Origin: Thermoleophilia bacterium
GTDB taxonomy: Bacteria > Actinomycetota > Thermoleophilia > UBA2241
Length of the DNA stretch: 64,000 bases
Reading direction: 5' to 3'
Assembly: GCA_040769125.1 (NCBI GenBank)
Contig: JAXGLO010000001.1
Coordinates: forward strand, 807,537-871,536
Shown here: piece by piece, positions 1 through 64,000 of the stretch
How positions within the stretch are numbered: the first letter of the stretch is position 1
Layout: the number at the start of each line of letters is the position of its first letter
Translations under genes and position numbers: made by a program
The notes under the pieces: generated by a model
Database searches by the model: none
What the model was told of the DNA's origin: nothing
What the model saw: the letters and a program-made list of their open reading frames with translations, nothing else

Positions 1-201
1 AGGGTTCGCGCCGGCTGCAACCTCCCGCTGGTCGCCTACCAGGTGAGCGGCGAGTACGCGATGATCCAGACGGCCGCCGCCGCCGGCTGCCTGGATCTGA
101 AGGCGGCGGCGGTAGAAGCTCTTCTCGGCATCAGGCGCGCCGGCGCCGACCTGGTGGTGACGTACTTCGCCGGGGAGGCCGCGCGCTGGCTGGCCGGGTA
201 G
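1..201 (+). CDS. hemB: C-terminal fragment of porphobilinogen synthase (delta-aminolevulinic acid dehydratase), 5' end off-window
   Basis: Frame-1 translation ...VAYQVSGEYAMIQTAAAAGCLDLKAAAVEALLGIRRAGADLVVTYFAGEAARWLAG* aligns with the C-terminus of the complete HemB at 61676..62662 (VSGEYAMIKAAAANGWLDE...IKRTGADVIITHHAKDVARWL). Stop TAG at 199-201. Divergent paralog, about 55% identical, not a duplicate. Confidence 0.7.
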   Translation, partial: RVRAGCNLPLVAYQVSGEYAMIQTAAAAGCLDLKAAAVEALLGIRRAGADLVVTYFAGEAARWLAG

Positions 202-209
202 CGCGGCCC

Positions 210-1340
210 ATGGTGATGCGAAGGCAGCAGGCATCCGGGGCGTCGGACCCGCGCGGCAAGGGCGCGCCGGTCGGCGGGCAAGAGCCGCCGCCGGCTCCGC
301 AGGCCCGGTTCCTGCGCGCCTGCCGGCGTCTCCCCGTCGACCGCACGCCCATCTGGCTCATGCGGCAGGCGGGGCGCTACATGAAGGAGTATCGAGCGCT
401 GCGTGAACGCCACAAGCTGCTCGAGATCATTCAGACGCCGGAGCTGAGCTGCCAGGTGACGCTGCAGCCGATCGAGGCGTTCGACCTCGATGCGGCCATT
501 ATCTTCGCCGACATCCTGCCGCCGCTCGGGTGCCTCGGCCTCAAGGTCGGATTCCACGCCGGCGAAGGCCCCGCGATCGCCAATCCCATCCGTGCCGCGG
601 CGGATGTCCGGCGGCTCCCCCGAGAGCCGCTGGTGGATGTGTACGCGCCGACTCTGCAGGCCATCGAGCTGACGAAGCGCGAGATCGGCTCGCTGCCGCT
701 GATCGGGTTCAGCGGCGCTCCCTTCACCCTCGGCTGCTGCGCGGTCGAGGGTGAGACGAGCCGGGACTTCCTGGTCGCCCGGGAGCTGATGTTCAGGCGG
801 CCGGAGGTGTGGCACGAGCTGATGGATCACCTGACAGAGCTGGTCGCTCGGTATCTCCTCGACCAGGTGCGCTCCGGAGCCGACGCTCTGCAGCTCTTCG
901 ATACCTGGGCGGGCATCCTGAGCCCGTCTGCCTATCGGACGTACGCGCTGCCGTATGTGCGCCGCGTCATCTCTCGCGTGTCGCAGACCGGGTGCCCGCT
1001 CCTGTACTTCTCCGCGACGATGGGGGGCAGGGAGGGGCTAGTGGCCGAGACCGGCGCGGATGTCGTCGGCGTCGACTGGCGCGTGGACCTGGGCGTCGCC
1101 TGGACGCGCCTCGGGTCGGCCGTCGCCGTCCAGGGGAATCTCGATCCGGCGGTCATGCTGGCGGACTGGCCTGAAGTACAACGGCAGGTCGAGGGGGTCC
1201 TGAAGAGCGCCGGCGGACGGCGCGGGCACATCTTCAACCTCGGCCACGGCGTGCTGCCGGCGACGGAGCCAGACACCGTCCGGCGCCTGGCCGACTACGT
1301 TCACGGGTTTGCCCTCGAGCAGGCCGCGGAGCGCTGGTGA
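210..1340 (+). CDS. hemE: uroporphyrinogen decarboxylase
   Basis: URO-D signature RTPIWLMRQAGRYMKEYRALRE near N-terminus, about 350-aa core. ATG 9 nt after hemB stop. True start could be slightly downstream. Confidence 0.88.
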   Translation: MVMRRQQASGASDPRGKGAPVGGQEPPPAPQARFLRACRRLPVDRTPIWLMRQAGRYMKEYRALRERHKLLEIIQTPELSCQVTLQPIEAFDLDAAIIFADILPPLGCLGLKVGFHAGEGPAIANPIRAAADVRRLPREPLVDVYAPTLQAIELTKREIGSLPLIGFSGAPFTLGCCAVEGETSRDFLVARELMFRRPEVWHELMDHLTELVARYLLDQVRSGADALQLFDTWAGILSPSAYRTYALPYVRRVISRVSQTGCPLLYFSATMGGREGLVAETGADVVGVDWRVDLGVAWTRLGSAVAVQGNLDPAVMLADWPEVQRQVEGVLKSAGGRRGHIFNLGHGVLPATEPDTVRRLADYVHGFALEQAAERW

Positions 1341-1341
1341 G

Positions 1342-2841
1342 GTGGGGGATACCCGCGAACCGCTGCGCGTCGTCGTCGTCGGCGGCGGCATCAGCGGCCT
1401 GGCCACCGCCTGGTATCTCGAGAAGGAGGCCGCCGCGAGCGGCCTTCCTCCCGTTCTCTGCACGGTTCTGGAGGCGGCGGACCGTGCCGGCGGCAAGATC
1501 CTGACCGAGACGGTGTTGACGGAGGCCGGCTCGTTCCTCGTAGAGGCCGGGCCCGATTCCTTCCTTGCGCTGCAGAAGCCGTGGGCCCTGGAGCTGGCCC
1601 GGGAGCTCGGCCTGAACGGGCGGCTCCTCGGCACGAACGACGAGTCCAGGCGCGTCTACGTGCTCGCGAAAGGCCGCCCCGTGCCCTTGCCGGACGGGAT
1701 CATGATGCTCGCTCCGACGAAGGTGCGCCCCTTCCTGCGCTCTCCGCTGATCTCGCCGCTCGGCAAGGTGCGAATGGGGCTCGATCTGCTCATTCCCCGG
1801 CGCCGGAGCGAGGAGGACGAATCTCTGGGGGACTTCGTGGTGCGACGGATGGGCAGGGAGGCTCTGGACAAGATCGCGGAGCCGCTCCTCTCCGGCATCT
1901 ACAACGCAGACGCCGCCCGCCAGAGTCTGCTGGCGACGCTGCCCCGGTTTCGCGAGATGGAGCGGCGGCACGGAAGCCTGATTCGCGCCACGCTCGCCGA
2001 GCGAAGGCGCGCGTCGGCGAACGGCGCAGGCCGTGCCCGGCGGCCGTCGGCCTTCCTGTCCTTCGTCGAGGGGACCGAAGAGCTTGTGCGCGGCCTGCTT
2101 CACAAGACGGCCGCCGACGTGAAGGTCGGTCGGCGGGTCGTCGGCCTGACGCCGCTGGGCGCGGGGCGCTGGGAGGTGCTGACGGAGTGCGCCCAGTCGT
2201 CGCCCTGCGGGGAGGGCCTGGTCGCCGACGCCGTGGTTCTGGCCGTGCCCGCCGCCGTGTCGGCCAGCCTCCTGGGCCGGGCGGCGCCGTCGGCGGCGGC
2301 CCTTCTCGGCGCGCTGCGCACGACGAGCACCGGCACCGTCTCCCTCGCCTTCGGTCACGACGTGTCCAGGGTCGGCGCCGCGCGCGGGCTGCGCGGCTTC
2401 GGCATCCTGGTGCCGGCCAGCGAGCGGCGACCGATCAATGCGATCACGTGGTCGTCGGTCAAGTTCGCGCAGCGCGCGCCGGCGGGCGCTTCGCTGCTGC
2501 GCGTCTTCTTCGGGGGCTCCCGCAGTCCCCGCACCATGGAGCTGGACGACGACGAGCTGGTGCATACTGTACGGCGGCAGGTATACGAGATCATGGGGAT
2601 CGCCGACGAACCGCTGTTTCAGCGAATCTACAGATGGCCGAACGGCAACCCCCAGTACGATATCGGTCATCTCGATCGGGTGGCACGAGTCGAGGGGGAG
2701 CTGCCGCCGGGAGTATGGGTGACGGGAAGCCCCTACCGGGGTGTGGGCGTGCCTGACTGTGTCCGTCAGGCGAGGTCCACCGCGTCGCATGTTCTCGATG
2801 AGCTGGAAGCGAAAGGAAGAGGAGGGACGCTGTGCGGATGA
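1342..2841 (+). CDS. hemY: protoporphyrinogen/coproporphyrinogen III oxidase (FAD-dependent, HemY/CgoX type)
   Basis: N-terminal FAD dinucleotide-binding motif VVVVGGGISGLATAWYL, length about 500 aa, position between hemE and hemL. GTG at 1342 directly follows the hemE stop; the track ORF begins at 1309 as an alternative. Confidence 0.8.
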   Translation: MGDTREPLRVVVVGGGISGLATAWYLEKEAAASGLPPVLCTVLEAADRAGGKILTETVLTEAGSFLVEAGPDSFLALQKPWALELARELGLNGRLLGTNDESRRVYVLAKGRPVPLPDGIMMLAPTKVRPFLRSPLISPLGKVRMGLDLLIPRRRSEEDESLGDFVVRRMGREALDKIAEPLLSGIYNADAARQSLLATLPRFREMERRHGSLIRATLAERRRASANGAGRARRPSAFLSFVEGTEELVRGLLHKTAADVKVGRRVVGLTPLGAGRWEVLTECAQSSPCGEGLVADAVVLAVPAAVSASLLGRAAPSAAALLGALRTTSTGTVSLAFGHDVSRVGAARGLRGFGILVPASERRPINAITWSSVKFAQRAPAGASLLRVFFGGSRSPRTMELDDDELVHTVRRQVYEIMGIADEPLFQRIYRWPNGNPQYDIGHLDRVARVEGELPPGVWVTGSPYRGVGVPDCVRQARSTASHVLDELEAKGRGGTLCG

Positions 2842-4151
2842 GGGAATCTGAGCGCTTGTGGGAGAAGGCGAAGCAGCTGATGCCGGGCGGCGTCAACAGC
2901 CCTGTCCGCTCCTTCCGATCCGTCGGCGGGGCTCCGCTCTTCATGGCCCGTGGCGAAGGCCCCTATCTGTGGGACGTCGACGGAAACCGCTACGTGGACT
3001 TCGTGCTCTCCTGGGGGCCGCTGGCGCTCGGCCACGCCCACCCGGCGGTGGTGGATGCGGTCACTGCGGCGGCGCGGGGAGGAACGAGCTTCGGCGCCAA
3101 CACCGTGGGGGAGACGGAGCTCGCGGATCTGCTCGTGCAGGCACTTCCGTCGGTCGATCTGGTCAGGCTGGTCAACAGCGGCACCGAGGCGACCATGAGC
3201 GCCGCGCGCCTGGCCCGCGCGTACACGTCGCGCGACAAGGTCGTCAAGTTCGCCGGCGGGTACCACGGGCACGCCGACATGTACCTGGTCAAAGCCGGCA
3301 GCGGCGCGTCGACGCTCGGGCTTCCCGATTCGCCCGGCGTGCCGCAGGCGATGGCCGCGGATACCCTCACCGCACCCTTCAACGATCTTCCCGCGCTGCG
3401 GTCGCTGTTCGCGGCGCGGCCGGACGACATCGCCGCGGTGATCGTCGAGCCCATCATGGCGAACATGGGCTTCATCGCGCCTGAGGATGGGTTCCTCGAC
3501 GGCCTGCAGAGCCTGTGCCGGGAGTACGGAGCCCTGCTCATCTTCGACGAGGTGATCACCGGGTTCCGCGTCGGGCTGTACGGTGCGCAGGGTCTGTGGG
3601 GCATCGAGCCGGATCTGACCTGCCTGGGGAAGGTGATCGGCGGCGGGCTCCCCGTGGGCGCGTACGGCGGCAGAGCCGCGGTGATGGAGATGGTGGCGCC
3701 CTCCGGACCCGTGTACCAGGCCGGAACGCTGGCCGGCAATCCGCTGGCCACGGCCGCCGGCACAGCCACCATTCGCGCGCTCATGGAGCCGGGCGTGTTC
3801 CCCGCGGCATCGGCCAGAGCCCGTCGTCTCGCCGACGGCATCGCTGCTATCGCCCAGGAGAGAGGCGTGGCGCTTCAGGTGGGATGCGAGGGAACGGTCT
3901 TCGGCCTGTTCTTCCTGAACGAGCCGGGCGCGCGCATCGTCGACGGCGAGTCCGCGCGGCGCTACGCCGATACCGAGCGCTGGGCCCGCTTCTTCCACCT
4001 CATGCTCGAGCAAGGCTTCTATTTCGCGCCCAGCCAGTTCGAGGTCGCGTTCCTGAGCGTTGCCCACGACGACGAGATCGTCGCGGCGACGCTCGAGGCG
4101 GTCGAGCGGGCCTTCAGCGATCCGGCTCTGAGGATGCGCTCCGCGGGATAG
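2838..4151 (+). CDS. hemL: glutamate-1-semialdehyde 2,1-aminomutase
   Basis: MRESERLWEKAKQLMPGGVNSPVRSFRSVGG... class-III aminotransferase fold typical of HemL. ATGA overlap with the hemY stop. Confidence 0.9.
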   Translation: MRESERLWEKAKQLMPGGVNSPVRSFRSVGGAPLFMARGEGPYLWDVDGNRYVDFVLSWGPLALGHAHPAVVDAVTAAARGGTSFGANTVGETELADLLVQALPSVDLVRLVNSGTEATMSAARLARAYTSRDKVVKFAGGYHGHADMYLVKAGSGASTLGLPDSPGVPQAMAADTLTAPFNDLPALRSLFAARPDDIAAVIVEPIMANMGFIAPEDGFLDGLQSLCREYGALLIFDEVITGFRVGLYGAQGLWGIEPDLTCLGKVIGGGLPVGAYGGRAAVMEMVAPSGPVYQAGTLAGNPLATAAGTATIRALMEPGVFPAASARARRLADGIAAIAQERGVALQVGCEGTVFGLFFLNEPGARIVDGESARRYADTERWARFFHLMLEQGFYFAPSQFEVAFLSVAHDDEIVAATLEAVERAFSDPALRMRSAG

Positions 4152-4836
4152 GTGAGCCGGGCCCTCCGCCCGGGCTGACGCCGGCCGCCGACAGCGCTGC
4201 GTCGAGCAGCGCCCACGCCGAGGCCACGGCCTCGGCGCGGCGGCCGTCCCGCAGCAGGTCGGCGAGCGGAAGGTCGAGGACGGCGTGCCAGGCGGCGCGG
4301 CGCGCCGCAGGCGGCACGCCGGCCGCCAGAGCTCGCGGCTCCCACTCGCTGCGAAGCTCGCCGAGGATCTCGACGAAGTCGGCGTACTCCGGGCCGAACT
4401 CCGCCTCGAGCCGTTGCCGGACTCGCGCGGCGAGCGCTGGGCTCGTGCCGCCGGTCGAGACGGCGATCCGGAAGGCGCCGCGCTCCACTACGGCGGGCAC
4501 GATGAACGTCCCGGCGTCGGGGTCGTCGACGACGTTGACCCAGATACCGCGGTCGCGCGCCGCGCGCGCGACGCGCGTGTTCACAGCGGGGTCGTCGGTC
4601 GCCGCGACGGCGAGGGCGGCTCCGGTCAGGTGGTCGTCTGTGAACGGCGCCCGCACGGTCGTCACGGCTGCGGGCATCGGCAGGCAGTCCGGCGCGACGA
4701 CGGTGACCGAGGCGCCCGCTCTCAGCAGGCTCTCGACCTTGCGGCGCGCGACGGCGCCGCCGCCGACGACGACGCAGGTGCGCCCGCGCAGGTCGAGCGC
4801 GGCCTGGTAGTAATACTTCTCTCTCTCGCTCGCCAT
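4114..4836 (-). CDS. precorrin-2 dehydrogenase / sirohydrochlorin ferrochelatase family protein (siroheme synthase N-terminal domain, SirC/Met8-like)
   Basis: MASEREKYYYQAALDLRGRTCVVVGGGAVARRKVESLLRAGASVTVVAPD: NAD-binding GxGxxA motif and overall SirC/CysG-N architecture. ATG at 4836 (complement). Convergent with hemL, 38-nt 3' overlap. Confidence 0.65.
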   Translation of the reverse strand: MASEREKYYYQAALDLRGRTCVVVGGGAVARRKVESLLRAGASVTVVAPDCLPMPAAVTTVRAPFTDDHLTGAALAVAATDDPAVNTRVARAARDRGIWVNVVDDPDAGTFIVPAVVERGAFRIAVSTGGTSPALAARVRQRLEAEFGPEYADFVEILGELRSEWEPRALAAGVPPAARRAAWHAVLDLPLADLLRDGRRAEAVASAWALLDAALSAAGVSPGGGPGSPIPRSASSEPDR

Positions 4837-5131
4837 ATGGCCTTCGTCGGTCGCCGCCGTCGCGTACAGCATACCTCTCGGGGCTGCCCCCTTCCGGGTT
4901 CGGGCGTGGCGCAGAGCCGTGTTGGTGCGGCTGTGCCTGGGCGGCTGGTTAGGCGGCTTGACAGCGTCGCAGGAGATGAGAAAATATCTCAGCCTCGGCG
5001 AGTGTCGGCCGTTTCTTCGTGCGTCTCTGGCGGTTGGCGCTGTCGGCACTCGGCGATCGGCCTTGTCGATTCGCCGGGGCGCGAGCTACGTCCTGGAACG
5101 CGGTGACCAAAACCAAAGGGGGTTCTAAGGG

Positions 5132-5821
5132 ATGAAAATGGTTGCCATGCACATCATGGAGGGGTTCCTCCCGATTACCCTCGCGCTCGTCTGGTATGCG
5201 ATCGCCGCGCCATTCTGGGTGAAGGGCACGCTGGCGACTCGTCGCCTGCTTCGCGAGAAACGCTCGACGCTGCTGCTCCTGGGCGCCGCCGCCGGCTTCT
5301 GCTTCATCCTGTCGGCACTGAAGCTTCCATCCGTGACGGGCAGCTGTTCGCATCCCACCGGAGTGGGTCTCGGCGCAATCATGTTCGGGCCTTGGGTCGG
5401 CGTCATCATCGGCACCATCGTGCTCCTCTTCCAGGCGGTGCTTCTGGCACACGGCGGCCTGACGACCCTCGGCGCCAACGCGTTCTCGATGGCCATCGTC
5501 GGCTCGTTCGCCGCGTTTGGAGTCTTCAAGCTCTCCCGGCGCCTCGGCGCACCGATGTGGCTGGCGGTGTTCTTCGGGGCCGCCATCGGCGACCTTGCAA
5601 CCTATGTCGTGACCTCGATTCAGCTGGCCTGGGCGTTCCCCGACGCAGTGAGTGGGTTCGCCGGCTCCATGGCCAAGTTCACGAGCATATTCGCCGTTAC
5701 TCAGATCCCGCTTGCTGTGAGCGAGGGCCTTCTGACCGCGTTGATCATGTCGTATCTCATCAAGTACAGCCGTTCCGAGCTCGACGAGCTCGGCATGCTG
5801 CGTCAAGGGCAGGTGGCGTGA
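5132..5821 (+). CDS. cbiM: cobalt ECF transporter substrate-specific component CbiM
   Basis: N-terminal MHIMEGFLP motif characteristic of CbiM/NikM, about 7 TM helices, followed by cbiN-cbiQ-cbiO. Confidence 0.85.
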
Positions 5822-6177
5822 TGAAGAAGTGGACGGTTCTCACACTACTGGCCGTTGCCGTGCTGGCGATCGTGCCTCTCATGATCGCCGGCGGCGCGGA
5901 GTTCGGCGGCGCCGACGGCGAGGCCGAGACGGCCATCACAGAGATCGATACCAGCTACGAGCCGTGGTTCAGCTCGATCTGGGAGCCGCCGAGCGGCGAG
6001 ATCGAGAGCCTGCTCTTCGCCCTCCAGGCGATCATCGGGGCCGGCATCCTCTTCTATGCGCTGGGCTACTTTGTCGGGCGCGCCAAGGGCAGGAATGAGG
6101 GCCGTGCGCCCACGGCCGGCGGCGACTCAGGGGCCGGGCAGGCGAAGAAGGCAAAGCCGCAAGGCGCCAAAACCTGA
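5821..6177 (+). CDS. cbiN: cobalt transport protein CbiN (small 2-TM partner of CbiM)
   Basis: [30 protein letters not shown]...: 118 aa, N- and C-terminal TM helices. ATG overlaps the cbiM stop (gtgATGa). Confidence 0.7.
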   Translation: MKKWTVLTLLAVAVLAIVPLMIAGGAEFGGADGEAETAITEIDTSYEPWFSSIWEPPSGEIESLLFALQAIIGAGILFYALGYFVGRAKGRNEGRAPTAGGDSGAGQAKKAKPQGAKT

Positions 6178-6935
6178 TGAATCTGATCGACCGGGTCGCA
6201 TACTCAAACCGGCTAACCCAGCGAAGCGCGGCCGAAAAGGCCGCGTTCGCTTTGGGGATGCTGCTCCTGGCGGTTCTGCTGCCACCCTGGCCCGCAGGGC
6301 TGATCGTGATGGGTGTCATGTTCGCCGCGACTCTCGGCGTAGCCCGCGTTCCGGTCCGCGTCTACGGCGGCCTCGTCTTTGCGGCGCTCGTGTTTCTCGC
6401 CTTCGGCGTGGCGCCTCTGCTGGTCGCGATCGAGTTCGGAGGCCGGTGGCTGGTTTCGTTCTCATGGGCGCCCGACGGCATCGATCTGGCGACGCGGGTT
6501 GTTCTCCGTTCGCTGGCGTCGGTGAGCTGCCTGTTTTTCCTCTCGCTCACCACCCCGGTGCCGCAGCTGCTTGGGGTGATGCGGAGACTCCGTGTGCCGG
6601 GGACCCTCACCGAAGTATCGTTGCTGGTCTATCGCAATATCTGGTTGTATCTCGACGTGGTGCGGTCGATTCGAGCGGCGCAGACGGCCCGGCTCGGCTA
6701 CCGGACCACCCGCAGCTCATACCGCTCATTGGCGATGCTCATTTCGGTCTGCTTCGCTCGCGCTCTCCAGAAGGCGAGAACGATGGAGCATGGTCTCCAG
6801 GCGCGTAACTGGCAAGGGGAGTTCCGCGTGCTCGACGAGGGTGTAGCGGCGACGCGCTGCGGTATGCTCGTGGTGGCTGCCGCGCAAGCCTGTACGCTGA
6901 CCGTGGGATTGCTGGCATGGCGGATGATGCTGTAG
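6177..6935 (+). CDS. cbiQ: ECF transporter transmembrane (T) component CbiQ
   Basis: 252-aa polytopic membrane protein immediately after cbiN. ATGA overlap with the cbiN stop. Typical CbiQ size and hydrophobicity. Confidence 0.75.
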   Translation: MNLIDRVAYSNRLTQRSAAEKAAFALGMLLLAVLLPPWPAGLIVMGVMFAATLGVARVPVRVYGGLVFAALVFLAFGVAPLLVAIEFGGRWLVSFSWAPDGIDLATRVVLRSLASVSCLFFLSLTTPVPQLLGVMRRLRVPGTLTEVSLLVYRNIWLYLDVVRSIRAAQTARLGYRTTRSSYRSLAMLISVCFARALQKARTMEHGLQARNWQGEFRVLDEGVAATRCGMLVVAAAQACTLTVGLLAWRMML

Positions 6936-7987
6936 TTCGCCCCAAGGCGGATGACGGAGTTCGCCCCAAGGCGGATGATGCTGTAGCTCACCCCATCCTC
7001 GTCGCGCAGGGCCTGCATTACGCGTACGACGGCGGCGTCGCGGCGCTCACCGATCTCAATCTGAGCATTCGGGCCGGAGTCCGTCTCGCCCTGGCGGGCT
7101 CCAACGGGGCAGGCAAGACAACGCTCTTGCTGCATCTCAACGGAACGCTGAAGCCGAAACGTGGAACCGTTCACTTGAACGGCGTGCCGGCCAGCTACTC
7201 CCGCCGGGGGCTCACGGCCTGGCGGGAGCTGGTCGGGCTCGTCTTCCAGAACCCGGACGACCAGCTGTTCGCGGGCAGCGTGTTGCAGGATGTCTCGTTC
7301 GGGCTGCTCAACCTCGGGATGGATGAGGCGGAGGCGCGCGAGCGGGTCGAGGAGACCCTGAGTATGCTGGGCATCTCCCACTTGCGCGATCGTCCGACGC
7401 ACATGCTCAGCTTCGGGCAGAAGAAGCGCGCCTCCATCGCCGGGGCGGTCGCCATGCGCCCGAAGGTCCTCATCATCGACGAACCGCTCGCCGGTCTCGA
7501 TCCAAGCGGCGCCGAGCAGTTCCTCGAGGTGCTCGAGGCCGTTCACGCTGGGGGAACGACGATTATCGTCGCCACGCACGACATGGATCTGGCCTACGAA
7601 TGGGCCGATGAGATCGCCGTTATCCACGAGGGGCGTGTGGCAGCGCAAGGGGAGCCAGGCCTGATCATGTCTGACGACGACCGCATGCGGGGCTGGGGGC
7701 TGCGGCTCCCGTGGGTTCTCGAGATCGACTGTGCGATGCGTGCCGCATCGCTTCTCCCGGATGGTGCGCTGCTGCTGAGAAGACGCCGCGAGGTCGTGGC
7801 AAGCATCGCCGCGCTCAAGGATGTCGCCGGCGCCGGGTGTCGAGGCGGCGGCGACGGTGACGGTGGGGCCGAGAGGGCTCATCGGCTCGTGCGCCGCGGT
7901 GAAGCGGCGAGAGTCGGCGATCTCGATGAGCAGGCCGAGCGCAGTCTGAGTCGAGACACCGTAAGAGCGGGCGAGGGCCTCTCCTAG
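6917..7987 (+). CDS. cbiO: ECF transporter ATPase (A) component CbiO, with long C-terminal tail
   Basis: Walker A GSNGAGKTT, ABC signature LSFGQKKR, Walker B LIIDEPLAGLD, H-loop ATHD. N-terminus contains VRPKADD x2.5 encoded by a short DNA direct repeat. The C-terminal 70 aa are low-complexity and may be over-called. Confidence 0.8.
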   Translation: MADDAVVRPKADDGVRPKADDAVAHPILVAQGLHYAYDGGVAALTDLNLSIRAGVRLALAGSNGAGKTTLLLHLNGTLKPKRGTVHLNGVPASYSRRGLTAWRELVGLVFQNPDDQLFAGSVLQDVSFGLLNLGMDEAEARERVEETLSMLGISHLRDRPTHMLSFGQKKRASIAGAVAMRPKVLIIDEPLAGLDPSGAEQFLEVLEAVHAGGTTIIVATHDMDLAYEWADEIAVIHEGRVAAQGEPGLIMSDDDRMRGWGLRLPWVLEIDCAMRAASLLPDGALLLRRRREVVASIAALKDVAGAGCRGGGDGDGGAERAHRLVRRGEAARVGDLDEQAERSLSRDTVRAGEGLS

Positions 7988-8081
7988 CACCCGCCAGGGG
8001 TCTGAGCCGTCGATCCCGGCGATCCCGCGAGCGGCGAGTGTTCGCGGTTCATGTTTCTTTCTGGGCTGACGATAGTGCCTA

Positions 8082-8984
8082 TTGATGCAGATGCAGGTGC
8101 AGATCAGTAAGCTCAGAAGCGTACACGCACGTCTCGAGGCCCGCTTGCGAGACTGGCCGGCCTCTCTCATCCTGGCGCTTGGCCTCTCTTTCATCGGCGT
8201 CATCGCTCTGCTCAAGCTGACCGTGGGCCGTGGCGCTCCCGTCGTCGACTTCTTCCTCATCCCGGTCGCATTCGTCGGCTGGCATGCTCATTCGCGTCGT
8301 GTCGGCTACGTGGCTGCCGTCTGCGCAGCCGCGGTCAGCGTCCACCTGACCATGCTCGACAACCCCAACGCCCTTCTCGGCCCGACGATCGTTTCCGCCG
8401 GGCCGCGGCTGATCCTCTATTTCGTCATCCTCAGTCTTCTCGGTCATGCGCGCCGTACGCAGGGCGAGTTGGAGTGTCTTGCCGGCACCGACAATCTCAC
8501 AGGGGCGCTGAACGGTCGCACCTTTGCCATCGATGCGCAGCGCGAGCTCGAGCGAAGCCGGCGAAGCGGATCGTGGCTCTCGCTGCTCTGCCTCGACATC
8601 GACGACTTCAAGGCGATCAACGACACGGGAGGGCATGTCGAGGGCGATCGCGTGCTGCGCGAAGTCGGCTCGGCCTTGCGCCGTTCGGTGCGCAGCAGCG
8701 ACATCGTCGCGCGCCTCGGTGGCGACGAGTTCGTCGTCCTCATGCCCGAGACCGGGGCGAAAGCGGCCGCCTGCGCGGCAGCCCGCCTCGAGCGGCTCCT
8801 TCAGGAGATTCGTCTGCCTGGGGGAGAGGCGCTCTCCTGCAGTATGGGGTTGGTCAGCTTTCCGGTGCCGCCGGGCTCCGTCGAGGATATGCTGCGACCG
8901 GCCGACGAGCTGATGTATGAGGCGAAGGAGAGGGGCAAGGGCCGGATCGTGAGTGCGATTCACGAAGCCCCCGCGATGGCCTGA
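8082..8984 (+). CDS. membrane-anchored GGDEF-domain diguanylate cyclase
   Basis: Four predicted N-terminal TM helices followed by GTDNLTGALNGR...LDIDDFKAINDTGGH...RLGGDEFVV (intact GGDEF). Confidence 0.8.
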   Translation: MMQMQVQISKLRSVHARLEARLRDWPASLILALGLSFIGVIALLKLTVGRGAPVVDFFLIPVAFVGWHAHSRRVGYVAAVCAAAVSVHLTMLDNPNALLGPTIVSAGPRLILYFVILSLLGHARRTQGELECLAGTDNLTGALNGRTFAIDAQRELERSRRSGSWLSLLCLDIDDFKAINDTGGHVEGDRVLREVGSALRRSVRSSDIVARLGGDEFVVLMPETGAKAAACAAARLERLLQEIRLPGGEALSCSMGLVSFPVPPGSVEDMLRPADELMYEAKERGKGRIVSAIHEAPAMA

Positions 8985-9046
8985 CGAGTGTCGCCTCTGG
9001 TCGTCCGGCCGGCGGCGGATGCGCTATCCGGCCGGTGGCGAATCCG

Positions 9047-9949
9047 CTACTCGGAGAACCTGATGGGAATGCGGACCTCGTGCAGTCGCGAGCCGTCTTC
9101 CATGGACTGCTCGTAGGCCGTGAGAACGCCATTGCCCGCGCTCGTCGTGAAGGTGAGCCGCTTGCGGAAGGTACCGCGTTCGGGGGCGCCGCGAGTCGCC
9201 GTGGCGAAGGTTCGCACGAGAATCTCGCCTTCGCCGCTGAGCAGCTCGATCTGCACGGTCGCTTCGACCACGGTGCCGCGACCCTCCACCTCGAGGGGGC
9301 TCGCCACGTAGGCGCCGACGCCGGGCCGCTCGACGAAGACAAGCGGCTCGAAGCTCTCCCAGTGGGCTCGACGCTGGGGCGTCTCGAGCAGGATGCCCTC
9401 GCCGCCGAGCGCGTCGAGCGGTTTGCCCTCGAGTTTGAACTCCACCGCGGTGATCGAGCGGAACTGCGTCAGCGTGTAGACGACCTGCGCGACGCGGGAG
9501 GTCATCGAGAGCGTACCGCCGCCGGAGGCGAACTCCCGTGAGAGGTCGACGGTCGCGGTCCCTCCGCTTACGGCGATGCCCCGCACGGTGGTGCCCGCCG
9601 GCACCGAACTCGTGAGGCCGGCGGCGCGCTCGAAGCTGTTCACGCCGCCGCAAAGCGCATTCATCGCCGCCCGGGCGACTGCAAGAGTCGCCGGGACGCG
9701 GCGCTCCGCGCTGGCGAGCTTCTTGCCGTTCAGGAAGTAGGCGAGTACGGTCGTCGTCTCGCCGCTCGCCGGCTCGCCCGTAGGGCTCGGCGTCGGCTCG
9801 ACCGTGGGTTTCGTGGTCGCGCTGGCCGAGGGCTTCGCGGTCGCGCCGGTCGTGGAGCCGTCCGACCCACCCGCGTCGCAGCCGGCGGCTCCCAGCGCCA
9901 GCGCTGTGATCACGGCGAGCACGATCAGGAATGAAGTGCGGTGTGCCAT
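9047..9949 (-). CDS. GerMN-domain lipoprotein (LpqB/GerM-like)
   Basis: Signal peptide with lipobox LALGAAGC, Thr/Pro-rich linker, then two GerMN-like modules (LAYFLNGKKL..., VEFKLEGKPL...). Confidence 0.6.
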   Translation of the reverse strand: MAHRTSFLIVLAVITALALGAAGCDAGGSDGSTTGATAKPSASATTKPTVEPTPSPTGEPASGETTTVLAYFLNGKKLASAERRVPATLAVARAAMNALCGGVNSFERAAGLTSSVPAGTTVRGIAVSGGTATVDLSREFASGGGTLSMTSRVAQVVYTLTQFRSITAVEFKLEGKPLDALGGEGILLETPQRRAHWESFEPLVFVERPGVGAYVASPLEVEGRGTVVEATVQIELLSGEGEILVRTFATATRGAPERGTFRKRLTFTTSAGNGVLTAYEQSMEDGSRLHEVRIPIRFSE

Positions 9950-10962
9950 CGGGTCTCCCTGTCTCTGCCTGACGTTGGTGCGCCAACTCGGTCGGCGGCG
10001 AAGCCCGGCGCCCCCATGCGGCCTTCCGGCCGACGAGCGCAGATCGTTGCCGCCGGGAGCATCATAGCCGTTCGCGCTCCTCTTAAGCGTTCCGGCTCGA
10101 GCGCCGTGAAGCGTGCCGGCTCGAGCGCTGCACGTGGGCGAGGCCCAGGATGACCAGCGCGGCCATCACCGCGGCTCCTTCTCGCTGCTCCGCAATCCGA
10201 CTGCGAAGATCTGGTGCCCGGTGCGCTCCGCCGGCCGCATCGTCGCGGCACTGCCGCCGGCGACGTCAACTATGAGGCAGCCGGCGGCAGCTTCGCGGCA
10301 CCGCTGCCGGCGTCTGTGGGCAGCGTCGTTGCTCCTGCGGTCATGTATCCTAATAAGGCCAGGAGCGCCTGCGGTTACCTTGGAGCCCAGGTACACCGCC
10401 TTCGCCTGCCCGGTGCACACAGCGGCAAGGCGCAGTCGTTCGGTGCACAGCGCACACCGCCTCCGCCTGCCCGGTGCGCATCGGCAAGGGCCGCACGGTC
10501 GTCGGCAAGCGGAAGAGCCAGGGTCACGTCGCGGCCAGGGCTGCGCGCTGCTCGCCTGCGCCAGGTATACGGCCTCCGTGAAGTTCGCCTGCCGCGGCAC
10601 ATGGCGCTTGCGCGTCTTCGCGCGCGTCTATAGTTGATTATTCGCCGACAGATTAAACGGCGCCTGCTCTCAGCGAGCCCTTCGATGTGCACTTGTACCG
10701 TGCGCCAGGGCTGGCCGTCAATGACGACAATGGAGGGAAAGGGTAGCACTTGCCCCGCGCGCGGCGGCAGGTCGCGGCAAGGCGGAGCGGTCTCTTACTC
10801 TTATATGTAAACAATGATCTCGAGCGAGCGGCGGTGACTCGGGTGGGGCGGGGAGTGGGCTCGGCGAGCAGCTGAGCGCCTGCGACCCGCCCGTCCACGA
10901 TGAGCCGCCGCAGCCTTGAGCTGAATCGCGCCGCAGGCGCGCGAGCTTCCAGGAGGTGTGGA

Positions 10963-12030
10963 ATGGGATGGACCAGAGACGGCGACATGACGCCCAAGGA
11001 GCGGGTACACGCCGCGTACCGTTTTGAGGAGGTCGACCGCGTGCCGGTCTTCACCCGTCACGAAGCTATCGCCCGGCGGGCCCTCGGCATCTCCCTGGAG
11101 GAGTGGGCACGCGATGGGGAGCTCTCCGCGAAGGCGCAGATCGCCATGACCGATCTGATCGGCGACGATTGCATCATGGCCTACATCGACAGCTGCGTGG
11201 AGTCCGACGGCTTCGGCCAGCGCACGATCTTCACTCGCGATGAGATGCCATACTCGGATCCGAACCAGTTCGTCATCGAGAGCGTCGACGATTACTACAA
11301 GCTCGAGCCCTTCGACATCGAGACTGCGCCACGCATCATGGAGACGCTGAAGAAGGTCGACGTGCTCGTCGCCGAGCGCGGCGAGACCCACAGCCTCGTG
11401 GGCGAGCCGTACGAGCCCTTCGTGACGCTCGGGAACATGCGTGGCATGCAGCGCCTCCTGGCGGACTGCATCAAGCACCCTGATGCGGTGAAGCATGCTC
11501 TCGATGTCGTCACGGACGTCGAGATCGATTACATGAAGGCCCTCGTGGCGCACGGCTGCGACGTCATCAACATCTGCTGGGACTACGGCAACCCGTCGAT
11601 CATGAGCTCCACTATGTGGATGGAGATGGAGGGCGACTGCATGCGCCGCCTCTACCAGGCGACGCGCGATACGGGCGTCTGGGTGAGCACCCACATGTGC
11701 GATCCGCGTCCCTACATCGACCTGGCTTTCGAGATCGGCAACACTGACACCATCCAGAACTGGGCGATGCCCGAGGGCTGCGCCGACTGGGCGGAGTTCA
11801 AAGAGAAGTACGGTCGCACCTGGAGCATCACCGGCGGCTGGAACCCCGTCGAGCTGAACTACGCGAGCGAGGAGGAGGTCAAGGCCAAGAGCAAGGATCT
11901 CATCCGCGTGCTCGGCGAGGGCAGCGGCCTCGTGCTTGCGCTGGCCTGCGAGTTCCCCTACAACGGCCCGATCATCAACGGTAAGGCCATGGTGGACGCC
12001 TCCCGGGAGATGGCAGCGGAGGGCGCCTGA
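10963..12030 (+). CDS. uroporphyrinogen decarboxylase (URO-D) family protein, MtaA/CmuA-like methyltransferase type (not HemE)
   Basis: About 355 aa. URO-D fold family but lacks the HemE RQAGR motif. GGAGG RBS 8 nt upstream of ATG 10963. The track ORF begins at 10900. Confidence 0.65.
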   Translation: MGWTRDGDMTPKERVHAAYRFEEVDRVPVFTRHEAIARRALGISLEEWARDGELSAKAQIAMTDLIGDDCIMAYIDSCVESDGFGQRTIFTRDEMPYSDPNQFVIESVDDYYKLEPFDIETAPRIMETLKKVDVLVAERGETHSLVGEPYEPFVTLGNMRGMQRLLADCIKHPDAVKHALDVVTDVEIDYMKALVAHGCDVINICWDYGNPSIMSSTMWMEMEGDCMRRLYQATRDTGVWVSTHMCDPRPYIDLAFEIGNTDTIQNWAMPEGCADWAEFKEKYGRTWSITGGWNPVELNYASEEEVKAKSKDLIRVLGEGSGLVLALACEFPYNGPIINGKAMVDASREMAAEGA

Positions 12031-12340
12031 GGGCGAAAGATGAGATGAGCGATGCGCGCTGCGGGCAGATCACCGCAGCTCTCGTATCGCTCGACGGTGA
12101 GGGGACCGAGGCGCTCACCGGCGAGGCTCTCGAGGAGGGCCGCGACTCACCGGGCTGAGCGCCGGGTTCCCTGCCGGCCACCGCGGTCGGAGCGGCTCCT
12201 TCCTTCTTCCTGCGAGCCTTGCGTCGAAGCGTGCCGAGTGGTAATCATGGGTTGACACGGCTCCTCGGCGCTCGACCGAGACCGCGCCTCGTCGCCCGAT
12301 CGAGACAGGGAGCACCTGCAACCGAGAGAAAGGACTGCCG

Positions 12341-14773
12341 GTGAACCCCAAGCCCACAGGGCGCAGCGCCCGCCGTCCCACAGGGCCCAGCGCCTGCCGT
12401 CTGCCGTTGCTGGCCCTCTCCTGCTTTCTGCTGCTGCTCATCGCCGCCTCGCCGGCCGCCGCCGCCACCGCTGCCAGCTGGAGCTGGCAGAACCCACTGC
12501 CGCAAGGGAACAGCCTCTTCGCCGTCACCTGCGCCGACGCATCCCACGCCTTCGCGGTCGGAGATGCGGGCACGATCCTCGCGACCACCGACGGCGGCAC
12601 GACCTGGACGGAGCAGAGCTCGGGGACGGCGAAGGACCTCTTCGCCGTCACCTGCGCCGACGCATCCCACGCCTTCGCGGTCGGAGACGACGGCATCATC
12701 TTCGCGACCACCGACGGCGGCACGACCTGGACGCCGCAGAGCTCTGGGGCGACGAAGGACCTTAACGCCGTCACCTGCGCCGACGCATCCCACGCCTTCG
12801 CGGTCGGAGACGACGGCATCATCTTCGCGACCGTTAATGGCGGCACGACCTGGACGCCGCAGAACTCGGGAACGACGAATGACCTCTACGCCGTCACCTG
12901 CGCCGACGAGTATCACGCCTTCGCGGTCGGAGACTTCGGCACGATCCTCGCGACCACCGACGGCGGCACGACCTGGACGGAGCAGAGCTCGGGAGCGACG
13001 AAGGACCTCTATTCCGTCACCTGCGCCGACTCATCCCACGCCTTTGCGGTCGGAGACCACGGCACCATCCTTGCGACCACTAACGGCGGCACGACCTGGA
13101 TGCCGCAGAACTCGGGAACGACGGAGTACTTCCGCTCCGTCACCTGCGCCGACTCATCCTACGCCTTCGCGGTCGGAGACTTCGGCACGATCCTCGCGAC
13201 CACCGACGGCGGCGAGGCCTGGACGCCGCAGAGCTCGGGAGTGACGAATGACCTCTACGCCGTCACCTGCGCCGACTCATCCCACGCCTTCGCGGTCGGA
13301 GACTACGGCACCATCTCAGCGACCACCGACGGCGGCGAGGCCTGGACGCCGCAGAGCTCGGGAGCGACGAATGACCTCAACGCCGTCACCTGCGCCGACT
13401 CATCCCACGCCTTCGCGGTCGGACGTGGCGGCACAATTCTCGCGACCACCAACGGCGGTACGACCTGGACGCCGCAGAGTTCGGGAGTGACGAATGACCT
13501 CAACGCCGTCACCTGCGCCGACTCATCCCACGCCTTCGCGGTCGGACGTGGCGGCACAATTCTCGCGACCACCAACGGCGGTACGACCTGGACGCCGCAG
13601 AGTTCGGGAGTGACGAATGACCTCAACGCCGTCACCTGCGCCGACTCATCCCACGCCTTCGCGGTCGGACGTGGCGGCACAATTCTCGCGACCACCAACG
13701 GCGGTACGACCTGGACGCCGCAGAGTTCGGGAGTGACGAATGACCTCAACGCCGTCACCTGCGCCGACTCATCCCACGCCTTCGCGGTCGGACGTGGCGG
13801 CACAATTCTCGCGACCACCAACGGCGGTACGACCTGGACGCCGCAGAGTTCGGGAGTGACGAATGACCTCAACGCCGTCACCTGCGCCGACTCATCCCAC
13901 GCCTTCGCGGTCGGAGACTACGGCACCATCCTTGCGACCACTAACGGCGGCACGACCTGGACGCCGCAGAGCCTGGAGGGGGCAGGTCGCCTGACCGGCG
14001 TCGTCTGCGCCGACCCATCCCACGTCTTTGCAGTCGGATCTGATCGGCATGGCGCCGCCACGATCCTCGCGACCACCGACGGCGGCGAGACTTGGGAAGC
14101 GCAGAACTTGGGAACGGCGAATGACCTCGCTGCCGTCACCTGCGTCGACGCCTGGACTCTCTGGATGGTCGGAGACGGCGGCACCATCCTGGCGAAGGCG
14201 CCTCTGACCAGCGCCTCGACCTACCGCTTCGCCAGGACCCCCAAGGTCCGCTGGAGGAGAACCGACCAGACGGTCAAGTTCACTGCCCGGGGCGGCACCG
14301 CTCTCCGCAAGATCCACTACTCCCTGAACGGCGGTAAGACCTGGACGGCCGTCGACGGCGATACCGCCTCGGTGCGCATCAAGAGAGCCGGCTCCTACCG
14401 GGTGCAGTTCTACGCCAGCGACGAGCTCGGCAGAGAGGCGACCCACAAGCCCGGCTTCGTCAACATCGACAAGGACAAGCCGACGACCAGGGCGTACAAG
14501 GCGTCGGTCCGGCGCGGCAAGGTCGTCAGGCTACGCTACCGGGTGAGTGACGCCCTGCCCAGCTCAGGCTCCGCCCGCTGCGTCCTGCAGATCCGCAAGG
14601 GCAAGAAGACGGTGCGCTCGATCAGGCTCGGCACAAAGCGCGTCAACACCGCCCTTACCTACCGCTACCGCGCCCGCCTGGCCAAGGGCCGCTACACCTG
14701 GCGGGTGACCGCCACCGACCTGGCCGGCAACCGGGCCAGCAGGATCAGGGCGGCGAGCCTGCGGGTGAGGTGA
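12341..14773 (+). CDS. secreted BNR/Ycf48-like beta-propeller repeat protein, paralog 1 (about 14 blades plus conserved C-terminal domain)
   Basis: GTG start after AAAGGA RBS. Signal peptide ...LPLLALSCFLLLLIAASPAAAA. Repeated 41-aa blades of form W.Q..G.T..L..V.CAD..HAFAVGD.GTILATTDGGTTW (BNR motif T-x-D-G-G-x-T-W). Lys/Arg-rich C-terminal domain of about 190 aa shared with paralogs 2 and 3. Confidence 0.85.
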   Translation: MNPKPTGRSARRPTGPSACRLPLLALSCFLLLLIAASPAAAATAASWSWQNPLPQGNSLFAVTCADASHAFAVGDAGTILATTDGGTTWTEQSSGTAKDLFAVTCADASHAFAVGDDGIIFATTDGGTTWTPQSSGATKDLNAVTCADASHAFAVGDDGIIFATVNGGTTWTPQNSGTTNDLYAVTCADEYHAFAVGDFGTILATTDGGTTWTEQSSGATKDLYSVTCADSSHAFAVGDHGTILATTNGGTTWMPQNSGTTEYFRSVTCADSSYAFAVGDFGTILATTDGGEAWTPQSSGVTNDLYAVTCADSSHAFAVGDYGTISATTDGGEAWTPQSSGATNDLNAVTCADSSHAFAVGRGGTILATTNGGTTWTPQSSGVTNDLNAVTCADSSHAFAVGRGGTILATTNGGTTWTPQSSGVTNDLNAVTCADSSHAFAVGRGGTILATTNGGTTWTPQSSGVTNDLNAVTCADSSHAFAVGRGGTILATTNGGTTWTPQSSGVTNDLNAVTCADSSHAFAVGDYGTILATTNGGTTWTPQSLEGAGRLTGVVCADPSHVFAVGSDRHGAATILATTDGGETWEAQNLGTANDLAAVTCVDAWTLWMVGDGGTILAKAPLTSASTYRFARTPKVRWRRTDQTVKFTARGGTALRKIHYSLNGGKTWTAVDGDTASVRIKRAGSYRVQFYASDELGREATHKPGFVNIDKDKPTTRAYKASVRRGKVVRLRYRVSDALPSSGSARCVLQIRKGKKTVRSIRLGTKRVNTALTYRYRARLAKGRYTWRVTATDLAGNRASRIRAASLRVR
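13370..13900 (+). repeat. Intragenic perfect tandem repeat, 123-nt unit (one blade: TNDLNAVTCADSSHAFAVGRGGTILATTNGGTTWTPQSSGV), about 4.3 copies
   Basis: Identical 41-aa blocks x4 in the paralog-1 translation. The antisense ORF 13303..13881 shows the same 41-aa period. Confidence 0.8.
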
Positions 14774-14864
14774 AAGATCACTGCGGCAAACCTGGCTGTG
14801 TGAGGTGAGCCGCCTCCGGCAGGGCTGGCTGAAGCGTTCTGCAGCATGCCCGGCCTCTCAATAG

Positions 14865-14908
14865 CGGGCCGCCCTTCCTCTTGCGAGGGGGCGGCCCGCC
14901 GCTTTTCT
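14865..14908 (+). terminator. intrinsic terminator after paralog 1
   Basis: GCGGGCCGCCC-TTCCTCTTGCGA-GGGGGCGGCCCGC hairpin followed by CGCTTTTCTG. The same hairpin recurs after paralogs 2 and 3. Confidence 0.6.
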
Positions 14909-15217
14909 GCGTGGCCGGCTCGCGCTTTCTCTTCCGCAGAGCGGCCCGCCGCCTCCCTTGCGTGTCGGCTCGTCGCTGCTCTCTACCGTCGGCAAGCCCG
15001 TCGCGTTGCCGGGCAAAGCAAACGCCGCCCCGGTGCGGGGCAGCCTATTTCTCTCTCCCTGCTCCCGCTAATAACACTCGACTCACGCCTGCGAGCCTTG
15101 CTCCAGAGCGAGCGGAGTGGTAATCATGAGCCGACACTACACTTCGTCGCCTGATCAACACTACGCCCCGTCGCCTGATCGAGGCGGGTACCTGTAACCG
15201 ACCAGAAAGGATTGCCG

Positions 15218-17683
15218 GTGAACCTCAAACCCATGGGGCTCAGCGCTCGCCATCTGCCGCTGCTGGCCCTCTCCTGCCTGTTGCTGCTGCTCATCGCTGC
15301 CGCGCCGGCGGCAGCCGCTGGCGCCGGCTGGAGGTGGCAGAACCCGCGGCCGCAGGGGAACACCCTCAACGGTGTCGCCGGCGCTGACGCAGAACACGCC
15401 TTCGCGGTCGGCATCTTCGGCACCATCCTCGCGACCACCGACGGCGGCCAGAACTGGACGGCACAGAACCCGGGGACGGATGAGCGCCTCAACGCCGTCG
15501 CCTGCACCGACGCAGAGCACGCCATCGCGGTGGGAGAGGGCGGCATGATCCTGGCGACCGGCAACGGGGGCACGAGCTGGGCGCCCCAGACCTCGGGGAC
15601 GACGAACCCCCTCTACGGCATTAGCTTCTCCAGCCCAAGCCACGGCTGGGCGGTCGGATTTGGCGGTACGATCCTCGCGACCACCGACGGCGGCGCGACC
15701 TGGAGGCCGCAGACTTCAGGGACGAAGAGTTCCCTCTATGGCGTCACCTGCACCAGTGCAAACCACGCTTGCGCGGTCGGCTACAACTTGACCAAGGATC
15801 GCGCCATCATCCTCGTGACCGACGACGGCGGCGCGACCTGGACGGTGAAGGACTTGGAGTGGAAGGGCCACCTCAACGGCGTCACCTTCTCCAGCCCAAG
15901 CCACGGCTGGGCGGTCGGATTCAATGAATGGCAGGATCGCGGCGCCATCCTCGTGACCGACGACGGCGGCGCGACCTGGACGGCGCAGGCCTCGGGGACG
16001 ACGATGGATCTCTCCGGCGTCACCTGCACCGACGCAAGCAACGTCTACGCGGTCGGATTCAGCCCAGACACAAATCGCGGCGTCATCCTCGTGACTACCG
16101 ACGGCGGCACGACCTGGGAGACGAAGGACTCGGGGAAGACGGATTCGCTCTTCGGCGTCACCCTCGCCGGCGAGTCCGGCGCCTTCGCGGTCGGGCGTGA
16201 CGGCACGATCTTCGCGACCACCGACAGCGGCGCGACCTGGGTGGAGCAGAGCTCGGGGACGACGGACAGCCTCGCCGACGTCGCCTGCACCGACGCCAAT
16301 AATGCCTTTGCGGTCGGATACGACTGGTTGGTGGATAGCAGCACCATCGTCGCCACCACGAACGGCGGCACAGAGTGGACGGAACAGGACCCGGGGACGA
16401 CGGGCCCCCTCAACGGCGTCGCCTGCGCCGGCGAATCCGGCGCCTTCGCGGTCGGCGACAACGGCACCGTCCTCGCGACCACCAACGGCGGTGATAACTG
16501 GGCGAAGCAGGACCCGGGGACGACGAAAGACCTCCTCGGTGTGGCCTTCTCCGACTCAGACCGCGGCTGGGCTGTCGGAAACGACGGCACCATCCGCGCA
16601 ACCGTTAACGGCGGCACGGAGTGGACGGAGCAGGACTCGGGGACGACGGCGCACCTCCCCGGCGTTGCCTGCGCCGACGATAATAATGCCTTCGCGGTGG
16701 GCGCTTCGGGCACCATCCTCGCGACCACGGACGGCGGCGCGACCTGGACGGAGCAGGACTCGGGGACGACGGCGAACCTCCTGGACGTCACGTGCGCCGA
16801 CGATAATAATGCCTTCGCGGTGGGCGCCTCGGGCACCATCCTCGCGACCACCAACGGCGGCGCGACCTGGACGGCGCAGACCTCGGGGACGGACGAGCCC
16901 CTCAACGCCGTTGACTGCGCCGACGCAACCCACGCCTTCGCGGTCGGAGAGGGCGGCACCATTCTCGCGACCAGCGACGGCGGCAAGAACTGGACGCAGC
17001 AGAGGTCGAGGACACCGTACGCCCTCTACGGCGTCGCCTGCGCCGACGCAACGCGCGCTTTCGCCGCCGGGGACAGTGGTGCCATCCTGGGGTTCACCGC
17101 TCCCGACACCCCCCTCACTAGCGCCTCGACTTACCGCTTCGCCAAGACCCCCAAGGTCGGCTGGAAGAGAACCAAGCAGACGGTCAAGTTCACCGCCCAG
17201 GGCGGCGAAGCTCCGTACAAGATCCACTACTCCTTGAACGGCGGCAGGACCTGGACGGTCGTCAACGGCGATACCGCCTCGGTGCACATCACGAAAGCCG
17301 GCTCCTACCGGGTGCAGTTCTTCGCCAGCGACGAAGTCGGCAATGAGGTGATCCACAAGCCCGGCTTCGTCAACATCGACACGGCCAAGCCGACGACCAG
17401 GGCGTACAAGGCGTCGGTCCGGCGCGGCAAGGTTGTCAGGCTGCGCTACCGGGTGAACGACGCCCTGCCCAGCTCAGGCTCCGCCCGCTGCGTCCTGCAG
17501 ATCCGCAAGGGCAAGAAGACGGTGCGCTCGATCAGGCTCGACAGAAAGCCCGTCAACACCGCGCTTACCTACCGCTTCCGCGCCCGCCTGGCCAAGGGCC
17601 GCTACACCTGGCGGGTGACCGCCACCGACCTGGCCGGCAACCGGGCCAGCAGGATCACGGCGGCGACCCTGCGGGTGAGGTGA
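15218..17683 (+). CDS. secreted BNR/Ycf48-like beta-propeller repeat protein, paralog 2
   Basis: Same architecture: GTG start in the conserved leader, signal peptide, about 15 divergent blades, conserved C-terminal domain. The track ORF starts at TTG 15212. Confidence 0.85.
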   Translation: MNLKPMGLSARHLPLLALSCLLLLLIAAAPAAAAGAGWRWQNPRPQGNTLNGVAGADAEHAFAVGIFGTILATTDGGQNWTAQNPGTDERLNAVACTDAEHAIAVGEGGMILATGNGGTSWAPQTSGTTNPLYGISFSSPSHGWAVGFGGTILATTDGGATWRPQTSGTKSSLYGVTCTSANHACAVGYNLTKDRAIILVTDDGGATWTVKDLEWKGHLNGVTFSSPSHGWAVGFNEWQDRGAILVTDDGGATWTAQASGTTMDLSGVTCTDASNVYAVGFSPDTNRGVILVTTDGGTTWETKDSGKTDSLFGVTLAGESGAFAVGRDGTIFATTDSGATWVEQSSGTTDSLADVACTDANNAFAVGYDWLVDSSTIVATTNGGTEWTEQDPGTTGPLNGVACAGESGAFAVGDNGTVLATTNGGDNWAKQDPGTTKDLLGVAFSDSDRGWAVGNDGTIRATVNGGTEWTEQDSGTTAHLPGVACADDNNAFAVGASGTILATTDGGATWTEQDSGTTANLLDVTCADDNNAFAVGASGTILATTNGGATWTAQTSGTDEPLNAVDCADATHAFAVGEGGTILATSDGGKNWTQQRSRTPYALYGVACADATRAFAAGDSGAILGFTAPDTPLTSASTYRFAKTPKVGWKRTKQTVKFTAQGGEAPYKIHYSLNGGRTWTVVNGDTASVHITKAGSYRVQFFASDEVGNEVIHKPGFVNIDTAKPTTRAYKASVRRGKVVRLRYRVNDALPSSGSARCVLQIRKGKKTVRSIRLDRKPVNTALTYRFRARLAKGRYTWRVTATDLAGNRASRITAATLRVR

Positions 17684-17740
17684 GCCATCTCCGGCAGCGC
17701 TGACCGAGAGCGCCCTGCCATGTGTCCGGCCTCTCCGCAG

Positions 17741-17805
17741 CGGGCCGCCCTTCCTCTTCGGAGGGGCGGCCCGCCACCCGTCGGAGCGGCCCTTTTCCTC
17801 TCTTT
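17741..17805 (+). terminator. intrinsic terminator after paralog 2
   Basis: CGGGCCGCCC-TTCCTCTTCGGA-GGGGCGGCCCG hairpin, then T-rich tract CCCTTTTCCTCTCTTTC. Confidence 0.5.
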
Positions 17806-17915
17806 CTCCTTGCATGCCTTGCTCTAGAGCGCGCCGAGTGATAATCATGGGTCGATACTGCGTCTCGTCGCTCGATCGAGACGGGAGCATCTGCAACCGA
17901 CAGAAAGGACTGCCG

Positions 17916-20405
17916 GTGAACCTCAAGCCCACCGGGCGCAGCGCCCGCCGCTCCATGGGGCTCAGCGCTCGCCATCTGCCGCTGCTGGCCCTCTTCAGCC
18001 TTCTACTGCTGCTCATCGCAGCTGCGCCGGCCTCCGCCGCCGGCTGGAGCTGGCAGAACCCCCTGCTGCAGGGGAACAACCTCAATGGCGTCGCCTGCGC
18101 CGGCACATCTCACGCCATCGCGGTCGGCGACTACGGCACCATCCTTGCGACCATCGACGGCGGCCAGAACTGGATGCCACAGGCTTCGGGGACGACGAAG
18201 TATCTCACCGCCGTCGCCTGCGCCGGCACATCTCACGCCATCGCGGTCGGAGAGGGTGGCACCATCCTCGTGACCACGAACGGCGGCGCGACCTGGACGA
18301 AGCAGGGTTCAGGGACGACGAGGAATCTCACCGGCATCGCCTGTGTCGATGAACTTCGCGCCATCGCGGTTGGAGACTACGGCACCATTCTCGCCACCAT
18401 CGACGGCGGCAAGAGCTGGACAGACCAGAGTGCGGAGGACATGACGTCGGATCTCTTCGCCGTCACCTGTGCCGACGCACAGCACGCCTTCGCGGTCGGA
18501 TACGACGGCATCATCCTCGTGACCACCAATGGAGGCACGACTTGGGAGAAGCAGGAAGCGGGGGTGATGATGGAGCTCCACGGCATCGCCTGCGCCGATA
18601 CAAGCAACGCCTTCGCGGTCGGATACAATTGCACCACAGAGAAGAGCACCATCCTCGCGACTACCGACGGCGGCGGGAGTTGGGAAGAATACGGCTTGGG
18701 GACGAGGGCTCCCCTCTTTGGCGTCACCTGCGCCGACGAATCCCACGCCTTCGCGGTCGGAGACGACGGCACGATCTTCGCGACCGCCGACGGCGGCGAG
18801 AGCTGGGAAGAACAGACGTCGGGGACGGCGGATTTCCTCTTTGGCGTCACCTGCGCCGACGAATCCCACGCCTTCGCGGTCGGATATGGCGGCACCATCC
18901 TCGCGACCGCCGACGGCGGCACGCATTGGGCGGAATACAGCTCGGGGGTGACGGATACCCTCACCGACGTCACCTGCGCCGACGCAGAGCACGCCTTCGC
19001 GGTCGGATACGATGGCGCCATCGTCGCGACCACGGACGGCGGCACGACCTGGGCGCCGCAGGAGTCGGGGACGGCGGTGCGTCTCAATAGCATCGCCTGC
19101 GCCGACGCATTGCACGCCTTCGCGATCGGATATGACTGGGCCACGACGTTAAAGCCCACCATCCTCACGACCGCCGACGGCGGCACGACCTGGGAGCCGC
19201 AGGACTCGGGGACGGAGGAGTACCTCTCCGATGTCGCCTGCGTCAGCACATCCCATGCCTTCGCGGTCGGATGGGAAGGCACTATCCTCGTGACCACGAA
19301 CGGCGGCACGACCTGGGCGCCGCAGGACTCGGGGACGACGAAGAGCCTCTCCGACGTCGCCTGCGCCGACGCACAGAACGCCTACGCGGTCGGATGGGAC
19401 TACGACACGGATAGCAGCATTATCCTCGCGACCGCCAACGGCGGCCAGAGCTGGACAGAGCAGACCCCGGAGACGACGGCGCGTCTCACCGGCGTCGCCT
19501 GCGCCGACGCAACCCGCGCCTTCGTGGTCGGATACGATCCTGGCGCGAACAAGGGTGTCATCCTCGCGACCACCGATGGCGGCAAGAACTGGACGAAACA
19601 GGACTCGAGGACGACGGAGGGGCTCACCGGCGTCGCCTGCGCTGACGCATTGCACGCCTTCGTGGTCGGACACGACGGCACGATCCTGACGACCAGCGAC
19701 GGCGGCAAGAACTGGACCGCGCAAGCCTCGGGAACCAGAAACAAGCTCAACGCTGTCGCCTGCGCCGACGCAGCCCACGCTTTCGCAGTCGGAGACGGCG
19801 GCACCATTCTGGGGTTCACCGCCCCCGACACCCCCCTCACCAGCGCCTCGACTTATCGCTTCGCCAGGACCCCCAAGGTCGGCTGGAAGAGAACCAACCA
19901 GATAGTGAAGATCACGGCCCAGGGCGGCACCGCCCTCCGCAAGATCCACTACTCCCTGAACGGCGGCAGGACCTGGACGGCCGTCAACGGCGATACCGCC
20001 TCAGTGCGCATCACGAAAGCCGGCTCCTACCGGGTGCAGTTCTACGCCAGCGACGAGCTCGGCAGAGAGGCGACCCACAAGCCCGGCTTCGTCAACATCG
20101 ACAAGGACAAGCCGACGACCAGGGCGTACAAGGCGTCGGTCCGGCGCGGCAAGGTCGTCAGGCTACGCTACCGGGTGAGTGACGCCCTGCCCAGCTCAGG
20201 CTCCGCCCGCTGCGTCCTGCAGATCCGCAAGGGCAAGAAGACGGTGCGCTCGATCAGGCTCAGCAGAAAGCCCGTCAACACCGCGCTCACCTACCGCTAC
20301 CGCGCCCGCCTGGCCAAGGGCAGCTACACCTGGCGGGTGACCGCCACCGACCTGGCCGGCAACCGGGCCAGCAGGATCAGGGCGGCGACCTTGACTGTGA
20401 GGTGA
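17916..20405 (+). CDS. secreted BNR/Ycf48-like beta-propeller repeat protein, paralog 3
   Basis: GTG 17916 in the conserved leader (track ORF extended upstream to 17814). Signal peptide, about 16 blades. C-terminal domain about 95% nt-identical to paralog 1, with runs of more than 200 identical nt. Confidence 0.85.
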   Translation: MNLKPTGRSARRSMGLSARHLPLLALFSLLLLLIAAAPASAAGWSWQNPLLQGNNLNGVACAGTSHAIAVGDYGTILATIDGGQNWMPQASGTTKYLTAVACAGTSHAIAVGEGGTILVTTNGGATWTKQGSGTTRNLTGIACVDELRAIAVGDYGTILATIDGGKSWTDQSAEDMTSDLFAVTCADAQHAFAVGYDGIILVTTNGGTTWEKQEAGVMMELHGIACADTSNAFAVGYNCTTEKSTILATTDGGGSWEEYGLGTRAPLFGVTCADESHAFAVGDDGTIFATADGGESWEEQTSGTADFLFGVTCADESHAFAVGYGGTILATADGGTHWAEYSSGVTDTLTDVTCADAEHAFAVGYDGAIVATTDGGTTWAPQESGTAVRLNSIACADALHAFAIGYDWATTLKPTILTTADGGTTWEPQDSGTEEYLSDVACVSTSHAFAVGWEGTILVTTNGGTTWAPQDSGTTKSLSDVACADAQNAYAVGWDYDTDSSIILATANGGQSWTEQTPETTARLTGVACADATRAFVVGYDPGANKGVILATTDGGKNWTKQDSRTTEGLTGVACADALHAFVVGHDGTILTTSDGGKNWTAQASGTRNKLNAVACADAAHAFAVGDGGTILGFTAPDTPLTSASTYRFARTPKVGWKRTNQIVKITAQGGTALRKIHYSLNGGRTWTAVNGDTASVRITKAGSYRVQFYASDELGREATHKPGFVNIDKDKPTTRAYKASVRRGKVVRLRYRVSDALPSSGSARCVLQIRKGKKTVRSIRLSRKPVNTALTYRYRARLAKGSYTWRVTATDLAGNRASRIRAATLTVR

Positions 20406-20534
20406 GCCGCCTTCGGTGGCGCTGAAGCGCTTCGGCACGCCCTGCTTGAAAGCGTCTCGCCGCATGCCCGGCCTTTCGCGGCGGGCCGCCTCCAGCGGCG
20501 CTGAGGCGCCCTGCCGTATCCCGGCTCTTCACGG

Positions 20535-20577
20535 CGGGCCGCCCTTCCTCTTCCGAGGGGCGGCCCGCCGTTTCTTC
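20535..20577 (+). terminator. intrinsic terminator after paralog 3
   Basis: GGCGGGCCGCCC-TTCCTCTTCCGA-GGGGCGGCCCGCCG followed by TTTCTTCC. Confidence 0.6.
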
Positions 20578-20748
20578 CGCAGGCGGCGGCCCGCCGCTCT
20601 TCGTACTAACACTCCACTCACGTTTGCGAACTATGCGCCAAGGCAATCTGAAATGAATACGGAGTGATTTTTGATACTGGATCGATGATGCGCCTCGTCG
20701 CACGATCCAGACGGGGTGCATCTGCAACCGAGGGGGAAAGGACTGCCG

Positions 20749-23451
20749 GTGAACCCCAAATCCACATCCACAGGGTCCAATGCTCGCTATCCCACGGGGC
20801 CCAATGCCCGCCATCCCACAGGGCTCAGCGCCCGCCACTTGCTGCTGCTGCTGCTGCTGGTCCTCTCCTGCCTTCTCCTGCTGCTCGTCGCCGCCTCGCC
20901 CGCCGCCGCCATCGTCGCCGGCTGGAGCTGGCAGAATCCATTGCCGCAGGGGAATAGCCTCAACGCCGTCGCCTGCGCCGACAAATCCCGTGCCTTCGCG
21001 GTCGGAGATGACGGCACCATCCTCGCGACCGCCGACGGCGGCAAAAGCTGGACGCCGCAGATCTCGGGGACGACGGCGTACCTCACCGCCGTCGCCTGCG
21101 CCGACGAATCTCACGCTTTCGCGGTCGGATACGATAACGACACGTATGAGGGCCTCATCCTCGCGACCAGCAACGGCGGCCAGAGCTGGACGAGGCAGAC
21201 CTCGGGGACGACTCATTACCTCACCGCCGTCACTTGCGTCGACGAATCCCACGTCTTCGCAGTCGGATATGGCGGCACCATCCTCGCGACCAGCAACGGC
21301 GGCCAGAGCTGGACGAGGCAGACCTCGGGGACGATGGACTCCCTCTTCGCCGTCGCCTTCACCGACGCAAGCCACGGCTGGACGGTCGGCTCCTTCGGCA
21401 CCATCCTCGCGACCACCGACGGCGGCGCGAGCTGGACGGAGCAGACCTCGGGGACGATGAAATACCTCACCGCCGTCACCTGTGCCAACGCAACGCGCGC
21501 CTTCGCGGTCGGAGATGAGGGCGCGATCCTGGCGACCACCAACGGCGGCAAGAGCTGGAAGAAGCAGAGCGCGGGAACGACGAGCCCCCTGCGCGCCGTC
21601 ACCTGTGCCAACGCAACGCGCGCCTTCGCGGTCGGAGATGAGGGCACGATCCTGGCGACCACCAACGGCGGCCAGAGCTGGAAGAAGCAAGGCGCGGGAA
21701 CGACGAACTCCCTGCGCGCCGTCGCCTGCGCCGATGCATCTCGCGCCTTCGCGGTCGGATATGGCGGCACGATCCGCGCGACCACCAACGGTGGCAAGAG
21801 CTGGAAGGCGCAGAGTTCGGGGACGACAAGCTCGCTCTACGGTGTCGCCTGCGCCGATGCATCACGCGCCTTCGCGGTCGGAGCCAATGGCACGATCCTG
21901 GCGACCACCAACGGCGGCCAGAGCTGGAAGAAGCAGGGCGCGGGAACGACGAACTCCCTGCGCGCCGTCGCCTGCGCCGATGCATCTCGCGCCTTCGCGG
22001 TCGGATATGGCGGCACGATCCGCGCGACCACCAACGGTGGCAAGAGCTGGAAGGCGCAGAGTTCGGGGACGACAAGCTCGCTCTACGGTGTCGCCTGCGC
22101 CGATGCATCACGCGCCTTCGCGGTCGGAGCCAATGGCACGATCCTGGCGACCACCAACGGCGGCCAGAGCTGGAAGAAGCAGGGCGCGGGAACGACGAAC
22201 TCCCTGCGCGCCGTCGCCTGCGCCGATGCATCTCGCGCCTTCGCGGTCGGATATGGCGGCACGATCCGCGCGACCACCAACGGTGGCAAGAGCTGGAAGG
22301 CGCAGAGTTCGGGGACGACAAGCTCGCTCTACGGTGTCGCCTGCGCCGATGCATCACGCGCCTTCGCGGTCGGAGCCAATGGCACGATCCTGGCGACCAC
22401 CAACGGCGGCCAGAGCTGGAAGAAGCAGGGCGCGGGAACGACGAACTCCCTGCGCGCCGTCGCCTGCGCCGATGCATCTCGCGCCTTCGCGGTCGGATAT
22501 GGCGGCACGATCCGCGCGACCACCAACGGTGGCAAGAGCTGGAAGGCGCAGAGTTCGGGGACGACAAGCTCGCTCTACGGTGTCGCCTGCGCCGATGCAT
22601 CACGCGCCTTCGCGGTCGGAGCCAATGGCACGATCCTGGCGACCACCAACGGCGGCCAGAGCTGGAAGAAGCAGGGCGCGGGAACGACGAACTCCCTGCG
22701 CGCCGTCGCCTGCGCCGATGCATCTCGCGCCTTCGCGGTCGGATATGGCGGCACGATCCGCGCGACCACCAACGGTGGCAAGAGCTGGAAGGCGCAGAGC
22801 TCGGGGACGACGACCTGCCTCTACGGTGTCGCCTGCGCCGATGCATCCCACGCCTTCGCGGTCGGAGATGAGGGCGCGATCCTGGCGACCACCGACGGCG
22901 GCAAGAGCTGGAAGGCGCAGAGCTCGGGGACGACGCATGCCCTCAACGGCATCGCCTGCGTCGACAAATCCCACGCCTTCGCGGTCGGATACGATCGCGA
23001 CACGTATGAGGGCATCATCCTCGCAACCACCGACGGCGGCAAGAGTTGGACCGCGCAGAGCTCGGGGGTGTCGCAAACCCTCTACGGCATCGCCTGCGCC
23101 GACAAAACCCACGCTTTCGCGGTCGGTTATAAGGGCACCATCCTCGCGACCGCGGATGGCGGCAAGAGCTGGACGGCGAAGATCTCGGGGACGATGAACA
23201 CTCTCTACGCCGTCGCCTGCGCCGACGCATCTCACGCCTTCGCCGTCGGGCATGAGGGCACGATCCTGGCGACCACCAATGGCGGCGAGAGCTGGACGGA
23301 GGAGCACTACGCGGTGACGAATAACATCCTCACCGCCGCCACCCGCGCCGACGAATCCCACGCTTTCGCGGTCGGATACGGCGGCATGATCCTGGCGATG
23401 GCCGGCCCGGATGCTCTCACGAGCTCTCCTCGACCGGCAGCCTCGCCGTGA
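20749..23451 (+). CDS. secreted BNR/Ycf48-like beta-propeller repeat protein, paralog 4 (about 20 blades, C-terminal domain missing)
   Basis: GTG 20749 in the conserved leader (track ORF starts at 20716). Signal peptide preceded by a polymorphic-looking LLLLLL tract. Ends ...MILAMAGPDALTSSPRPAASP* without the conserved C-terminal domain. Confidence 0.8.
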   Translation: MNPKSTSTGSNARYPTGPNARHPTGLSARHLLLLLLLVLSCLLLLLVAASPAAAIVAGWSWQNPLPQGNSLNAVACADKSRAFAVGDDGTILATADGGKSWTPQISGTTAYLTAVACADESHAFAVGYDNDTYEGLILATSNGGQSWTRQTSGTTHYLTAVTCVDESHVFAVGYGGTILATSNGGQSWTRQTSGTMDSLFAVAFTDASHGWTVGSFGTILATTDGGASWTEQTSGTMKYLTAVTCANATRAFAVGDEGAILATTNGGKSWKKQSAGTTSPLRAVTCANATRAFAVGDEGTILATTNGGQSWKKQGAGTTNSLRAVACADASRAFAVGYGGTIRATTNGGKSWKAQSSGTTSSLYGVACADASRAFAVGANGTILATTNGGQSWKKQGAGTTNSLRAVACADASRAFAVGYGGTIRATTNGGKSWKAQSSGTTSSLYGVACADASRAFAVGANGTILATTNGGQSWKKQGAGTTNSLRAVACADASRAFAVGYGGTIRATTNGGKSWKAQSSGTTSSLYGVACADASRAFAVGANGTILATTNGGQSWKKQGAGTTNSLRAVACADASRAFAVGYGGTIRATTNGGKSWKAQSSGTTSSLYGVACADASRAFAVGANGTILATTNGGQSWKKQGAGTTNSLRAVACADASRAFAVGYGGTIRATTNGGKSWKAQSSGTTTCLYGVACADASHAFAVGDEGAILATTDGGKSWKAQSSGTTHALNGIACVDKSHAFAVGYDRDTYEGIILATTDGGKSWTAQSSGVSQTLYGIACADKTHAFAVGYKGTILATADGGKSWTAKISGTMNTLYAVACADASHAFAVGHEGTILATTNGGESWTEEHYAVTNNILTAATRADESHAFAVGYGGMILAMAGPDALTSSPRPAASP
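21650..22860 (+). repeat. Intragenic perfect tandem repeat, 246-nt unit (two blades, 82 aa), about 5 copies
   Basis: Four identical antisense ORFs (21837, 22083, 22329, 22575) spaced exactly 246 nt apart. The protein shows TNGGQSWKKQGAGTTNSLRAVACADASRAFAVGYGGTIRATTNGGKSWKAQSSGTTSSLYGVACADASRAFAVGANGTILAT x5. Confidence 0.85.
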
Positions 23452-23545
23452 ATGACAGGATCGCCTGGAAGATAACCAGCCGGACGGTCAAGATAACAGT
23501 CACAGCCCAGGGCGGCGCGGCTCGACGTCGCACGTTCGAGCTGCG
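23448..23545 (+). pseudogene. Decayed remnant of the conserved C-terminal domain of paralog 4
   Basis: Out-of-frame ...RIAWKITSRTVKITVTAQGG... matches KVGWKRTNQIVKITAQGG of paralog 3. Similarity ends abruptly, indicating a deletion. Confidence 0.45.
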
Positions 23546-23578
23546 GCCGGCCTGGCGTGAGGGCATCTCGGCGACTCG

Positions 23579-24457
23579 GTGTGGGGAGGAGGCGTGGTGG
23601 AAGCGGGCAGAGTTGGATGCTTCATCGGGCTTACGACCACCGATCTCATCTACCGTCTTGAGCGGCGCCTCCGGCCCGACGAGAAGATGGAGGCCGAGGA
23701 GGTCTGGATGGGCGCCGGCGGTCCTGCCGCGAACGCGGCCGCGACCTTCGCGCTCCTCGGCGGCACCGCGCACCTCGTCACTGCCGTGGGCGACAGCCCC
23801 TGGGCGCCCACGGCGGTCGGCGACCTCGAGGCGTGCGGTGTACGCATCCACGATCGGGCGCTTTCGGGGTCGCTTCCCGTATCCAGCGTGCTGCTGCCGG
23901 GGCCGGGCGAGCGCCAGGTAGTGTCCGCCAACCGGCGTTTCATCCGGGTGTCGACGGGGCCGCCGCCCGGTCTCCCCGAGGATGTGGATATCTTCATGGT
24001 CGACGCTCACTTCCCCGAGCTCGTGCGCAGCTTGCTGGTGCGCGCGGAGGCTCCCGTCGTCTTCGATCCGGGCAGCCCCAAGCCCGGCGTGGCGGCCGTG
24101 CTGCCGCTGGCGACGACGGTGGTGGGCTCCGCCATGTCGCGGCGCGATGACCCCGTGGAGCAGGTGCTCGACGAGTGGCGGCGGCTGGGCGTGCGGGAAT
24201 GCGCCGTCACCCGCGGCGCCCGCCCGATCCACGCCTTCGACGGCTCTCGTTTCGACGTTGCCGTGCCTGCCGTGCCCGCCGTCGATACGCTGGGCGCCGG
24301 CGACGTGCTGCACGGCGCGCTCGCCTATGGTCTCGCCGCAGGCTGCGGCTTCCGGCAGGCGCTGCGTACGGCGGCAGGTGTCGCCGCGGAGTCGTGCCGC
24401 TACCTCGGTCCACGGCGCGGCGTGGAGGCATGCGGCGGGACCTTATTTCCCGTATAA
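23579..24457 (+). CDS. PfkB-family carbohydrate/ribokinase-like kinase
   Basis: C-terminal DTLGAGDVLHGALAYGL (PfkB signature 2) and N-terminal ribokinase-like beta strand. Confidence 0.75.
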   Translation: MWGGGVVEAGRVGCFIGLTTTDLIYRLERRLRPDEKMEAEEVWMGAGGPAANAAATFALLGGTAHLVTAVGDSPWAPTAVGDLEACGVRIHDRALSGSLPVSSVLLPGPGERQVVSANRRFIRVSTGPPPGLPEDVDIFMVDAHFPELVRSLLVRAEAPVVFDPGSPKPGVAAVLPLATTVVGSAMSRRDDPVEQVLDEWRRLGVRECAVTRGARPIHAFDGSRFDVAVPAVPAVDTLGAGDVLHGALAYGLAAGCGFRQALRTAAGVAAESCRYLGPRRGVEACGGTLFPV

Positions 24458-24654
24458 TTGCAGGGATAAGCGAGATCGTCGCAGCCTCCGGTCTCCCCAT
24501 GTGAGCTCCGTTCTGTCATGCCCTCGAGGCGTGGTCTGGGGCGCTGTGGGCAGGCCGGGCGCGTACCTAGAAGTGTCGCCTCCCTCCTCGCCGAGGGCGT
24601 GCCGCGGAAGCCGGCCGCAAGGGCACCCACCACGGATTCTGGAGGGCAGAGACG

Positions 24655-25140
24655 GTGTATTCGGTCGGAGACAAGGTCGTGTGCGCGTCCCATGGCGCCG
24701 GCAAGATCGTGAGCGTTGAGCAGAGGCAGACGCTCGGCCGGTTGCGTGAGTACCTGGTCATCACTATCCCACACAGTCGCATGACGGTCATGATCCCAGT
24801 GGAGAACGCGGAGTTCCGCCTGCGCAAGGTCATCTCCGCCGGTGCGGTCGAGGAGGTGCTCGGTATCCTGCGTTGCGGCACCCTGAAGCTGCCTGAGAGA
24901 TGGCACGACCGCTCCAAGTGCATCCGTGAGAAGCTCGGTACCGGCGACATTCATGAGGTCGCCGAGGTCGTCCGGTACCTCGCCGTGCGCGACGCCGACA
25001 AGGGTCTCGCCCTCGGTGAGAGGCAGCTCTACAAGAAGGCCAAGGGGATCCTCGCCAGCGAGATCATGTACGCTCGCGACCTCAGCGCCGTGGAAGCAGC
25101 AGCGCTCGTCGAGAATGTGCTCGGTGTCACGCACGTTTAG
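24655..25140 (+). CDS. carD: CarD/CdnL-family RNA-polymerase-binding transcription factor
   Basis: YSVGDKVVCASHGAGKIVSVEQRQTLGRLREYLVITI... CarD_CdnL_TRCF N-domain plus helical C-domain, about 160 aa. GTG start. Confidence 0.85.
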   Translation: MYSVGDKVVCASHGAGKIVSVEQRQTLGRLREYLVITIPHSRMTVMIPVENAEFRLRKVISAGAVEEVLGILRCGTLKLPERWHDRSKCIREKLGTGDIHEVAEVVRYLAVRDADKGLALGERQLYKKAKGILASEIMYARDLSAVEAAALVENVLGVTHV

Positions 25141-25252
25141 AGGCCGGCGCGCGGGGTACCGCCTCACCTCTGCTCTGCGCTAAGGTTCAGCGGGCAACTG
25201 CCGTCGCGCTGCTCTTGGCCAGGCCGCTCAGCATGCCCTGTGAGGTGACGCA

Positions 25253-26644
25253 ATGATCGAGACGCATCTGCGTAAATGGTGCCAGACGGTCAAGCTCGGG
25301 CTGGTCAAGGTGATGTGCGACCTGTTCCCCGAGGAGACCTTCAAGACGTCCTACTCGATTCTCGAAGGCGTCTTCTGCAATCTGGACGGCTCCATCCTCT
25401 CCACCCGTGAGGTAAAGCGGATCGACGACGAGCTCAGGCGGTGGATAGCGAGGGATACTCCGATCCGGGAGCTTGGCAGGCGCGACGGCTATTACCACTA
25501 CGAGGTGGAGGGCTGTGAGGTCAGAGCCGTCTATCCGGCGCTCCTGCAGCCCTCGATGGTGGAGTCCTGTGCGATCATCCCGTTCTCCTACGGCTTCATC
25601 GTCGATTTCGGCGACATGGGGCGGGGGGAGGGCGTGCCACTGATCCTGCCGCTTCGTCTCTCGGAGGCGCACGAGGAGAACCAGCTCTGGCTGGACAGGA
25701 TCGACATCGAGGAGGTCGCCGACGTCAACGACCTGATCTCCAGCGGTCGCCATCTGAAGCTCATCGGCCTCGCCGAGGCCTTCCACGAGAAGCGCATCTC
25801 CGACATCGCCGACCAGATCCTGCGGCAGCGCCGCGCACTGCGTGTGCTGCTCATCTCCGGCCCTTCCTCGTCCGGGAAGACCTCCTTCCTGCAGCGGTTG
25901 TGCACGCAGCTCGAGGTCAACGGGCTGCGCCCGGTCGGCCTCTCGCTCGACGACTACTTCCTCGATCGGGAGCAGACCCCGCGGGGCGCCGACGGCGACT
26001 ACGATTTCGAGACCTTCGAGGCCCTCGATGTCCCGCTGCTCCAGCGTCATGTGAGTCGGCTCGTTGCCGGGGGCGCCGTGGAGGTACCTTCCTTCGACTT
26101 CGTAGTCGGCAAGCGCACGGGCCAGACGAGCCCCCTGCGGGTGGGCGCCAGGGAGATTCTGGTCATCGAGGGCATCCACGCGCTCAACCCCGATCTCGTC
26201 GGCGACATCAACCGCAGCTCCCTCTTCAAGATCTACGTGAGCGCGCTGGGCGGGCTCAACATCGATATGGTCAACCGCATCCCGACGACCGAGATGCGGC
26301 TCCTGCGCCGGTTGGTGCGGGACGTCAGGGACCGGGGAATCTCTGCGGAGGAGACGATCACGAGGTGGGGCAGTGTACGCCGCGGCGAGTACGAGCACGT
26401 CTTCCGCTTCCAGGAGGACGCCGACGTGATGTTCAACTCTAGCCTGTTGTACGAGCTCAACGCCCTGAGGCCGCTCGCGGAGGGCGTGCTGGGGGAGTTG
26501 CCGGAAGACAGTCCGGCCGCCGAAACGGGGGAGAGGCTGCTGAATCTGCTTACGTTTTTCGACCCGATCAACGTCTCGAAGGTCCCGTTCAACTCGATCC
26601 TGAGGGAGTTCATCGGCGGCAGCATCTACTTCGATGCGAGATGA
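25253..26644 (+). CDS. uridine kinase / phosphoribulokinase-family P-loop nucleoside kinase with N-terminal extension
   Basis: P-loop LLISGPSSSGKTSFLQRL, downstream VIEGIHALNP motif of the UDK/PRK family, about 460 aa. Confidence 0.65.
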   Translation: MIETHLRKWCQTVKLGLVKVMCDLFPEETFKTSYSILEGVFCNLDGSILSTREVKRIDDELRRWIARDTPIRELGRRDGYYHYEVEGCEVRAVYPALLQPSMVESCAIIPFSYGFIVDFGDMGRGEGVPLILPLRLSEAHEENQLWLDRIDIEEVADVNDLISSGRHLKLIGLAEAFHEKRISDIADQILRQRRALRVLLISGPSSSGKTSFLQRLCTQLEVNGLRPVGLSLDDYFLDREQTPRGADGDYDFETFEALDVPLLQRHVSRLVAGGAVEVPSFDFVVGKRTGQTSPLRVGAREILVIEGIHALNPDLVGDINRSSLFKIYVSALGGLNIDMVNRIPTTEMRLLRRLVRDVRDRGISAEETITRWGSVRRGEYEHVFRFQEDADVMFNSSLLYELNALRPLAEGVLGELPEDSPAAETGERLLNLLTFFDPINVSKVPFNSILREFIGGSIYFDAR

Positions 26645-26693
26645 CGGCGGCACGACGCGCGAGCCCGGAGGGGCGCGACGACCGAGGGAGTCC

Positions 26694-27311
26694 ATGATGC
26701 GATTGAAGATCGGGGTCCTTATCTCGGGGAGCGGTACGAATCTGCAGGCGATCATCGACCGGATCGCTGCGGGAGGCCTTGACGCCGAGATCACCGTAGT
26801 GATCTCCAGCAAGCCTGGCGCGTACGGGTTGCAGCGTGCCCGGGAGGCGGGCGTGCCCGCCGTGGCGCTGGAGCCTGCCGGCTTCGACGGGCCGGCCGCC
26901 TACAACGCGGCGCTCGCGAAGACCCTCAGGGAGGCAGGAGCGCAGCTCGTTGTGATGGCCGGGTACATGCGCCTGCTCGGCGCCGAGGTTCTCGAGGCCT
27001 ACCCGGACCGCGTCATCAATCTGCATCCGGCGCTGCTGCCGTCGTTCAAGGGCGAGCAGGGGATACGGGATGCGTTCGACTACGGCGTGAAGGTCACGGG
27101 AGTGACCGTGCACTTCGCCGACGGCTCCTACGACACGGGCGCCATCATCGCCCAGCGCCCGGTGGTGGTCGAGGAGGGGGACACGGTCGAGACGCTCGAG
27201 GCGCGGATCCACGCCGTCGAGCACGAGCTGCTGCCCGAAGTGATCGGGCTGATCGCGGAGGGTCGCGTCAGCCGCGAAGGCCATCGCGTGCGCATCGCGC
27301 CCAAGGCCTGA
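26694..27311 (+). CDS. purN: phosphoribosylglycinamide formyltransferase
   Basis: KIGVLISGSGTNLQAIID ... NLHPALLPSFKG ... formyl-transferase fold. ATG 26694 (track ORF begins 26634). Confidence 0.88.
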   Translation: MMRLKIGVLISGSGTNLQAIIDRIAAGGLDAEITVVISSKPGAYGLQRAREAGVPAVALEPAGFDGPAAYNAALAKTLREAGAQLVVMAGYMRLLGAEVLEAYPDRVINLHPALLPSFKGEQGIRDAFDYGVKVTGVTVHFADGSYDTGAIIAQRPVVVEEGDTVETLEARIHAVEHELLPEVIGLIAEGRVSREGHRVRIAPKA

Positions 27312-27328
27312 GCCGGCGCTGCGGGGCG

Positions 27329-27922
27329 CTAGGCGTTCCAGTCGCCGCGGAAGCCGGCCACGAAGGCCCTGAAGACGGCTCGGTGCCGGCGGCGCAGCGC
27401 CTCTCGCTCCGGGCCTTCGTACAGCCTGTCGTACTCCGCCATCCCGTGCGCGAGGGCCCAGGCCGCGTGCAGGATCGCGAAGAGATCCTGGTCGTCGCGG
27501 GCGGTCAGCGCGCCGCTGGCGTGCGCCGACTCGGCCAGGCGGAACATGCGGGCCACGAACTCGTTGGGCCGTCGCGCCGCGCGGAAGTTGGGGGCGATGA
27601 TGGCGGCGGTCGTGAGCAGCAACCCCCGCTCGCCGGGGTGTATAGAGGCGTAGTCGAGGTAGGCAAGGCACATCTCTACAAGCTGCTCGTCGGGAGGCAG
27701 ATCGTCGGGGACGCTGCGCATGTGCGCGCCGAGGCGCTCGAGTCCGCGCTCCGCGAGGGCGTTGAAGATCTCCTGCTTGCTCGAGAAGTACCGGTAGAGG
27801 GACGCCGGGTTGCCGAAGCCGGCGCGCCTGGCCAGATCGTGGAGGTTGACGGCGTCGACGCCGCCCTCCGTGATGATCTCGGTCGTCGCGTCGAGGATCT
27901 CGTTGCGGGTGCGGGCGCGCAT
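27329..27922 (-). CDS. TetR-family transcriptional regulator
   Basis: MRARTRNEILDATTEIITEGGVDAVNLHDLARRAGFGNPASLYRYFSSKQEI: TetR HTH. It is the 3' part of a falsely long antisense ORF. Downstream of and co-oriented with the MMPL gene. Confidence 0.85.
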   Translation of the reverse strand: MRARTRNEILDATTEIITEGGVDAVNLHDLARRAGFGNPASLYRYFSSKQEIFNALAERGLERLGAHMRSVPDDLPPDEQLVEMCLAYLDYASIHPGERGLLLTTAAIIAPNFRAARRPNEFVARMFRLAESAHASGALTARDDQDLFAILHAAWALAHGMAEYDRLYEGPEREALRRRHRAVFRAFVAGFRGDWNA

Positions 27923-27945
27923 GGCCGCGCGTCGGCCGGCGCGCG

Positions 27946-30900
27946 TCACGTGGAGTCCTCGGAGGGCGCGCCGGCCTTCACCGCGTGGCCCTCGATGTGG
28001 ATGCGCGGCAGCCACTCGAGCCAGCGCGGCAGCCACCAGTAGCGGTCGCCGATCAGCGCGATGAGCGCCGGCGCCACGATCACGCGGATCATGAACGCGT
28101 CGAGCATGACGGCGACGGCGAGCCCGAAGCCCAGCTGCTGCAGCACCACGAGGTCGCCGCTGCCCATGCCGACGAAGACCGCCACCATGATCAGCGCCGC
28201 TCCCGTGATGATCCCTGCCGTGGACTGCAGGCCGAATACGACGGCGTCGTGGCTGTCGTGTCTCTCGGTCCAGCGCTCGCGGATGCGGCTCAGGAGGAAT
28301 ACCTGGTAGTCCATGCTGAGCCCGAAGAGCACGCAGAACATGAGCAGCGGCACCCACGACTCGATCGCCTCGACGGGCGTGATGCCGAGGAGCGCCGCGC
28401 CCCAGCCCCGCTGGAACACGAGCGTGAGCACGCCGTAGGCGGCGCCCACCGACAGCAGGTTCATGAGGATGGCTGTCAGGGACACGGCTATGGAGCGGAA
28501 GGCGAGGAGCAGGAGCACGAAGCTGAGGAGCAGCACAACGCCGATGACGATGGGCATGTACTCGGTCGTGATACTGAGGGAGTCGATCTGGGTGGCGGTG
28601 GCGCCCCCGACGTACACCTCGGCCGGGGCGTTCGCGAAGACCTCCGGCACGATCTCGTCCCTGAGGGCCGTGACGGCCGTCTCGGCCTCCTCCGACATCG
28701 CATCGGCATCCTGGACGGACTGCACGACGACGAGCTCTCCGTCGGCGCTCGTCGAGACGCCCGTAGGTGTGAAACGACCGTCGTCGGTGAGCTTCGTTGC
28801 CAGGCGCTTCAGCGCCCGCTGCACGCTTTTGTCGGCGACGTCGCCGGCGACGACTACGCTCACCGGCTCGCCCATGCCGGCGGCGAAGTCGCGCTGGAGC
28901 ATGTCGAGGCCGCGCTTGGATGTGTAGTGCGACGGGAATGAATCGGCGCTGAAGCCTCCGCTCTTCATCGTGAGAGCCGGCGCGGCGAGGGCGAGCAGCA
29001 AGACGCCGCCGATCGCGAGATTGAGCGCCGGGCGCCGCATCGTCCAGCGCGCAGCCTTGCTCCACCAGCTGCGCTCGGCGTCGCGTCGCTCGTAGCGGCG
29101 CAGCCACGGCATCGGCAATGCGTCCACCTTGTCGCCGAGGAGCGTGAGCAGGGCCGGCAGCAGTGTGAGCGCCGCCGCCACCGCGGTTGACGCGGCGGCC
29201 ATGGCTCCGACGCCGAGGCTGGTGAAGATCGAGAGCGGCACGATGAACATGCCGACCAGAGAGAGCACCACCGTCATGCCGCTGAAGAAGACCGCGTTCG
29301 AGGCCGTTGCCGACGTGGCGCCGATCGCCGCCACCTTGTCCAGCCCATCGCGCCGCTCTTCCCGGTACCTCGAGATGATGAACAGCGAGTAGTCGATGCC
29401 CAGGGCAAGCCCGGTGGCGGTAAGGATGTTGAGCGCGAAGATGGACAGATCGAAAACGTTGCCGACGAGCACCGTGAGCGCGAGGGCGACGAGGATCGAG
29501 AAGCCAGCGAGGAGCAGTGGCAGCCCGGCGGCGACGAGGGTGCCGAAGACGATCACGAGGATGATGAGCGCGACGGGGACGCCGATGAGCTCTCCGCGTT
29601 GCAGATCCTCGCCGGCGAGATGCTGGGCGTCGATGCTGAGCGAAGCCGCACCGGTGATCGCCGCCTCGAACTGAGGCTTCGCGTTCACCTGGTCGACGAG
29701 CCGGTGGAGTCCATCCAGATGGTTGACGGCTTCATCTACCGGGGAGGCCAGCTCCACCTTCATGATCACACTGTGCCGGTCGTCCGAGGTGAGCGCGTTG
29801 CGTGTTCTCTTGTCGAGGCCCTTGTCGTAAACGCACAGAACTTCCGCTACCTCGGAGGCGGGCAGGGCGGCGATTCGCTCGCGCAAGTCGACGACCTGAC
29901 GCCGGAACGCCGGATCGTCGACGGTGAGCTTGCTGCTGCGGACGACGACGACCTCGCTGACGTGATCGTTGAGTGTCCCGACGGAGGTCAGGGCGTCGCT
30001 CAGCTTCCCGGCGCCGCTGGAGGTGCGGGCGAGGCCCTTGCTGAGGCGGGTAGCGCCGGAGGCGACGCCGCCGGTGCCCGCCGCTACTTTTCCGGCGCCG
30101 GCGGCCGCTCCGCTCACGCCGGTGCTGACCTGGGCAGAGCCGGCGGCGAGCTGCTGCGAGCCGGCGGCGAGCTGCTGCGAGCCGGCGGCGGCCGAGGCGA
30201 CTCCGCCGGCGAGCTCCTGGCTTCCGGAGGCGAGCTTGCCCATGCTCTGGTCGAAGGTGCGCGCTCCCGATGCCGACTTCGCGAGGCCTGCTTCGAGCGC
30301 TTGCGCGCCGAAGGCGAGCTTCGACGCTCCGGAGGCGAGAGCTTTTGCGCCGCTCGCGACCGAGGAGACGCCGGCGGAGGCGGAGGCCAGCCCCGAGGCC
30401 AGCCCCGAGGTGCCGGCCGCCAGCTCTCCGGAGAGGCCGATGATCTGCTGGTAGGTTGCGTCTCCGGCGGCCTCCGGGTGTGCATTGGCGTAGGCGGCGA
30501 TCAGCGCTTGCAGGTTGCTGGCAGCGGCCTGGAGCCCGCCGGCGGCCGTGGCGGCGTCCTGGACACCGGCCGCCGCCGCTCCGGCGCCGCTGGCGAGGTC
30601 GCCGGCGCCGCCTGCGACATTCGCGGCGGCGGCGGACAGTTTCGCGCTGCCGCCGGAGAGCTTCGCCAGCCCGGCGGCGAAACCGCCGGTCGCGTTGCTG
30701 GCCTGCGCGATGCCCGAGCTCAGGCTCGCCGCTCCCTGTGCGGCGCCGGCGAGGCCCCGGCTCAGAGAGCCGGCCCCGGCGCCGGCCGAGCTGGCGCCGC
30801 CGCTCACCTGCTTCGCTCCCTTCGTCAGCTTGCGCAGCCCGCGCTCGAGCTCGCGTGCTCCAGATGAGAGCTTCCGTGATCCTCGGGCGAGCTTCCGGGC

Positions 30901-31185
30901 GCCCCGCTCGGCGCTGCCGATGCCGTCGGCGAGCTGCTGCACCGAGGCCCCGGCCTGGGTCAGCGAGTCGCCGCCGGGGCCGCCGTGATCGCGGATCAGT
31001 GTGGCGGCCCTCTCCGAGTCCGGCTGGCCGAGAAACTTGACCGACGACGTGAAGACGTCGCCCCACAGGAGGTAGACGGTCGCCGCGGCGGCGAGGGCGA
31101 GCGCCCACGCGGCTATTGTCAACCACGGGTGCCGGGCGCAGGCGAGCGCGAGGCGTTGAGTGAAGCCGGTTCCGTGTATGCTCAT
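27946..31185 (-). CDS. MMPL-family (RND superfamily) membrane transporter with about 430-aa low-complexity YhgE/Pip-like repeat region in the first extracytoplasmic loop
   Basis: MMPL core (GLALGIDYSLFIISRYREER..., 12 TM). After TM1 a long Ala/Gly/Ser-rich heptad-like repeat region (LASGAxxLAxG...). Start taken as ATG 31185 (MSIHGTGFTQRL); the track ORF extends to 31248. Confidence 0.75.
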   Translation of the reverse strand: MSIHGTGFTQRLALACARHPWLTIAAWALALAAAATVYLLWGDVFTSSVKFLGQPDSERAATLIRDHGGPGGDSLTQAGASVQQLADGIGSAERGARKLARGSRKLSSGARELERGLRKLTKGAKQVSGGASSAGAGAGSLSRGLAGAAQGAASLSSGIAQASNATGGFAAGLAKLSGGSAKLSAAAANVAGGAGDLASGAGAAAAGVQDAATAAGGLQAAASNLQALIAAYANAHPEAAGDATYQQIIGLSGELAAGTSGLASGLASASAGVSSVASGAKALASGASKLAFGAQALEAGLAKSASGARTFDQSMGKLASGSQELAGGVASAAAGSQQLAAGSQQLAAGSAQVSTGVSGAAAGAGKVAAGTGGVASGATRLSKGLARTSSGAGKLSDALTSVGTLNDHVSEVVVVRSSKLTVDDPAFRRQVVDLRERIAALPASEVAEVLCVYDKGLDKRTRNALTSDDRHSVIMKVELASPVDEAVNHLDGLHRLVDQVNAKPQFEAAITGAASLSIDAQHLAGEDLQRGELIGVPVALIILVIVFGTLVAAGLPLLLAGFSILVALALTVLVGNVFDLSIFALNILTATGLALGIDYSLFIISRYREERRDGLDKVAAIGATSATASNAVFFSGMTVVLSLVGMFIVPLSIFTSLGVGAMAAASTAVAAALTLLPALLTLLGDKVDALPMPWLRRYERRDAERSWWSKAARWTMRRPALNLAIGGVLLLALAAPALTMKSGGFSADSFPSHYTSKRGLDMLQRDFAAGMGEPVSVVVAGDVADKSVQRALKRLATKLTDDGRFTPTGVSTSADGELVVVQSVQDADAMSEEAETAVTALRDEIVPEVFANAPAEVYVGGATATQIDSLSITTEYMPIVIGVVLLLSFVLLLLAFRSIAVSLTAILMNLLSVGAAYGVLTLVFQRGWGAALLGITPVEAIESWVPLLMFCVLFGLSMDYQVFLLSRIRERWTERHDSHDAVVFGLQSTAGIITGAALIMVAVFVGMGSGDLVVLQQLGFGLAVAVMLDAFMIRVIVAPALIALIGDRYWWLPRWLEWLPRIHIEGHAVKAGAPSEDST

Positions 31186-31204
31186 ATGTGGAGCGCTGCC
31201 TCTC

Positions 31205-31300
31205 TGCGGATGTCGCGACATTGTCGCAAACGTACATCGTGGTCGCAAACGCTTTTTGCAGTATGGGCGACGGATCCGCTTGTCGCAAGCGTTACGCGGT
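31205..31300. promoter_or_regulatory. Cluster of TGTCGCAA(A/G)CG-like direct/palindromic motifs in the MMPL-pfk divergent intergenic region (putative TetR operator array)
   Basis: TGTCGCGACA (palindrome), TTGTCGCAAACG, TGGTCGCAAACG, CGCTTGTCGCAAGCG (15-nt palindrome) within about 90 nt, overlapping the MMPL start. Confidence 0.35.
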
Positions 31301-31549
31301 ACGATGTATCTGCGCGGCGTTCGCCTTGCCTGCTGTGTCTAACCCTTTTTAGTGCGGGCGGAAACAGGAAAGAAGCCTCAAAGGCGGTTGCTTCTGCTAG
31401 GCTGCGATAGAGAGGTGCGATCGGTCTGCTGAGGAGGCGGTTGCGGCACGCCTGGTGGAGTCGTTTCGGCCTCGCTGCACAGGTGCCGCCCGGATTCTCT
31501 CCGGGGCAGTTACGGACGGTAGAAGACGCTGGGCTTCGATCTGGAAGGA

Positions 31550-32758
31550 GTGCGAGTGAACCGAGTGAAGGGCAAGAAGCGGATCGGGGTGCTTACCGGC
31601 GGCGGTGACGTTCCCGGTCTCAACCCGGCGATCCGGGGCGTCGTGTTTCGCGCGGAGCAGGAAGGCTACGAGGTGCTCGGCTTCCGTCGGGGCTGGGCCG
31701 GGCTCATCGAGATCGACCGCGAGAAGGGCGCCGACAACAGCGCCGCCGTCTCGGTCCTGGGGCAGCGTCTCGCCGATCAGCACGCGCGCACGGGCGGCAC
31801 GTTCCTGCACACATCGCGGACTCGGCCGAGCAGCGTGCCGGCCGCGGATGTACCCGAGCACCTGCGGGGCGCCTATCAGGCGGAGAAGAACGACCTCACG
31901 CCGGAGGTCGTCGCCAATCTCGAGCACCTGGGCGTCGACGCCCTGGTGGCCATCGGTGGAGACGACACGCTGAGCTACGCCGTGGAGCTGGGCCGTCATG
32001 GCGTGCCCATCATCGCCATCCCCAAGACGATGGACAACGACGTGCCCGGCACCGACTACTGCATCGGCTTCTCCACCACGGTCAGCCGGACGATCGCCAT
32101 GGCCAAGCAGCTGCGCACCTGCGCGGCCAGCCACGAGCGCATCATGGTGCTCGAGATCTTCGGCCGGTACGCGGGCTTCACGGCGCTCGTCCCGACCTGG
32201 GCCGGCGCCGCCGACCGCTGCGTTATCCCTGAGCACGAGTTCGACTCCGAGCAGCTCACGCGCCTGCTCGTGGAGGACCGCAACGCTCACCCGGACAAGT
32301 ACTCCGTGTGCCTCGTCTCCGAGGGCGCCATGCCGGTCGGCGGCGAGATGACCTTCCTGCACGGTGAGAAGGACATGTTCGGCCACGCCAAGCTGGGTGG
32401 CATCGGCCAGCAGGTGTCGGCGGCCGTCAAGCAGTTCTCGCCGCAGTTCAACGGCGGGCGGCGCATCGACACCATCAACGTGACGCTCAGCTACATCGTG
32501 CGCAGCGGCGACCCCGACTCAGTCGACAGCATGGTCCCCATGGTCTGGGGTAACCTCGCTGTTGAGCGGCTCGCGCGCGGCGAGAGCGGCAAGCTCGTCT
32601 GCCTGCGGCGCGGCAGGTACGACGCGGTCGACCTCGAGACGGTCGTGGCCTACAAGCGCGTCGTCGACGTCGAACGGTACTACGACACCGAACGCTGCCG
32701 GCCGAAGTACGCCAGCTTCGAGCTGCAGCCCATGTTCGGTGTGGGGGTAGAGGACTAA
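31550..32758 (+). CDS. pfk: 6-phosphofructokinase (ATP- or PPi-dependent)
   Basis: KRIGVLTGGGDVPGLNPAIRGVV... GGDDTLSYA ... MDNDVPGTDYCIGFST, about 400 aa. Confidence 0.9.
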   Translation: MRVNRVKGKKRIGVLTGGGDVPGLNPAIRGVVFRAEQEGYEVLGFRRGWAGLIEIDREKGADNSAAVSVLGQRLADQHARTGGTFLHTSRTRPSSVPAADVPEHLRGAYQAEKNDLTPEVVANLEHLGVDALVAIGGDDTLSYAVELGRHGVPIIAIPKTMDNDVPGTDYCIGFSTTVSRTIAMAKQLRTCAASHERIMVLEIFGRYAGFTALVPTWAGAADRCVIPEHEFDSEQLTRLLVEDRNAHPDKYSVCLVSEGAMPVGGEMTFLHGEKDMFGHAKLGGIGQQVSAAVKQFSPQFNGGRRIDTINVTLSYIVRSGDPDSVDSMVPMVWGNLAVERLARGESGKLVCLRRGRYDAVDLETVVAYKRVVDVERYYDTERCRPKYASFELQPMFGVGVED

Positions 32759-32813
32759 GGCCCGCACCGCCTCGGTGCTGAGCAAAGAACCTTGAGAGAA
32801 AGGTAGCCACTCG

Positions 32814-33770
32814 ATGATCGTCACGACCAAGGAGCTCTTCGAGGCCGCATACGGCAACTTCGCCGTCGGAGCCTACAACATCAATAACATGGAGCAGACC
32901 CTGGGGCTGTTCCGCGGCAACCTGCAGTCCCAGGCGCCGTTCATCATCCAGATCTCCCGCGGGGCGCGCAAGTACGCCGACAAGCGCATGCTCGAGGCCA
33001 TGATCAGGGCCGCCGACGAGATATTCCCGGAGGCCGTCTTCGCCGTGCATCTCGATCACGGCGACCTCGAGGCCTGCCTCGACTGTATCGCCAGCGGGTT
33101 CTACTCATCCGTCATGATCGACGCCTCCCATGAACCGCTCGAGGAGAACATCCGCATCACGCGCCAGGTGGTCGACGCAGCTCACGCCGTGGGTATCTCG
33201 GTCGAGGCGGAGCTGGGTCAGCTCGGTGGGGTTGAGGAGGACATCAAGGTCGACGAGGGGAACGCCAACCTCACCGACCCGGCCGAGGCCGAGGTCTTCG
33301 TCAAGGAGTCGGGCTGCGACAGTCTCGCCGTGGCCATCGGCACGAGCCACGGCGCCTACAAGTTCACCGGTTCCCAGGGCCTGCACTTCGACGTGGTCGC
33401 GGAGATCCAGAAGCGACTGCCGGGCTTCCCGCTGGTGATGCACGGCTCGTCGTCAGTGCCGCAGGAAGAGGTGGAGCGCATCAACGCGGCCGGCGGAGCC
33501 CTCAAGGGCGCCAAGGGCGTCGACGAGGACGAGTTCGTCAAGGCGGTGCCGCTGGGCGTGACCAAGGTGAACATCGACACCGACGGCCGCCTCGTGTGGA
33601 CGCGCGTGCACCGCGAGTTCTTCAGGGACTCTCCGGAGAAGTTCGACCTGCGCGATCCCGGCAAGGTGTTCATCGCCGCGTACGCCGATTTCATCGCCCA
33701 CAAGAACGAGAAGCTGAACTCCGCCGGCATGCTGGAGACAGTCCGGGAGCGTCTGAACGCCGACAAGTAG
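32814..33770 (+). CDS. fba: class II fructose-bisphosphate aldolase
   Basis: FAVGAYNINNMEQ... LDHGD... VEAELGQLGG... HGSSSVPQEE: class II FBA/tagatose-bisphosphate aldolase family. Confidence 0.9.
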   Translation: MIVTTKELFEAAYGNFAVGAYNINNMEQTLGLFRGNLQSQAPFIIQISRGARKYADKRMLEAMIRAADEIFPEAVFAVHLDHGDLEACLDCIASGFYSSVMIDASHEPLEENIRITRQVVDAAHAVGISVEAELGQLGGVEEDIKVDEGNANLTDPAEAEVFVKESGCDSLAVAIGTSHGAYKFTGSQGLHFDVVAEIQKRLPGFPLVMHGSSSVPQEEVERINAAGGALKGAKGVDEDEFVKAVPLGVTKVNIDTDGRLVWTRVHREFFRDSPEKFDLRDPGKVFIAAYADFIAHKNEKLNSAGMLETVRERLNADK

Positions 33771-33821
33771 GGCCAGCTCCCGGGGCGCTTGTTCCCGGGT
33801 GTCCGGCTCCGTTGTCTCTCT

Positions 33822-33860
33822 GTGTGCGTGGGGGCGGCTCATGGCCGCCCCCACGCACAC
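33822..33860. terminator. Perfect 16/17-bp-stem palindrome downstream of fba (GTGTGCGTGGGGGCGGC-tcatg-GCCGCCCCCACGCACAC)
   Basis: Seen directly. No U-tract follows, so it may be a Rho-dependent/bidirectional terminator or a protein binding site. Confidence 0.4.
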
Positions 33861-34263
33861 CGGGCCGAGGCCTGAGTCTCGCCGCCGCCGGCCCGTATCG
33901 CGCCACCATTCCTTCGCACACCGGGCTGAGGCGCTTCGCCGCCGCCCTGCAGGTTCGCGCGGATCGGATGCGCCGCCCACGGCCTCTGCGGGGACCTTGC
34001 GCTCTGCGCCGAGCACGGGTCGTTGACCATACCTGAGCCGGCCGCGAACGACGCGGCCGAGAACGGCGGCAGGAGCCCCCGGCCGACGCCGGGCGAGAGC
34101 TGCGCGCGGAGGCGACTGCGGGGCGGCTGGTGGCTGCGGAGCCGCGCGGCCGGACGCCGTGGGGTATGGAGATCAGCGGGGCGTCGGCGGCCGGCAACGA
34201 CGTCGGTGTGTACGGCAGCTCTTGCTGCAGTTCGTTCTGCGTGAGTGGTAGGCTGGAGCAGCC

Positions 34264-35988
34264 ATGTGCCCGATCGCCGGAACCGCGCAGTCCACCCGCT
34301 CACGCCGCTCGCGTCGCTACCGCGAGGTCATGCGCGTGCTGTGGGAGGAGCGCATCTTCAGCATCGTGCGGGCGGTGGGGATGGAGCGGGGCGCCGCTGG
34401 GTTTTTTGCCGCCGACGAGGCCGAGTCGTCCGCGTCGGCGGCAGCCGCTGGGCGCGCGGACGAGGGGCACGCGTCACCGGAGGTTCGTCTGCGCCGCGCC
34501 CTCGAGCGCCTCGGGCCCGCGTTCATCAAGATCGGGCAGATGCTTTCCACGAGGCGCGACCTGATCTCAGCGAAGCTCGCCGGCGAGCTCGCGAAACTCC
34601 AGGACGAGGTGGTGGCCACGCCGTGGGAGGAGATGGCGCTGGTCCTGACCGAGGAGCTCGGCGCGCCTGCCGGCGAGCTCTTCCAGGAGTTCGACAGTGC
34701 GCCGCTGGCGGCGGCCTCCATCGGCCAGGTGTACCGCGCCCGCCTGCACGACGGCCGGGTCGTGGCCGTGAAGATCCAGCGCCCGGGCGCGCGCGACGCG
34801 ATCGAGACCGATCTGGACATCCTGCTCTCATGGGCTCGCTTTCTCGCCTATCGCAGCGAGTGGGCTCGTGATCGCGATCTGCCCGTCATCGCCGCCGATA
34901 TCGCTCACGTGCTGCGTGCGGAGCTGGACTACCTCCACGAGGCGCGCTGCATGCGCGCCTTCCGGGATGCCTTCGAGGGGAGCGAGGAGGTCTTCTTTCC
35001 AGAGCCCGTCACCGATCTCACGACCTCACGGGTGCTGACCATGGAGATGGTGGATGGGGTTCCGGGATCCCGGCCGGAGGAGCTGCGCGCCGCCGGTGTC
35101 GACACCGATCTCATGGTGCGCCGCGGGGTCGAGAGCTACTTCCGGCAGATCTTCGAGATGGGCATGTATCACGCGGATCCGCACGCCGGGAACCTCTATG
35201 CCCTGCCCGACGGGCGCGTCGGCTTCGTCGATTTCGGCCGCGTCGGCGTCATCTCGCGCCAGCACCGCAGGGCGGTGTTCGACATGCTCGTCGCGGTGAT
35301 GGACGACGAGCCCGCTGACGCCGCCGAAGCGCTGCTCGACATGGCCACGGCGGCGCCGGGCCTGGAGGTCGTCGAACTGCAGGCAGATCTCGCTCGTGTC
35401 GCCTCTCTGTACCGGGAGGGTCAGGGGCGTCGCGACGTTCTGGAGGTGACCCTGCGCGAGACCCTGGCGACGGTGCGCAAGCACGGGCTGAACGTATCGA
35501 GCGACATCGTCCAGCTCATCACAACGCTGGGTGTGCTGGAGGGCGTCGCGTCGCAGCTGCACCCGGGCTTCTCGGTGATCGATGCGGCCAAGCCGTTCGC
35601 CGCGCGCCTGCTCGTCACGTCCATGGCGCCGCGCGCCTGGCAAGACGAGGCTCTGCGCGGCTTGCGCCGCTATCGCCGGCTTTTCGAGGAGCTGCCGATC
35701 GCCGTGACGAGGGCGCTGAGGCGCGCCGGGGAGGGGGAGTTCAAGGTTGGCGTGAGGCCAGAGGGCTACCAGGACGCCATGCGGCGGCTGCACGAGATGG
35801 TCGACACATTGGCTCTCTCCATCCTGACGGCGGCCTTCGTGCTGGCGTTCGCCTACCTCATGGCGCAGGATGCCCTGGCCGACTGGGCCCGCGTCGTCGC
35901 CGGCATCGTGCTGGCTCTTTCGGCTCTCCTGGCCGCTTGGCTGCTGGTTGCGATCGTCTTGGCCGCCAGGCGCCGCCGGCGCCGGTAG
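34264..35988 (+). CDS. ubiB: ABC1/UbiB-family atypical protein kinase
   Basis: LERLGPAFIKIGQMLSTRRDLI ... AAASIGQVYRARLHDGRVVAVKIQRPG ... two C-terminal TM helices. Start may be ATG 34330 (MRVLWEER). Confidence 0.8.
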   Translation: MCPIAGTAQSTRSRRSRRYREVMRVLWEERIFSIVRAVGMERGAAGFFAADEAESSASAAAAGRADEGHASPEVRLRRALERLGPAFIKIGQMLSTRRDLISAKLAGELAKLQDEVVATPWEEMALVLTEELGAPAGELFQEFDSAPLAAASIGQVYRARLHDGRVVAVKIQRPGARDAIETDLDILLSWARFLAYRSEWARDRDLPVIAADIAHVLRAELDYLHEARCMRAFRDAFEGSEEVFFPEPVTDLTTSRVLTMEMVDGVPGSRPEELRAAGVDTDLMVRRGVESYFRQIFEMGMYHADPHAGNLYALPDGRVGFVDFGRVGVISRQHRRAVFDMLVAVMDDEPADAAEALLDMATAAPGLEVVELQADLARVASLYREGQGRRDVLEVTLRETLATVRKHGLNVSSDIVQLITTLGVLEGVASQLHPGFSVIDAAKPFAARLLVTSMAPRAWQDEALRGLRRYRRLFEELPIAVTRALRRAGEGEFKVGVRPEGYQDAMRRLHEMVDTLALSILTAAFVLAFAYLMAQDALADWARVVAGIVLALSALLAAWLLVAIVLAARRRRRR

Positions 35989-36004
35989 GCGGCCGGCGCG
36001 CGCC

Positions 36005-36080
36005 GGTGACGCATGCGTCCCGCCTGCCGTTCCTGCTGCAGCGCTGAGCCGGCCGGTGCGTGCGGGTGACGCATGCGTCC
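36005..36080. promoter_or_regulatory. Two copies of GGTGACGCATGCGTCC (perfect 12-nt palindrome GACGCATGCGTC) 60 nt apart
   Basis: Seen at 36006-36020 and 36066-36080, between the ubiB stop and the cysK upstream region. Confidence 0.3.
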
Positions 36081-36416
36081 GCGCGATGGTGCGGCGCTCG
36101 GCGGGCGCCCTGCGGCGGACGTATACTCAGGATTCTGGCCTGGCGGGGTCGGCAGACCCGTGGAGCGAGGCGCTCGCTGTCTAGCTTGGCCGCGACCGCC
36201 GGCCGCGACGCCTCGCCGGCCACCTTATGATAAAAACCATGACGCTCGTTGACGTCTTCGCCGGTCCCGGTTGCGCGGCATGTTCCTTGACGTCAGGCGC
36301 ATGGAACACAACGTCGACGTCTGCGGGCGAGCGTCGGGAGGCACTGCTCCCGGCGCCGCGAGATGCAGGACCAGGACGGCACGCCCGTCGTCGTCAGGCC
36401 GATATGAGGGGACTCA

Positions 36417-37325
36417 ATGAACCTGCTGGAGGCGATAGGCAGCACCCCGCTCGTGGAGCTGCTCAACATCAATCCGCGGCCCGGCGTCCGGATCCTCTGC
36501 AAGCTCGAGGGCTGCAATCCGGGCGGCTCGGTGAAGGACCGCGCTGCTCTCTCCATGATCGCCGGCGCCGAGGCGCGCGGTGAGCTTACGGAGGGGAAGG
36601 TCATCCTTGAGCCGACCTCGGGCAATACCGGCATCGCCATCGCCATGATCGGCGCGGTGAAGGGCTACCGCGTGCGCCTGTGTATGCCCGCCTGTGTCAG
36701 CGAAGAGCGGCGCCTGATCCTGCAGGGGCTCGGCGCCGAGGTCATCCTCACGCCGGCCGAGGAGGGCATCGACGCAGCCATCAGACGGGCGCACTCGCTT
36801 GCGGAACAGGAGCCGGACACGTACTACATGCCCAACCAGTACGAGAACCCCGACAACGCCCTCGCACACTTCAAGACCACTGGCCCCGAGATCGTCGAGC
36901 AGACGGACGGGGATCTCGACTGCTTCGTGGCAGGTATGGGCACGACGGGAACGCTGATGGGCACCGGCAGGTACCTCAGATCGCGTGTACCCGGCGTGCG
37001 CGTCGTCGGCGCGGAGCCGGTGAAGGGGCACACCATCCAGGGGCTCAAGAACATGGAGGAGTCCATCGTGCCCGGCATCTACGAGCCGGAGAGCCTCGAC
37101 GCTACGTACGTGGTCACGGACGAGGATGCCTTCGAGACGACCAGGCTGCTCGCCTGTCGCGAGGGGCTGTTTGTCGGCTCGTCGAGCGGCGCCGCGGTCG
37201 CCGTCGCTCTGAGGGTCGCCCACGATCTCGACCACGGTACCGTCGTCGCCCTGCTGCCCGACCGCGGCGATCGCTACTTGAGCACCATGCAGTTCAGGTC
37301 GTTCTGCGGGAAGTGCCTGCCGTGA
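36417..37325 (+). CDS. cysK: cysteine synthase (O-acetylserine sulfhydrylase)
   Basis: GSTPLVEL...KLEGCNPGGSVKDRAALSMI (PLP-lysine motif)...TSGNTGIA..., about 300 aa. Confidence 0.85.
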   Translation: MNLLEAIGSTPLVELLNINPRPGVRILCKLEGCNPGGSVKDRAALSMIAGAEARGELTEGKVILEPTSGNTGIAIAMIGAVKGYRVRLCMPACVSEERRLILQGLGAEVILTPAEEGIDAAIRRAHSLAEQEPDTYYMPNQYENPDNALAHFKTTGPEIVEQTDGDLDCFVAGMGTTGTLMGTGRYLRSRVPGVRVVGAEPVKGHTIQGLKNMEESIVPGIYEPESLDATYVVTDEDAFETTRLLACREGLFVGSSSGAAVAVALRVAHDLDHGTVVALLPDRGDRYLSTMQFRSFCGKCLP

Positions 37326-37398
37326 GAGCGGCGGCGGCCACGGCGTGTTCGCCCGCGCGAGCTTGTGATGCAGGGTCTTCGGCGATGGGAGTTGCGTT

Positions 37399-38763
37399 GT
37401 GAAGACAGATGAACTGTGGAGCCCGTCGTCCTGGCGTGAGCTGACCGCTGCTCAGCAGCCGGACTGGCCTGACCCGGAGGCGCTCGACGCCGTCGTCGCC
37501 GAGCTGCGCTCCATGCCACCGCTGGTGTTCGCCGGCGAGGCGCGCGAGCTGCGTGCCGCCCTGGCAAGGGTGGCCGTTGGGGAGGGGTTTCTGCTGCATG
37601 TCGGCGATTGCGCCGAGTCCTTCCGCGACCTCTCGGCGCCCCGCATCCGCGACAACCTGAAGATCATGCTGCAGATGTCGACCGTGCTCACCTTCGGAGC
37701 GGCGCTGCCGGTCGTCAAGCTCGGCCGTGTCGCCGGGCAGTTCGCCAAGCCGCGCTCGAGCCCCATCGAGCGCGTCGGCGACCTCGAGCTGCCCTCCTTC
37801 CGTGGCCACATGGTCAACGACGACCTTCCGGTGGCCGCGGCGCGGGTGGCCGATCCCTCACGCCTGCTGCAGGCCTACCACCAGTCGGCGGCGCGCCTCA
37901 ATCTGCTGCGGGCGTTCACCAAGGGAGGGTTCGCCGACCTGCGCCAGGTTCACCGCTGGAACCAGGAGTTCGTCGCTCACTCGCCCGAGGGGCGTCGCTA
38001 CGAGCAGATCGCCCAGGGGATCGAAGACGCTCTGCGCTTCATGACGGCCTGCGGCATCGACCTGGACCACACTCCGCAGTTGCACGAGGTCGATCTCTGG
38101 ACGAGCCACGAGGCGCTGATCCTGCCGTACGAGGAGTCCCTGACGAGGCGCGACAGCATGAGCGGCGAGTGGTACGACTGCTCGGCGCACCTCATCTGGA
38201 TCGGGGAGCGCACGCGGGGGCTGCGGGATGCGCACGTCGAGTTCTTCGCCGGGGTGCACAACCCCGTGGCCTGCAAGCTGGGGCCGGCGGCCACGCCCGA
38301 GGACGTCGTGGCGCTCTGCGCGCTCCTCGACCCCGAGCGTGAGGCCGGCCGCCTGACGCTCATCGCCCGCCTCGGGGCAGACCGCGTCGAGGAGCTGCTG
38401 CCTCCGCTCGTGCGTGCCGTCAAGGTGGCGGGGCATCCGGTCGTCTGGTCCTGCGACCCCATGCACGCCAACGGCCGCGTTACCGGGGGCGGCGTCAAGA
38501 CGCGGCTCTTCGACGACATCATGCGCGAGCTCCGCGGCTTCTTCCACGTCTGCGTGGCCGAGGGAGTCTGGCCCGGCGGAGTGCATCTCGAGTTCACGGG
38601 CGACGACGTCACTGAGTGCGTCGGCGGCGCCGAGCCGGTGGCTGAAGGAGATCTTCACATCCACTACTCGACGCTCTGCGACCCGCGTCTCAACGCGAGG
38701 CAGTCTCTCGATCTCGCCTTCGAGGTCGCGGAACTTCTTCGGCCTCTGCGCACCAGGGTGTAG
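37399..38763 (+). CDS. aroG: 3-deoxy-7-phosphoheptulonate (DAHP) synthase, class II
   Basis: About 450 aa, plant/actinobacterial type II DAHPS (HVGDCAESF..., ...SCDPMHANG...). Confidence 0.85.
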   Translation: MKTDELWSPSSWRELTAAQQPDWPDPEALDAVVAELRSMPPLVFAGEARELRAALARVAVGEGFLLHVGDCAESFRDLSAPRIRDNLKIMLQMSTVLTFGAALPVVKLGRVAGQFAKPRSSPIERVGDLELPSFRGHMVNDDLPVAAARVADPSRLLQAYHQSAARLNLLRAFTKGGFADLRQVHRWNQEFVAHSPEGRRYEQIAQGIEDALRFMTACGIDLDHTPQLHEVDLWTSHEALILPYEESLTRRDSMSGEWYDCSAHLIWIGERTRGLRDAHVEFFAGVHNPVACKLGPAATPEDVVALCALLDPEREAGRLTLIARLGADRVEELLPPLVRAVKVAGHPVVWSCDPMHANGRVTGGGVKTRLFDDIMRELRGFFHVCVAEGVWPGGVHLEFTGDDVTECVGGAEPVAEGDLHIHYSTLCDPRLNARQSLDLAFEVAELLRPLRTRV

Positions 38764-38801
38764 ACACCGGCCCGGGCGCAGCCGCCCGCGCCGGTGGCCT
38801 C

Positions 38802-39332
38802 CTAGCGGTTGCCGAAGCGCTCGTAGCTCACTTTGTCGGTCGGCAGCGACGACGCGGGGTGCCCTGCCTTCTCCTCTGCCGGGTACCCGATCGCGACGAG
38901 AGCCTCGACGGCCATGCCCGGCTCCAGCCCCAGCACGTCGGCGACGTACTCCTCGGAGCTCTGCTCCTCGTTGTGACGCCTGCACCGTATCTGCACCCAG
39001 CAGCTGCCGAGGCCGAGGTCGTGCGCCTCAAGGTGCAGGAGCAGCGTCGTGATCGATGCGAACTCGACCCATACATCGGCGATCTCCGGCCGAGTGCAGA
39101 CGGCGATCACGAGGGGGGCGCCTTCGAGGAAAGCCGAGCCTTGCGTCTTGGCTTGTGAGAGCCGGGCGATCGTCTCTGGCGCACGGACGACGACGAGCTC
39201 CCAGGGGATCTTGCCCTGGAGGTGGGGGCTCCGCAGGGCGGCCTCCAGCATCAGGTCGAGCTTCTCCTGCTCGACCTCCTTGTCGGCGTACTTGCGGATG
39301 CTTCTCCTGGAGCGCAACAGATCGATCAGCAT
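38802..39332 (-). CDS. nitroreductase-family protein
   Basis: MLIDLLRSRRSIRKYADKEV... nitroreductase fold, 176 aa. ATG at 39332 (track ORF extended to 39530). Confidence 0.8.
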   Translation of the reverse strand: MLIDLLRSRRSIRKYADKEVEQEKLDLMLEAALRSPHLQGKIPWELVVVRAPETIARLSQAKTQGSAFLEGAPLVIAVCTRPEIADVWVEFASITTLLLHLEAHDLGLGSCWVQIRCRRHNEEQSSEEYVADVLGLEPGMAVEALVAIGYPAEEKAGHPASSLPTDKVSYERFGNR

Positions 39333-39438
39333 AGGTGGCCTCGCACTGTGGGTTCTGGAAGAGGGAGGGTCGCCTGCCGGGATGGGCGGCGTGGCGCCTG
39401 ACTGGTTGTTCGGCGCGGCAGCCGCCCCGCAGGCACAC

Positions 39439-39894
39439 TCAACGCCGGTGCGGCACGACCAGCACGGGGATCTTGCTGTGGTGCAGCAGCTTGTAGGCCG
39501 TCGATCCGAGCAGCATCCCGCGAATGGCACCCACCCCCTGTGTGCCGACGACGATCATGCTGGCGTCCAGCTCTTTGGCGACGTCCATCAGCGCGACTGA
39601 GGCGGCCTTCCACTCAATCCGTGTTTCGACCGTCACGCCCGACGCGGTAACGCGCGCGATCGCCTCGTCGAACATGGCCTTGACGACGGTCTTGGTTCGC
39701 GCGCGGATGTCGGTGTCGCCGTCGGGCAGGATCTCGATCGCCATGGGGCTTCCGTCCGCCGCCAAGTTCATGGCGGTGCCATGCACCATCACGATCCTGC
39801 TGTCGGGGTGACCGACGGCTACATCCACGGCGGCGTCGAGCGCCGCCATCGCGCACGGTGAGCCATCGTATCCGAGGATGAGCGTACGGGTCAT
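39439..39894 (-). CDS. universal stress protein (UspA family)
   Basis: ILGYDGSPCAMAALDAA... MIVVGTQGVGAIRGMLLGSTAYKLLHHSKIPVLVV (UspA ATP-binding motif). Confidence 0.8.
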   Translation of the reverse strand: MTRTLILGYDGSPCAMAALDAAVDVAVGHPDSRIVMVHGTAMNLAADGSPMAIEILPDGDTDIRARTKTVVKAMFDEAIARVTASGVTVETRIEWKAASVALMDVAKELDASMIVVGTQGVGAIRGMLLGSTAYKLLHHSKIPVLVVPHRR

Positions 39895-40043
39895 CGCGGC
39901 TCCTTTCCGCTGCAGGTCCACTCCTGCCGGCGCCTTACGATCACCGGCTGACGCCTCATGTATCCCCACGGACGCGCCGGCTCAGACGCGGCGAGCCGGG
40001 CGGCCTACCGTCGCTGATGGCAGGTGGGTCGGCGGCCTCGGCT

Positions 40044-41069
40044 CTACAGCACATTGAACAGCAGCAGCGCGGCGATCGCCAGCCCCACGCCGAGACGGTA
40101 GAAACCGAAGATCGCCATACTGTGGCGGTTGAGGTAGCCCACCATCCACTTGATCGCCAGCGCCGCCGAGATGAACGCCACGACGACACCGACGATCGGC
40201 GCCGCCACTCCCAGCGTGTCGACGATCACGCGGCCTTCGCGCACGGTCTCCACGAGCGTGGCTCCCGTCAGCGTGACAAGGCCGAGGAGGAAGCTGTACT
40301 CGACGGCCGCCCGCGTGCTGAGCCCCACCAGTCGCCCCCCCAGGATCGTCGCCAGGCTGCGGCTCACGCCGGGCCACATGGCGATACACTGGAGGAGCCC
40401 GATAACGAGCGCGCGGCGGACGGTAAGCTCCTCGAGCGGCGTGCCGTCGGCGGAGCTTCGGCCGTGCTTGTCGTCGGAGCGCGCTACCGCGAGGATCACG
40501 AGCCCGCCGGCCAGCCAGGCGGCGGCAATCGGCCACAGGGCGAAGAGGTAGTCCTTGAGGTACTGCTCGCCCAGGACGCCGATGATCACCGCCGGGACGA
40601 CCGAGGCGACGAGTGAGAGGCCCACTCTGAGGCCGTCGGGATCACGGCCAGCGATGCCACGAAGAATGCTCCAGATGCGGCTGGCGTAGAGCACGAGCAC
40701 GGCGAGGATGGCGCCGAACTGGATGACGATCGCGTAGGCGTCTGCCGCCTGTTTATCTCCCTCCGTGTCGGCGAGGCCGAGGGCGTGGGAGGTGAGGAGC
40801 AGGTGCCCCGTGGAACTCACCGGCAGGTACTCGGTGACGCCTTCGACCACGCCCAGCACGACGGCTTTGGCAAGAGAGAGACCGTTGCGGCTCTCGCCGG
40901 AGGGCGTCTGTTTGGCGGAGGGGGCTGGGGTGGGAGCCGCCGTTGGCCCGTCGCCTGCGGCGCCGGGGGATGCGGCTGCGGCGATCGCGGGAAGCGCGCC
41001 CGCCAGCGACAGGATGCCCAGCGTGAAGAGGACAGCGATCATCGAGGTGCGAGATCTGCCGCGGATCAT
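40044..41069 (-). CDS. uppP: undecaprenyl-diphosphate phosphatase (BacA/UppP) with about 60-aa N-terminal signal-peptide-like plus Pro/Ala-rich extension
   Basis: VLGVVEGVTEYLPVSSTGHLLL... and the rest of the UppP core, about 275 aa. The extension has no in-frame stop and looks like a genuine signal/TM segment. Confidence 0.75.
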   Translation of the reverse strand: MIRGRSRTSMIAVLFTLGILSLAGALPAIAAAASPGAAGDGPTAAPTPAPSAKQTPSGESRNGLSLAKAVVLGVVEGVTEYLPVSSTGHLLLTSHALGLADTEGDKQAADAYAIVIQFGAILAVLVLYASRIWSILRGIAGRDPDGLRVGLSLVASVVPAVIIGVLGEQYLKDYLFALWPIAAAWLAGGLVILAVARSDDKHGRSSADGTPLEELTVRRALVIGLLQCIAMWPGVSRSLATILGGRLVGLSTRAAVEYSFLLGLVTLTGATLVETVREGRVIVDTLGVAAPIVGVVVAFISAALAIKWMVGYLNRHSMAIFGFYRLGVGLAIAALLLFNVL

Positions 41070-41366
41070 CGGCAGACTCTATCGAACGGTGCACCCCGCG
41101 GCATCCCTCTCGCGATCGGCATGCCGCATCTGGGACGCTGTTTCCAGAGCCGGCGTCGGCATGTACTGCAGGAGCGGCCCGGATAGGTCTCATGGATAGA
41201 CTTTACGCCTATCCGTGCGCGTCCGGGGCTGCTGTAGCCTGAGTGCTCCACGCGAAGGGCGGGCTCGCCGGCGCGGCTGGGAGGCGTAGTCCGCCGAAAG
41301 GCGGTGGGCGAACGGAAGACGGGCTAAGGGTTTTGGCGGCATTTGCCGAAGCTCACGGGTAGTGCG

Positions 41367-43550
41367 ATGTACGTGAGTATGAGAAGACACACTCTTTGGA
41401 GGCGCCGCCGCGCCGCCATCGCCATTCTGGGCGCGGCGGCTCTTTTCGCTGCCTTGTGCGTGCTGTCTGGCGCGAGCCGGGCCGAGGCCCTCCAGGCGCG
41501 CGCTGGGTCGGTCAGCACGCGCACCCTGACAGTGGCCGAGCGGCTCCCGATCGACTCCGCTGCCGCGGCGTCTGGAGCGCAGCGCCTCGCGCGCTCTGCT
41601 TCTGCAGCGGTGACGCTTGATGCCGGCGCCGAGTTCACCATGGTCGGTGTGACCTGTGAGCCGCCGGCTGCGGAGGGAGCCGTCACCATCCTCATCCGCA
41701 CCAGCCTCGACGGCAGCTCCTGGGGCAGCTGGTACGAGGGCCCGCTCGAGGTCGTCGCCGATCGCGATGGCGTGCCGCAGGCCTATATGGAGGCCATGTG
41801 GACCGGCGCCGCACGGTACGTTCAGGTGCGTGCCAGCGCTCCTTCTGCACGCGCCCCCCTCGCGTTGCGTGGGGTGCGCCTGGTCGCCCTCGATACAGAC
41901 TGTTCCGGCTTGTCCGCCGCGCGCGCGTCGGGCGCGGCCGGCGAGCATGTGGCCGGCGTTCCGGTCGGGTTGTCCGGCGTCCCGCCGGCGAGGGCCGAGG
42001 TCGCCCGGCCGGCGCTGGTCAGCCGGGCCGGCTGGGGCGCGAACGAGTCGCTGCGGAGCGGCACCCCTGCGTTCGCCGCGGTCAAGATGGCCTTCGTGCA
42101 CCACACCGCTGGCGGCAATACGTACACGGCGGCCGACGCGCCCGGCATCGTGCGCGGTATCTACGCTTATCACACCACCAGCCTCGGCTGGAGCGACATC
42201 GGCTACAACTTCCTCATCGATCGCTTCGGGACGATCTACGAAGGTCGGTACGGCGGTGTCGCTCGGGGGGTGGTCGGCGCCCAGGTCTACGGCTTCAATA
42301 CCGGCAGCACCGGCGTCTCCATGATCGGCACGTACACGCAGGATGCGCCGGCCGCTGCGGCTATGACCGCGCTTGAGCGGCTTCTGGCCTGGAAACTCGG
42401 GCTGAGCGGCCTCAACCCCACCGGCACCGCGAGCATGAAGTACGGTGGCCTTGTAGACGACAAGTACAAGGTCGGCCAGACGGTGAGCCTGCCGGTGATC
42501 GCGGGGCACCGCGACGCCAACTTCACCGAGTGCCCCGGGCTGGCGCTCTATAATCGGCTTCCGGCGGTGCGTCGGGGAGTCGCGGCACTCCTCGACGACG
42601 GCGCTATTACCGAGCCCAAACCCTGGAAGGTCACCCTCAAGGCGCCGGCGACGCTCGTCGCCTCCGGCTCCACGGTCGCCTTCAAGGGCACGGTCAAGAG
42701 CACGAGCACCGGCCTGCCCGGCAAAGGCACCGTGATCCTGCAGCGTCGGCCGGCCGCCGGCGGCGCCTGGACCAACCTGCGCAGTCGCACCCTCACGAGC
42801 AGCGGCGCCTACGCCGTGTCGCTGCGGGTGAGCCGTGTGGCCGACTGGCAGTTCCGCATGCGCATGCCGGCCGACGCCCTCAACCTGGCCGGCTGTAGCG
42901 CGGTTGTGGGCTTGCGCGTCATCGAGCCCAAACCCTGGAAGGTCACCCTCAAGGCGCCGGCGACGCTCGTCGCCTCCGGCTCCACGGTCGCCTTCAAGGG
43001 CACGGTCAAGAGCACGAGCACCGGCCTGCCCGGCAAAGGCACCGTGATCCTGCAGCGTCGGCCGGCCGCCGGCGGCGCCTGGACCAACCTGCGCAGTCGC
43101 ACCCTCACGAGCAGCGGCGCCTACGCCGTATCGCTGCGGGTGAGCCGTGTGGCCGACTGGCAGTTCCGCATGCGCATGCCGGCCGACGCCCTCAACCTGG
43201 CCGGCTGTAGCGCGGTTGTGGGCTTGCGCGTCATCGAGCCCAAACCCTGGAAGGTCACCCTCAAGGCGCCGGCGACGCTCGTCGCCTCCGGCTCCACGGT
43301 CGCCTTCAAGGGCACGGTCAAGAGCACGAGCACCGGCCTGCCCGGTAAAGGCACCGTGATCCTGCAGCGTCGGCCGGCCGCCGGCGGCGCCTGGACCAAC
43401 CTGCGCAGTCGCACCCTCACGAGCAGCGGCGCCTACGCCGTATCGCTGCGGGTGAGCCGTGTGGCCGACTGGCAGTTCCGCATGCGCATGCCGGCCGACG
43501 CCCTCAACCTGGCCGGCTGTAGCGCGGTGAGGACGCTCACCGTACGATAG
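41367..43550 (+). CDS. secreted N-acetylmuramoyl-L-alanine amidase (PGRP/Amidase_2 domain) with three C-terminal 104-aa repeats
   Basis: Signal peptide MRRHTLWRRRRAAIAILGAAALFAAL. Amidase_2 core MAFVHHTAGGNTY...GWSDIGYNFLIDRFGTIYEGR. Then IEPKPWKVTLKAPATLVASGSTVAFKGTVKST... x3. Confidence 0.8.
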   Translation: MYVSMRRHTLWRRRRAAIAILGAAALFAALCVLSGASRAEALQARAGSVSTRTLTVAERLPIDSAAAASGAQRLARSASAAVTLDAGAEFTMVGVTCEPPAAEGAVTILIRTSLDGSSWGSWYEGPLEVVADRDGVPQAYMEAMWTGAARYVQVRASAPSARAPLALRGVRLVALDTDCSGLSAARASGAAGEHVAGVPVGLSGVPPARAEVARPALVSRAGWGANESLRSGTPAFAAVKMAFVHHTAGGNTYTAADAPGIVRGIYAYHTTSLGWSDIGYNFLIDRFGTIYEGRYGGVARGVVGAQVYGFNTGSTGVSMIGTYTQDAPAAAAMTALERLLAWKLGLSGLNPTGTASMKYGGLVDDKYKVGQTVSLPVIAGHRDANFTECPGLALYNRLPAVRRGVAALLDDGAITEPKPWKVTLKAPATLVASGSTVAFKGTVKSTSTGLPGKGTVILQRRPAAGGAWTNLRSRTLTSSGAYAVSLRVSRVADWQFRMRMPADALNLAGCSAVVGLRVIEPKPWKVTLKAPATLVASGSTVAFKGTVKSTSTGLPGKGTVILQRRPAAGGAWTNLRSRTLTSSGAYAVSLRVSRVADWQFRMRMPADALNLAGCSAVVGLRVIEPKPWKVTLKAPATLVASGSTVAFKGTVKSTSTGLPGKGTVILQRRPAAGGAWTNLRSRTLTSSGAYAVSLRVSRVADWQFRMRMPADALNLAGCSAVRTLTVR
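42609..43520 (+). repeat. Intragenic perfect tandem repeat, 312-nt unit (104 aa, Ig-like-looking module), 3 copies
   Basis: Repeat starts at 42609, 42921 and 43233. Antisense ORFs 42548, 42809 and 43121 are near-identical at 312-nt spacing. Confidence 0.85.
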
Positions 43551-43658
43551 ACTGCCTCGTTCATCGCTTCCGGGGAGCTGTCATACTGTGCGGGCAGGGT
43601 GTCGCCCGCCGGTGCAAAGGCGGTGCGCCGCCGACCATACGTGCCTCTTGGAGTCCAT

Positions 43659-43928
43659 ATGAGCAGCATCGCGCGCCTGATCTACTTCGCTCTGTCGATC
43701 TACATCTGGATGATCGTCATCCGGGTCGCGATCTCGTGGTTCCGTCCGCGGCCCGGCACCGTGCTGCACCGCGTCTACCGTAGCTTGTCCGATGTGACGG
43801 AGCCTTACATCGGCCTCTTCCGGCGCCTGTTGCGGGGGACTCGCATCGAAGGTTCGGGCATCGACTTCAGCCCCGCCCTGGCGGTGATCGCCCTATTTAT
43901 CGCCATGCGGATCGTCGCGCGTTATTAG
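43659..43928 (+). CDS. yggT: YggT-family small membrane protein
   Basis: MSSIARLIYFALSIYIWMIVIRVAISWF...: 89 aa, two TM helices, YGGT motif region. Confidence 0.65.
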   Translation: MSSIARLIYFALSIYIWMIVIRVAISWFRPRPGTVLHRVYRSLSDVTEPYIGLFRRLLRGTRIEGSGIDFSPALAVIALFIAMRIVARY

Positions 43929-43980
43929 ACCGGCGCCGGCTCACAGAGCGGGTGCGTTCCAGCATGGCCATGGAGGCTGC

Positions 43981-45180
43981 ATGAACATCCTCATCTTTAA
44001 TTGCGGAAGCTCGTCGCAGGGCTACAGCGTGTACGCGACGGGCATAGCGGGGGAGCGGGCGGTCGTCATCGCCGGCAAGGCTCGCAACGTGGCTACACGG
44101 ACGCGGTCCGGCGCCGTTGTGGAATGGATGTTCGCGGGCGCTACCGGGCGGAGCGAGACTGAGCTTCCCACGCACGCCAGGGCCGCCGAGGTCATTCTCG
44201 GGATACTGCAGAAGCACGGTGTGGCGATCGACGTCGTCGGTCACCGCTTCGTGCATGGCGGGCAGGAGTTCACAGGCACCACGTTGATCGACGAATCCTC
44301 CCTGGCGGCCCTGCAGCGGACGGTCCCGCTGGCGCCGATTCATAACCCCAACACGCTGAGCGTAATCGAGGTCTGCAGCGCCCTGCTCCCGGACGTACCG
44401 CAGTATGCGGTGTTCGACACGGCGTTCCATGCCTCCATGCCCGAGGAGAGCCGTACCTACGCGCTGCCCTCGGATCTTGCCGAAACCCACGGCTTCCGCA
44501 AGTACGGGTTTCACGGGCTCTCCTACCAGTCTGTGAGCCGCCGCACGGCGGAGCTGCTGTGCCGGCCAGTTGCGGATCTGAGCATGGTCATCTGCCACCT
44601 CGGGACCGGCGGATCGAGCGTGGCCGCCGTCGCAGGCGGCCGGTCTCTCGATACGTCGATGGGCTACTCGCCGCTGCCCGGGCTCGTCATGTCGACGCGC
44701 TGCGGCGACCTCGACGCCGAGATAGTGCTGCAGCTCATGCGGGCGGGCTACGACGCCGAGTGCATCGAGACCTTGCTCAACAAGGAGTCGGGCTTACTCG
44801 GCCTCTCAGGGATGTCGTCGAGCCTCGTCGAGATCATCGCGGCCGCCGACGTCGGCGATGCGGCCTGCCGACTCGCCTACGACGTCTACGTCGCGCGGCT
44901 GCGTCACTACGTGGGCGCGTACTTCTGGCGTCTCGGCGGCGCCGATGCGCTCGTCTTCACCGACGACGTCGGCCTGCGTGCCTGGCAGGTGCGGGAGCGC
45001 GTATGCGCTGGCGCGGACGCTCTGGGCGTGGTGCTCGATACCGACGCGAATCGGCGCACGACCGGGGGAGAGGAGGCCTTCGTGCATGCCCCAGGCTCGC
45101 GCACCGCGGTGCTAGTCGTGCCCACCGACGAGGAGCGCGTGATTCTCGACGAGGTGCTCGCGCGGGTGGGCGGCGCCTAG
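43981..45180 (+). CDS. ackA: acetate kinase (acetate/propionate kinase family)
   Basis: MNILIFNCGSSS... HRFVHGG... VFDTAFH... FHGLSYQ: ASKHA acetate kinase signatures, 399 aa. Confidence 0.85.
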   Translation: MNILIFNCGSSSQGYSVYATGIAGERAVVIAGKARNVATRTRSGAVVEWMFAGATGRSETELPTHARAAEVILGILQKHGVAIDVVGHRFVHGGQEFTGTTLIDESSLAALQRTVPLAPIHNPNTLSVIEVCSALLPDVPQYAVFDTAFHASMPEESRTYALPSDLAETHGFRKYGFHGLSYQSVSRRTAELLCRPVADLSMVICHLGTGGSSVAAVAGGRSLDTSMGYSPLPGLVMSTRCGDLDAEIVLQLMRAGYDAECIETLLNKESGLLGLSGMSSSLVEIIAAADVGDAACRLAYDVYVARLRHYVGAYFWRLGGADALVFTDDVGLRAWQVRERVCAGADALGVVLDTDANRRTTGGEEAFVHAPGSRTAVLVVPTDEERVILDEVLARVGGA

Positions 45181-45280
45181 CCGGCGTCAGGCGGTGTGCC
45201 GCCCCGCTCCGCCGACGCCGGGCGACGCGGCCCCTCGCATTCTTCCGTGGCTCCTTGCACGCAGCGAACTTCGTGGTACC

Positions 45281-45709
45281 ATGCGAATCATGGGCGACTC
45301 TCCAGTAACCTCCTTTGCAGCTATCGGCGACGCTAGCGTTGTCAAGATAGTAGACGACATGGCCGAGATGCCGGATCTCGCGCCAGCGATCTACCGGCAG
45401 CGGCTCGTGATCGAGGGCACCTGCACGGCTCCGATCTCCGCCGAGGAGATCTGCTCCTACCTCTCCCAGCTGTCCGATGTCTGCGGGATGACCTTGCTCA
45501 TCGAGCCGGTAACGCATCGCTCCGACTTGTACGGGTGGGCGGGGTGGGTGCACTGGGAGACCTCCGGCGCCCATTTCTACGCCTGGGAGAAGCCCCGCCT
45601 CTTCTTCAGCGTCGATATCTATACCTGCAAGGCGTTCGACGCGGCTTGTGCGGTGAGCTTCACCCAGGGCTTCTTCGGCGCCCCAGAGGTCGTCGCCAAG
45701 TCGTTCTAG
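45281..45709 (+). CDS. S-adenosylmethionine decarboxylase-like (pyruvoyl-dependent AdoMetDC/SpeH fold) protein
   Basis: About 140 aa. ...VHWETSGAHFYAWEKPRLFFSVDIYTCKAFD resembles the AdoMet_dc family core (HxxTxPE...DxxTC). Assignment tentative. Confidence 0.5.
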   Translation: MRIMGDSPVTSFAAIGDASVVKIVDDMAEMPDLAPAIYRQRLVIEGTCTAPISAEEICSYLSQLSDVCGMTLLIEPVTHRSDLYGWAGWVHWETSGAHFYAWEKPRLFFSVDIYTCKAFDAACAVSFTQGFFGAPEVVAKSF

Positions 45710-45712
45710 CGC

Positions 45713-46483
45713 ATGACGGTCGCTTCTCTCCCCGACGACTCGGATCTCCGGCGCCTCGCGTGGCAGCACATCCCGCCCGGAGCGCGAGAGCCGTTCGGCG
45801 CCTATATCTTTCACAGCGACGAGCCGGGCGCCGAGCTTGCCCGTGCTGTGGAGCGGGCGGTGTTCCTTGAAGCATTCGACAACACGCCCGATCTGCTCGC
45901 AAGGGAGTATGGCCCGTATGAGTCGGGCAGCGTGTTCATCTGCGTCCTCGACCACTTGCGCGGCGTCCCCGCGGGCATGATGCGGGTTCTCATGTCGTCG
46001 CCTGCTGGGTTCAAGAGCCTCAACGACATCGAGACGGTGTGGGGCGAGTCGGCGGAGGATGTCCTGCAGCGCACCGGCCTGGCGCTCGACGCCGGCCGGA
46101 CGTGGGATGTCGCTACGCTGGCCGTCGACAGAGAGTATCGTGGCAAGGCGGCACGCGGCCTCGTCACGATGGCTCTCTACCAGACTCTTACACTGGCTGC
46201 CCACGCCTGTGGCGTCGAGTGGTTCGTCGCTATCCTCGACATGCCCGTGTTCCGCCTGCTGCGCTGGAAGCTCCGCATGATCTTCGCCGGCTACGCGGGG
46301 CTAGGGCCGCGCTCGTACCTGGGTTCGGCGGCGAGCATCCCGGCCTGGTGCAACGTTGTCGAGGCCGAGCGCAAGCTCGCGGCTACCGACGCCGACCTGC
46401 ATGCCATTCTCGTGCGTGGCGAGGGCCTCGAGCCGGCTCTGCGCGGCGCCGATCTCGCGTGTGCCGAGCGCCTCGTCGGCTGA
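45713..46483 (+). CDS. hypothetical protein, possibly GNAT-fold N-acyltransferase-like
   Basis: Starts 4 nt after the preceding stop (operon). ATLAVDREYRGKAARGLVTMALYQ...VAILDMPVFRLL is reminiscent of acyl-amino-acid synthase/GNAT-like folds. Its 3' end is the source of the fossil fragments at the duplication junctions. Confidence 0.45.
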   Translation: MTVASLPDDSDLRRLAWQHIPPGAREPFGAYIFHSDEPGAELARAVERAVFLEAFDNTPDLLAREYGPYESGSVFICVLDHLRGVPAGMMRVLMSSPAGFKSLNDIETVWGESAEDVLQRTGLALDAGRTWDVATLAVDREYRGKAARGLVTMALYQTLTLAAHACGVEWFVAILDMPVFRLLRWKLRMIFAGYAGLGPRSYLGSAASIPAWCNVVEAERKLAATDADLHAILVRGEGLEPALRGADLACAERLVG

Positions 46484-46513
46484 CGGAGGCACGCCGCCGC
46501 AGGCGAGCAGGGG

Positions 46514-48847
46514 TCAGGAGGCGGGCACGAGCCTCAGCTTCGGGGCGTTCAGCGAGGCAACGATCGTCGGCAGGGCGTGCGCTTCTACGGGGCGTGAGTA
46601 CAGGTAGCCCTGGGCCAGGTCGCAGCCCAGCTCCTGGAGGCGCTTGGCCTGGTCCGCCGTCTCCACGCCTTCTCCTACCGTCATGGTGCTGAGCGCTCGA
46701 GCCATGGCCACGATGGCCGCTACGACGGCATCGTCGGTGTTGTTCGGCTTCTCCAGGTTGCTCACGAAGCCGCGGTCGATCTTGAGGCTCGTTGCCGGGA
46801 ATTGCTTCACGTAGGTCAGCGACGAGTACTCCGTGCCGAAATCGTCGATGGCCATCCGTACGCCCAGCTGCCGCAGCTTCTCGAGGATCGCGGTGGCGGC
46901 CTCGGTGTCCTGCATGAGCGCCGACTCGGTCAGCTCCACACAGAGGAATTCGCCGTCCAGTTCGTGGGTCGCGAGGAGGTCGCTGATCGTCTTGACGATG
47001 TCGTCGTTGTACAGCTGAACGGCGGAGATATTCACCGAGACGAAGAGGTTCGTGAACTCCGGCACCTGGCGTCGCCAGGCGGCGAGCTGCCCGAGGGCCT
47101 CCTCGAGAACCCAGCGGCCGATATCGATGATCGCTCCGCTCTCCTCGGCCAGCGGGATGAACTGTGCCGGCATGATGGTGCCGTGCTGGGGATGCGTCCA
47201 GCGCAGCAGCGCCTCCATGCCGGCCACCGAGGCGATGGGCAGGCTCATGATCGGCTGGTACAGCAGGTGCAGCTGGCCCAGCTCGACGGCGTGGTGCAGA
47301 TCCCTCTCGAGCTCAAGCTCGGTGGCGCGCGCGTGCATCGACTCGTCGAACAGCGCGACGGCGTCGCGGCCAGCCTGCTTGGCATGGTACATGGCGGTGT
47401 CCGCGTTGCGTACGAGGGCCTCGACAGTCGCGTCGGTGTCGTCTCCTGAGGCGAAGGCGAGACCGATACTCGCCGATACGTGGAGCGGCCTGCCGTCGAG
47501 TATGAAGGGCTCTCTGAGGCTGGCGAGGAGCCGTTCCGCAAGATTCAGGGCCTGGGAGACGCTGACGACGTGGCTGAGGATGACGGTGAACTCGTCGCCT
47601 CCGATTCGCGTCACCAGGTCGGTGGGCCGGACGTGGGCGCGGAGCCTCTCGGCGACCTCGATGAGCAGCAGGTCGCCGTAGCGGTGTCCCAGCGTGTCGT
47701 TAACCAGCTTGAAGCGGTCGAGATCCAGGTAGAGAAGCGCCACGTTTGCGTTGTCGATGGTGGGCTCCTTGACGAGGCCCGTGAGGTGCTCCTCCATCCT
47801 GCGGCGGTTCGGCAGGCCTGTGAGGCTGTCGTGGAGCGCCTGGAAGGCGAGCGCCTGCTCGGATCGCTCCGCTATCTGCATCGAGACGATGACGCGCAGG
47901 GTCGTGATGACGGCCATCGCCAGCATCAGCACTGCGAGGACGATCCGGTCGGAGAGGGAGGAGCTGGGGTTGTGAAGTGCAACGATCGTCGGCATGGCAA
48001 GTGCGGCGGCTACCGGGTAGAGGCGTCCTTTTGTGGACTTCGTGCTGCACTCTGAGGAAGCGGGCTCGGTCAGCGTGCGCATCGACGGATGCAGCGCGGT
48101 CGCCGCTGCCGTCACGTACGCGAGACCGTAGGGCAGGCTGACCAAGCTGGCCGGCAGGCTGTTCACCCTCATCTCCTCAAGCATGTAGACGACGTCGCCC
48201 AGGAGCAGGAAGGCTACGGCAGCGACCACCAGCCAGAGTGCCGGTACGCTCCTCCGTGCCGGGTTGAACGCGACCCAGAGCGTCGCCACCAGCAGGAAGA
48301 TCGACGCAGGAGGATACGCGACGAGAACGAGGGCGACTTTCAGCGGGACGTCATGGTGCTGCAGGAACGGCTGGAAGGCGAAGACCCAGATAAGAAGCAT
48401 GAGCGCTAGAGACGCGAGTAGCGAGTCGAGAGCCATGTTCGCGCGACGCTCTTTCCACACTACCCACTGCGAGAACCCCAACAGCCCAAAGGTGAGAAGA
48501 GCGTAGCCCGGGATCGAGAGTGCGTCGGGGAGGAGCGATCGGCTCGCAGACAGGTTACCGAGCGTCTCCAGCTCGCTGCGCGCTGCCCCTCCCATCAGGA
48601 ACATCAGGAGCGCGGCGCTGATGAGCATCCAGTACCTGGCGTGTGGAGGGCGGCGTAGCCAGACCGACACCGCGAGCGCAAGGATGCTCGTAGCCGCGAC
48701 GCCGGCGAACACTGCGTTTCCGAGGTCTCCGAACAGCCCGAAGGATAGGGAGACCATGAGCGAGTAGCCGACTAGAAGGAACGTGACGGTCGGCCCCTGG
48801 CTCTTACCTATCGATTTTATGGCTGCCTGAACTGACCCCATGATCAA
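46514..48847 (-). CDS. membrane sensor diguanylate cyclase/phosphodiesterase (8-TM N-domain plus GGDEF plus EAL), copy 1
   Basis: 777 aa. GGDEF motif RIGGDEF and EAL motif (MEALLRW) both intact. Polytopic MASE-like N-terminal domain. Confidence 0.85.
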   Translation of the reverse strand: MIMGSVQAAIKSIGKSQGPTVTFLLVGYSLMVSLSFGLFGDLGNAVFAGVAATSILALAVSVWLRRPPHARYWMLISAALLMFLMGGAARSELETLGNLSASRSLLPDALSIPGYALLTFGLLGFSQWVVWKERRANMALDSLLASLALMLLIWVFAFQPFLQHHDVPLKVALVLVAYPPASIFLLVATLWVAFNPARRSVPALWLVVAAVAFLLLGDVVYMLEEMRVNSLPASLVSLPYGLAYVTAAATALHPSMRTLTEPASSECSTKSTKGRLYPVAAALAMPTIVALHNPSSSLSDRIVLAVLMLAMAVITTLRVIVSMQIAERSEQALAFQALHDSLTGLPNRRRMEEHLTGLVKEPTIDNANVALLYLDLDRFKLVNDTLGHRYGDLLLIEVAERLRAHVRPTDLVTRIGGDEFTVILSHVVSVSQALNLAERLLASLREPFILDGRPLHVSASIGLAFASGDDTDATVEALVRNADTAMYHAKQAGRDAVALFDESMHARATELELERDLHHAVELGQLHLLYQPIMSLPIASVAGMEALLRWTHPQHGTIMPAQFIPLAEESGAIIDIGRWVLEEALGQLAAWRRQVPEFTNLFVSVNISAVQLYNDDIVKTISDLLATHELDGEFLCVELTESALMQDTEAATAILEKLRQLGVRMAIDDFGTEYSSLTYVKQFPATSLKIDRGFVSNLEKPNNTDDAVVAAIVAMARALSTMTVGEGVETADQAKRLQELGCDLAQGYLYSRPVEAHALPTIVASLNAPKLRLVPAS

Positions 48848-48951
48848 TAGGTATCGGCAGATCGCTGCGATTCTGCACTAATTTCGCCGGATTCTGCGCC
48901 GACGCCCGACGCCGATCTCCCGAAGGCTCAGCGTGCAGCTCCTTCTCGGCT

Positions 48952-49140
48952 GTGGACTGTGAAGCGGGTCAGTCCGGAAGTTCGGCGGCGAGCATCCCGG
49001 CGTGGCGTAACGTCGTCGAGGCTGAGCGGAGGCTGGCGGCCACCGACGCCGACCTGTCTGCCATTCTGGTTTGTGACGAGGCCCTCGAGCCGGCTCTGCG
49101 CGGCGCCGATCTGGTGTGTGCCGAGCGCCTCGTCGGCTGA
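48952..49140 (+). pseudogene. Fossil 3' fragment of the 45713..46483 gene at the unit1/unit2 duplication junction
   Basis: Encodes SAASIPAWRNVVEAERRLAATDADLSAILVCDEALEPALRGADLVCAERLVG*, against SAASIPAWCNVVEAERKLAATDADLHAILVRGEGLEPALRGADLACAERLVG* in the intact gene. A shorter, internally deleted version lies at about 51640..51700. Confidence 0.55.
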
Positions 49141-49170
49141 CGGAGGCGCGCCGCCGCGGGCGAGCAGGGG

Positions 49171-51513
49171 TCAGACAGGGGCCAGGTTGGGCACGAGTCG
49201 CACTTTCGGGGCGTTCAGCGAGGCGACGATCGTCGGCAAGGCCTGCGCTTCCACGGGACGTGAGTACAGGTAGCCTTGGGCCAGGTCGCAGCCCAGCTCG
49301 TGGAGGCGCTTGGCCTGTTCTGCCGTCTCCACGCCTTCCCCCACCGTCATGGTTCCCAGCGCTCGAGCCATGGCCACGATGGCCGCTACGACGGCATCGT
49401 CGGTGTTGTTCGGTTTCTCCAGGTTGCTCACGAAGTCACGGTCGATCTTGAGGCTCGTTGCCGGGAATTGCTTGACGTAGGCCAGCGACGAGTACTCCGT
49501 GCCGAAATCGTCGATGGCCAACCGCACGCCCAGCCGCCGCAGCTTCTCGAGGATCCCGGTGGCGGCCTCGGTGTTCTGCATGAACGTTGACTCGGTTAGC
49601 TCCACACCGAGGGACCGGCTGTCCAGCCCGTGGGCCGCGAGGAGATCGCTGATCGCCTCGACGATGTCGTCGTTGTACAGTTGTTTGGCGGAGATGTTCA
49701 CCGCAACGAAGAGGTTCGCGAACTCGGGTGCCTGGCGTCGCCAGGCGGCGAGCTGCCTGAGGGCCTCCTCGAAAACCCAGCGGCCGATATCGATGATCGC
49801 TCCGCTCTCCTCGGCCAGCGGGATGAACTGTGCCGGCATGATGGTGCCATGCTCGGGATGTGTCCAGCGCAGCAGCGCCTCCATACCGACCACCGAGGTG
49901 CCGGGCAGACTCACAATCGGCTGGTACAGCAGGTGCAGCTGGCCCAGCTCGACGGCGTGGTGCAGATCTCTCTCGAGCTCAAGCTCGGTGGCGCGCGCGT
50001 GCATCGACTCGTCGAACAGCGCGACAGCGTCGCGGCCACTCTGCTTCGCATGGTACATGGCGGTGTCCGCGTTGCGTACGAGGGCCTCGACAGTCGCGTC
50101 GGTGTCGTCTCCTGAGGCGAAGGCGAGGCCGATGCTCGCCGACACGTGGAACGGCTTCCCATCCAGGATAAAGGGCTCTCTGAGGCTGACGAGGAGCCGT
50201 TCCGCGAGATCCATGGCTTGGGAGACGCTGACGACGTGGCTAAGGATGATGGTGAACTCGTCGCCTCCTATTCGCGTCACCAGGTCGGTGGGCCGGACGT
50301 GGGCGCGGAGCCTCTCGGCGACCTCGATGAGCAGCAGGTCGCCGTAGCGGTGTCCCAGCGTGTCGTTAACCAGCTTGAAGCGGTCGAGATCCAGGTAGAG
50401 CAGCGCCACGTTGGTGTTGTCGATGGTGGGCTCTGTGATGAGATCCGTGAGGTGCTCCTCCATTCTGCGGCGGTTCGGCAGGCCTGTGAGGCTGTCGTGG
50501 AGCGCCTGGAAGGCGAGCGCCTGCTCGGAGCGCTCGGCTATCCGCATCGCGTAGACGACGCACAGGATCGTGGTGACGGCCATCGCGATCATCAGCACTG
50601 CGAGGACGATCCGGTCGGAGAGGGAGGCGCTGGGGTTGTGAAGCGCAACGATCGTCGGCAGGCTGAGCGCGATGGCTACCGGGTAGATGCGTCCCCTTAT
50701 CGGCTTCGCGCTGCACTCTGAGGGGGCGGGCTCAGTGAGCGTGCGCATCGACGGATGCAGCGCGGTCGCTCCTCCCATCACGTACGCGAGGGCGTAAGGC
50801 AGGTTGATCAGGTTGCCCGGCAGGCTGTTTACCCCTATCTCCTCAAGCATGAAAGCGGTGTCGCCCACGAGCAGGCCAGCTATGGCAGCGACCACCAGCC
50901 AGAGCGATGGTACGTTTCTCTGCGCCGGGTTGAACGCGACCCAGAACGTCACCACCAGCAGGAAGATCGACGTGGATGGATACGTGATGAGGCTGACGGC
51001 GACTGGCAACGGGACGTCGTTGTTGTGGAGGAACGGCTGGAAGACAAAGATCCAGACAAGGAGAATCAGCGCCAGAGACGCGAGCAGCGCGTCGAGAATG
51101 ATGCCCGCTCGACGCTCCTTCCACACCGACCACTGTGAGAACCCCATCAGCCCCAGGGCGAGCAGTGTGTAGCCCGGGAGCGCGAGCACGTCGGGGAGGA
51201 TCGATCGGCTTTCGGACACGTTGCCGAGCGTCTCCAGCGCACCGCGCGATCCCTCCGAGAGCAGGAACAGTACGAGCGCGACGTTGAGGAAGATCCAGGA
51301 CCTGGCGCGCAGAGGGCGGTGTAGCCTGACCGCGACTGCGAACACGAGGATGCTCGCGATCGCGATGCCGGCGAGCACAATAGTGTTGAGGCCGTCGGAT
51401 GTCCCGAAGCACATGGCGACGGAGAGCGAGCAGCCGACCACACAGTACGCGACGGTCGGCCAGTGGCTCTTACCTATCGATTTCAGGGCTGCCCGAATTG
51501 ACCTCATTGCCAA
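49171..51513 (-). CDS. membrane sensor GGDEF-EAL protein, copy 2
   Basis: 780 aa. More than 90% identical to copy 1 across GGDEF-EAL, about 70% in the TM sensor domain. Confidence 0.85.
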   Translation of the reverse strand: MAMRSIRAALKSIGKSHWPTVAYCVVGCSLSVAMCFGTSDGLNTIVLAGIAIASILVFAVAVRLHRPLRARSWIFLNVALVLFLLSEGSRGALETLGNVSESRSILPDVLALPGYTLLALGLMGFSQWSVWKERRAGIILDALLASLALILLVWIFVFQPFLHNNDVPLPVAVSLITYPSTSIFLLVVTFWVAFNPAQRNVPSLWLVVAAIAGLLVGDTAFMLEEIGVNSLPGNLINLPYALAYVMGGATALHPSMRTLTEPAPSECSAKPIRGRIYPVAIALSLPTIVALHNPSASLSDRIVLAVLMIAMAVTTILCVVYAMRIAERSEQALAFQALHDSLTGLPNRRRMEEHLTDLITEPTIDNTNVALLYLDLDRFKLVNDTLGHRYGDLLLIEVAERLRAHVRPTDLVTRIGGDEFTIILSHVVSVSQAMDLAERLLVSLREPFILDGKPFHVSASIGLAFASGDDTDATVEALVRNADTAMYHAKQSGRDAVALFDESMHARATELELERDLHHAVELGQLHLLYQPIVSLPGTSVVGMEALLRWTHPEHGTIMPAQFIPLAEESGAIIDIGRWVFEEALRQLAAWRRQAPEFANLFVAVNISAKQLYNDDIVEAISDLLAAHGLDSRSLGVELTESTFMQNTEAATGILEKLRRLGVRLAIDDFGTEYSSLAYVKQFPATSLKIDRDFVSNLEKPNNTDDAVVAAIVAMARALGTMTVGEGVETAEQAKRLHELGCDLAQGYLYSRPVEAQALPTIVASLNAPKVRLVPNLAPV

Positions 51514-51774
51514 CTGTTATCGGCGGATCGCTGCGATTCTGTACTGATTTAGCCTGATTTCACACTGACGCCGGGCGACTACTTACCCGAAGGCTCCGCA
51601 TGCTACTCATTCTCGGCTGCGGACTGCGGAGCAGGTCGGTCCGGAAGCTCCATGGCGAGGGCCTCGAGCCGGCTCTGTGCAGCGTCATCTCGTGAGCGCC
51701 GAACGCCCCGTCGGGTGGCGCAGGCTCGTCGCCGCGGGCGCAGGGCAGGGGGTCAGGCGCGCGTCAGGCAGGGG

Positions 51775-54120
51775 TCAGGCGGGCGCGGGTACGAGCCTCA
51801 GCCGCGGGGCGTTCAGCGAGGCGACCGTCTGCGGCAGGGTCTGCGCTTCCACGGGGTATGAGTACAGGTAGCCTTGGGCCATGTCGCAGCCCAGCTCGTG
51901 GAGGCGCCTGGCCTGGTCTGCCGTCTCCACGCCTTCCGCCACCGTCTTGATTCTCAGCGTCCGAGCCATGGCCACGATGGCCGCTACGACGGCGGCGTCG
52001 GCGCTGTCCGGCTTCGTTACATGGCTTACGAAGTCGCGGTCGAGCTTGAGGCTCGTTACCGGGAATCGCTTGACGTAGGCCAGCGACGAGTACTCCGAGC
52101 CGAAATCGTCGATGGCCATCTGTACGCCCAGCCGCCGCAGCTTCTCCAGGGTCTCGGTGGCGGCGTCGGTGTCCTGCATGAGCGTCGACTCGGTAAGCTC
52201 CAGACAGAGGGACTGGCCGTCAAGCCCGTGGATCGCGAGGAGGTCGCTGACCGTCTCGACGATATCGTCCCTGAAAAGCTGGACGGCGGAGAGGTTCACC
52301 GAGACGCAGAGATTCGCGAACTCCGGCGCCTGGCGTCGCCAGGCGGCGAGCTGCCCGAGGGCCTCCCCGAGAACCCATTTTCCGATATCGATGATGGCTC
52401 CGCTCTCCTCGGCCAGCGGGATGAACTGCGCCGGCGAGATGGTGCCGTGCAGGGGATGCGTCCAGCGCAGCAGCGCCTCCATGCCGACCACCGAGGCGCC
52501 GGGCAGACTCACGATCGGCTGGTACAGCAGGTGCAGCTGGTCCAGCTCGACGGCATGGCGCAGATCCCTCTCGAGCTCGAGTTCGATAGCGTGCGCGTGC
52601 ATCGAATCGTCGAACAGCGCGACGGCGTCGCGGCCGCCCTGCTTGGCATAGTACATGGCGGTGTCCGCGTTGCTGACGAGGGCCTCGGCGGCTGCTTCAG
52701 TGTCGTCACCTGAGGCGAAGGCGAGGCCGATGCTCGCCGACACGTGGAACGGCCTGCCGTCGAGCATGAAGGGCTCTCTGAGGCTGGCGAGGAGTCGTTC
52801 CGCGAGATCCATGGCCTGGGAGACGCTGACGACGTGGCTGAGGATAATGATGAACTCATCGCCTCCTATTCGCGTCACCAGGTCGGTGGGCCGGACGTGG
52901 GCGCGGAGTCTCTCGGCGACCTCGACGAGCAGCAGGTCGCCGTAGCGGTGCCCCAGCATGTCGTTGATTAGCTTGAAGCGGTCGAGATCCAGGTAGAGCA
53001 GCGCCACGTTGGTGTTGTCTATAGAGGGCTCTTTGTTGAGATTAATGAGATCCGTGAGGTGCTCCTTCATCCTGCGGCGGTTGGGCAGGCCTGTGAGGCT
53101 GTCGTGCAGCGCCTGGAAGGCGAGCGCCTGCTCGGATCGCTCCGCTACACGCATCGCGTAGATGACACGCAGGACGGTGGTGACGGCCATCGCCATTATC
53201 AGCACTGCGAGGACGATCCGGTCGGAGAGGGAGGCGCTGGGGTTGTGAATCGCAATGATCGCCGGCAGGCTGAGTGCGAAGACTACCGGGTAGATGCGTC
53301 CCGGTATCGGCTTTCTGCTCGACTGTGGGGAGGCGGGCTGGGTAAGCGTGAGCATCGACGGATGCAACGCGGTCGCCGCCGCCATCACGTACGCGAGGCC
53401 GTAGGGCAGATCGACCAGACTGGTCGGCAGGGAGTTCACGCCCATCTCCTCGAGCATGTAGCCGACGTCGCCCAGGAGCAGGCAAGCTACGGCAGCGACT
53501 AGCAGCCAGAGCGCGGGTACGTTCTTCTGTGCCGGGTTGAGCGCGATCCAGAACGTCACCGCCAGTATGGCGATCGACGCAGCGGGATACGCGATGAGGA
53601 TGAGGGCGACCTTCAGCGGGACGTCGTTGTTGTGCAGGAATGGCTGGAAGGCGAAGACCCAGATAAGGAGAATCAGCCCCAGAGACGCGAGCGTCGCGTC
53701 GAGCATGATGCCCGCGCGACGCTCCTTCCACACGGACCACTGTGAGAACCCCATCAGCCCCACGGTGAGCAGCAGGTAGCCCGGGAGGGAGAACAAGTCG
53801 GGGAGGAGCGATCGGCTCGCGGTCACGTTGCCGAGCGTATGGGTCCACTCACTTAATATGCCCGACACCAGGAAGAGCACGAGTGCGGCGGTGATGGTGA
53901 TCCAGTGCCTGCTGTGTGCAGGGCGGCGCAGCAGGACCGACCCTCCAAGTGCAAAGACGCTCATGACCGCGACGTTGGTGTACACGATGGGCTTGAAGTC
54001 CCCGAACAGCCCGAGGGACAGTGCGACCATGAGCGAGCAGCCGACCACAATGTGCACGACGGCCGGCCACTGGCTCTCAGCTAGGGATCTCGCGGCTGTC
54101 CGAATTGACCCCATAGTCAA
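51775..54120 (-). CDS. membrane sensor GGDEF-EAL protein, copy 3
   Basis: 781 aa, same architecture. GGDEF and EAL motifs intact. Confidence 0.85.
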   Translation of the reverse strand: MTMGSIRTAARSLAESQWPAVVHIVVGCSLMVALSLGLFGDFKPIVYTNVAVMSVFALGGSVLLRRPAHSRHWITITAALVLFLVSGILSEWTHTLGNVTASRSLLPDLFSLPGYLLLTVGLMGFSQWSVWKERRAGIMLDATLASLGLILLIWVFAFQPFLHNNDVPLKVALILIAYPAASIAILAVTFWIALNPAQKNVPALWLLVAAVACLLLGDVGYMLEEMGVNSLPTSLVDLPYGLAYVMAAATALHPSMLTLTQPASPQSSRKPIPGRIYPVVFALSLPAIIAIHNPSASLSDRIVLAVLIMAMAVTTVLRVIYAMRVAERSEQALAFQALHDSLTGLPNRRRMKEHLTDLINLNKEPSIDNTNVALLYLDLDRFKLINDMLGHRYGDLLLVEVAERLRAHVRPTDLVTRIGGDEFIIILSHVVSVSQAMDLAERLLASLREPFMLDGRPFHVSASIGLAFASGDDTEAAAEALVSNADTAMYYAKQGGRDAVALFDDSMHAHAIELELERDLRHAVELDQLHLLYQPIVSLPGASVVGMEALLRWTHPLHGTISPAQFIPLAEESGAIIDIGKWVLGEALGQLAAWRRQAPEFANLCVSVNLSAVQLFRDDIVETVSDLLAIHGLDGQSLCLELTESTLMQDTDAATETLEKLRRLGVQMAIDDFGSEYSSLAYVKRFPVTSLKLDRDFVSHVTKPDSADAAVVAAIVAMARTLRIKTVAEGVETADQARRLHELGCDMAQGYLYSYPVEAQTLPQTVASLNAPRLRLVPAPA

Positions 54121-54242
54121 ACAATTATCGGCAGATCAGCGCGATTCTGTACTAATTAAATCTGAAGGTGCGCCGACGCCACACGCCTGACGCCCGTTTC
54201 TCGAAGGTTCGGCGTGCGACTTCTGCTCAGATGCGGAGCAGG

Positions 54243-55451
54243 TCAGTCCGGAAGCTCGGCGGCGACCCCGATCGCCTCGCGAAGCGTCTCGAGGCCCTCC
54301 ATGAGCTCTGCCTTGGAGATGTTCAGGGCGGGGAACACGCGGACGGCGTTGCCCTGCGTCTGGCGCACGAACACCTTTCGTGCCAGGCACTCGGCAGCGA
54401 CTCGGGTCGCGGTGGCCTCGTCGCGGAGCTGGACCAAGAGCAGCAGGCCGCGACCGCGGGCGCCGGTGACGACGCCGGGCAAGTCCTGGGCCCAGCGGTT
54501 CATCTCGGCGAGCGCGGTGGCGCCGAGCGCCTTGACGTGCGTCGCGATGTCGTTCTCCAGAAGGTAGCGCAGCACCGCGTGAGCCACGGCGCAGGCGAGC
54601 GGGTTGCCGCAGTAGGTGCCGCCGTGGTCGCCGGCCTGAAGCTTGGCCGACACCTCCTCGGAGGTGACGAAGGCGCCCAGCGGGAAGCCTCCGCCCATGC
54701 CTTTGGCCAGCGTCAGGAAGTCGGCCTCGGCACCGGTGTCGCTGATCGCGAACATGGGACCGGTGCGGCAGAAGCCTGTCTGCACCTCGTCGGCGATCAG
54801 CAGGGTGCCGTTCCGGCGGCACAGGCGCGAGATCTCGGGGAAGTAGTCGTCGTCGGGGATGTTGACGCCACCCTCGCCCTGGATGGGCTCTACGATCACG
54901 GCGGCGACATCCGCGTCGAGAGCCTGCGCGATCGCATCCAGGTCGTTGAAGGGGATGAAGCGGAAGCCCGGCATGAGCGGGTCGTACTTCTCGCGATGCT
55001 TGGCCTGGCCGGTGGCCGAGAGCGTGCCGATCGTGCGTCCGTGGAAGCTCCCGAGAGTGGCGATCACGTCGCGGCGCCCCGTGACCTTGCGCGCCAGCTT
55101 CATGGCTGCGTCGTTGGCCTCGGCGCCGCTGTTGCTGAAGAAGACGCGGGTGAGGTTCGGCGGGAGGACCTCGGTGAGCAACGAAAGGTAGGCCGCGCGC
55201 GCCGGTGAATGGGTGAGACCCGCGTCGGGGTTCTGCAGGATGCGGCCGCCCTGCTCGGCGAGCGCGGTCTGTATCGCCGGGTGGGCGTGGCCGATCGAGG
55301 TGACGCCCCAGCCGGCGGTGAGGTCGAGATACCTCACGCCTTCTTCATCCCAGACGTGCACGCCCTCGCCGCGCGCGATCGAGATCGGCAGCTTGGCGAA
55401 GAACGGGGGTGTGTGAGCGCTCTCGACGGCGATGGTCTCGCTGGTTCCCAT
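54243..55451 (-). CDS. argD: class-III PLP aminotransferase, acetylornithine aminotransferase-like
   Basis: ...LDLTAGWGVTSIGHAHP... LIADEVQTGFCRTGPMFA... (PLP-lysine region), about 400 aa. Confidence 0.8.
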   Translation of the reverse strand: MGTSETIAVESAHTPPFFAKLPISIARGEGVHVWDEEGVRYLDLTAGWGVTSIGHAHPAIQTALAEQGGRILQNPDAGLTHSPARAAYLSLLTEVLPPNLTRVFFSNSGAEANDAAMKLARKVTGRRDVIATLGSFHGRTIGTLSATGQAKHREKYDPLMPGFRFIPFNDLDAIAQALDADVAAVIVEPIQGEGGVNIPDDDYFPEISRLCRRNGTLLIADEVQTGFCRTGPMFAISDTGAEADFLTLAKGMGGGFPLGAFVTSEEVSAKLQAGDHGGTYCGNPLACAVAHAVLRYLLENDIATHVKALGATALAEMNRWAQDLPGVVTGARGRGLLLLVQLRDEATATRVAAECLARKVFVRQTQGNAVRVFPALNISKAELMEGLETLREAIGVAAELPD

Positions 55452-55840
55452 GGGTCCACCTCGGTGCGAATATGATGAGCGGTGATGTCCCGCTATCTTC
55501 TCACGGAAGGCGGCTGCGGGTGCGGCACGCGTCCGGCGCCGGCCGGCGAGTGGTTGGGCATGCCGGTGGTGACGCAGGCGCGGTGCGCGCCCGGCGCCGA
55601 CCGGCGCAGCGTGTCGGCGCTACCCTCGGTGGGATCTGCCGGTCCGCCTCACGTGCTCTAGCCGCCGGCGCCGGTTGGGTTGATGCGGCAACGGCGTGCG
55701 TGTGGTTGCCCGCAAGGTCCATCCGCTGCCGCGGGGCGGGCTGATAGCATGGGCGGGCGCACCGGCTCGCCGGTCTTCCGGTCGCCGGGCGGAGGGGCGC
55801 TGAGGTCGCCTGGCGGAGGCGCTGGGGCCGTTGGGCGCAG

Positions 55841-56617
55841 GTGCTGAGCCCGCCGGGCGGAGGCGCCGAGGCCGCCGCCGGCCGTCGCCGTACGAACGGC
55901 GTGCTGTGGCTGTATCCTCCTGTGGGACAAGGAGGTCGTGTTCTGGAGCTGGCGCCCGCTCTCATCCTCGGTGGGCAGGCGTTCGTGGTCGGGCTCTCCG
56001 GGGCGATGTCACCGGGCTCCTACCTCACCGTGACGGTTGCGCGCACCCTGCAGAGGGGGCCGCTCTCGGCGTCGCTCATGCTCGTCGGCCATGCTCTGCT
56101 GGAGGCGGCGCTGCTCGTCGGCTTTGCGTTCGGCTTGCAGCAGGTGCTGCGGCAGCAGACGGTGACGACGGTGCTGGCCGTGGCCGGCGGCGCGGTGCTG
56201 CTGTGGATGGGCTTCGGGCTTGTTGCGGGCGCCGCCCGCGGCACGTTCGGCGTGGATCCCAGGAGCGGCGAGAGTTTCGGCATGTCCGGCCACCCTCTTG
56301 CGGCGATCGCCCAAGGCTCGATTGTCTCTCTTTCCAACCCGTGGTGGACGATCTGGTGGGCCACCATCGGCGTCAAGCTGGCCAGCGACGGCCTGCGGCT
56401 CGGCGCGGTGGGTGTGCTGGCGTTCTTCGTGGGCCACCAGCTCGCCGACGTCGCGTGGTACGAGCTGGTCATCCAGGCCGTCCACCGCAGCAAGCGGCTG
56501 CTCACTCCGGCGGTGTACGGCGTCGTCATGGGCGTCCTCGGCGTTGCCCTGCTCTACATGGGCCTGCGTTTCGTCGGCCAGGGGCTTGGCTTTGAACTGC
56601 CCTGGCTGCCCTTCTGA
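55841..56617 (+). CDS. LysE/RhtB-family amino-acid efflux translocator
   Basis: Six hydrophobic segments, LysE-type length if the start is near VLELAPALILGG. GTG 55841 is the first in-frame start; the true start is uncertain. Confidence 0.6.
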   Translation: MLSPPGGGAEAAAGRRRTNGVLWLYPPVGQGGRVLELAPALILGGQAFVVGLSGAMSPGSYLTVTVARTLQRGPLSASLMLVGHALLEAALLVGFAFGLQQVLRQQTVTTVLAVAGGAVLLWMGFGLVAGAARGTFGVDPRSGESFGMSGHPLAAIAQGSIVSLSNPWWTIWWATIGVKLASDGLRLGAVGVLAFFVGHQLADVAWYELVIQAVHRSKRLLTPAVYGVVMGVLGVALLYMGLRFVGQGLGFELPWLPF

Positions 56618-56637
56618 GGACGGGAGCTTGGTACACT

Positions 56638-58158
56638 GTGCCCGCCATGACGGGCGCGGAGATGGGAGCCGACATGACTGAGGTGGAGGATCGGACGACG
56701 GCTGGGGTTGCGGCGGCGCCTGGCGGCGAGGATGCAGCTCCGGTATGCACCTCTGCCCGCCGCCGGACCAAGATCGTAGCCACCCTCGGGCCGGCGTCGT
56801 GTAGTGAGGCCGTGATCGACGGCCTCCTCGAGGCCGGGATGGACGTGGCCCGCATCAATCTTTCGCACGGCCACCCTGACGAACACGCGCAGACCATCGC
56901 CACACTCCGGCGGGTGGCTGCGCGCCGTGATGTGCCGGTGGCCGTGCTCATCGATCTCCCCGGGCCCAAGCTCCGCCTGGTTGACTTGGCAGAGCCGCTT
57001 CCCGTCGTGGCGGGGCAGCTGGTGACGCTGGGGGCGCCTGCGGCCGCCCAGCTCCCGGTCAACTTCCCCGAGCTGCTGACCCATTTCACGCCCGGTGAAC
57101 TCGTCCTCATCGACGATGGGGCGCTCGCCTTACGCGTCGTCGACGTCGCCCTGCCTACGGTCACTCTCAAGGCGCTCAACAACGGGGTGATCCTCTCGCG
57201 AAAAGGCATCAACCTGCCCGACACCAGCCTGCCGATCGCCGCTCTCACGGACGAGGACCGCGAGCTGCTTGCATGGGGGCTTCAGCAGGACGTCGACTAT
57301 GTGGCGCTCTCGTTCGTTCGCACTGCCGGTGATGTGCGTGAGCTCAAGGAGCTCATCGCGGCCGAAGCTGGCGACCAGCTCGTCGTCGCCAAAATCGAGA
57401 AGAAGGAGGCGCTGGTGGAGGCCGACGCGATCATCGCCGCCGCCGACGCCATCATGATCGCCCGCGGTGACCTGGGCGTCGAGATCCACCCTTCGCTTGT
57501 CCCTGTCTGGCAGAAGCGCCTGATCCACGCCGCCAATCTCGCCGGCAAGCCGGTCATCACCGCTACGCAGATGCTGCAGTCGATGGTCTCGGCCCCCCGC
57601 CCGACGCGGGCCGAGGCCAGTGACGTCGCCAACGCCATCTACGACGCGACCAGCGCCGTGATGCTCTCCGGCGAGACGGCGGTGGGGGCGTACCCCGTCG
57701 AGGCGGTGCGCACGATGGCCAGGATCGCCCGTGTTGTTGAGGCCGACATCGACCGCGTCGGCTGGGCGCCGCAGCCGTGGGCGGTGACGCGCACCGGCGT
57801 CTCCAGGGCCATCAGCTTCGGCGCCTGCGAGGTGGCTCATCGCGTGGGGGCGGCCGCCATCGCCAGCCCCACATTCAGCGGCGCTACCGCCCGCGCTCTG
57901 GCCCGCAACCATCCAGCTCAGCCCATCGTCGCCGTGAGCCCCTACCAGCGGGTGGTCAATCAGCTCGCCCTCTGCTGGGGCGTCCATCCGCTGCTCGGCA
58001 GGCACAACGACAGCTTCGAGGAGGTCGTGAACGAGGCCAACGACCTGCTGCTCGCCCACGGTTTTGCGTCGCCGGGGGACGTGGTCGTGATGACCGCCGG
58101 CCTCCAGACCAACCAGACGGGCAAGACGAACCTCATCAAGGCGCATGTGATCGCCTGA
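56638..58158 (+). CDS. pyk: pyruvate kinase
   Basis: RRTKIVATLGPAS ... MDVARINLSHG ... AIMIARGDLGVEI ... MLSGETA. N-terminal about 30 aa may be over-called (alternative ATG 56674). Confidence 0.9.
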   Translation: MPAMTGAEMGADMTEVEDRTTAGVAAAPGGEDAAPVCTSARRRTKIVATLGPASCSEAVIDGLLEAGMDVARINLSHGHPDEHAQTIATLRRVAARRDVPVAVLIDLPGPKLRLVDLAEPLPVVAGQLVTLGAPAAAQLPVNFPELLTHFTPGELVLIDDGALALRVVDVALPTVTLKALNNGVILSRKGINLPDTSLPIAALTDEDRELLAWGLQQDVDYVALSFVRTAGDVRELKELIAAEAGDQLVVAKIEKKEALVEADAIIAAADAIMIARGDLGVEIHPSLVPVWQKRLIHAANLAGKPVITATQMLQSMVSAPRPTRAEASDVANAIYDATSAVMLSGETAVGAYPVEAVRTMARIARVVEADIDRVGWAPQPWAVTRTGVSRAISFGACEVAHRVGAAAIASPTFSGATARALARNHPAQPIVAVSPYQRVVNQLALCWGVHPLLGRHNDSFEEVVNEANDLLLAHGFASPGDVVVMTAGLQTNQTGKTNLIKAHVIA

Positions 58159-58481
58159 CCTTCGGGTGGCCGGACGGAGCTGGCATCAAGGCTGACCCTC
58201 ACCCTCGACTCAAAAGTGAGGGTCTCGTCCTCGCGGAGGCGCGAGCCGGTGTTCGCACCCTTTATTCGCCTGCGCTTCGTTGCGCAGGTGCGGTACGCGT
58301 CTGCTTTGCCGGCGGTACATGTGATGCAGCCGGTTCGACCGGCACCACGCGCGCCCGCAAGCCGAGCGGCGGTTACAGCTTGGGTTAGGTCGCCCGAGCG
58401 GTAGCGGCACTCGTCCTGCTGTGGGCGCCGCGGGCGTTCGAGCCTGCTCGCCGGCGAGGGTGCATAGTCTTACGTTGCTGC

Positions 58482-58634
58482 TTGTCGCGCGCGCATGAGG
58501 CCAGCTTCACCGAGCCGATCGTCGAGGCTGGATGCGTCCGCACTTGTTGCACGCGCATGATGCCAGCAGTCCTTCTTGGCCGACACGCTCGCGACAGGCT
58601 TCGTTTGCTGCACGCGCATGATGCCAGCAGCTTC
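58482..58634. repeat. Three copies of a roughly 30-nt motif TTG(T)TGCACGCGCATGATGCCAGCAG at about 61-nt spacing
   Basis: Seen at 58482-58510, 58545-58573 and 58604-58634 in the convergent pyk/tal intergenic region. Confidence 0.4.
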
Positions 58635-58687
58635 GCGCGCCTCCAGCGCGTCGCCCGCCGGGAGCGAATCCGCGGGCGAGGCCTGGG

Positions 58688-59326
58688 TCATCCGCGGGCG
58701 GCGTTGAACTCGCGTGTGGCAGCAGCGCTCAGCGGGTGCTCCCCGAGGCTCCTGAGAACATCGAGCGAGGCGGTGATGTCGTCGGCGCCGTGCAGGATGG
58801 CCTCTGTGGCCTGGGCGGCGCTCTTGAGACTGGCCGCAAGGATTCGTGTGTCGCTTCCGAGGCGTGCGAGGATCGTGGCGAGCGCCTCGACCAGCTCCAT
58901 TCCACCCACCCACTGTCTCGTCGCGCGGTCGACGTAGGGGATCGCCCAGACGCAGTCCGTCTCGTGGGCCAGCATGGCCTGGGCCGGAGAGTACACGGCG
59001 GTGAGCGCACAGCGGATTCCCTCGGCGCCGAGGGCGGCAGCGGCGCGGACGCCTTCGTTGGTCGCTGGGAGCTTGATGATCACCCGGTCGCGCGCGAGTG
59101 CCGCCGCGGCTCGCGCCTCTTCAGAGAGCGCCTCGGCGGTGTCGCCGACCGGCTGATGACAGACCAGCCCCAGAGGAAAGACCTCGAGAAGACGGCCGAT
59201 CTGCGTCAGCGGCTCGGCCGTCTCACGAGCCATGAGGGTGGGGTTGGTGGTGACGCCGCCGACAAACCCGAGTTCGGCGGCCGCGAGCGCATCGTCCACT
59301 GAGGCTGAGTCTAGCAGGATCGTCAT
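58688..59326 (-). CDS. tal: transaldolase / fructose-6-phosphate aldolase family (short Tal/FSA type)
   Basis: MTILLDSASVDDALAAAELGFVGGVTTNPTLM ... VIIKLPATNEGV (Schiff-base Lys region), 212 aa. ATG 59326. Confidence 0.8.
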   Translation of the reverse strand: MTILLDSASVDDALAAAELGFVGGVTTNPTLMARETAEPLTQIGRLLEVFPLGLVCHQPVGDTAEALSEEARAAAALARDRVIIKLPATNEGVRAAAALGAEGIRCALTAVYSPAQAMLAHETDCVWAIPYVDRATRQWVGGMELVEALATILARLGSDTRILAASLKSAAQATEAILHGADDITASLDVLRSLGEHPLSAAATREFNAARG

Positions 59327-59628
59327 GATGGCCTTAGGCCTCCTTCCGATTGGCTTTGGGCGGCCGGAGCGCACGCAGCGGCCGCTTGACCGTCACCCTC
59401 GCATCATGCGGCCGAGGCTGCAAACCGGCGAGGGCTCGGGCTCCTCTGCAGGCTCGTTTGTCACTGGTTCGCGCCGCGCCTACTCATATGATGTCAGTTA
59501 AGGGGACGGGCCGGGGCGCCGTTGTCGCCCTGGGAGCAGGACGACCTGGAGCACCGAGAAGGCATCGGCTTGCGTTCAGCGCTTTTGTGACCGGGACGTG
59601 AGCCGAGCCGGCGGGCTGTCGGCCGCGC

Positions 59629-60987
59629 TTACCTTGGGCGGCCGTCGTCGTGCGCTGCCGTTGCCGTGTCAGCATCCGCCGCGGCGACGGATTCAGCCAG
59701 GGTGTCGCCGGGGGCCGGGTCATTCGGCAGGCAGACTGGGGCCTCGACGCACCCTGCGCGATCCCGGCAGCGGAGCAGGGCCGCGAAGGAACTGGCTGCA
59801 GTGGCGAGGGCTGCGACGCCGCCGATGGCGATCGCCGCCCGCACGCCGAAGCCTCGGGCGAGCGCGCCCGCGAGCGGCCCGCCGATGGGCGTGCTGCCGA
59901 GGAACACCGCCGCCCACAGCGCCATGACTCTTCCTCGCAGAGACGGCTCTGAGTTGAGTTGCAGCAGAGCGTTCGTCGAGGAGACGAAGAGGACCCCTGC
60001 GGCGCCAATCGGCACGAGCACGGCGGCGGCGAGAAGGTACGTCGGCGCCGTCGCCAGGACGAGGTTCGCTAGCGCGAAGCCGAGTGTGCTGCCGACCATG
60101 AGATGCCAGGATGGCCTGCTCCGGCTGGCCATGAACAGCGCACCGGCCAGCGCGCCGGCGCCCATCGCGGTCGTGAGGCCGGCGTAGCCGCCACCGCCAC
60201 GGCCGAACACCTCTTTAGCGAGGAGGGGTACCACTACCGAGAAGTTGTACGCGAGGGTGCTGACGACGGCCATGGCCAGCAGAGGAATGCGCAGCTCCCT
60301 CGTTCGCCACGCGTAGCTCAGCCCGGCGCGCACCTGTCCCGGCTCTCGTGGCGCCTTCGGGCTTACATGAAGTTCGGCGGAGCGCATCATCAGGAGCGCG
60401 CCGATCACGACCAGGAAGGAGCTGGCGTTGATCAGGAAGCAGGGCGCTACTCCGACTGTCGCGATGATGATCCCTGCGATCGCCGGGCCGATGATGCGGG
60501 AGGCGTTGGTGACGACTGCGTTGAGGCCTACAGCGTTGGCGAGATCGTCGGGGCCCGCCAGCTCGTACACGAAGCTCTGGCGCGCCGGCATATCGAGAGC
60601 TGTGGCGCAGCCGGTGAGCGCTGCCAGGAGCCAGACCATCCACACGGTCGCCAGGTCGGCGGCTGTGAGCAGACCGAGGGCGAGCGCCAGCACGGCGCCG
60701 AGCGACTGCGTGATGACGAGCAGACGGCGGTTGTCCATGCGGTCTGCGAGCACTCCCGCCCAGGCTCCCAGAAGAAGCACGGGGCCGAACTGCAGACCGA
60801 CGGTGATGCCGAGGTCGACGCCGCTGCCGGTGAGCTCCAGCACCAGCCAGTTCTGCGCGATCGACTGCATCCAGGTGCCGCTCATCGAAACGGTCTGGGA
60901 GAAGAAGAAGAGGCGGTAGTTGCGGATGCGAAGCGCACGGAACGTGCGCTGCATGACCCGGGCGGCATCGGCCCTCACGCCGGTCAT
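59629..60987 (-). CDS. MFS transporter (DHA3/EntS-like)
   Basis: FRALRIRNYRLFFFSQTVSMSGTWMQSIAQNWLVL... 12 TM. Possible internal start at M12 (60954). Confidence 0.8.
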   Translation of the reverse strand: MTGVRADAARVMQRTFRALRIRNYRLFFFSQTVSMSGTWMQSIAQNWLVLELTGSGVDLGITVGLQFGPVLLLGAWAGVLADRMDNRRLLVITQSLGAVLALALGLLTAADLATVWMVWLLAALTGCATALDMPARQSFVYELAGPDDLANAVGLNAVVTNASRIIGPAIAGIIIATVGVAPCFLINASSFLVVIGALLMMRSAELHVSPKAPREPGQVRAGLSYAWRTRELRIPLLAMAVVSTLAYNFSVVVPLLAKEVFGRGGGGYAGLTTAMGAGALAGALFMASRSRPSWHLMVGSTLGFALANLVLATAPTYLLAAAVLVPIGAAGVLFVSSTNALLQLNSEPSLRGRVMALWAAVFLGSTPIGGPLAGALARGFGVRAAIAIGGVAALATAASSFAALLRCRDRAGCVEAPVCLPNDPAPGDTLAESVAAADADTATAAHDDGRPR

Positions 60988-61675
60988 GAAGCGCCGCTCA
61001 GGGTGGGTACCCGGCTCTCTCGTCTGTCAGGTGCGCCGGTGTGAGGGAGTGGTTCAATCGTCGACGTCGCGGAATGGCTTACCCGGCTACACAAGGCTTG
61101 CGGTGCCACTCCAGACGTCGTGGGACTCCTCAAACAAGGCGCTTGCGAGATCGTGGAATTCATCGATGACGGTGGCTTCTACCTGCACGTCGTGATCGCG
61201 CATGAATCGGTTCATCCGACCCTTCTGTTCGGGTGCCGCTGCTGCGTCGTGTGGATGCGACCACCTCGCGGTACCCCGCAGGCCGGCCACTGGGTCAGGT
61301 CTACCCGGGCCCGGTGCTCGACAATCGTCTGCTTCGCTGGCGAGGCCTGGAGGCTTGGTTCGGCAGTACGTCCGGGCGGTCGCCGCCTCGACGAGCGGGA
61401 TCTTGTTGTGGGTCAGCCCGGCTCCCTCGAGCGCGTACTGCATCTCAGCTACAGCGAGCGCGTGGAGTCGGAGATCCGGCTGTTCGATCGGGAGTCAGTG
61501 ATGGGGGTTCTGGGGGCCTCGCTGCGGCTCGCCCAGCTCTGAGATGATGCGTCCGGGGCGCGCCCTCAGGGCCCTCGCCGACGGGCTCTCCAGGCTTGTC
61601 AAGGGGATGCTGCCGGGGGAAGATGACAGGCGTACGCGGCCCTCTGCCTCCGGCGCACGAAAGGACACGTTTTCC

Positions 61676-62662
61676 ATGTACTACCCCAGCTACCGCATGA
61701 GACGTCTGCGCCGGACGCCGGCAGTCCGCGCCCTGCTTCGGGAGACGACACTCTCGGTTGACGACCTCATCTGCCCGTTGTTCGTGATCGCCGGTGAGAA
61801 CATCCGCCGGCCGATCGCTTCGATGCCGGGCTGCTTTCAGCTGTCGATCGGCAATCTCCTCGGCGAGGTCCGCGAGGCCGCGAACCTCGGCATTCGCGCC
61901 GTGATGCTCTTCGGCATTCCCTCGCAAAAGGATGCTGCGGCGAGCAGCGCCTACGACTCCGAGGGCATCGTCCAGCTCGCCGTGCGCGCCGTCAAGGACG
62001 AGTTCCCCGATCTCGTGGTGATCACCGACGTCTGCCTCTGTGGGTACATGGATCACGGTCACTGTGGTGTGGTGCAGGAGGGCGAGGTGCTCAACGACGT
62101 CACCCTGGAGCTGCTCGCCAAGACGGCCGTCACTCACGCAGAGAGCGGGGCCGACTGGGTCGCCCCCAGCGACATGATGGACGGCCGCGTGGGCGCTATC
62201 CGCAACGCGCTTGACGACGAAGGCCTCCCCGATACGGTCATCATGTCGTGCTCGTGCAAGTTCGCTTCAGCCTTCTACGGCCCGTTTCGCCGTGACGCGA
62301 CAGGGTCGGCCGCGGCTTTCGGCGATCGCCGTACGTACCAGATGGACCCGGCTAATAGCGAGGAGGCGGTGCGCGAGGCGTTGCTCGATATCGAAGAGGG
62401 CGCCGACATCGTCATGGTTGCGCCGGCCCTGTCGTGTCTCGACGTGATCCAGGCGGTCAAACTCGAGACCAGGTTCCCGCTCGCCGCCTTCAACGTGAGC
62501 GGAGAGTACGCGATGATCAAGGCCGCCGCCGCCAACGGCTGGCTCGACGAGGAGCGAGCCGTGCTCGAGGTGATGACCGGTATCAAGCGCACCGGCGCCG
62601 ACGTCATCATCACGCACCATGCCAAGGATGTTGCACGCTGGCTCGGGGGTTCCGGTCGCTGA
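61676..62662 (+). CDS. hemB: porphobilinogen synthase (second, complete copy)
   Basis: MYYPSYRMRRLRRTPAVRALLRETTLSVDDLICPLFV ... CLCGYMDHGHCG ... VSGEYAMIKAAA, 328 aa. Confidence 0.9.
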   Translation: MYYPSYRMRRLRRTPAVRALLRETTLSVDDLICPLFVIAGENIRRPIASMPGCFQLSIGNLLGEVREAANLGIRAVMLFGIPSQKDAAASSAYDSEGIVQLAVRAVKDEFPDLVVITDVCLCGYMDHGHCGVVQEGEVLNDVTLELLAKTAVTHAESGADWVAPSDMMDGRVGAIRNALDDEGLPDTVIMSCSCKFASAFYGPFRRDATGSAAAFGDRRTYQMDPANSEEAVREALLDIEEGADIVMVAPALSCLDVIQAVKLETRFPLAAFNVSGEYAMIKAAAANGWLDEERAVLEVMTGIKRTGADVIITHHAKDVARWLGGSGR

Positions 62663-62825
62663 CCCGGGAGCTGACCCCGGCTGACCCTTGTGGCGCGGCG
62701 CGCGCCGAGGCAGTCTCCGCTCGACCACGGTATGATGCTGGGCTTCAGCAGGCGCAAGGTCACTGCGGAAGGATCCGAATGAAGCTTGATAGGCCGCGTC
62801 GCAGGGCAGGGGAGGCAGGGTCGGC

Positions 62826-63425
62826 GTGATCGACAGGTCTGCCGTCGCGCGCGAGCTCGCCACCGTTGGCGCTGCGTTTGGGCCGTCGTCGACAGCCCCG
62901 CTGTCGCTTCGCTGGGGCGAGCTTTTCTCCAGGATCGACGAGGCCGGCGACGGAGAGTACGCGGCGGGCATCGAGATGGTCTACGAAGGGTACCTTCTGC
63001 ACTACCGTCGGGGGCGGGTGCACACGGTGGCCGACGACGCGCCGGAGAGCACTCTGCTCGAGGGAGACCTGTACTATGCGCACGGGCTGCGACTCATCGT
63101 CGCCCGTGGCGGCGGTCGCGCCGCAGGGCTGCTGGCGCGTCTTATGAGCACCTGTTCGTCTCTGCGCTCGATGGAGGCGTCGTTCGCGGCCGATGATGCA
63201 TTGTGGGCGTACGCGATGGGCGGGCTGGCGGCTCTGCGGCGGGGTGCTCCTGCTAGCGCGGTGGAGCGGCTGTTCGATCAGGCCGACGCGGCGCTCGCCG
63301 CAGGACGCGTCGCGGATGTCATCCCGCTGAGTCGCGCCGCCGTCGATGAGCTCGGTCTGCCCGACACGGCGCACCTGGCCCAGGCCGTCGCGGCCGCCGC
63401 CGAAGAGGCCGAGAAGGAGGTCTGA
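62826..63425 (+). CDS. hypothetical protein
   Basis: 199-aa ORF, no recognisable motif. Its stop is tightly coupled to the downstream UbiD-family gene (AAGGAGG RBS inside its 3' end). Confidence 0.4.
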   Translation: MIDRSAVARELATVGAAFGPSSTAPLSLRWGELFSRIDEAGDGEYAAGIEMVYEGYLLHYRRGRVHTVADDAPESTLLEGDLYYAHGLRLIVARGGGRAAGLLARLMSTCSSLRSMEASFAADDALWAYAMGGLAALRRGAPASAVERLFDQADAALAAGRVADVIPLSRAAVDELGLPDTAHLAQAVAAAAEEAEKEV

Positions 63426-63427
63426 AG

Positions 63428-64000
63428 GTGGATCTGCGTGCGTTCATCAGCCTGCTCGAGCGCGAGGGCGAGCTCGTGCGCGTACGCCCGGAGGTCGATC
63501 CGTATCTCGAGATGGCGGAGATCTGCGACCGCGCCAGCAAGGCCCACGGTCCGGCGCTGCTGTTTGAGAGGCCGCTGAGGCCGGCGGGCGCAGCCGGCCC
63601 GGCTATGCCGGTGGTCATGAACCAGTTCGGCTCCTTCCGGCGTCTCGAGCTCGCGCTGGGCGCGCCTCTCGAGGAGTTCGCCGCCCGCATCGCCGGACTG
63701 GTCGATCTCCAGGTTCCTCACGGCCTGCTCGGGAAGGTCAAGGCGCTCGGCCAGCTCAAGGAGCTCGCCTCGTACTCGCCGCGGGTCGTCAACAAGGCGG
63801 CTTTCCAGGAGGTCGTCGTCGATCCGCCGGATCTCACGCGCCTGCCCGTGCTCACGACCTGGCCGGGCGATGGCGGCCCCTTCATCACGCTGCCTGTCGT
63901 GGTCACCAAGGATCGGCAGGGTCGTCGCAACGCCGGCATGTACCGGCTGCAGGTCTTCGACGGCGCCACGACGGGCATGCACTGGCATGTTCACCACGAC
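63428..64000 (+). CDS. UbiD-family (prFMN-dependent) decarboxylase, N-terminal part, continues beyond window
   Basis: VDLRAFISLLEREGELVRVRPEVDPYLEMAEI...GPALLFE...GGPFITLPVVVTKD: typical UbiD N-terminus. GTG 63428 after AAGGAGG. Confidence 0.8.
   Translation, partial: MDLRAFISLLEREGELVRVRPEVDPYLEMAEICDRASKAHGPALLFERPLRPAGAAGPAMPVVMNQFGSFRRLELALGAPLEEFAARIAGLVDLQVPHGLLGKVKALGQLKELASYSPRVVNKAAFQEVVVDPPDLTRLPVLTTWPGDGGPFITLPVVVTKDRQGRRNAGMYRLQVFDGATTGMHWHVHHD

Follow-up and report, generated by a model that had tools for sequence, protein, structure and literature searches.

In the 64,000-nt stretch of DNA analysed here (the window), the sequence repeated upstream of four tandem genes is most probably an ordinary expression region that was co-duplicated with the gene unit to which it belongs. 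In order, the unit would comprise a promoter-like block, a 5′UTR of ~65–90 nt, AAAGGA, a GTG start, the coding sequence of a secreted BNR-propeller protein and a terminator hairpin, and the entire unit would have been copied four times, head to tail. Fairly recent duplication together with ongoing gene conversion would keep the copies alike, and no special constraint on the leader would be necessary to account for their resemblance. Each leader would thus provide an independent yet similar start of transcription and translation for its own gene. Selection may hold only the last 20–33 nt (ribosome-binding site, start codon and surroundings), as in any gene. A sequence-only reading had proposed a special regulatory element; what we find looks essentially like a piece of the duplicated unit, without supporting covariation and without the motif beyond the array.

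The array and its upstream regions

Four paralogs encoding secreted BNR/YCF48-like propeller proteins lie in tandem, all on the + strand, with GTG starts at 12341, 15218, 17916 and 20749:

12341..14773, + strand: paralog 1, GTG start, 810 aa
15218..17683, + strand: paralog 2, GTG start, 821 aa
17916..20405, + strand: paralog 3, GTG start, 829 aa
20749..23451, + strand: paralog 4, GTG start, 900 aa

Paralog 1 has a signal peptide, BNR/YCF48-like propeller blades and then an Ig-like domain at the C-terminus. In paralog 4 the double-blade repeats are expanded and the C-terminal Ig-like domain is missing. Blades of 41 aa make up the propeller genes and are homogenised within each gene, and the signal peptides carry no lipobox. 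A common protein start, VN(P/L)KP, had been read in all four; this fails for copy 4, which reads VNPKS. The head-to-tail copies are homologous over the coding sequence, on the 5′ side out to about −165 and on the 3′ side as far as the terminator. The last ~550 nt of copies 1–3 are 91–100% identical and the closest pair of copies shifts along the unit, yielding a mosaic of similarity. On the basis of these two sequence patterns, we conclude that gene conversion is at work in the array.

The upstream regions are laid out as follows:

12177..12340, + strand: copy 1 upstream region, with promoter-like block, two modules and translation-initiation segment
12210-12258, + strand: copy 1 promoter-like block (CTGCGAGCCTTGC, 13 nt, GAGTGGTAATCAT, GACAC)
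12254-12277 and 12278-12301, + strand: copy 1 24-nt modules
12308-12340, + strand: copy 1 initiation segment, AAAGGA at 12329-12334
15089..15217, + strand: copy 2 upstream region, promoter-like block at 15089-15137
15134-15156 and 15158-15180, + strand: copy 2 24-nt modules
15184-15217, + strand: copy 2 initiation segment, AAAGGA at 15206-15211
17810..17915, + strand: copy 3 upstream region, promoter-like block at 17810-17858
17864-17882, + strand: core of the lone copy 3 24-nt module
17883-17915, + strand: copy 3 initiation segment, AAAGGA at 17904-17909
20624..20748, + strand: copy 4 upstream region, promoter-like block degenerate (TTGCGAACTATGC at 20624, 12-nt insertion, GAGTGAT at 20662, TAATCAT deleted, GATAC at 20673)
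20673-20712, + strand: copy 4 modules, ~1.5
20714-20748, + strand: copy 4 initiation segment, AAAGGA at 20737-20742

The elements reported to recur upstream of each gene are real, and far beyond chance. CAyCTGyAACCGA, the AAAGGA ribosome-binding site and GTGAACC are common to all four copies. GAAAGGAYTGCCGGTGAACC has exactly four matches (12328, 15205, 17903 and 20736) where shuffles expect 0, CAYCTGYAACCGA has four in the window, and the CTCGTCGCYCGATCGAGAC module has five, every one within the four leaders. Every leader has AAAGGA 6 nt 5′ of a GTG that opens a long ORF, as had been described. The first element (GAGTGrTAATCATG...), however, is found in only three of the four copies and is missing from copy 4; likewise, GAGTGRTAATCATGRGYYGAYAC is restricted to copies 1–3. 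In this region an insertion adds 12 nt to copy 4 and a deletion takes away the 7 nt TAATCAT, giving a TTGC-to-GAGTG spacing of 25 nt rather than 13 and a GAGTG-to-GAyAC spacing of 11 nt rather than 18. The middle element proves to be a module of 24 nt, present 2, 2, 1 and ~1.5 times in copies 1, 2, 3 and 4. An affinity between this module and a 24-nt repeat coding for part of the signal peptide was unconvincing on comparison by eye. Between 0 and 2 additional nucleotides lie next to the ribosome-binding site, depending on the copy. Therefore the leader tolerates indels, in module number, in copy 4 (+12/−7 nt) and beside the ribosome-binding site. The length of the repeat had been put at ~100 nt, whereas similarity starts ~165 nt 5′ of the GTG (~12177 in copy 1). 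This left edge of copy 1 is where homology to a relative's corrinoid-protein gene stops.

Expression signals

Hairpins resembling terminators follow the first three genes:

14864..14899, + strand: terminator-like hairpin 3′ of paralog 1, −36.8 kcal/mol, z −4.4, then CUUUUCUG
17740..17774, + strand: terminator-like hairpin 3′ of paralog 2, −41.5 kcal/mol, z −4.1
20534..20568, + strand: terminator-like hairpin 3′ of paralog 3, −41 kcal/mol, z −6.1, then GUUUCUUCC

The tails of these hairpins are only partly U-rich and the terminator scanner left them uncalled. No matching hairpin was found 3′ of paralog 4. As copies 1–3 are each followed by a hairpin and then by a conserved block, each gene looks monocistronic. 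Moreover, each leader has the preceding gene's terminator hairpin on its 5′ side and its own gene's ribosome-binding site and start on its 3′ side, and therefore needs expression signals of its own. It is almost certain that each leader is a shared promoter and 5′UTR in this plain sense, the interval from terminator to ribosome-binding site, and to that extent the earlier proposal holds; the argument put forward for a special regulatory element does not. From its position we infer a promoter at the 12210-12258 block, which would place a transcription start so as to leave a UTR of roughly 65–90 nt. A scan with the sigma-70 consensus, which may not be that of the host, picked out no site among the leaders. 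Visual inspection shows only a weak sigma-70 match (TTGCGT, 17 nt, TAATCA after TGG) that is absent from copy 4.

We considered two other kinds of signal. Translational coupling via the GTGA start/stop overlap, and likewise a leader peptide, was rejected because no upstream ORF is conserved: the frame closed by the TGA of that overlap possesses a start codon in copy 1 only, and from the ATG at TAATCATGG the length and frame of the ORF differ from copy to copy. An epigenetic switch of the Dam/GATC type was also rejected. GATC occurs 6.8 times per kb (436 observed against 190 expected, twice the compositional expectation), and given this abundance one or two per leader are unremarkable.

Divergence of leaders and silent sites

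The leader had been described as conserved while the coding regions diverge. This is not borne out, as the coding DNA is 65–79% identical between copies and the leaders 61–81%. Leader Jukes-Cantor distances for the six pairs are 0.36, 0.22, 0.53, 0.38, 0.48 and 0.55, and, taken in the same order, these pairs have NG86 synonymous divergences of 0.30, 0.28, 0.43, 0.30, 0.47 and 0.47. The two ranges (0.22–0.55 and 0.28–0.47) are comparable. Invariance across all four copies holds for 28 of 45 columns (62%) of the proximal leader and for 96 of 162 four-fold degenerate sites (59%; P=0.4), although the strong codon bias of a 68% GC genome and the homogenisation of blade repeats within each gene make four-fold sites less than ideal as a neutral reference. 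Over copies 1–3, 35 of the 50 columns of the promoter-like block are invariant, compared with 67% at four-fold sites (P=0.4). Judged by this sequence comparison, the leader is no better conserved than the silent sites of the paralog genes. Around the ribosome-binding site and start, 19 of 20 nt are invariant (P ~4e-4 before correction for window choice), and over the last 33 leader columns the figure is 76% against 59% (P=0.035). These alignments indicate that some constraint exists close to the start codon, where more than ribosome binding could act.

In the propeller region dN/dS is ~0.9, an estimate confounded by repeat homogenisation within each gene. Non-synonymous change almost keeps pace with synonymous change, which is why the proteins look diverged. 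The leader of these paralogs is thus ordinary by the silent-site comparison, and we would urge that non-coding conservation 5′ of tandem paralogs be set against silent-site divergence before a regulatory RNA is called. Biologically, the propeller genes themselves are more unusual, with their homogenised 41-aa blades and amino acids that appear to change about as fast as silent sites.

RNA structure

The suggestion of a structured RNA found no support: the leader has no Rfam match, ordinary fold energies, indels and no copy outside the array. Rfam 15 at gathering thresholds gave 0 matches (riboswitches, leaders, thermometers) across the whole window, and at E<=10 over 11900-21000 there were 7 weak matches, none of them within a leader. 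In none of copies 1–4 did the whole leader fold more stably than dinucleotide-matched shuffles (z-scores −0.55, +0.38, −0.31 and −1.28). Helix architecture is not kept; module number varies and the distal hairpins of each copy lie in different registers. In the consensus fold of the full leader 2 of 23 pairs are changed on both sides, with little power from four near-identical sequences, and both sit in an inter-module helix that copy 3, with its one module, cannot form. The sole fold predicted in all four copies is a hairpin at the start codon:

12308..12348, + strand: predicted 12-pair hairpin, GGG..CACC.GCA.CC(loop)GG..UGC.GGUG..CCC
15184-15225, 17883-17923 and 20714-20756, + strand: equivalents in copies 2–4

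This predicted hairpin takes the GUG start codon and the GG of AAAGGA into its stem, with minimum free energies of −17, −11.1, −12 and −14.5 kcal/mol in copies 1–4. Over 43 nt its z-scores are −3.3, −0.4, −1.1 and −0.1.

Alternative explanations

It is unlikely, though worth weighing, that the proximal leader (12308-12348 and its equivalents) forms a functional RNA hairpin that damps or gates translation of all four paralogs, opened, e.g., by temperature or a stem-opening factor. The 12-pair fold modelled in all copies leaves 97.9% of cells paired, compared with 25–50% when the partner strand is slid, the z-score of copy 1 is low, and the hairpin falls in the best-conserved part of the leader. 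Of five variable pairs, four differ only by a C or U facing G and so remain paired; a single cell is broken. However, C-to-T is the commonest mutation, and sequences near-identical by descent are expected to share a fold whatever its function. None of the 12 pairs is changed on both sides, in an alignment of four near-identical sequences that has almost no statistical power, and a shuffle control was uninformative at 500/500. Moreover, the z-scores of the other three copies are unremarkable, no thermometer or leader family of Rfam matches at E<=10, and pairing against the ribosome-binding site amounts to two C-G pairs. As in ROSE and FourU thermometers and translational leader hairpins, the predicted hairpin is imperfect and pairs part of the ribosome-binding site together with the start codon. 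Unlike ROSE and FourU, it matches no Rfam model, lacks a U-rich or UYGCU stretch opposite the ribosome-binding site, shows no covariation and in three of the four copies gains no stability over shuffled sequence. If functional, it would be a simple translational brake common to all copies, which is of modest interest. We consider it quite unlikely that the 24-nt modules (core CTCGTCGCyCGATCGAGAC) are instead operators at which a DNA-binding regulator would sit, 3′ of the promoter, and co-regulate the four paralogs. The core is a GATC-centred near-palindrome, which in copy 3 becomes a perfect CTCGATCGAG palindrome with GTCTCG/CGAGAC arms; its five occurrences are confined to these leaders, a GATC stands 41–45 nt 5′ of the start in 4 of 4 copies, and a site between promoter-like block and ribosome-binding site fits a roadblock repressor. 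Elsewhere, however, the palindrome is imperfect or lost (CCTGATCAAC in 2a, CACGATCCAG in 4b), module number varies from 1 to 2 and modules diverge no less than silent sites. GATC is common in this genome at the density given above, no regulator gene adjoins the array and the motif stands upstream of no other gene in the window.

A further reading, which we regard as very improbable, takes the conserved flanks as recombination homology handles (on the 5′ side leader, signal peptide and WSWQNPLPQGN segment, on the 3′ side Ig-like domain and terminator) that would shuffle variable propeller cores into surface variation, in the manner of the mycoplasma vsp/vpma families or the S. aureus lpl cluster. 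The near-identical 3′ ends of copies 1–3, the pairwise mosaic, the dN/dS of the propeller region and the expanding blade repeats, e.g. in copy 4, are in keeping with this. In vpma/vsp, the conserved 5′UTR and signal-peptide regions carry recombination sites (PMC2268961), and the array shares with them a common 5′UTR and signal-peptide coding sequence ahead of repeat-rich mature proteins that differ. Unlike vsp/vpma, with a single promoter, silent copies and both orientations that permit inversion, all genes here lie on the + strand and copies 1–3 each have a promoter-like block, leaving no promoter-swapping logic. The signal peptides have no lipobox, leader identity is far lower, and the host is a high-GC Thermoleophilia-like actinobacterium rather than a mycoplasma. 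No site-specific recombinase adjoins the array; a scan of ORFs throughout the window (small ORFs in part) showed neither recombinase nor integrase domains, and no recombinase was found among the window's annotated genes. [quoted passage not shown] Here, too, tandem paralogs of exported proteins share one orientation, with homology running from the 3′ part of an ORF through the intergenic region to the next 5′ part and a mosaic of similarity pointing to recombination or gene conversion. Unlike lpl, where the conserved recombination site is central, it is the gene ends that are conserved and the central 41-aa blade array that varies, and from the single genome available here the history of rearrangement is not reconstructable. 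Against the handles, moreover, a leader 61–81% identical and interrupted by indels is a poor substrate for homologous recombination, and homogenisation of repeats within genes clouds the dN/dS value. Just as improbable is a combined form, in which an uncultured Thermoleophilia-like actinobacterium would possess a surface-protein diversification array with both recombination handles and a common hairpin gate over the ribosome-binding site and start. Were it true, the repeat would be part of a system of variation and expression control, not a passive by-product of duplication.

Occurrence elsewhere and genomic context

In favour of simple co-duplication, the leader motif occurs in the window only at the four genes. 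An exact 20-mer had 3 matches in genome_contigs, 14 in metagenome_contigs and 0 in viral_contigs; every external match was isolated, without flanking similarity to the leader, and most were apparently within other genes. A blastn search of plasmids with the leader returned no match. The best full-length protein matches were <=50% identical and in unrelated contexts, and the C-terminal domain alone retrieved one distant match. Searches by protein, by C-terminal domain and by neighbouring gene found no orthologous array with which to compare the leader. The array adjoins a truncated corrinoid-protein gene; in a relative, the 89%-identical neighbour gene has genes for an uninterrupted corrinoid protein and a permease after it, and the array is absent. 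The truncated gene marks a recent rearrangement beside the array. Lastly, a second and unrelated tandem family is present in the window: three GGDEF-EAL genes (46514-54120, minus strand) have ~200 nt of upstream sequence in common. As these genes likewise share their upstream DNA, co-duplicated upstream regions are a general trait of this genome.

Arrangement of the tandem array

The four BNR-propeller paralogs are arranged head-to-tail, and each opens at a conserved GTG start:

12341-14773, + strand, paralog 1
15218-17683, + strand, paralog 2
17916-20405, + strand, paralog 3
20749-23451, + strand, paralog 4

Outside the array, the window carries housekeeping genes (heme synthesis, cobalt transport, glycolysis, class-II DAHP synthase, MMPL, CarD). 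The top homologue of the gene upstream of the array comes from a Thermoleophilia MAG, which marks the source as a Thermoleophilia-like actinobacterium of high GC content (68%). Every N-terminus has a basic stretch and a hydrophobic signal sequence followed by a WSWQNPLPQGN segment, and all four products are secreted proteins. Each paralog carries 12-20 BNR/Asp-box blades of 41 aa, matching Pfam PSII_BNR/YCF48 and Sortilin-Vps10. Paralogs 1-3 have an Ig-like C-terminal domain; paralog 4 lacks it and has a differing end at 23451. Where the signal peptide is basic, towards its N-terminus, the coding sequence contains a 24-nt repeat (PTGxSARx) that occurs 2, 1, 2 and 3 times in paralogs 1 to 4, respectively (12353-12401, 15230-15253, 17928-17975, 20768-20837). 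The leaders, the repeated stretches before each GTG, contain a 24-nt module of the same period, but no convincing sequence similarity was seen between the two.

Elements of the leader

The recurrence of the leader elements, on which the sequence-only reading was built, is real and beyond expectation: GAAAGGAYTGCCGGTGAACC occurs exactly 4 times in the window (expected 0), CAYCTGYAACCGA 4 times and the CTCGTCGCYCGATCGAGAC core 5 times, every one within leaders. The AAAGGA RBS and GTG start were likewise seen as described, 6 nt apart ahead of the long ORF in 4/4 copies. Three details nevertheless required correction. The first element (GAGTGrTAATCATG..GAyAC), thought to be in all four leaders, is found in copies 1-3 only, the copy 4 leader having a 12-nt insertion ahead of GAGTG and a 7-nt deletion removing TAATCAT. 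The middle element recurs, but is actually a 24-nt tandem module with copy numbers of 2, 2, 1 and ~1.5 in copies 1-4. Lastly, similarity reaches back ~165 nt from the start codon rather than ~100 nt.

A very stable hairpin, GCGGGCCGCCC...GGGCGGCCCGC, with a partly U-rich tail lies about 90-130 nt past the stop codons of copies 1-3 (-37 to -41 kcal/mol, z -4 to -6); paralog 4 is without a downstream terminator hairpin. After the hairpin come a promoter-like block (CTGCGAGCCTTGC, 13 nt, GAGTGGTAATCAT, 5 nt, GAyAC), the 24-nt module(s) and the initiation segment GGGAGCAyCUGCAACCGA..GAAAGGACUGCCGGUG, an order that makes every paralog look like an independent transcription unit. This layout fits the shared promoter and 5'UTR proposed earlier, and the leader would comprise promoter, 5'UTR and translation-initiation region; the promoter part is placed by position, because no site scored in a sigma-70 consensus scan of the leaders. 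A leader peptide was rejected, as a conserved upstream ORF was not found in the leaders, and so were the module GATC sites as a special signal, since GATC is frequent across the window and hence unremarkable. Between paralogs 1 and 2 lies ~150 nt of extra sequence (14900-15060) that has no counterpart in the other spacers and includes further GC-rich hairpins, e.g. 15024-15044.

Leader conservation compared with silent sites

The leaders had been taken to be conserved while the coding regions diverge. This inference of excess conservation is wrong. Pairwise Jukes-Cantor distances between the 160-nt upstream regions (0.22-0.55) match coding synonymous divergence for the same pairs (0.28-0.47) and have the same rank order, and DNA identities overlap (61-81% for leaders, 65-79% for coding regions). 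Of the 45 leader columns nearest the start, 62% are invariant across the four copies, and four-fold degenerate sites reach 59% (P=0.4). For copies 1-3, the promoter-like block has 35/50 invariant columns vs 67% at four-fold sites (P=0.4). Only 20-33 nt around the RBS and start stand out, with 19/20 positions invariant (uncorrected P ~4e-4), or 25/33 columns for a wider start-proximal stretch (P=0.035), a constraint that is usual for a translation-initiation region.

The impression of diverging coding regions stems from the protein level. Identity among the paralog proteins is only 50-67%, since non-synonymous substitutions are almost as common as synonymous ones: invariance at codon positions 1, 2 and 3 is 54%, 53% and 54%, and pairwise dN/dS is 0.87-0.99, a range to be read with the caveat that within-gene blade homogenisation makes the counted substitutions non-independent events. 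These values suggest that the propeller is under diversifying selection or under relaxed constraint, although the estimate is confounded by that homogenisation.

A structured RNA or a co-duplicated expression region

The suggestion that the leader is a structured RNA is unsupported. An Rfam search gave no match in the leaders, whole-leader folds were no more stable than shuffled sequence, and the distal hairpins pair differently from copy to copy; module number also varies. The sole structure common to 4/4 copies is a predicted imperfect hairpin of 12 pairs, in which the GG of the RBS and the GUG start are both base-paired, with 97.9% of cells paired and one cell broken. The four pairs that vary do so only by C/U opposite G, 0 pairs are changed on both sides, and stability exceeds that of shuffles in copy 1 only. 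Because the four sequences are nearly identical by descent, the shared fold speaks neither for nor against a function, which we regard as unlikely.

Rather, the leaders are most probably the promoter, 5'UTR and RBS that were duplicated along with the genes of a young tandem array, among whose copies gene conversion still acts. The last ~550 nt of copies 1-3, encoding the Ig-like domain (14200-14773, 17110-17683, 19830-20405), are 91-100% identical, which indicates a recent gene-conversion tract. Moreover, the closest pair shifts along the unit: in the leader, copy 1 is nearest to copy 3, and over the first 100 codons to copy 4. Together with the near-identical 3' ends, this shows active conversion in the array. 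Conversion and fairly recent duplication are enough to explain leader similarity. The coding regions themselves are tandem 123-nt (41-aa) blade repeats (12520-14149, 15364-17051, 18081-19807, 20958-23398), with 11.8 units that are 90% alike in copy 1 and, in copy 4, a 246-nt double blade repeated 8.6 times, five of these repeats being near-perfect. Such a pattern indicates that the blades of each gene have been strongly homogenised and have expanded.

Origin of the array and similar systems

Directly after the URO-D-like methyltransferase gene, window 12045-12176 holds a corrinoid (B12-binding) gene remnant of the first 37 codons only. In a relative, an 89%-identical methyltransferase is followed by an intact 215-aa corrinoid protein, to whose start the remnant is 65% identical, and a permease; the array is absent. 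Homology to the relative stops at ~12175, and that of copy 1 to the other paralogs' upstream regions starts at ~12177. From this coincidence the array would seem to have arisen by an insertion or rearrangement specific to this lineage, and the remnant looks like its left junction, where the corrinoid gene would have been destroyed. Barring read-through transcription from the upstream operon, the copy 1 expression region would be limited to ~165 nt.

The leader motif is absent elsewhere in the window. Exact 20-mer matches were found at 3 loci in species-representative genomes and 14 in metagenomes, with none in viral contigs; all of these are isolated, without flanking leader similarity, and most are apparently within other genes. 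Blastn of the leader vs plasmids gave no match. Database searches gave no close orthologues of the paralog proteins (full-length identity <=50%), and the C-terminal domain alone retrieved a single distant match. Exact-sequence look-ups of the window's proteins likewise came back empty.

The nearest described case is the S. aureus lpl cluster of tandem paralogs, where, as here, the evolutionary unit includes the intergenic region (PMC2568036). Mycoplasma vsp/vpma families have conserved 5'UTRs and signal-peptide regions that carry recombination sites (PMC2268961), but the likeness is superficial, the BNR array having no adjacent recombinase among the ORFs scanned across the window, no mixed orientation and no single shared promoter. 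Within the window, a second tandem family of three GGDEF-EAL genes (777-781 aa; 46514-54120, minus strand) has ~200 nt of upstream sequence in common and is a second case of co-duplicated upstream regions (46514-54300).

Follow-up and report, generated by a model that had tools for sequence, protein, structure and literature searches.

Modular autolysins provided with repeated wall-binding modules include AtlA from E. faecalis, which possesses six LysM modules, Atl from S. aureus with its R-repeats, and the pneumococcal LytA with its choline-binding repeats. The copy number of the wall-binding modules of these autolysins is thought to set both their binding avidity and their localisation. Another group of envelope proteins built from repeated domains consists of the Periscope proteins, e.g., SasG, Rib and Sgo_0707, in which long tandem repeats of highly identical DNA encode domains that mostly belong to the E-set Ig-like type and are connected by short Pro-containing linkers (Whelan et al. 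2021, PMC8201768). The number of repeats varies between related Periscope proteins, with intragenic recombination as the proposed driver, and the proteins themselves are adhesins, anchored in the wall or the membrane, whose repeats form a stalk that separates this anchor from a ligand-binding domain at the N-terminus (PMC8201768). With respect to the amidases, Rv3811, also known as ami3, is an enzyme of the amidase_2 type (PMC3987819).

The locus described here occurs in a window of 64,000 nucleotides (the whole stretch of DNA that was analysed) from a Thermoleophilia bacterium, and encodes a secreted amidase that shares some features with each of these systems. Like the modular autolysins, it associates a peptidoglycan hydrolase domain with several similar C-terminal accessory modules but, unlike them, its module consists of an Ig-like β-sandwich instead of a LysM, SH3b/GW or choline-binding module, and its wall binding is a predicted one. 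Like the Periscope proteins, it exhibits an array of folded domains with a high DNA identity, a copy number that ranges from 1 to 5 among the relatives and recombination as the proposed source of variation; in contrast to them, the array lies free at the C-terminus of an enzyme and departs from the anchor–stalk–head layout. Finally, it resembles the Ami3/Rv3811-type amidases in the succession of a putative Rv3811_N domain and an Amidase_2 domain, a likeness drawn from precomputed Pfam annotations, and differs from those amidases by the addition of three C-terminal Ig-like modules. The catalytic motifs are conserved, and homologues of the amidase core were found as far afield as Frankiales, Nocardioides and Mycobacteriales. 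In tblastn searches outside the Thermoleophilia-like MAGs, most of the best-locus matches stop near query residue 400-490, ahead of the repeats, and a few weaker matches extend further.

The complete coding sequence of the amidase occupies positions 41367-43550 of the forward strand and corresponds to 727 amino acids plus the stop codon, with an in-frame TTG at 41343 as an alternative start in the list of open reading frames. An identical 727-residue product, starting with MYVSM, is recorded once at NCBI, on a contig of 1.84 Mb. The putative signal peptide (residues 1-41, positions 41367-41489, + strand), read directly from the translation, consists of an Arg-rich n-region (RRHTLWRRRR) and an 18-residue hydrophobic core (AAIAILGAAALFAALCVL), followed by SRAEA/LQ; the presumed cleavage site and the presumed routing of the amidase, Sec or Tat, come from the same inspection. 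A β-jelly-roll domain with a CBM32/discoidin-like fold follows at residues 76-185 (positions 41592-41921, + strand), in the region covered by the Pfam family Rv3811_N (PF27503). Depending on the source, the assignment to this family varies: PF27503 appears in the precomputed Pfam listing for P0001, is marked as weak for the relatives and falls, in L005, on a separately called N-terminal fragment, and the Pfam search of the window protein did not return it, the fold of that region being CBM32-like.

The catalytic domain (residues 238-391, positions 42078-42539, + strand) displays the motifs HHT, GYNF and GHRD..TECPG of the Amidase_2/PGRP family and matches Pfam PF01510 over profile positions 4-130 of 131, its score of 57 bits exceeding the curated cut-off of 26 (E 3.3e-15). 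A PDB sequence search identified animal PGRPs as the nearest solved structures (E 7e-21), and the alignment to the PGRP 4z8i associates VHHTAG with IHHSAG, GYNFL with GYNFL, and GHRDANFTECPG with GHRDVGSTACPG. In T7 lysozyme and in the catalytic PGRPs, the Zn-binding and catalytic residues are His, Tyr, His, Thr/Lys and Cys; the window amidase possesses the catalytic-site Cys at the place where non-catalytic PGRPs have a Ser. With its Zn-binding residues intact, the enzyme is a predicted N-acetylmuramoyl-L-alanine amidase of the Ami3/Rv3811 type, and its identification as a PGRP-type Amidase_2 enzyme in the first-pass annotation is confirmed by both the PF01510 match and the alignment of the catalytic motifs. 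The whole protein is thus organized as a signal peptide, a CBM32-like jelly roll, a PGRP/Amidase_2 domain and three tandem Ig-like modules of 104 residues. It stops 3 residues past the last β-strand (..CSAVRTLTVR-stop), and inspection of the 727-residue translation revealed neither an LPXTG motif nor a C-terminal hydrophobic or transmembrane segment.

The three modules are located on the forward strand at positions 42609-42920 (copy 1, 104 residues, net charge +12), 42921-43232 (copy 2, 104 residues, +12) and 43233-43547 (copy 3, 105 residues, +13). They had initially been described as β-rich modules, probably of a cell-wall-binding or Ig-like nature, and the second part of this proposal is the one that was substantiated. 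A single repeat unit gives a confident single-domain structure model, and the fold searches performed with it return Ig/MG/Fn3 domains only, which points to an Ig-like β-sandwich of the E-set type, at the level of a model. This fold is generic and devoid of a diagnostic ligand site. An SH3b, PKD or other specific wall-binding fold was discarded, as the structural matches were of the generic Ig/MG/Fn3 type; likewise, no Pfam or NCBIfam match to SH3b, LysM or choline-binding repeats occurs in the window protein, the NCBIfam matches (fimbrial proteins, PurK and others) all lie far under their cut-offs, and the PDB sequence search with the repeat found nothing significant (best E 0.07). Among the SH3b, Big and PKD folds with which a comparison had been suggested, the module is Ig-like and related to Big_3_5, and not to SH3b.

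Among the Pfam families, the unit comes closest to Big_3_5 (PF16640), the whole protein scoring 25.2 bits and a single unit 17.6, both under the gathering cut-off of 35.5. A search of the unit profile against 1.84 billion cluster representatives yielded 1347 matches at E<=1e-3, just 33 of them at E<=1e-30, and the more distant ones are proteins with above-threshold Big_3_5 arrays. The kinship of the unit with Big_3_5, a transitive one, is proposed because the unit profile reaches true Big_3_5 proteins. Both belong to the same Ig-like fold class, but the window unit is divergent, stays below the threshold and possesses its own conserved motif, G.VT.Q[KR]R....G.W..WR...L...G.Y; the module thus appears to represent a small and divergent group of Ig-like domains akin to Big_3_5, a subfamily that the present Pfam thresholds miss. 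A homology of the repeat with the N-terminal Rv3811_N domain, first suggested by an iteratively built HMM matching the N-terminal region, was ruled out by the results obtained with a repeat-only HMM (12-17 bits) and with hhalign (6-28% probability), and by the folds too, an Ig-like sandwich versus a CBM32-like jelly roll. Another weak match of the repeat HMM, on the minus strand at 63990-63721, looks like an antisense low-complexity frame.

In the global profile search, the module was very often found at no more than about 10 residues from the C-terminus of otherwise unrelated secreted enzymes, such as a Peptidase_C1 that also has a lectin-like domain, a subtilase (S8), an M14 carboxypeptidase and a BNR_4 protein; it also occurs with SpoIID proteins and, N-terminally, in a β-helix protein. 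In the relatives P0003 and P0004, the array is flanked by the amidase on one side and by an NlpC/P60 or SpoIID domain on the other, a location that would suit a spacer no less than an anchor. The linker between the modules is short and contains Pro residues (V-I-E-P-K-P-W). Each unit of the window protein has a net charge of +12 and a pI of 11.7, the whole array reaching +37, for a family-wide median unit charge of +5. In 35 of the 38 C-terminal arrays, the last unit is more basic than those that precede it, with a mean of +11.2 versus +4.4 (Wilcoxon p 2e-7, with the proteins counted as independent and no phylogenetic correction). Some homogenised arrays are near neutral, e.g., that of P0004 with units of +1 to +2, which would speak against a role in retention.

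At the DNA level, Tandem Repeats Finder delineates the array at 42611-43528, with a period of 312, 2.9 copies, 99% matches and 0 indels, and a base-by-base scan at the same period gives a single identity tract with the same limits, of 918 nt and 2.94 copies, containing 2 mismatches only. The first mismatch is a G at 42818 in copy 1, replaced by an A at 43130 and 43442 in copies 2 and 3 (GTG/GTA, Val), and the second is a T at 43346 in copy 3, replaced by a C at 42722 and 43034 in copies 1 and 2 (GGC/GGT, Gly); both are synonymous third-codon-position transitions, each private to one outer copy. Over the 918-nt tract, the self-identity of the copies amounts to 99.7%, well above the chance expectation. 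The repeats, initially reported as three nucleotide-identical units, form a real array that falls slightly short of this description, both in identity and in copy number (2.94 instead of 3.00). The unit of 312 nt is an exact multiple of 3, and all the units are in frame with the amidase inside one open reading frame, 41343 (TTG) or 41367 (ATG) to 43550, which settles the question of the reading frame raised by the first-pass annotation.

Copy 3 matches the other copies up to position 43528 only, its final 18 nt being diverged. The corresponding inter-copy segment GTTGTGGGCTTGCGCGTCAT, at 42905-42922 on the forward strand, encodes the last strand VVGLRV plus I and recurs at 43217-43234, and the diverged sequence stands in its place at 43529-43547. 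The end of copy 3 reads ..AV-RTLTVR-stop versus ..AV-VGLRVI between the copies: the β-strand pattern is the same but the DNA has clearly diverged, with about 7 of the 18 bases in common.

As to their function, the modules, cationic as they are (+12 each), would keep the enzyme attached to the anionic cell envelope by non-covalent contacts and/or determine how far it reaches. Their copy number would tune the avidity or the reach, and the recombination-prone identical DNA would make this copy number quickly adjustable; the CBM32-like N-terminal domain would then be a candidate for glycan recognition. Such a role in envelope retention or reach is proposed because the module is cationic, the terminal unit is the most basic one, and the module occupies a C-terminal position in many exo-enzymes. 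The joint reading, that of a modular amidase with an old, recently homogenised array and a function in envelope retention or reach, the latter deduced from sequence, is the one that we consider reasonably probable. Alternatively, the targeting to the wall could in reality be the task of the CBM32-like domain at the N-terminus.

Passive modules which form a rod and set the reach of the enzyme without any wall binding, as in the stalks of variable length of the Periscope type, offer another explanation, possible but rather doubtful. The E-set Ig-like repeats, the short Pro-containing linkers, the near-identical DNA and the 1-5 copies found among the relatives all agree with such spacers, as does the array that separates the amidase from the NlpC/P60 or SpoIID domains in P0003 and P0004. 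However, the window array has no anchor at either end and finishes 3 residues after its last strand, so that the catalytic domain is not projected from a fixed point, unless the signal sequence is an uncleaved anchor; in addition, neither a positive charge that depends on the position nor a tendency to occupy the very C-terminus of enzymes that are otherwise unrelated is expected from a pure spacer. It is also conceivable, if unlikely, that the unit represents an unrecognised, lineage-restricted C-terminal domain for envelope retention or sorting, common to many Thermoleophilia exoproteins, the copy number of which would be kept recombination-prone in the wall hydrolases. The exoproteins concerned comprise amidases, SpoIID and NlpC/P60 proteins, cysteine, serine and metallo-proteases, and BNR proteins.

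The favoured reading, an old array homogenised recently, draws several arguments from the relatives of the amidase. The close homologues all come from Thermoleophilia or other Actinomycetota MAGs, including many Microflora Danica long-read bins, and the best match in the contigs of GTDB-representative genomes is 53% identical. Among 125 relatives, C-terminal arrays of one (21 proteins), two (27), three (14) and five units (2) were counted, with identities between the units of one protein that range from 38 to 100% and diverged copies (38-70%) in most proteins. Among the two-copy proteins, 45 of the 54 units are nearest to the unit that occupies the same position in another protein. The comparison with orthologues, suggested at the outset, thus reveals 1-5 copies, mostly diverged and with a preserved positional orthology, and the array is considered old because the copies of most relatives have diverged in this manner. 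The syntenic orthologue P0006, 53% identical and followed by a YggT gene as in the window (L004 gene table), possesses three copies with 81-92% identity. An ending of the type ..xRxLxVR-stop is common to copy 3 of the window and to the last units of the orthologues.

The 18-nt inter-copy segment specifies the same strand as the end of copy 3 but the two DNA sequences diverged long ago, so that at least two copies would have existed before the homogenisation. The non-integer length of the tract, the old terminal strand of copy 3 and its orthologue-like end lead us to propose, with strong support, that at least two units were already present and that recombination between the repeats recently made the array homogeneous, or expanded it anew. 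Direct repeats of 312 bp would recombine homologously, and unequal crossing-over and/or gene conversion would be the likely mechanism. The history of the array thus very probably corresponds to a concerted evolution with turnover of the copy number, and not to a first-time amplification. The repeats had been regarded as recently amplified, which is acceptable for a recent homogenisation and disagrees, for an amplification de novo, with a tract of 2.94 copies and with the old arrays of the relatives. A triplication of a single ancestral domain in the very recent past, through slippage during replication or a tandem duplication, would account for the 99.7% DNA identity of the copies and for a unit that is an exact multiple of 3; it is nevertheless very unlikely, given the tract of 2.94 and not 3.00 copies, the ancient divergence between the inter-copy 18 nt and the 3' end of copy 3, which implies at least two earlier copies, and the 2-3 diverged copies with positional orthology found in P0006 and in most relatives.

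Arrays with 95-100% identical copies, of other periods, were identified in at least eight other lineages, and homogenisation arose independently and repeatedly in this amidase family. Besides the window array (period 312 nt, 2.94 copies, 99.7% identity), examples are L001 (P0002; 309 nt, 4.97 copies, 100%), L002 (P0003; 306 nt, 4.83 copies, 100%) and L003 (P0004; 309 nt, 2.96 copies, 99%). The tract of L004 (P0006; 315 nt, 2.38 copies) is partial and partly homogenised. In P0126, which has 5 units, and in P0127, P0128, P0133 and P0014, the units are similarly 95-100% identical. P0122 exhibits one copy versus three in its cluster-mate P0004 (at least 90% identity); their flanking genes differ, and the two may be paralogous loci. 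P0004 and P0124 differ by 2 of 1186 residues, and one of these differences, D673A in copy 3, looks like a gene conversion, since copy 2 already possesses the A at this place. Both the difference in copy number between P0122 and P0004 and the D673A replacement hint at an ongoing turnover.

That the copy number, or even the entire triplication, results from a repeat collapsed, expanded or looped during assembly, a known difficulty of short-read assemblers with near-identical repeats of 312 bp, is highly improbable in view of the private synonymous transition of each outer copy, unexpected from an assembler loop, of the 1.84-Mb contig, a length that suggests long reads in the case of an uncultured lineage, and of the similar arrays of at least five related genes in independent assemblies, with Flye-style 'contig_N' Microflora Danica long-read MAGs among the comparable cases. 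A search for a second assembly or genome of the same species found none, and the metagenome collection contained nothing above 41% identity. The private transitions, the long contig and the similar arrays argue for a real array, with three as the copy number as assembled.

The amidase gene is preceded by a divergent neighbour for an undecaprenyl-diphosphate phosphatase (BacA/UppP; 40044-41069, - strand; Pfam BacA, E 1.5e-71), which provides a cell-wall context only and takes no part in the repeat, and is followed by the gene of a YggT-family membrane protein (43599-43928, + strand; Pfam YGGT, E 3.4e-17). A phage or endolysin origin was rejected: none of 50,697 phage records was matched by the unit in a tblastn search, and the neighbours are housekeeping genes, namely those of BacA, YggT, acetate kinase and DAHP synthase.

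The repeat is real and of a fairly ordinary kind, very probably an old array of domains that recombination inside the gene has recently homogenised. With this locus, a peptidoglycan hydrolase of an actinobacterial class that has hardly been studied joins the envelope proteins with copy-variable arrays that undergo concerted evolution, and a small Ig-like subfamily is defined, which marks the C-terminal ends of numerous secreted enzymes of the lineage. From a practical point of view, the length of such genes is likely to be mis-assembled in short-read MAGs. If the module acts as an envelope anchor, it would help to annotate the exoproteomes of the Thermoleophilia, and the dosage of the autolysin at the wall would be tunable by intragenic recombination. 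Should the module turn out to be a lineage-restricted retention domain, populations could rapidly tune the tightness or the reach of their autolysin, and the amidase would represent an enzyme-borne counterpart of the Periscope proteins.

The amidase is flanked in the window by a divergent gene for a BacA/UppP undecaprenyl-diphosphate phosphatase (40044-41069, minus strand) and by a downstream gene of the YggT family (43599-43928, plus strand). The order from the amidase to the YggT gene is kept (L004 5413-5682) in the orthologue P0006, 53% identical to the window amidase, and this common order suggests a stable neighbourhood for the cell envelope or for division.

Opposite the amidase repeat, three ORFs of 82-99 aa each are readable on the minus strand (42548-42796, 42809-43108 and 43121-43420), with N-terminal sequences identical to one another. 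Their presence is due solely to their position antisense to the repeat, and they are artefacts of high GC content rather than genes. A minus-strand frame running off the end of the window (63721-63990) weakly matches the repeat profile (E 3e-5, HMM positions 17-66). Its translation is of low complexity, and it is probably antisense to a plus-strand gene containing an 18-nt repeat at 63727-63767.

Four successive plus-strand ORFs of 810-911 aa, all made of BNR/Ycf48-like propeller-blade repeats, occupy 12341-23451 of the window (12341-14773, 15212-17683, 17814-20405 and 20716-23451) and match the Pfam families PSII_BNR, Sortilin-Vps10 and BNR. Their 123-nt (41-aa) repeat units share 68-90% DNA identity, so the four genes are clustered paralogues, each with repeats arrayed inside it. 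Compared with the amidase array, this cluster is clearly of greater age and divergence. It is presumably the other repeat locus implied in the first-pass annotation.

Among the relatives, a frameshift divides the amidase-SpoIID gene of L005 (2064-5013) into two called genes and, in other cluster members (P0121 and P0123), the start of the protein falls inside the repeat. These are long-read consensus errors or contig breaks, typical at such arrays, and database copy numbers for this amidase family should therefore be taken with caution.

In some relatives, the amidase and the Ig-like array are fused to one more domain that acts on the wall as a hydrolase, either NlpC/P60 or SpoIID. The resulting proteins, P0003 (L002 3001-6081), P0004 (L003 3001-6561) and P0126, are bifunctional, and the homogenised array serves as their connector. 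At its 3' end, the gene for P0003 overlaps an rve-type transposase fragment. The Ig-like module also occurs, together with multihaem cytochrome c7/c3 domains, in the protein P0144 and is therefore not limited to hydrolases.

Follow-up and report, generated by a model that had tools for sequence, protein, structure and literature searches.

The locus described here raises the question of how three closely similar genes for c-di-GMP membrane sensors came to lie head to tail, and whether their divergence reflects a change in what the encoded receptors sense. The window, that is, the whole stretch of 64,000 nucleotides that was analysed, comes from a soil actinobacterial lineage. We consider it very probable that in this lineage a c-di-GMP membrane-sensor gene became a three-gene tandem array by a lineage-specific triplication of a 2.66-kb one-gene segment, and that the gene product is a membrane-embedded signal receptor, predicted from its domains to make and/or break down c-di-GMP. 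All three copies are located on the minus strand and encode a polytopic TM sensor followed by GGDEF and EAL domains. Copy A occupies 46514..48847 (777 aa as listed, with the likely true start at ATG 48841), copy B 49171..51513 (780 aa, likely start at ATG 51507) and copy C 51775..54120 (781 aa, likely start at ATG 54114); an exact look-up of copy C, read from its ATG, returned no entry on record. The units are co-oriented, head to tail and of equal length, with a spacing of 2666 nt and then 2598-2607 nt, and they align over their full extent, with nucleotide differences of 13-21% among the copies. Accordingly, the tandem segmental triplication proposed in the initial annotation, with three co-oriented paralogs of 777-781 aa and a period of about 2.6 kb, is borne out by both the repeat structure and the three open reading frames.

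The output domains are canonical in every copy. GGDEF (PF00990) was matched at E values of 2.3e-45 to 2.3e-46 (155-158 bits vs a cut-off of 23.8), and the alignments of A, B and C contain RPTDLVTRIGGDEF, in which the GG(D/E)EF motif and the RxxD inhibitory site five residues upstream are intact. For the EAL domain, we looked for the EAL(x)R, N (VNxS), ELTE, DDFG, KxD, EGVE and QG motifs together with a profile match. All copies have MEALLRW, VN(I/L)SA, ELTES, DDFG, K(I/L)DR, EGVET and AQGYLYS, and PF00563 was matched above its gathering score (E 3.8e-74 to 6.7e-71), so that the GGDEF, RxxD and EAL motifs are all intact, as had been claimed. The N-terminal module had been counted as 8-TM, but an AlphaFold2 model gives about 10 membrane helices (pLDDT 73). 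Membrane-anchored bifunctional GGDEF-EAL receptors carry MASE-type or other integral-membrane sensor domains. The products of this locus are similar to them in having an N-terminal polytopic module, a GGDEF domain with RxxD, an EAL domain and all canonical motifs, but differ from MASE-type receptors in having a membrane module without a match in Pfam or NCBIfam; this module falls in none of the curated sensor families considered (MASE1-like, 5TMR-LYT, 7TMR-DISM and similar), and no specific solved fold was matched. Relatives of this module also occur fused to histidine kinases.

The array is flanked by two intact genes. On the left lies p256 (45713..46483, plus strand), of which the final 162 nt (46322-46483) make up the left edge of the duplicated unit. 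On the right lies a class-III aminotransferase of the acetylornithine/ornithine family (54243..55451, minus strand; PF00202, E 6.5e-104, with NCBIfam argD-like matches below cut-off), whose 3' end forms the right end of the unit. In a close relative (loci L027/L028), p256, one GGDEF-EAL gene and the aminotransferase are found with both flanks as here, which represents the single-copy state; L027 shares 82% nt identity with the lineage studied here. A comparison of copy number in related genomes, suggested at the outset, found all examinable loci to be single-copy: an array occurs in 0 of about 84 related loci, the gene being single in 16 of 17 genome loci (the contig of the seventeenth stops before the gene), in L027-L030 and in 66 metagenome loci. 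A first metagenome scan with copy-A-specific peptides returned no close relatives. A, B and C formed one clade in 300 of 300 bootstraps. The protein alignment was made without L017, and L006, L018 and L021 carry frameshifts.

The junctions between the units, J1 and J2, record how the segment was duplicated. Both are chimeric, with the last codons of the aminotransferase joined to the 3' part of p256 at the shared 10-nt TCGGCGGCGA. This sequence starts at 46325, 48982 and 54256 and occurs only 7 times in the 64 kb, both strands included. The left parental copy (46325..46334, plus strand) lies inside p256 codons about 205-208, and the right one (54256..54265, plus strand) is found among the final codons of the aminotransferase; in the single-copy locus L027, a 14-nt repeat, GGGTTCGGCGGCGA, is present at both breakpoint sites. 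Such an arrangement, in which each parental breakpoint carries the short direct repeat and the join a single copy, is that of a microhomology-mediated (illegitimate) duplication. At J1, the aminotransferase relic (48958..48991, minus strand) retains the last 7 codons and the stop (LAAELPD*) and ends in the recombinant TCGGCGGCGA at 48982-48991, and the p256 relic (48979..49140, plus strand) retains codons 204-256 and the stop in frame, 88% identical to its parent (19 of 162 nt differ). An exact look-up of the 62-aa relic ORF at J1 gave no entry on record. At J2, the aminotransferase relic (51625..51650, minus strand) has a mutated stop (LAMELPDR), and the p256 relic (51653..51718, plus strand) is without about 84 nt (corresponding to 46334-46417) and without the stop codon, followed by extra GGGGTCAGGC-like repeats as far as 51774.

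These relics refine the initial annotation, which had traced the junction fragments, as fossils, to the 3' end of the gene at 45713-46483. That origin is correct, but the 3' end of the aminotransferase and the 10-nt join had been overlooked. The J1 fragment, called complete, is so for the whole duplicated 3' portion of p256 and not for the entire gene. The internal deletion placed at about 51640..51700 is the loss of about 84 nt from the J2 relic of p256. One breakpoint does lie inside the 45713-46483 gene, and the other falls within the final codons of the aminotransferase gene.

The novel join of right end to left end is the same at both junctions, with a secondary loss at J2. The aminotransferase relics of J1 and J2 share their end point as well as a derived 7-nt insertion (at about 48955-48962 in J1), and we therefore conclude that one illegitimate duplication took place and was later copied by unequal crossing-over. 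J2 is not derivable from J1 by a clean deletion, as 3 nt differ at the join, and in strict terms J2 could also have come from an independent second breakpoint. The ancestral arrangement, as these sequences show, was p256 directed rightward, with one GGDEF-EAL gene and the aminotransferase directed leftward, and a 12-14-nt direct repeat, (G)GTTCGGCGGCGA, in both the 3' part of p256 and the 3' end of the aminotransferase. Illegitimate exchange or template switching between the two copies of this repeat produced a tandem duplication with a chimeric join and left both flank genes intact. Judging from the shared features of the joins, the two 2.66-kb repeats would then have undergone unequal homologous crossing-over, adding a third copy almost immediately and copying the same junction, and the loss of about 84 nt at J2 would have come later.

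A similar course is known from the cat system of Acinetobacter, in which illegitimate recombination at little or no homology is followed by fast unequal crossing-over between the repeats (PMC9997567). On the one hand, the present locus resembles that amplification in its chimeric join of right and left ends, in the short homology and in later copies with the same join. On the other hand, the Acinetobacter amplicons arose in the laboratory, measure 12-290 kb and are unstable without selection (PMC9997567), whereas the unit here is 2.66 kb, fixed and diverged by 13-21%.

The order of the copying events is less clear. The EAL domain gives the topology (A,B),C and the TM domain gives no resolved order; given this difference between domains, the succession of events is not fully settled. 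In terms of dS, the internal branch is about 0.01 and the terminal branches about 0.11. We considered unequal crossing-over between already diverged copies as a cause of the domain-dependent topology. This model was rejected, since it predicts that the EAL end of B should be like that of C, whereas it resembles that of A.

Each copy has kept its open frame, its catalytic motifs and its own ancestral proximal upstream element. On the gene strand, the block CAGAATCGCnnnGATCnGCCGATA precedes every copy, on the minus strand at 48852..48875 (copy A, CAGAATCGCAGCGATCTGCCGATA), 51518..51541 (copy B) and 54126..54149 (copy C), in agreement with the claim that a promoter-proximal sequence is retained in every unit. 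The 3' half of the element, TGCCGAYA, is likewise conserved in single-copy orthologs, where it lies 8-12 nt before the ATG. An Rfam scan of the whole window found zero RNA families, and thus no riboswitch in the conserved upstream block, and a scan of the gene strand for sigma-70 promoters and intrinsic terminators found nothing above shuffled background.

The second part of the question concerns divergence. Amino acid identity among the copies is 64-67% in the TM domain, 88-94% in GGDEF and 79-88% in EAL, and falls to 43-53% in residues 20-110; the initial figure of more than 90% for the catalytic domains was too high. Since dS is similar across domains, the asymmetry between the TM and catalytic domains arises from dN. 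We estimated omega with NG86, LWL85 and ML, and set YN00 aside because of unstable dS. Computed per domain, as had been suggested, dN/dS confirmed the TM domain as the fastest-diverging part. Single-copy ortholog pairs of equal dS rank in this way too, however, with NG86 omega of 0.18-0.19 in TM vs 0.05-0.14 in the catalytic domains. Compared with these pairs, omega in the paralogs is raised several-fold in every domain. In a relative-rate test at conserved sites, the copies showed 68-75 changes vs 12-13 in the single-copy sister lineage (p about 1e-10), and the p256 control showed 4 vs 3. The protein has therefore undergone a gene-specific 5-6-fold acceleration in this lineage, which is evident in the TM and EAL domains, less strong in GGDEF and absent from the neighbour gene. 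Forty-one of the roughly 70 replacements at conserved sites are common to all three copies, indicating that they predate the last amplification, and the A+B ancestor gained a burst of EAL replacements (23 N : 6 S at EAL sites derived in A and B).

One explanation of this pattern is adaptive neofunctionalisation, in which positive selection split the TM domains for different inputs while the catalytic output was conserved. We regard it as possible but somewhat doubtful. Divergence is greatest in the TM domain; the first 110 codons have an NG86 omega of 1.1-1.4 and are more diverged than the adjacent non-coding spacer, and the persistence of conserved TM motifs indicates that the domain is not decaying. 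However, the CI of this omega includes 1, and codon-frequency-aware ML gives 0.59-0.73 (pairwise and four-taxon methods), so adaptive sensor diversification is possible rather than demonstrated, and positive selection is no more than a candidate cause. Besides the ranking of TM above the catalytic domains in single-copy orthologs, the acceleration of EAL and GGDEF also speaks against it, as do the 20 of about 30-36 changes at conserved TM sites that are common to all copies. Accordingly, of the proposed sensory diversification after duplication, the part that stands is that the TM domain diverges most; the single-copy baseline ranks the domains alike, the catalytic domains are accelerated too and most changes precede the split of the copies.

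The 41 common replacements lie on a stem of about 0.07 dS, whereas the sister lineage gained 13 in about 0.18 dS. They fit poorly with a simple course of duplication and then divergence. Such a short stem suggests either an earlier functional shift or an older, homogenised array. In the latter case, the locus would have been multi-copy for a longer time than is suggested by the dS between copies, and repeated unequal crossing-over or conversion, as in concerted evolution, would have kept the copies alike up to about 0.11 dS ago. The many replacements common to all three would thereby be accounted for, and both junctions do copy one join. Even so, we consider an older array unlikely. No conversion tract was significant in a GENECONV-like run test, and this holds for the patch at 48309-48533 in which B and C are similar. 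In addition, the relics of p256 and the aminotransferase are roughly as far from their parents as one copy is from another, and the closest relative is single-copy.

It is rather improbable that the copies are redundant and en route to loss, having served a transient dosage response, with raised omega representing relaxed constraint before pseudogenisation. Omega is indeed raised in all domains, and tandem arrays are intrinsically unstable (PMC9997567), but all three copies have kept open frames and their catalytic motifs through about 0.11 dS per branch, GGDEF omega is still 0.07-0.23, and only 2, 4 and 9 copy-specific changes are found at the 191 ortholog-invariant sites.

The copy number derives from one assembly, and the repeat is longer than short reads span. 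In 4-5 other runs, short-read contigs match both flanks at 100% identity and stop at 46488 and 53220, where the copies are too similar to resolve, and independent short-read contigs cover the first 298 codons of copy C at 100% identity. Although the source is a metagenome and short-read contigs break at the repeat edges, a concatenation of strain variants of a single-copy gene by the assembler is hardly credible, since the copies differ by 13-21%, no assembler would create specific chimeric junctions with decayed relics of both flank genes, and breaks at repeat cores are expected of a true multi-copy locus.

In the lineage-specific triplication that we favour, amplification would have raised dosage and then relaxed constraint. 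The three receptors differ most in membrane helices 1-3 and would probably answer different, or differently tuned, membrane or extracytoplasmic cues.

In Leptospira interrogans, seven PAS-GGDEF genes, LIC_11125-LIC_11131, lie in tandem (PMC12943098). The present array is similar in having head-to-tail paralogs of a sensor-coupled c-di-GMP enzyme at one locus with lineage-specific copy number (PMC12943098). It differs in its uncharacterised polytopic membrane sensor, its dual GGDEF-EAL output and its three copies, and in that one can recover its join points, its microhomology and the single-copy state that came before. The array is an ordinary kind of gene-family expansion that can be reconstructed in detail; as both mechanism and outcome are textbook, the locus alone has no wider consequences. 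Its value is that of an unusually complete natural record of the expansion of a bacterial signalling gene family: the sequence reveals the state before duplication, the direct repeat that predisposed to it, the join point, the second step of amplification and the change in rate that came later. It also shows that a pattern of diverging sensor and conserved output should not be taken for adaptation after duplication unless it is set against a single-copy baseline.

The gene p256 shows a LuxI/FeeM-like fold, the resemblance being at the fold level only. It usually adjoins the TM-GGDEF-EAL gene across many uncultured soil lineages, as a widely conserved convergent pair. No Pfam Autoind_synth match was found even at E <= 10, placing p256 outside the LuxI-type synthase profile; sequence identity to LuxI-type AHL synthases and FeeM N-acyl amino acid synthases is 10-14%, p256 has 256 aa with an extra C-terminal region, and it is paired with a membrane c-di-GMP enzyme rather than with a LuxR-type regulator. 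It is a speculative and not very likely reading that p256 and the TM-GGDEF-EAL gene together constitute a signal-synthase/receptor module, not described before, in Thermoleophilia- and Acidimicrobiales-like bacteria from soil. Within it, p256 may make an N-acyl (lipid-like) signal that the adjacent polytopic membrane domain senses, and the receptor alone, triplicated and diverged here, may have given rise to receptors tuned to signal variants. The pairing of p256 with its receptor holds more potential than the array itself.

We have confirmed that the window carries a three-copy tandem array of a TM-GGDEF-EAL gene, TM being an N-terminal polytopic membrane sensor domain. Copies A (46514-48847, 777 aa), B (49171-51513, 780 aa) and C (51775-54120, 781 aa) are minus-strand ORFs, and direct-repeat analysis placed the three in register, with spacings of 2666 nt and then 2598-2607 nt. 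Each matched the Pfam GGDEF (E about 1e-46) and EAL (E about 1e-71 to 1e-75) models, and the N-terminal region of about 335 aa matched no Pfam or NCBIfam model. An assembly artefact is very unlikely, given the 13-21% nucleotide difference among the copies and short-read contigs from four to five independent runs, which showed 100% identity at both flanks; these contigs end at 46488 and 53220 because the copies are too similar there for short k-mers.

When the two inter-copy spacers were aligned with both outer flanks, each junction proved to be a chimera, in which a 3' relic of the right-flank gene, a class III aminotransferase by Pfam (54243-55451, minus strand), is joined to the 3' portion of p256, the left-flank gene (45713-46483, plus strand, 256 aa). 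Junction J1, between A and B, keeps the last aminotransferase codons, LAAELPD and the stop (48958-48991, minus strand), and p256 codons 204-256 with the stop, in frame (48979-49140, plus strand, 19 of 162 nt changed). Junction J2, between B and C, keeps LAMELPDR with the stop lost (51625-51650, minus strand) and a p256 relic lacking about 84 nt and the stop (about 51653-51718, plus strand). The initial annotation rightly derived the junction fragments from the p256 3' end, but it missed the aminotransferase half of each junction. The join point is the 10-mer TCGGCGGCGA, found in p256 at 46325, in the aminotransferase 3' end at 54256 and once in J1 (48982), with only 7 copies on both strands of the 64 kb. 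Both flank genes are still intact at the outer flanks, as expected of a tandem duplication. The aminotransferase relic ends at the same point in J1 and J2, and both share a 7-nt insertion (CTG[C/T]GGA duplication) that is absent in the true aminotransferase flank and in L027, a single-copy relative. Accordingly, a single original join gave rise to both J1 and J2. Additional GGGGTCAGGC-like repeats occur at 51717-51774, between the p256 relic of J2 and the stop of copy C; taken with the missing 84 nt, they are suggestive of local slippage in the junction once amplification had occurred.

The closest single-copy relative, L027/L028 (Logan runs SRR34774206 and SRR34774211), is about 82% identical in nucleotides across the locus and 90% identical in the p256 protein. 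Its order is YggT, ackA, an AdoMet_dc-like gene, p256 (rightward), one 785-aa GGDEF-EAL gene (leftward), a 110-nt spacer and the aminotransferase (leftward), which corresponds exactly to the order predicted for the ancestor. Both sites of the later breakpoints have GGGTTCGGCGGCGA in this relative, so the predisposing 12-14-nt direct repeat is older than the duplication. The genome collection yielded 17 species-level relatives, all of them soil MAGs of uncultured Thermoleophilia and Acidimicrobiales-like bacteria. In 16 of these, p256 directly adjoins one convergent TM-GGDEF-EAL gene, and the contig of the 17th ends just past p256. No second copy was found within 10 kb on either side in 66 family loci from JGI metagenomes. 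The gene is thus single-copy in every relative where it could be examined, and about 84 sampled loci yielded no other array. In three long-read MAGs (L006, L018, L021), the orthologous genes are frameshifted, by sequencing errors or as true pseudogenes.

A, B and C formed one clade in 300 of 300 bootstraps in every partition. With L027 as outgroup, dS (NG86) was 0.37 for each copy, 0.37-0.51 for the flank genes and 0.215-0.246 between copies. The least-squares dS branches (A 0.106, B 0.109, C 0.122, outgroup plus stem 0.249, internal A-B 0.012) indicate that the two amplification steps were nearly simultaneous and came after the L027 lineage had branched off. The catalytic half gave the topology (A,B),C, the TM half gave no resolved branching, and a run test found no significant gene-conversion tracts among the copies. 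We have shown here a microhomology-mediated tandem duplication, then amplification via unequal crossing-over, with three intact genes kept. The first step was an illegitimate duplication at the short direct repeat; in the second, the new repeats would have undergone unequal homologous crossing-over, giving a third copy with the same join. This two-step route is textbook knowledge (PMC9997567). Elsewhere in the window, the plus-strand ORF 41343-43550, which encodes an N-acetylmuramoyl-L-alanine amidase (Amidase_2), contains 2.9 copies of a 312-nt unit at 99% identity (42611-43528), so that the protein has three almost identical Ig-like repeats of 104 aa at its C-terminus; this would be another tandem amplification in the genome, of much more recent date, or else an effect of the assembly. 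At 12520-23398, coding repeats of 123 nt (41 aa) form several long arrays, with as many as about 20 copies at 68-90% identity, and seem to be distributed over several large genes.

Amino-acid identity between copies was 64-67% in TM, 88-94% in GGDEF and 79-88% in EAL, so the earlier figure of more than 90% does not hold for the catalytic domains. Considering that dS is similar across domains, this asymmetry resides in dN. For TM, omega was 0.81-0.91 by NG86 and 0.52-0.57 by ML between paralogs, against 0.18-0.19 and 0.07-0.08 in single-copy ortholog pairs of comparable dS (L009/L012 and L010/L013). The corresponding values were 0.18-0.23 and 0.07-0.08 against 0.05-0.10 and 0.01-0.02 for GGDEF, and 0.34-0.63 and 0.16-0.32 against 0.05-0.14 and 0.01-0.05 for EAL. 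The proposed sensor diversification after duplication is therefore partly supported: TM evolves fastest, through dN, but the same ranking is normal for the family. Positive selection would be a possibility only, with an omega for codons 1-110 of 1.1-1.4 by NG86, which is inflated by a GC3 of 85% and has a confidence interval including 1, and of 0.59-0.73 by ML. The paralogs stand out in that omega is raised several-fold in all domains.

At sites conserved in at least 9 of 12 distant orthologs, the window lineage had 68-75 replacements and the L027 lineage 12-13 (p about 1e-10), divided into 29-36 against 7-8 in TM, 7-11 against 2-3 in GGDEF (p 0.04-0.18) and 21-32 against 2-3 in EAL. The adjacent p256 gave 4 against 3 (p = 1), indicating that the acceleration is specific to the GGDEF-EAL gene. 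The window-lineage replacements comprised 41 common to all copies, 15 in A and B only, and 10, 15 and 20 private to A, B and C; accordingly, much of the change either arose before the three present copies separated or spread through an older array by homogenisation. EAL sites derived in A and B were 23 nonsynonymous to 6 synonymous, and the two conflicting patterns 1-2 to 3-4, which is suggestive of a replacement burst in the A/B ancestor and is not significant against the terminal branches (Fisher p = 0.06). Compared with L027, omega was 0.45 for the aminotransferase C-terminal 245 aa (54243-55451 vs L027 5479-6216) and 0.15-0.21 for ackA, the AdoMet_dc-like gene and p256.

All three reading frames are open with intact GGDEF, RxxD and EAL catalytic motifs, and among 191 positions invariant in 12 orthologs, copy-specific changes number 2 in A, 4 in B and 9 in C. 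As first described, the promoter-proximal block CAGAATCGCnnnGATCnGCCGATA is kept directly upstream of every start. The 3' half of this block, TGCCGAYA, precedes the ATG by 8-12 nt in L027 and in most single-copy orthologs, indicating an ancestral promoter-proximal or 5'-UTR element; no Rfam family matched in the region. All copies open with TTG-x-ATG (48841-48847, 51507-51513, 54114-54120), and each is probably translated from the ATG, codon 3 of the listed ORF. They lack the AGGAG-like Shine-Dalgarno that several single-copy orthologs have between TGCCGAYA and the ATG, and translation initiation may differ in the window lineage.

p256 matched no Pfam or NCBIfam family, and its confident AF2 model is closest to LuxI-type AHL synthases and the N-acyl amino acid synthase FeeM. 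Its convergent adjacency to the receptor gene extends to L027-L030 and at least 35 of 43 testable metagenome loci (among L031-L097), and the other neighbours vary between the related loci (L005-L021, L027-L030, L031-L097). The two may plausibly form a signal-synthase/receptor pair. Distant sensor-module relatives (P0006-P0011, 21-25% identity) occur in fusions with histidine-kinase or GGDEF-only outputs, indicating a portable sensor domain undescribed in curated libraries so far.

Tandem arrays of sensor-coupled c-di-GMP enzymes have been described before, and this array is of like type. With array type and mechanism already known, the merit of the locus is that its full history can be reconstructed. 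We infer that amplification would have raised dosage first and relaxed constraint afterwards. A, B and C would be membrane receptors whose sensor module sets the balance of c-di-GMP synthesis and hydrolysis. The largest differences among the copies are in membrane helices 1-3 and in the EAL domain (A/B vs C), and hence the inputs that they respond to are probably different or differently tuned.
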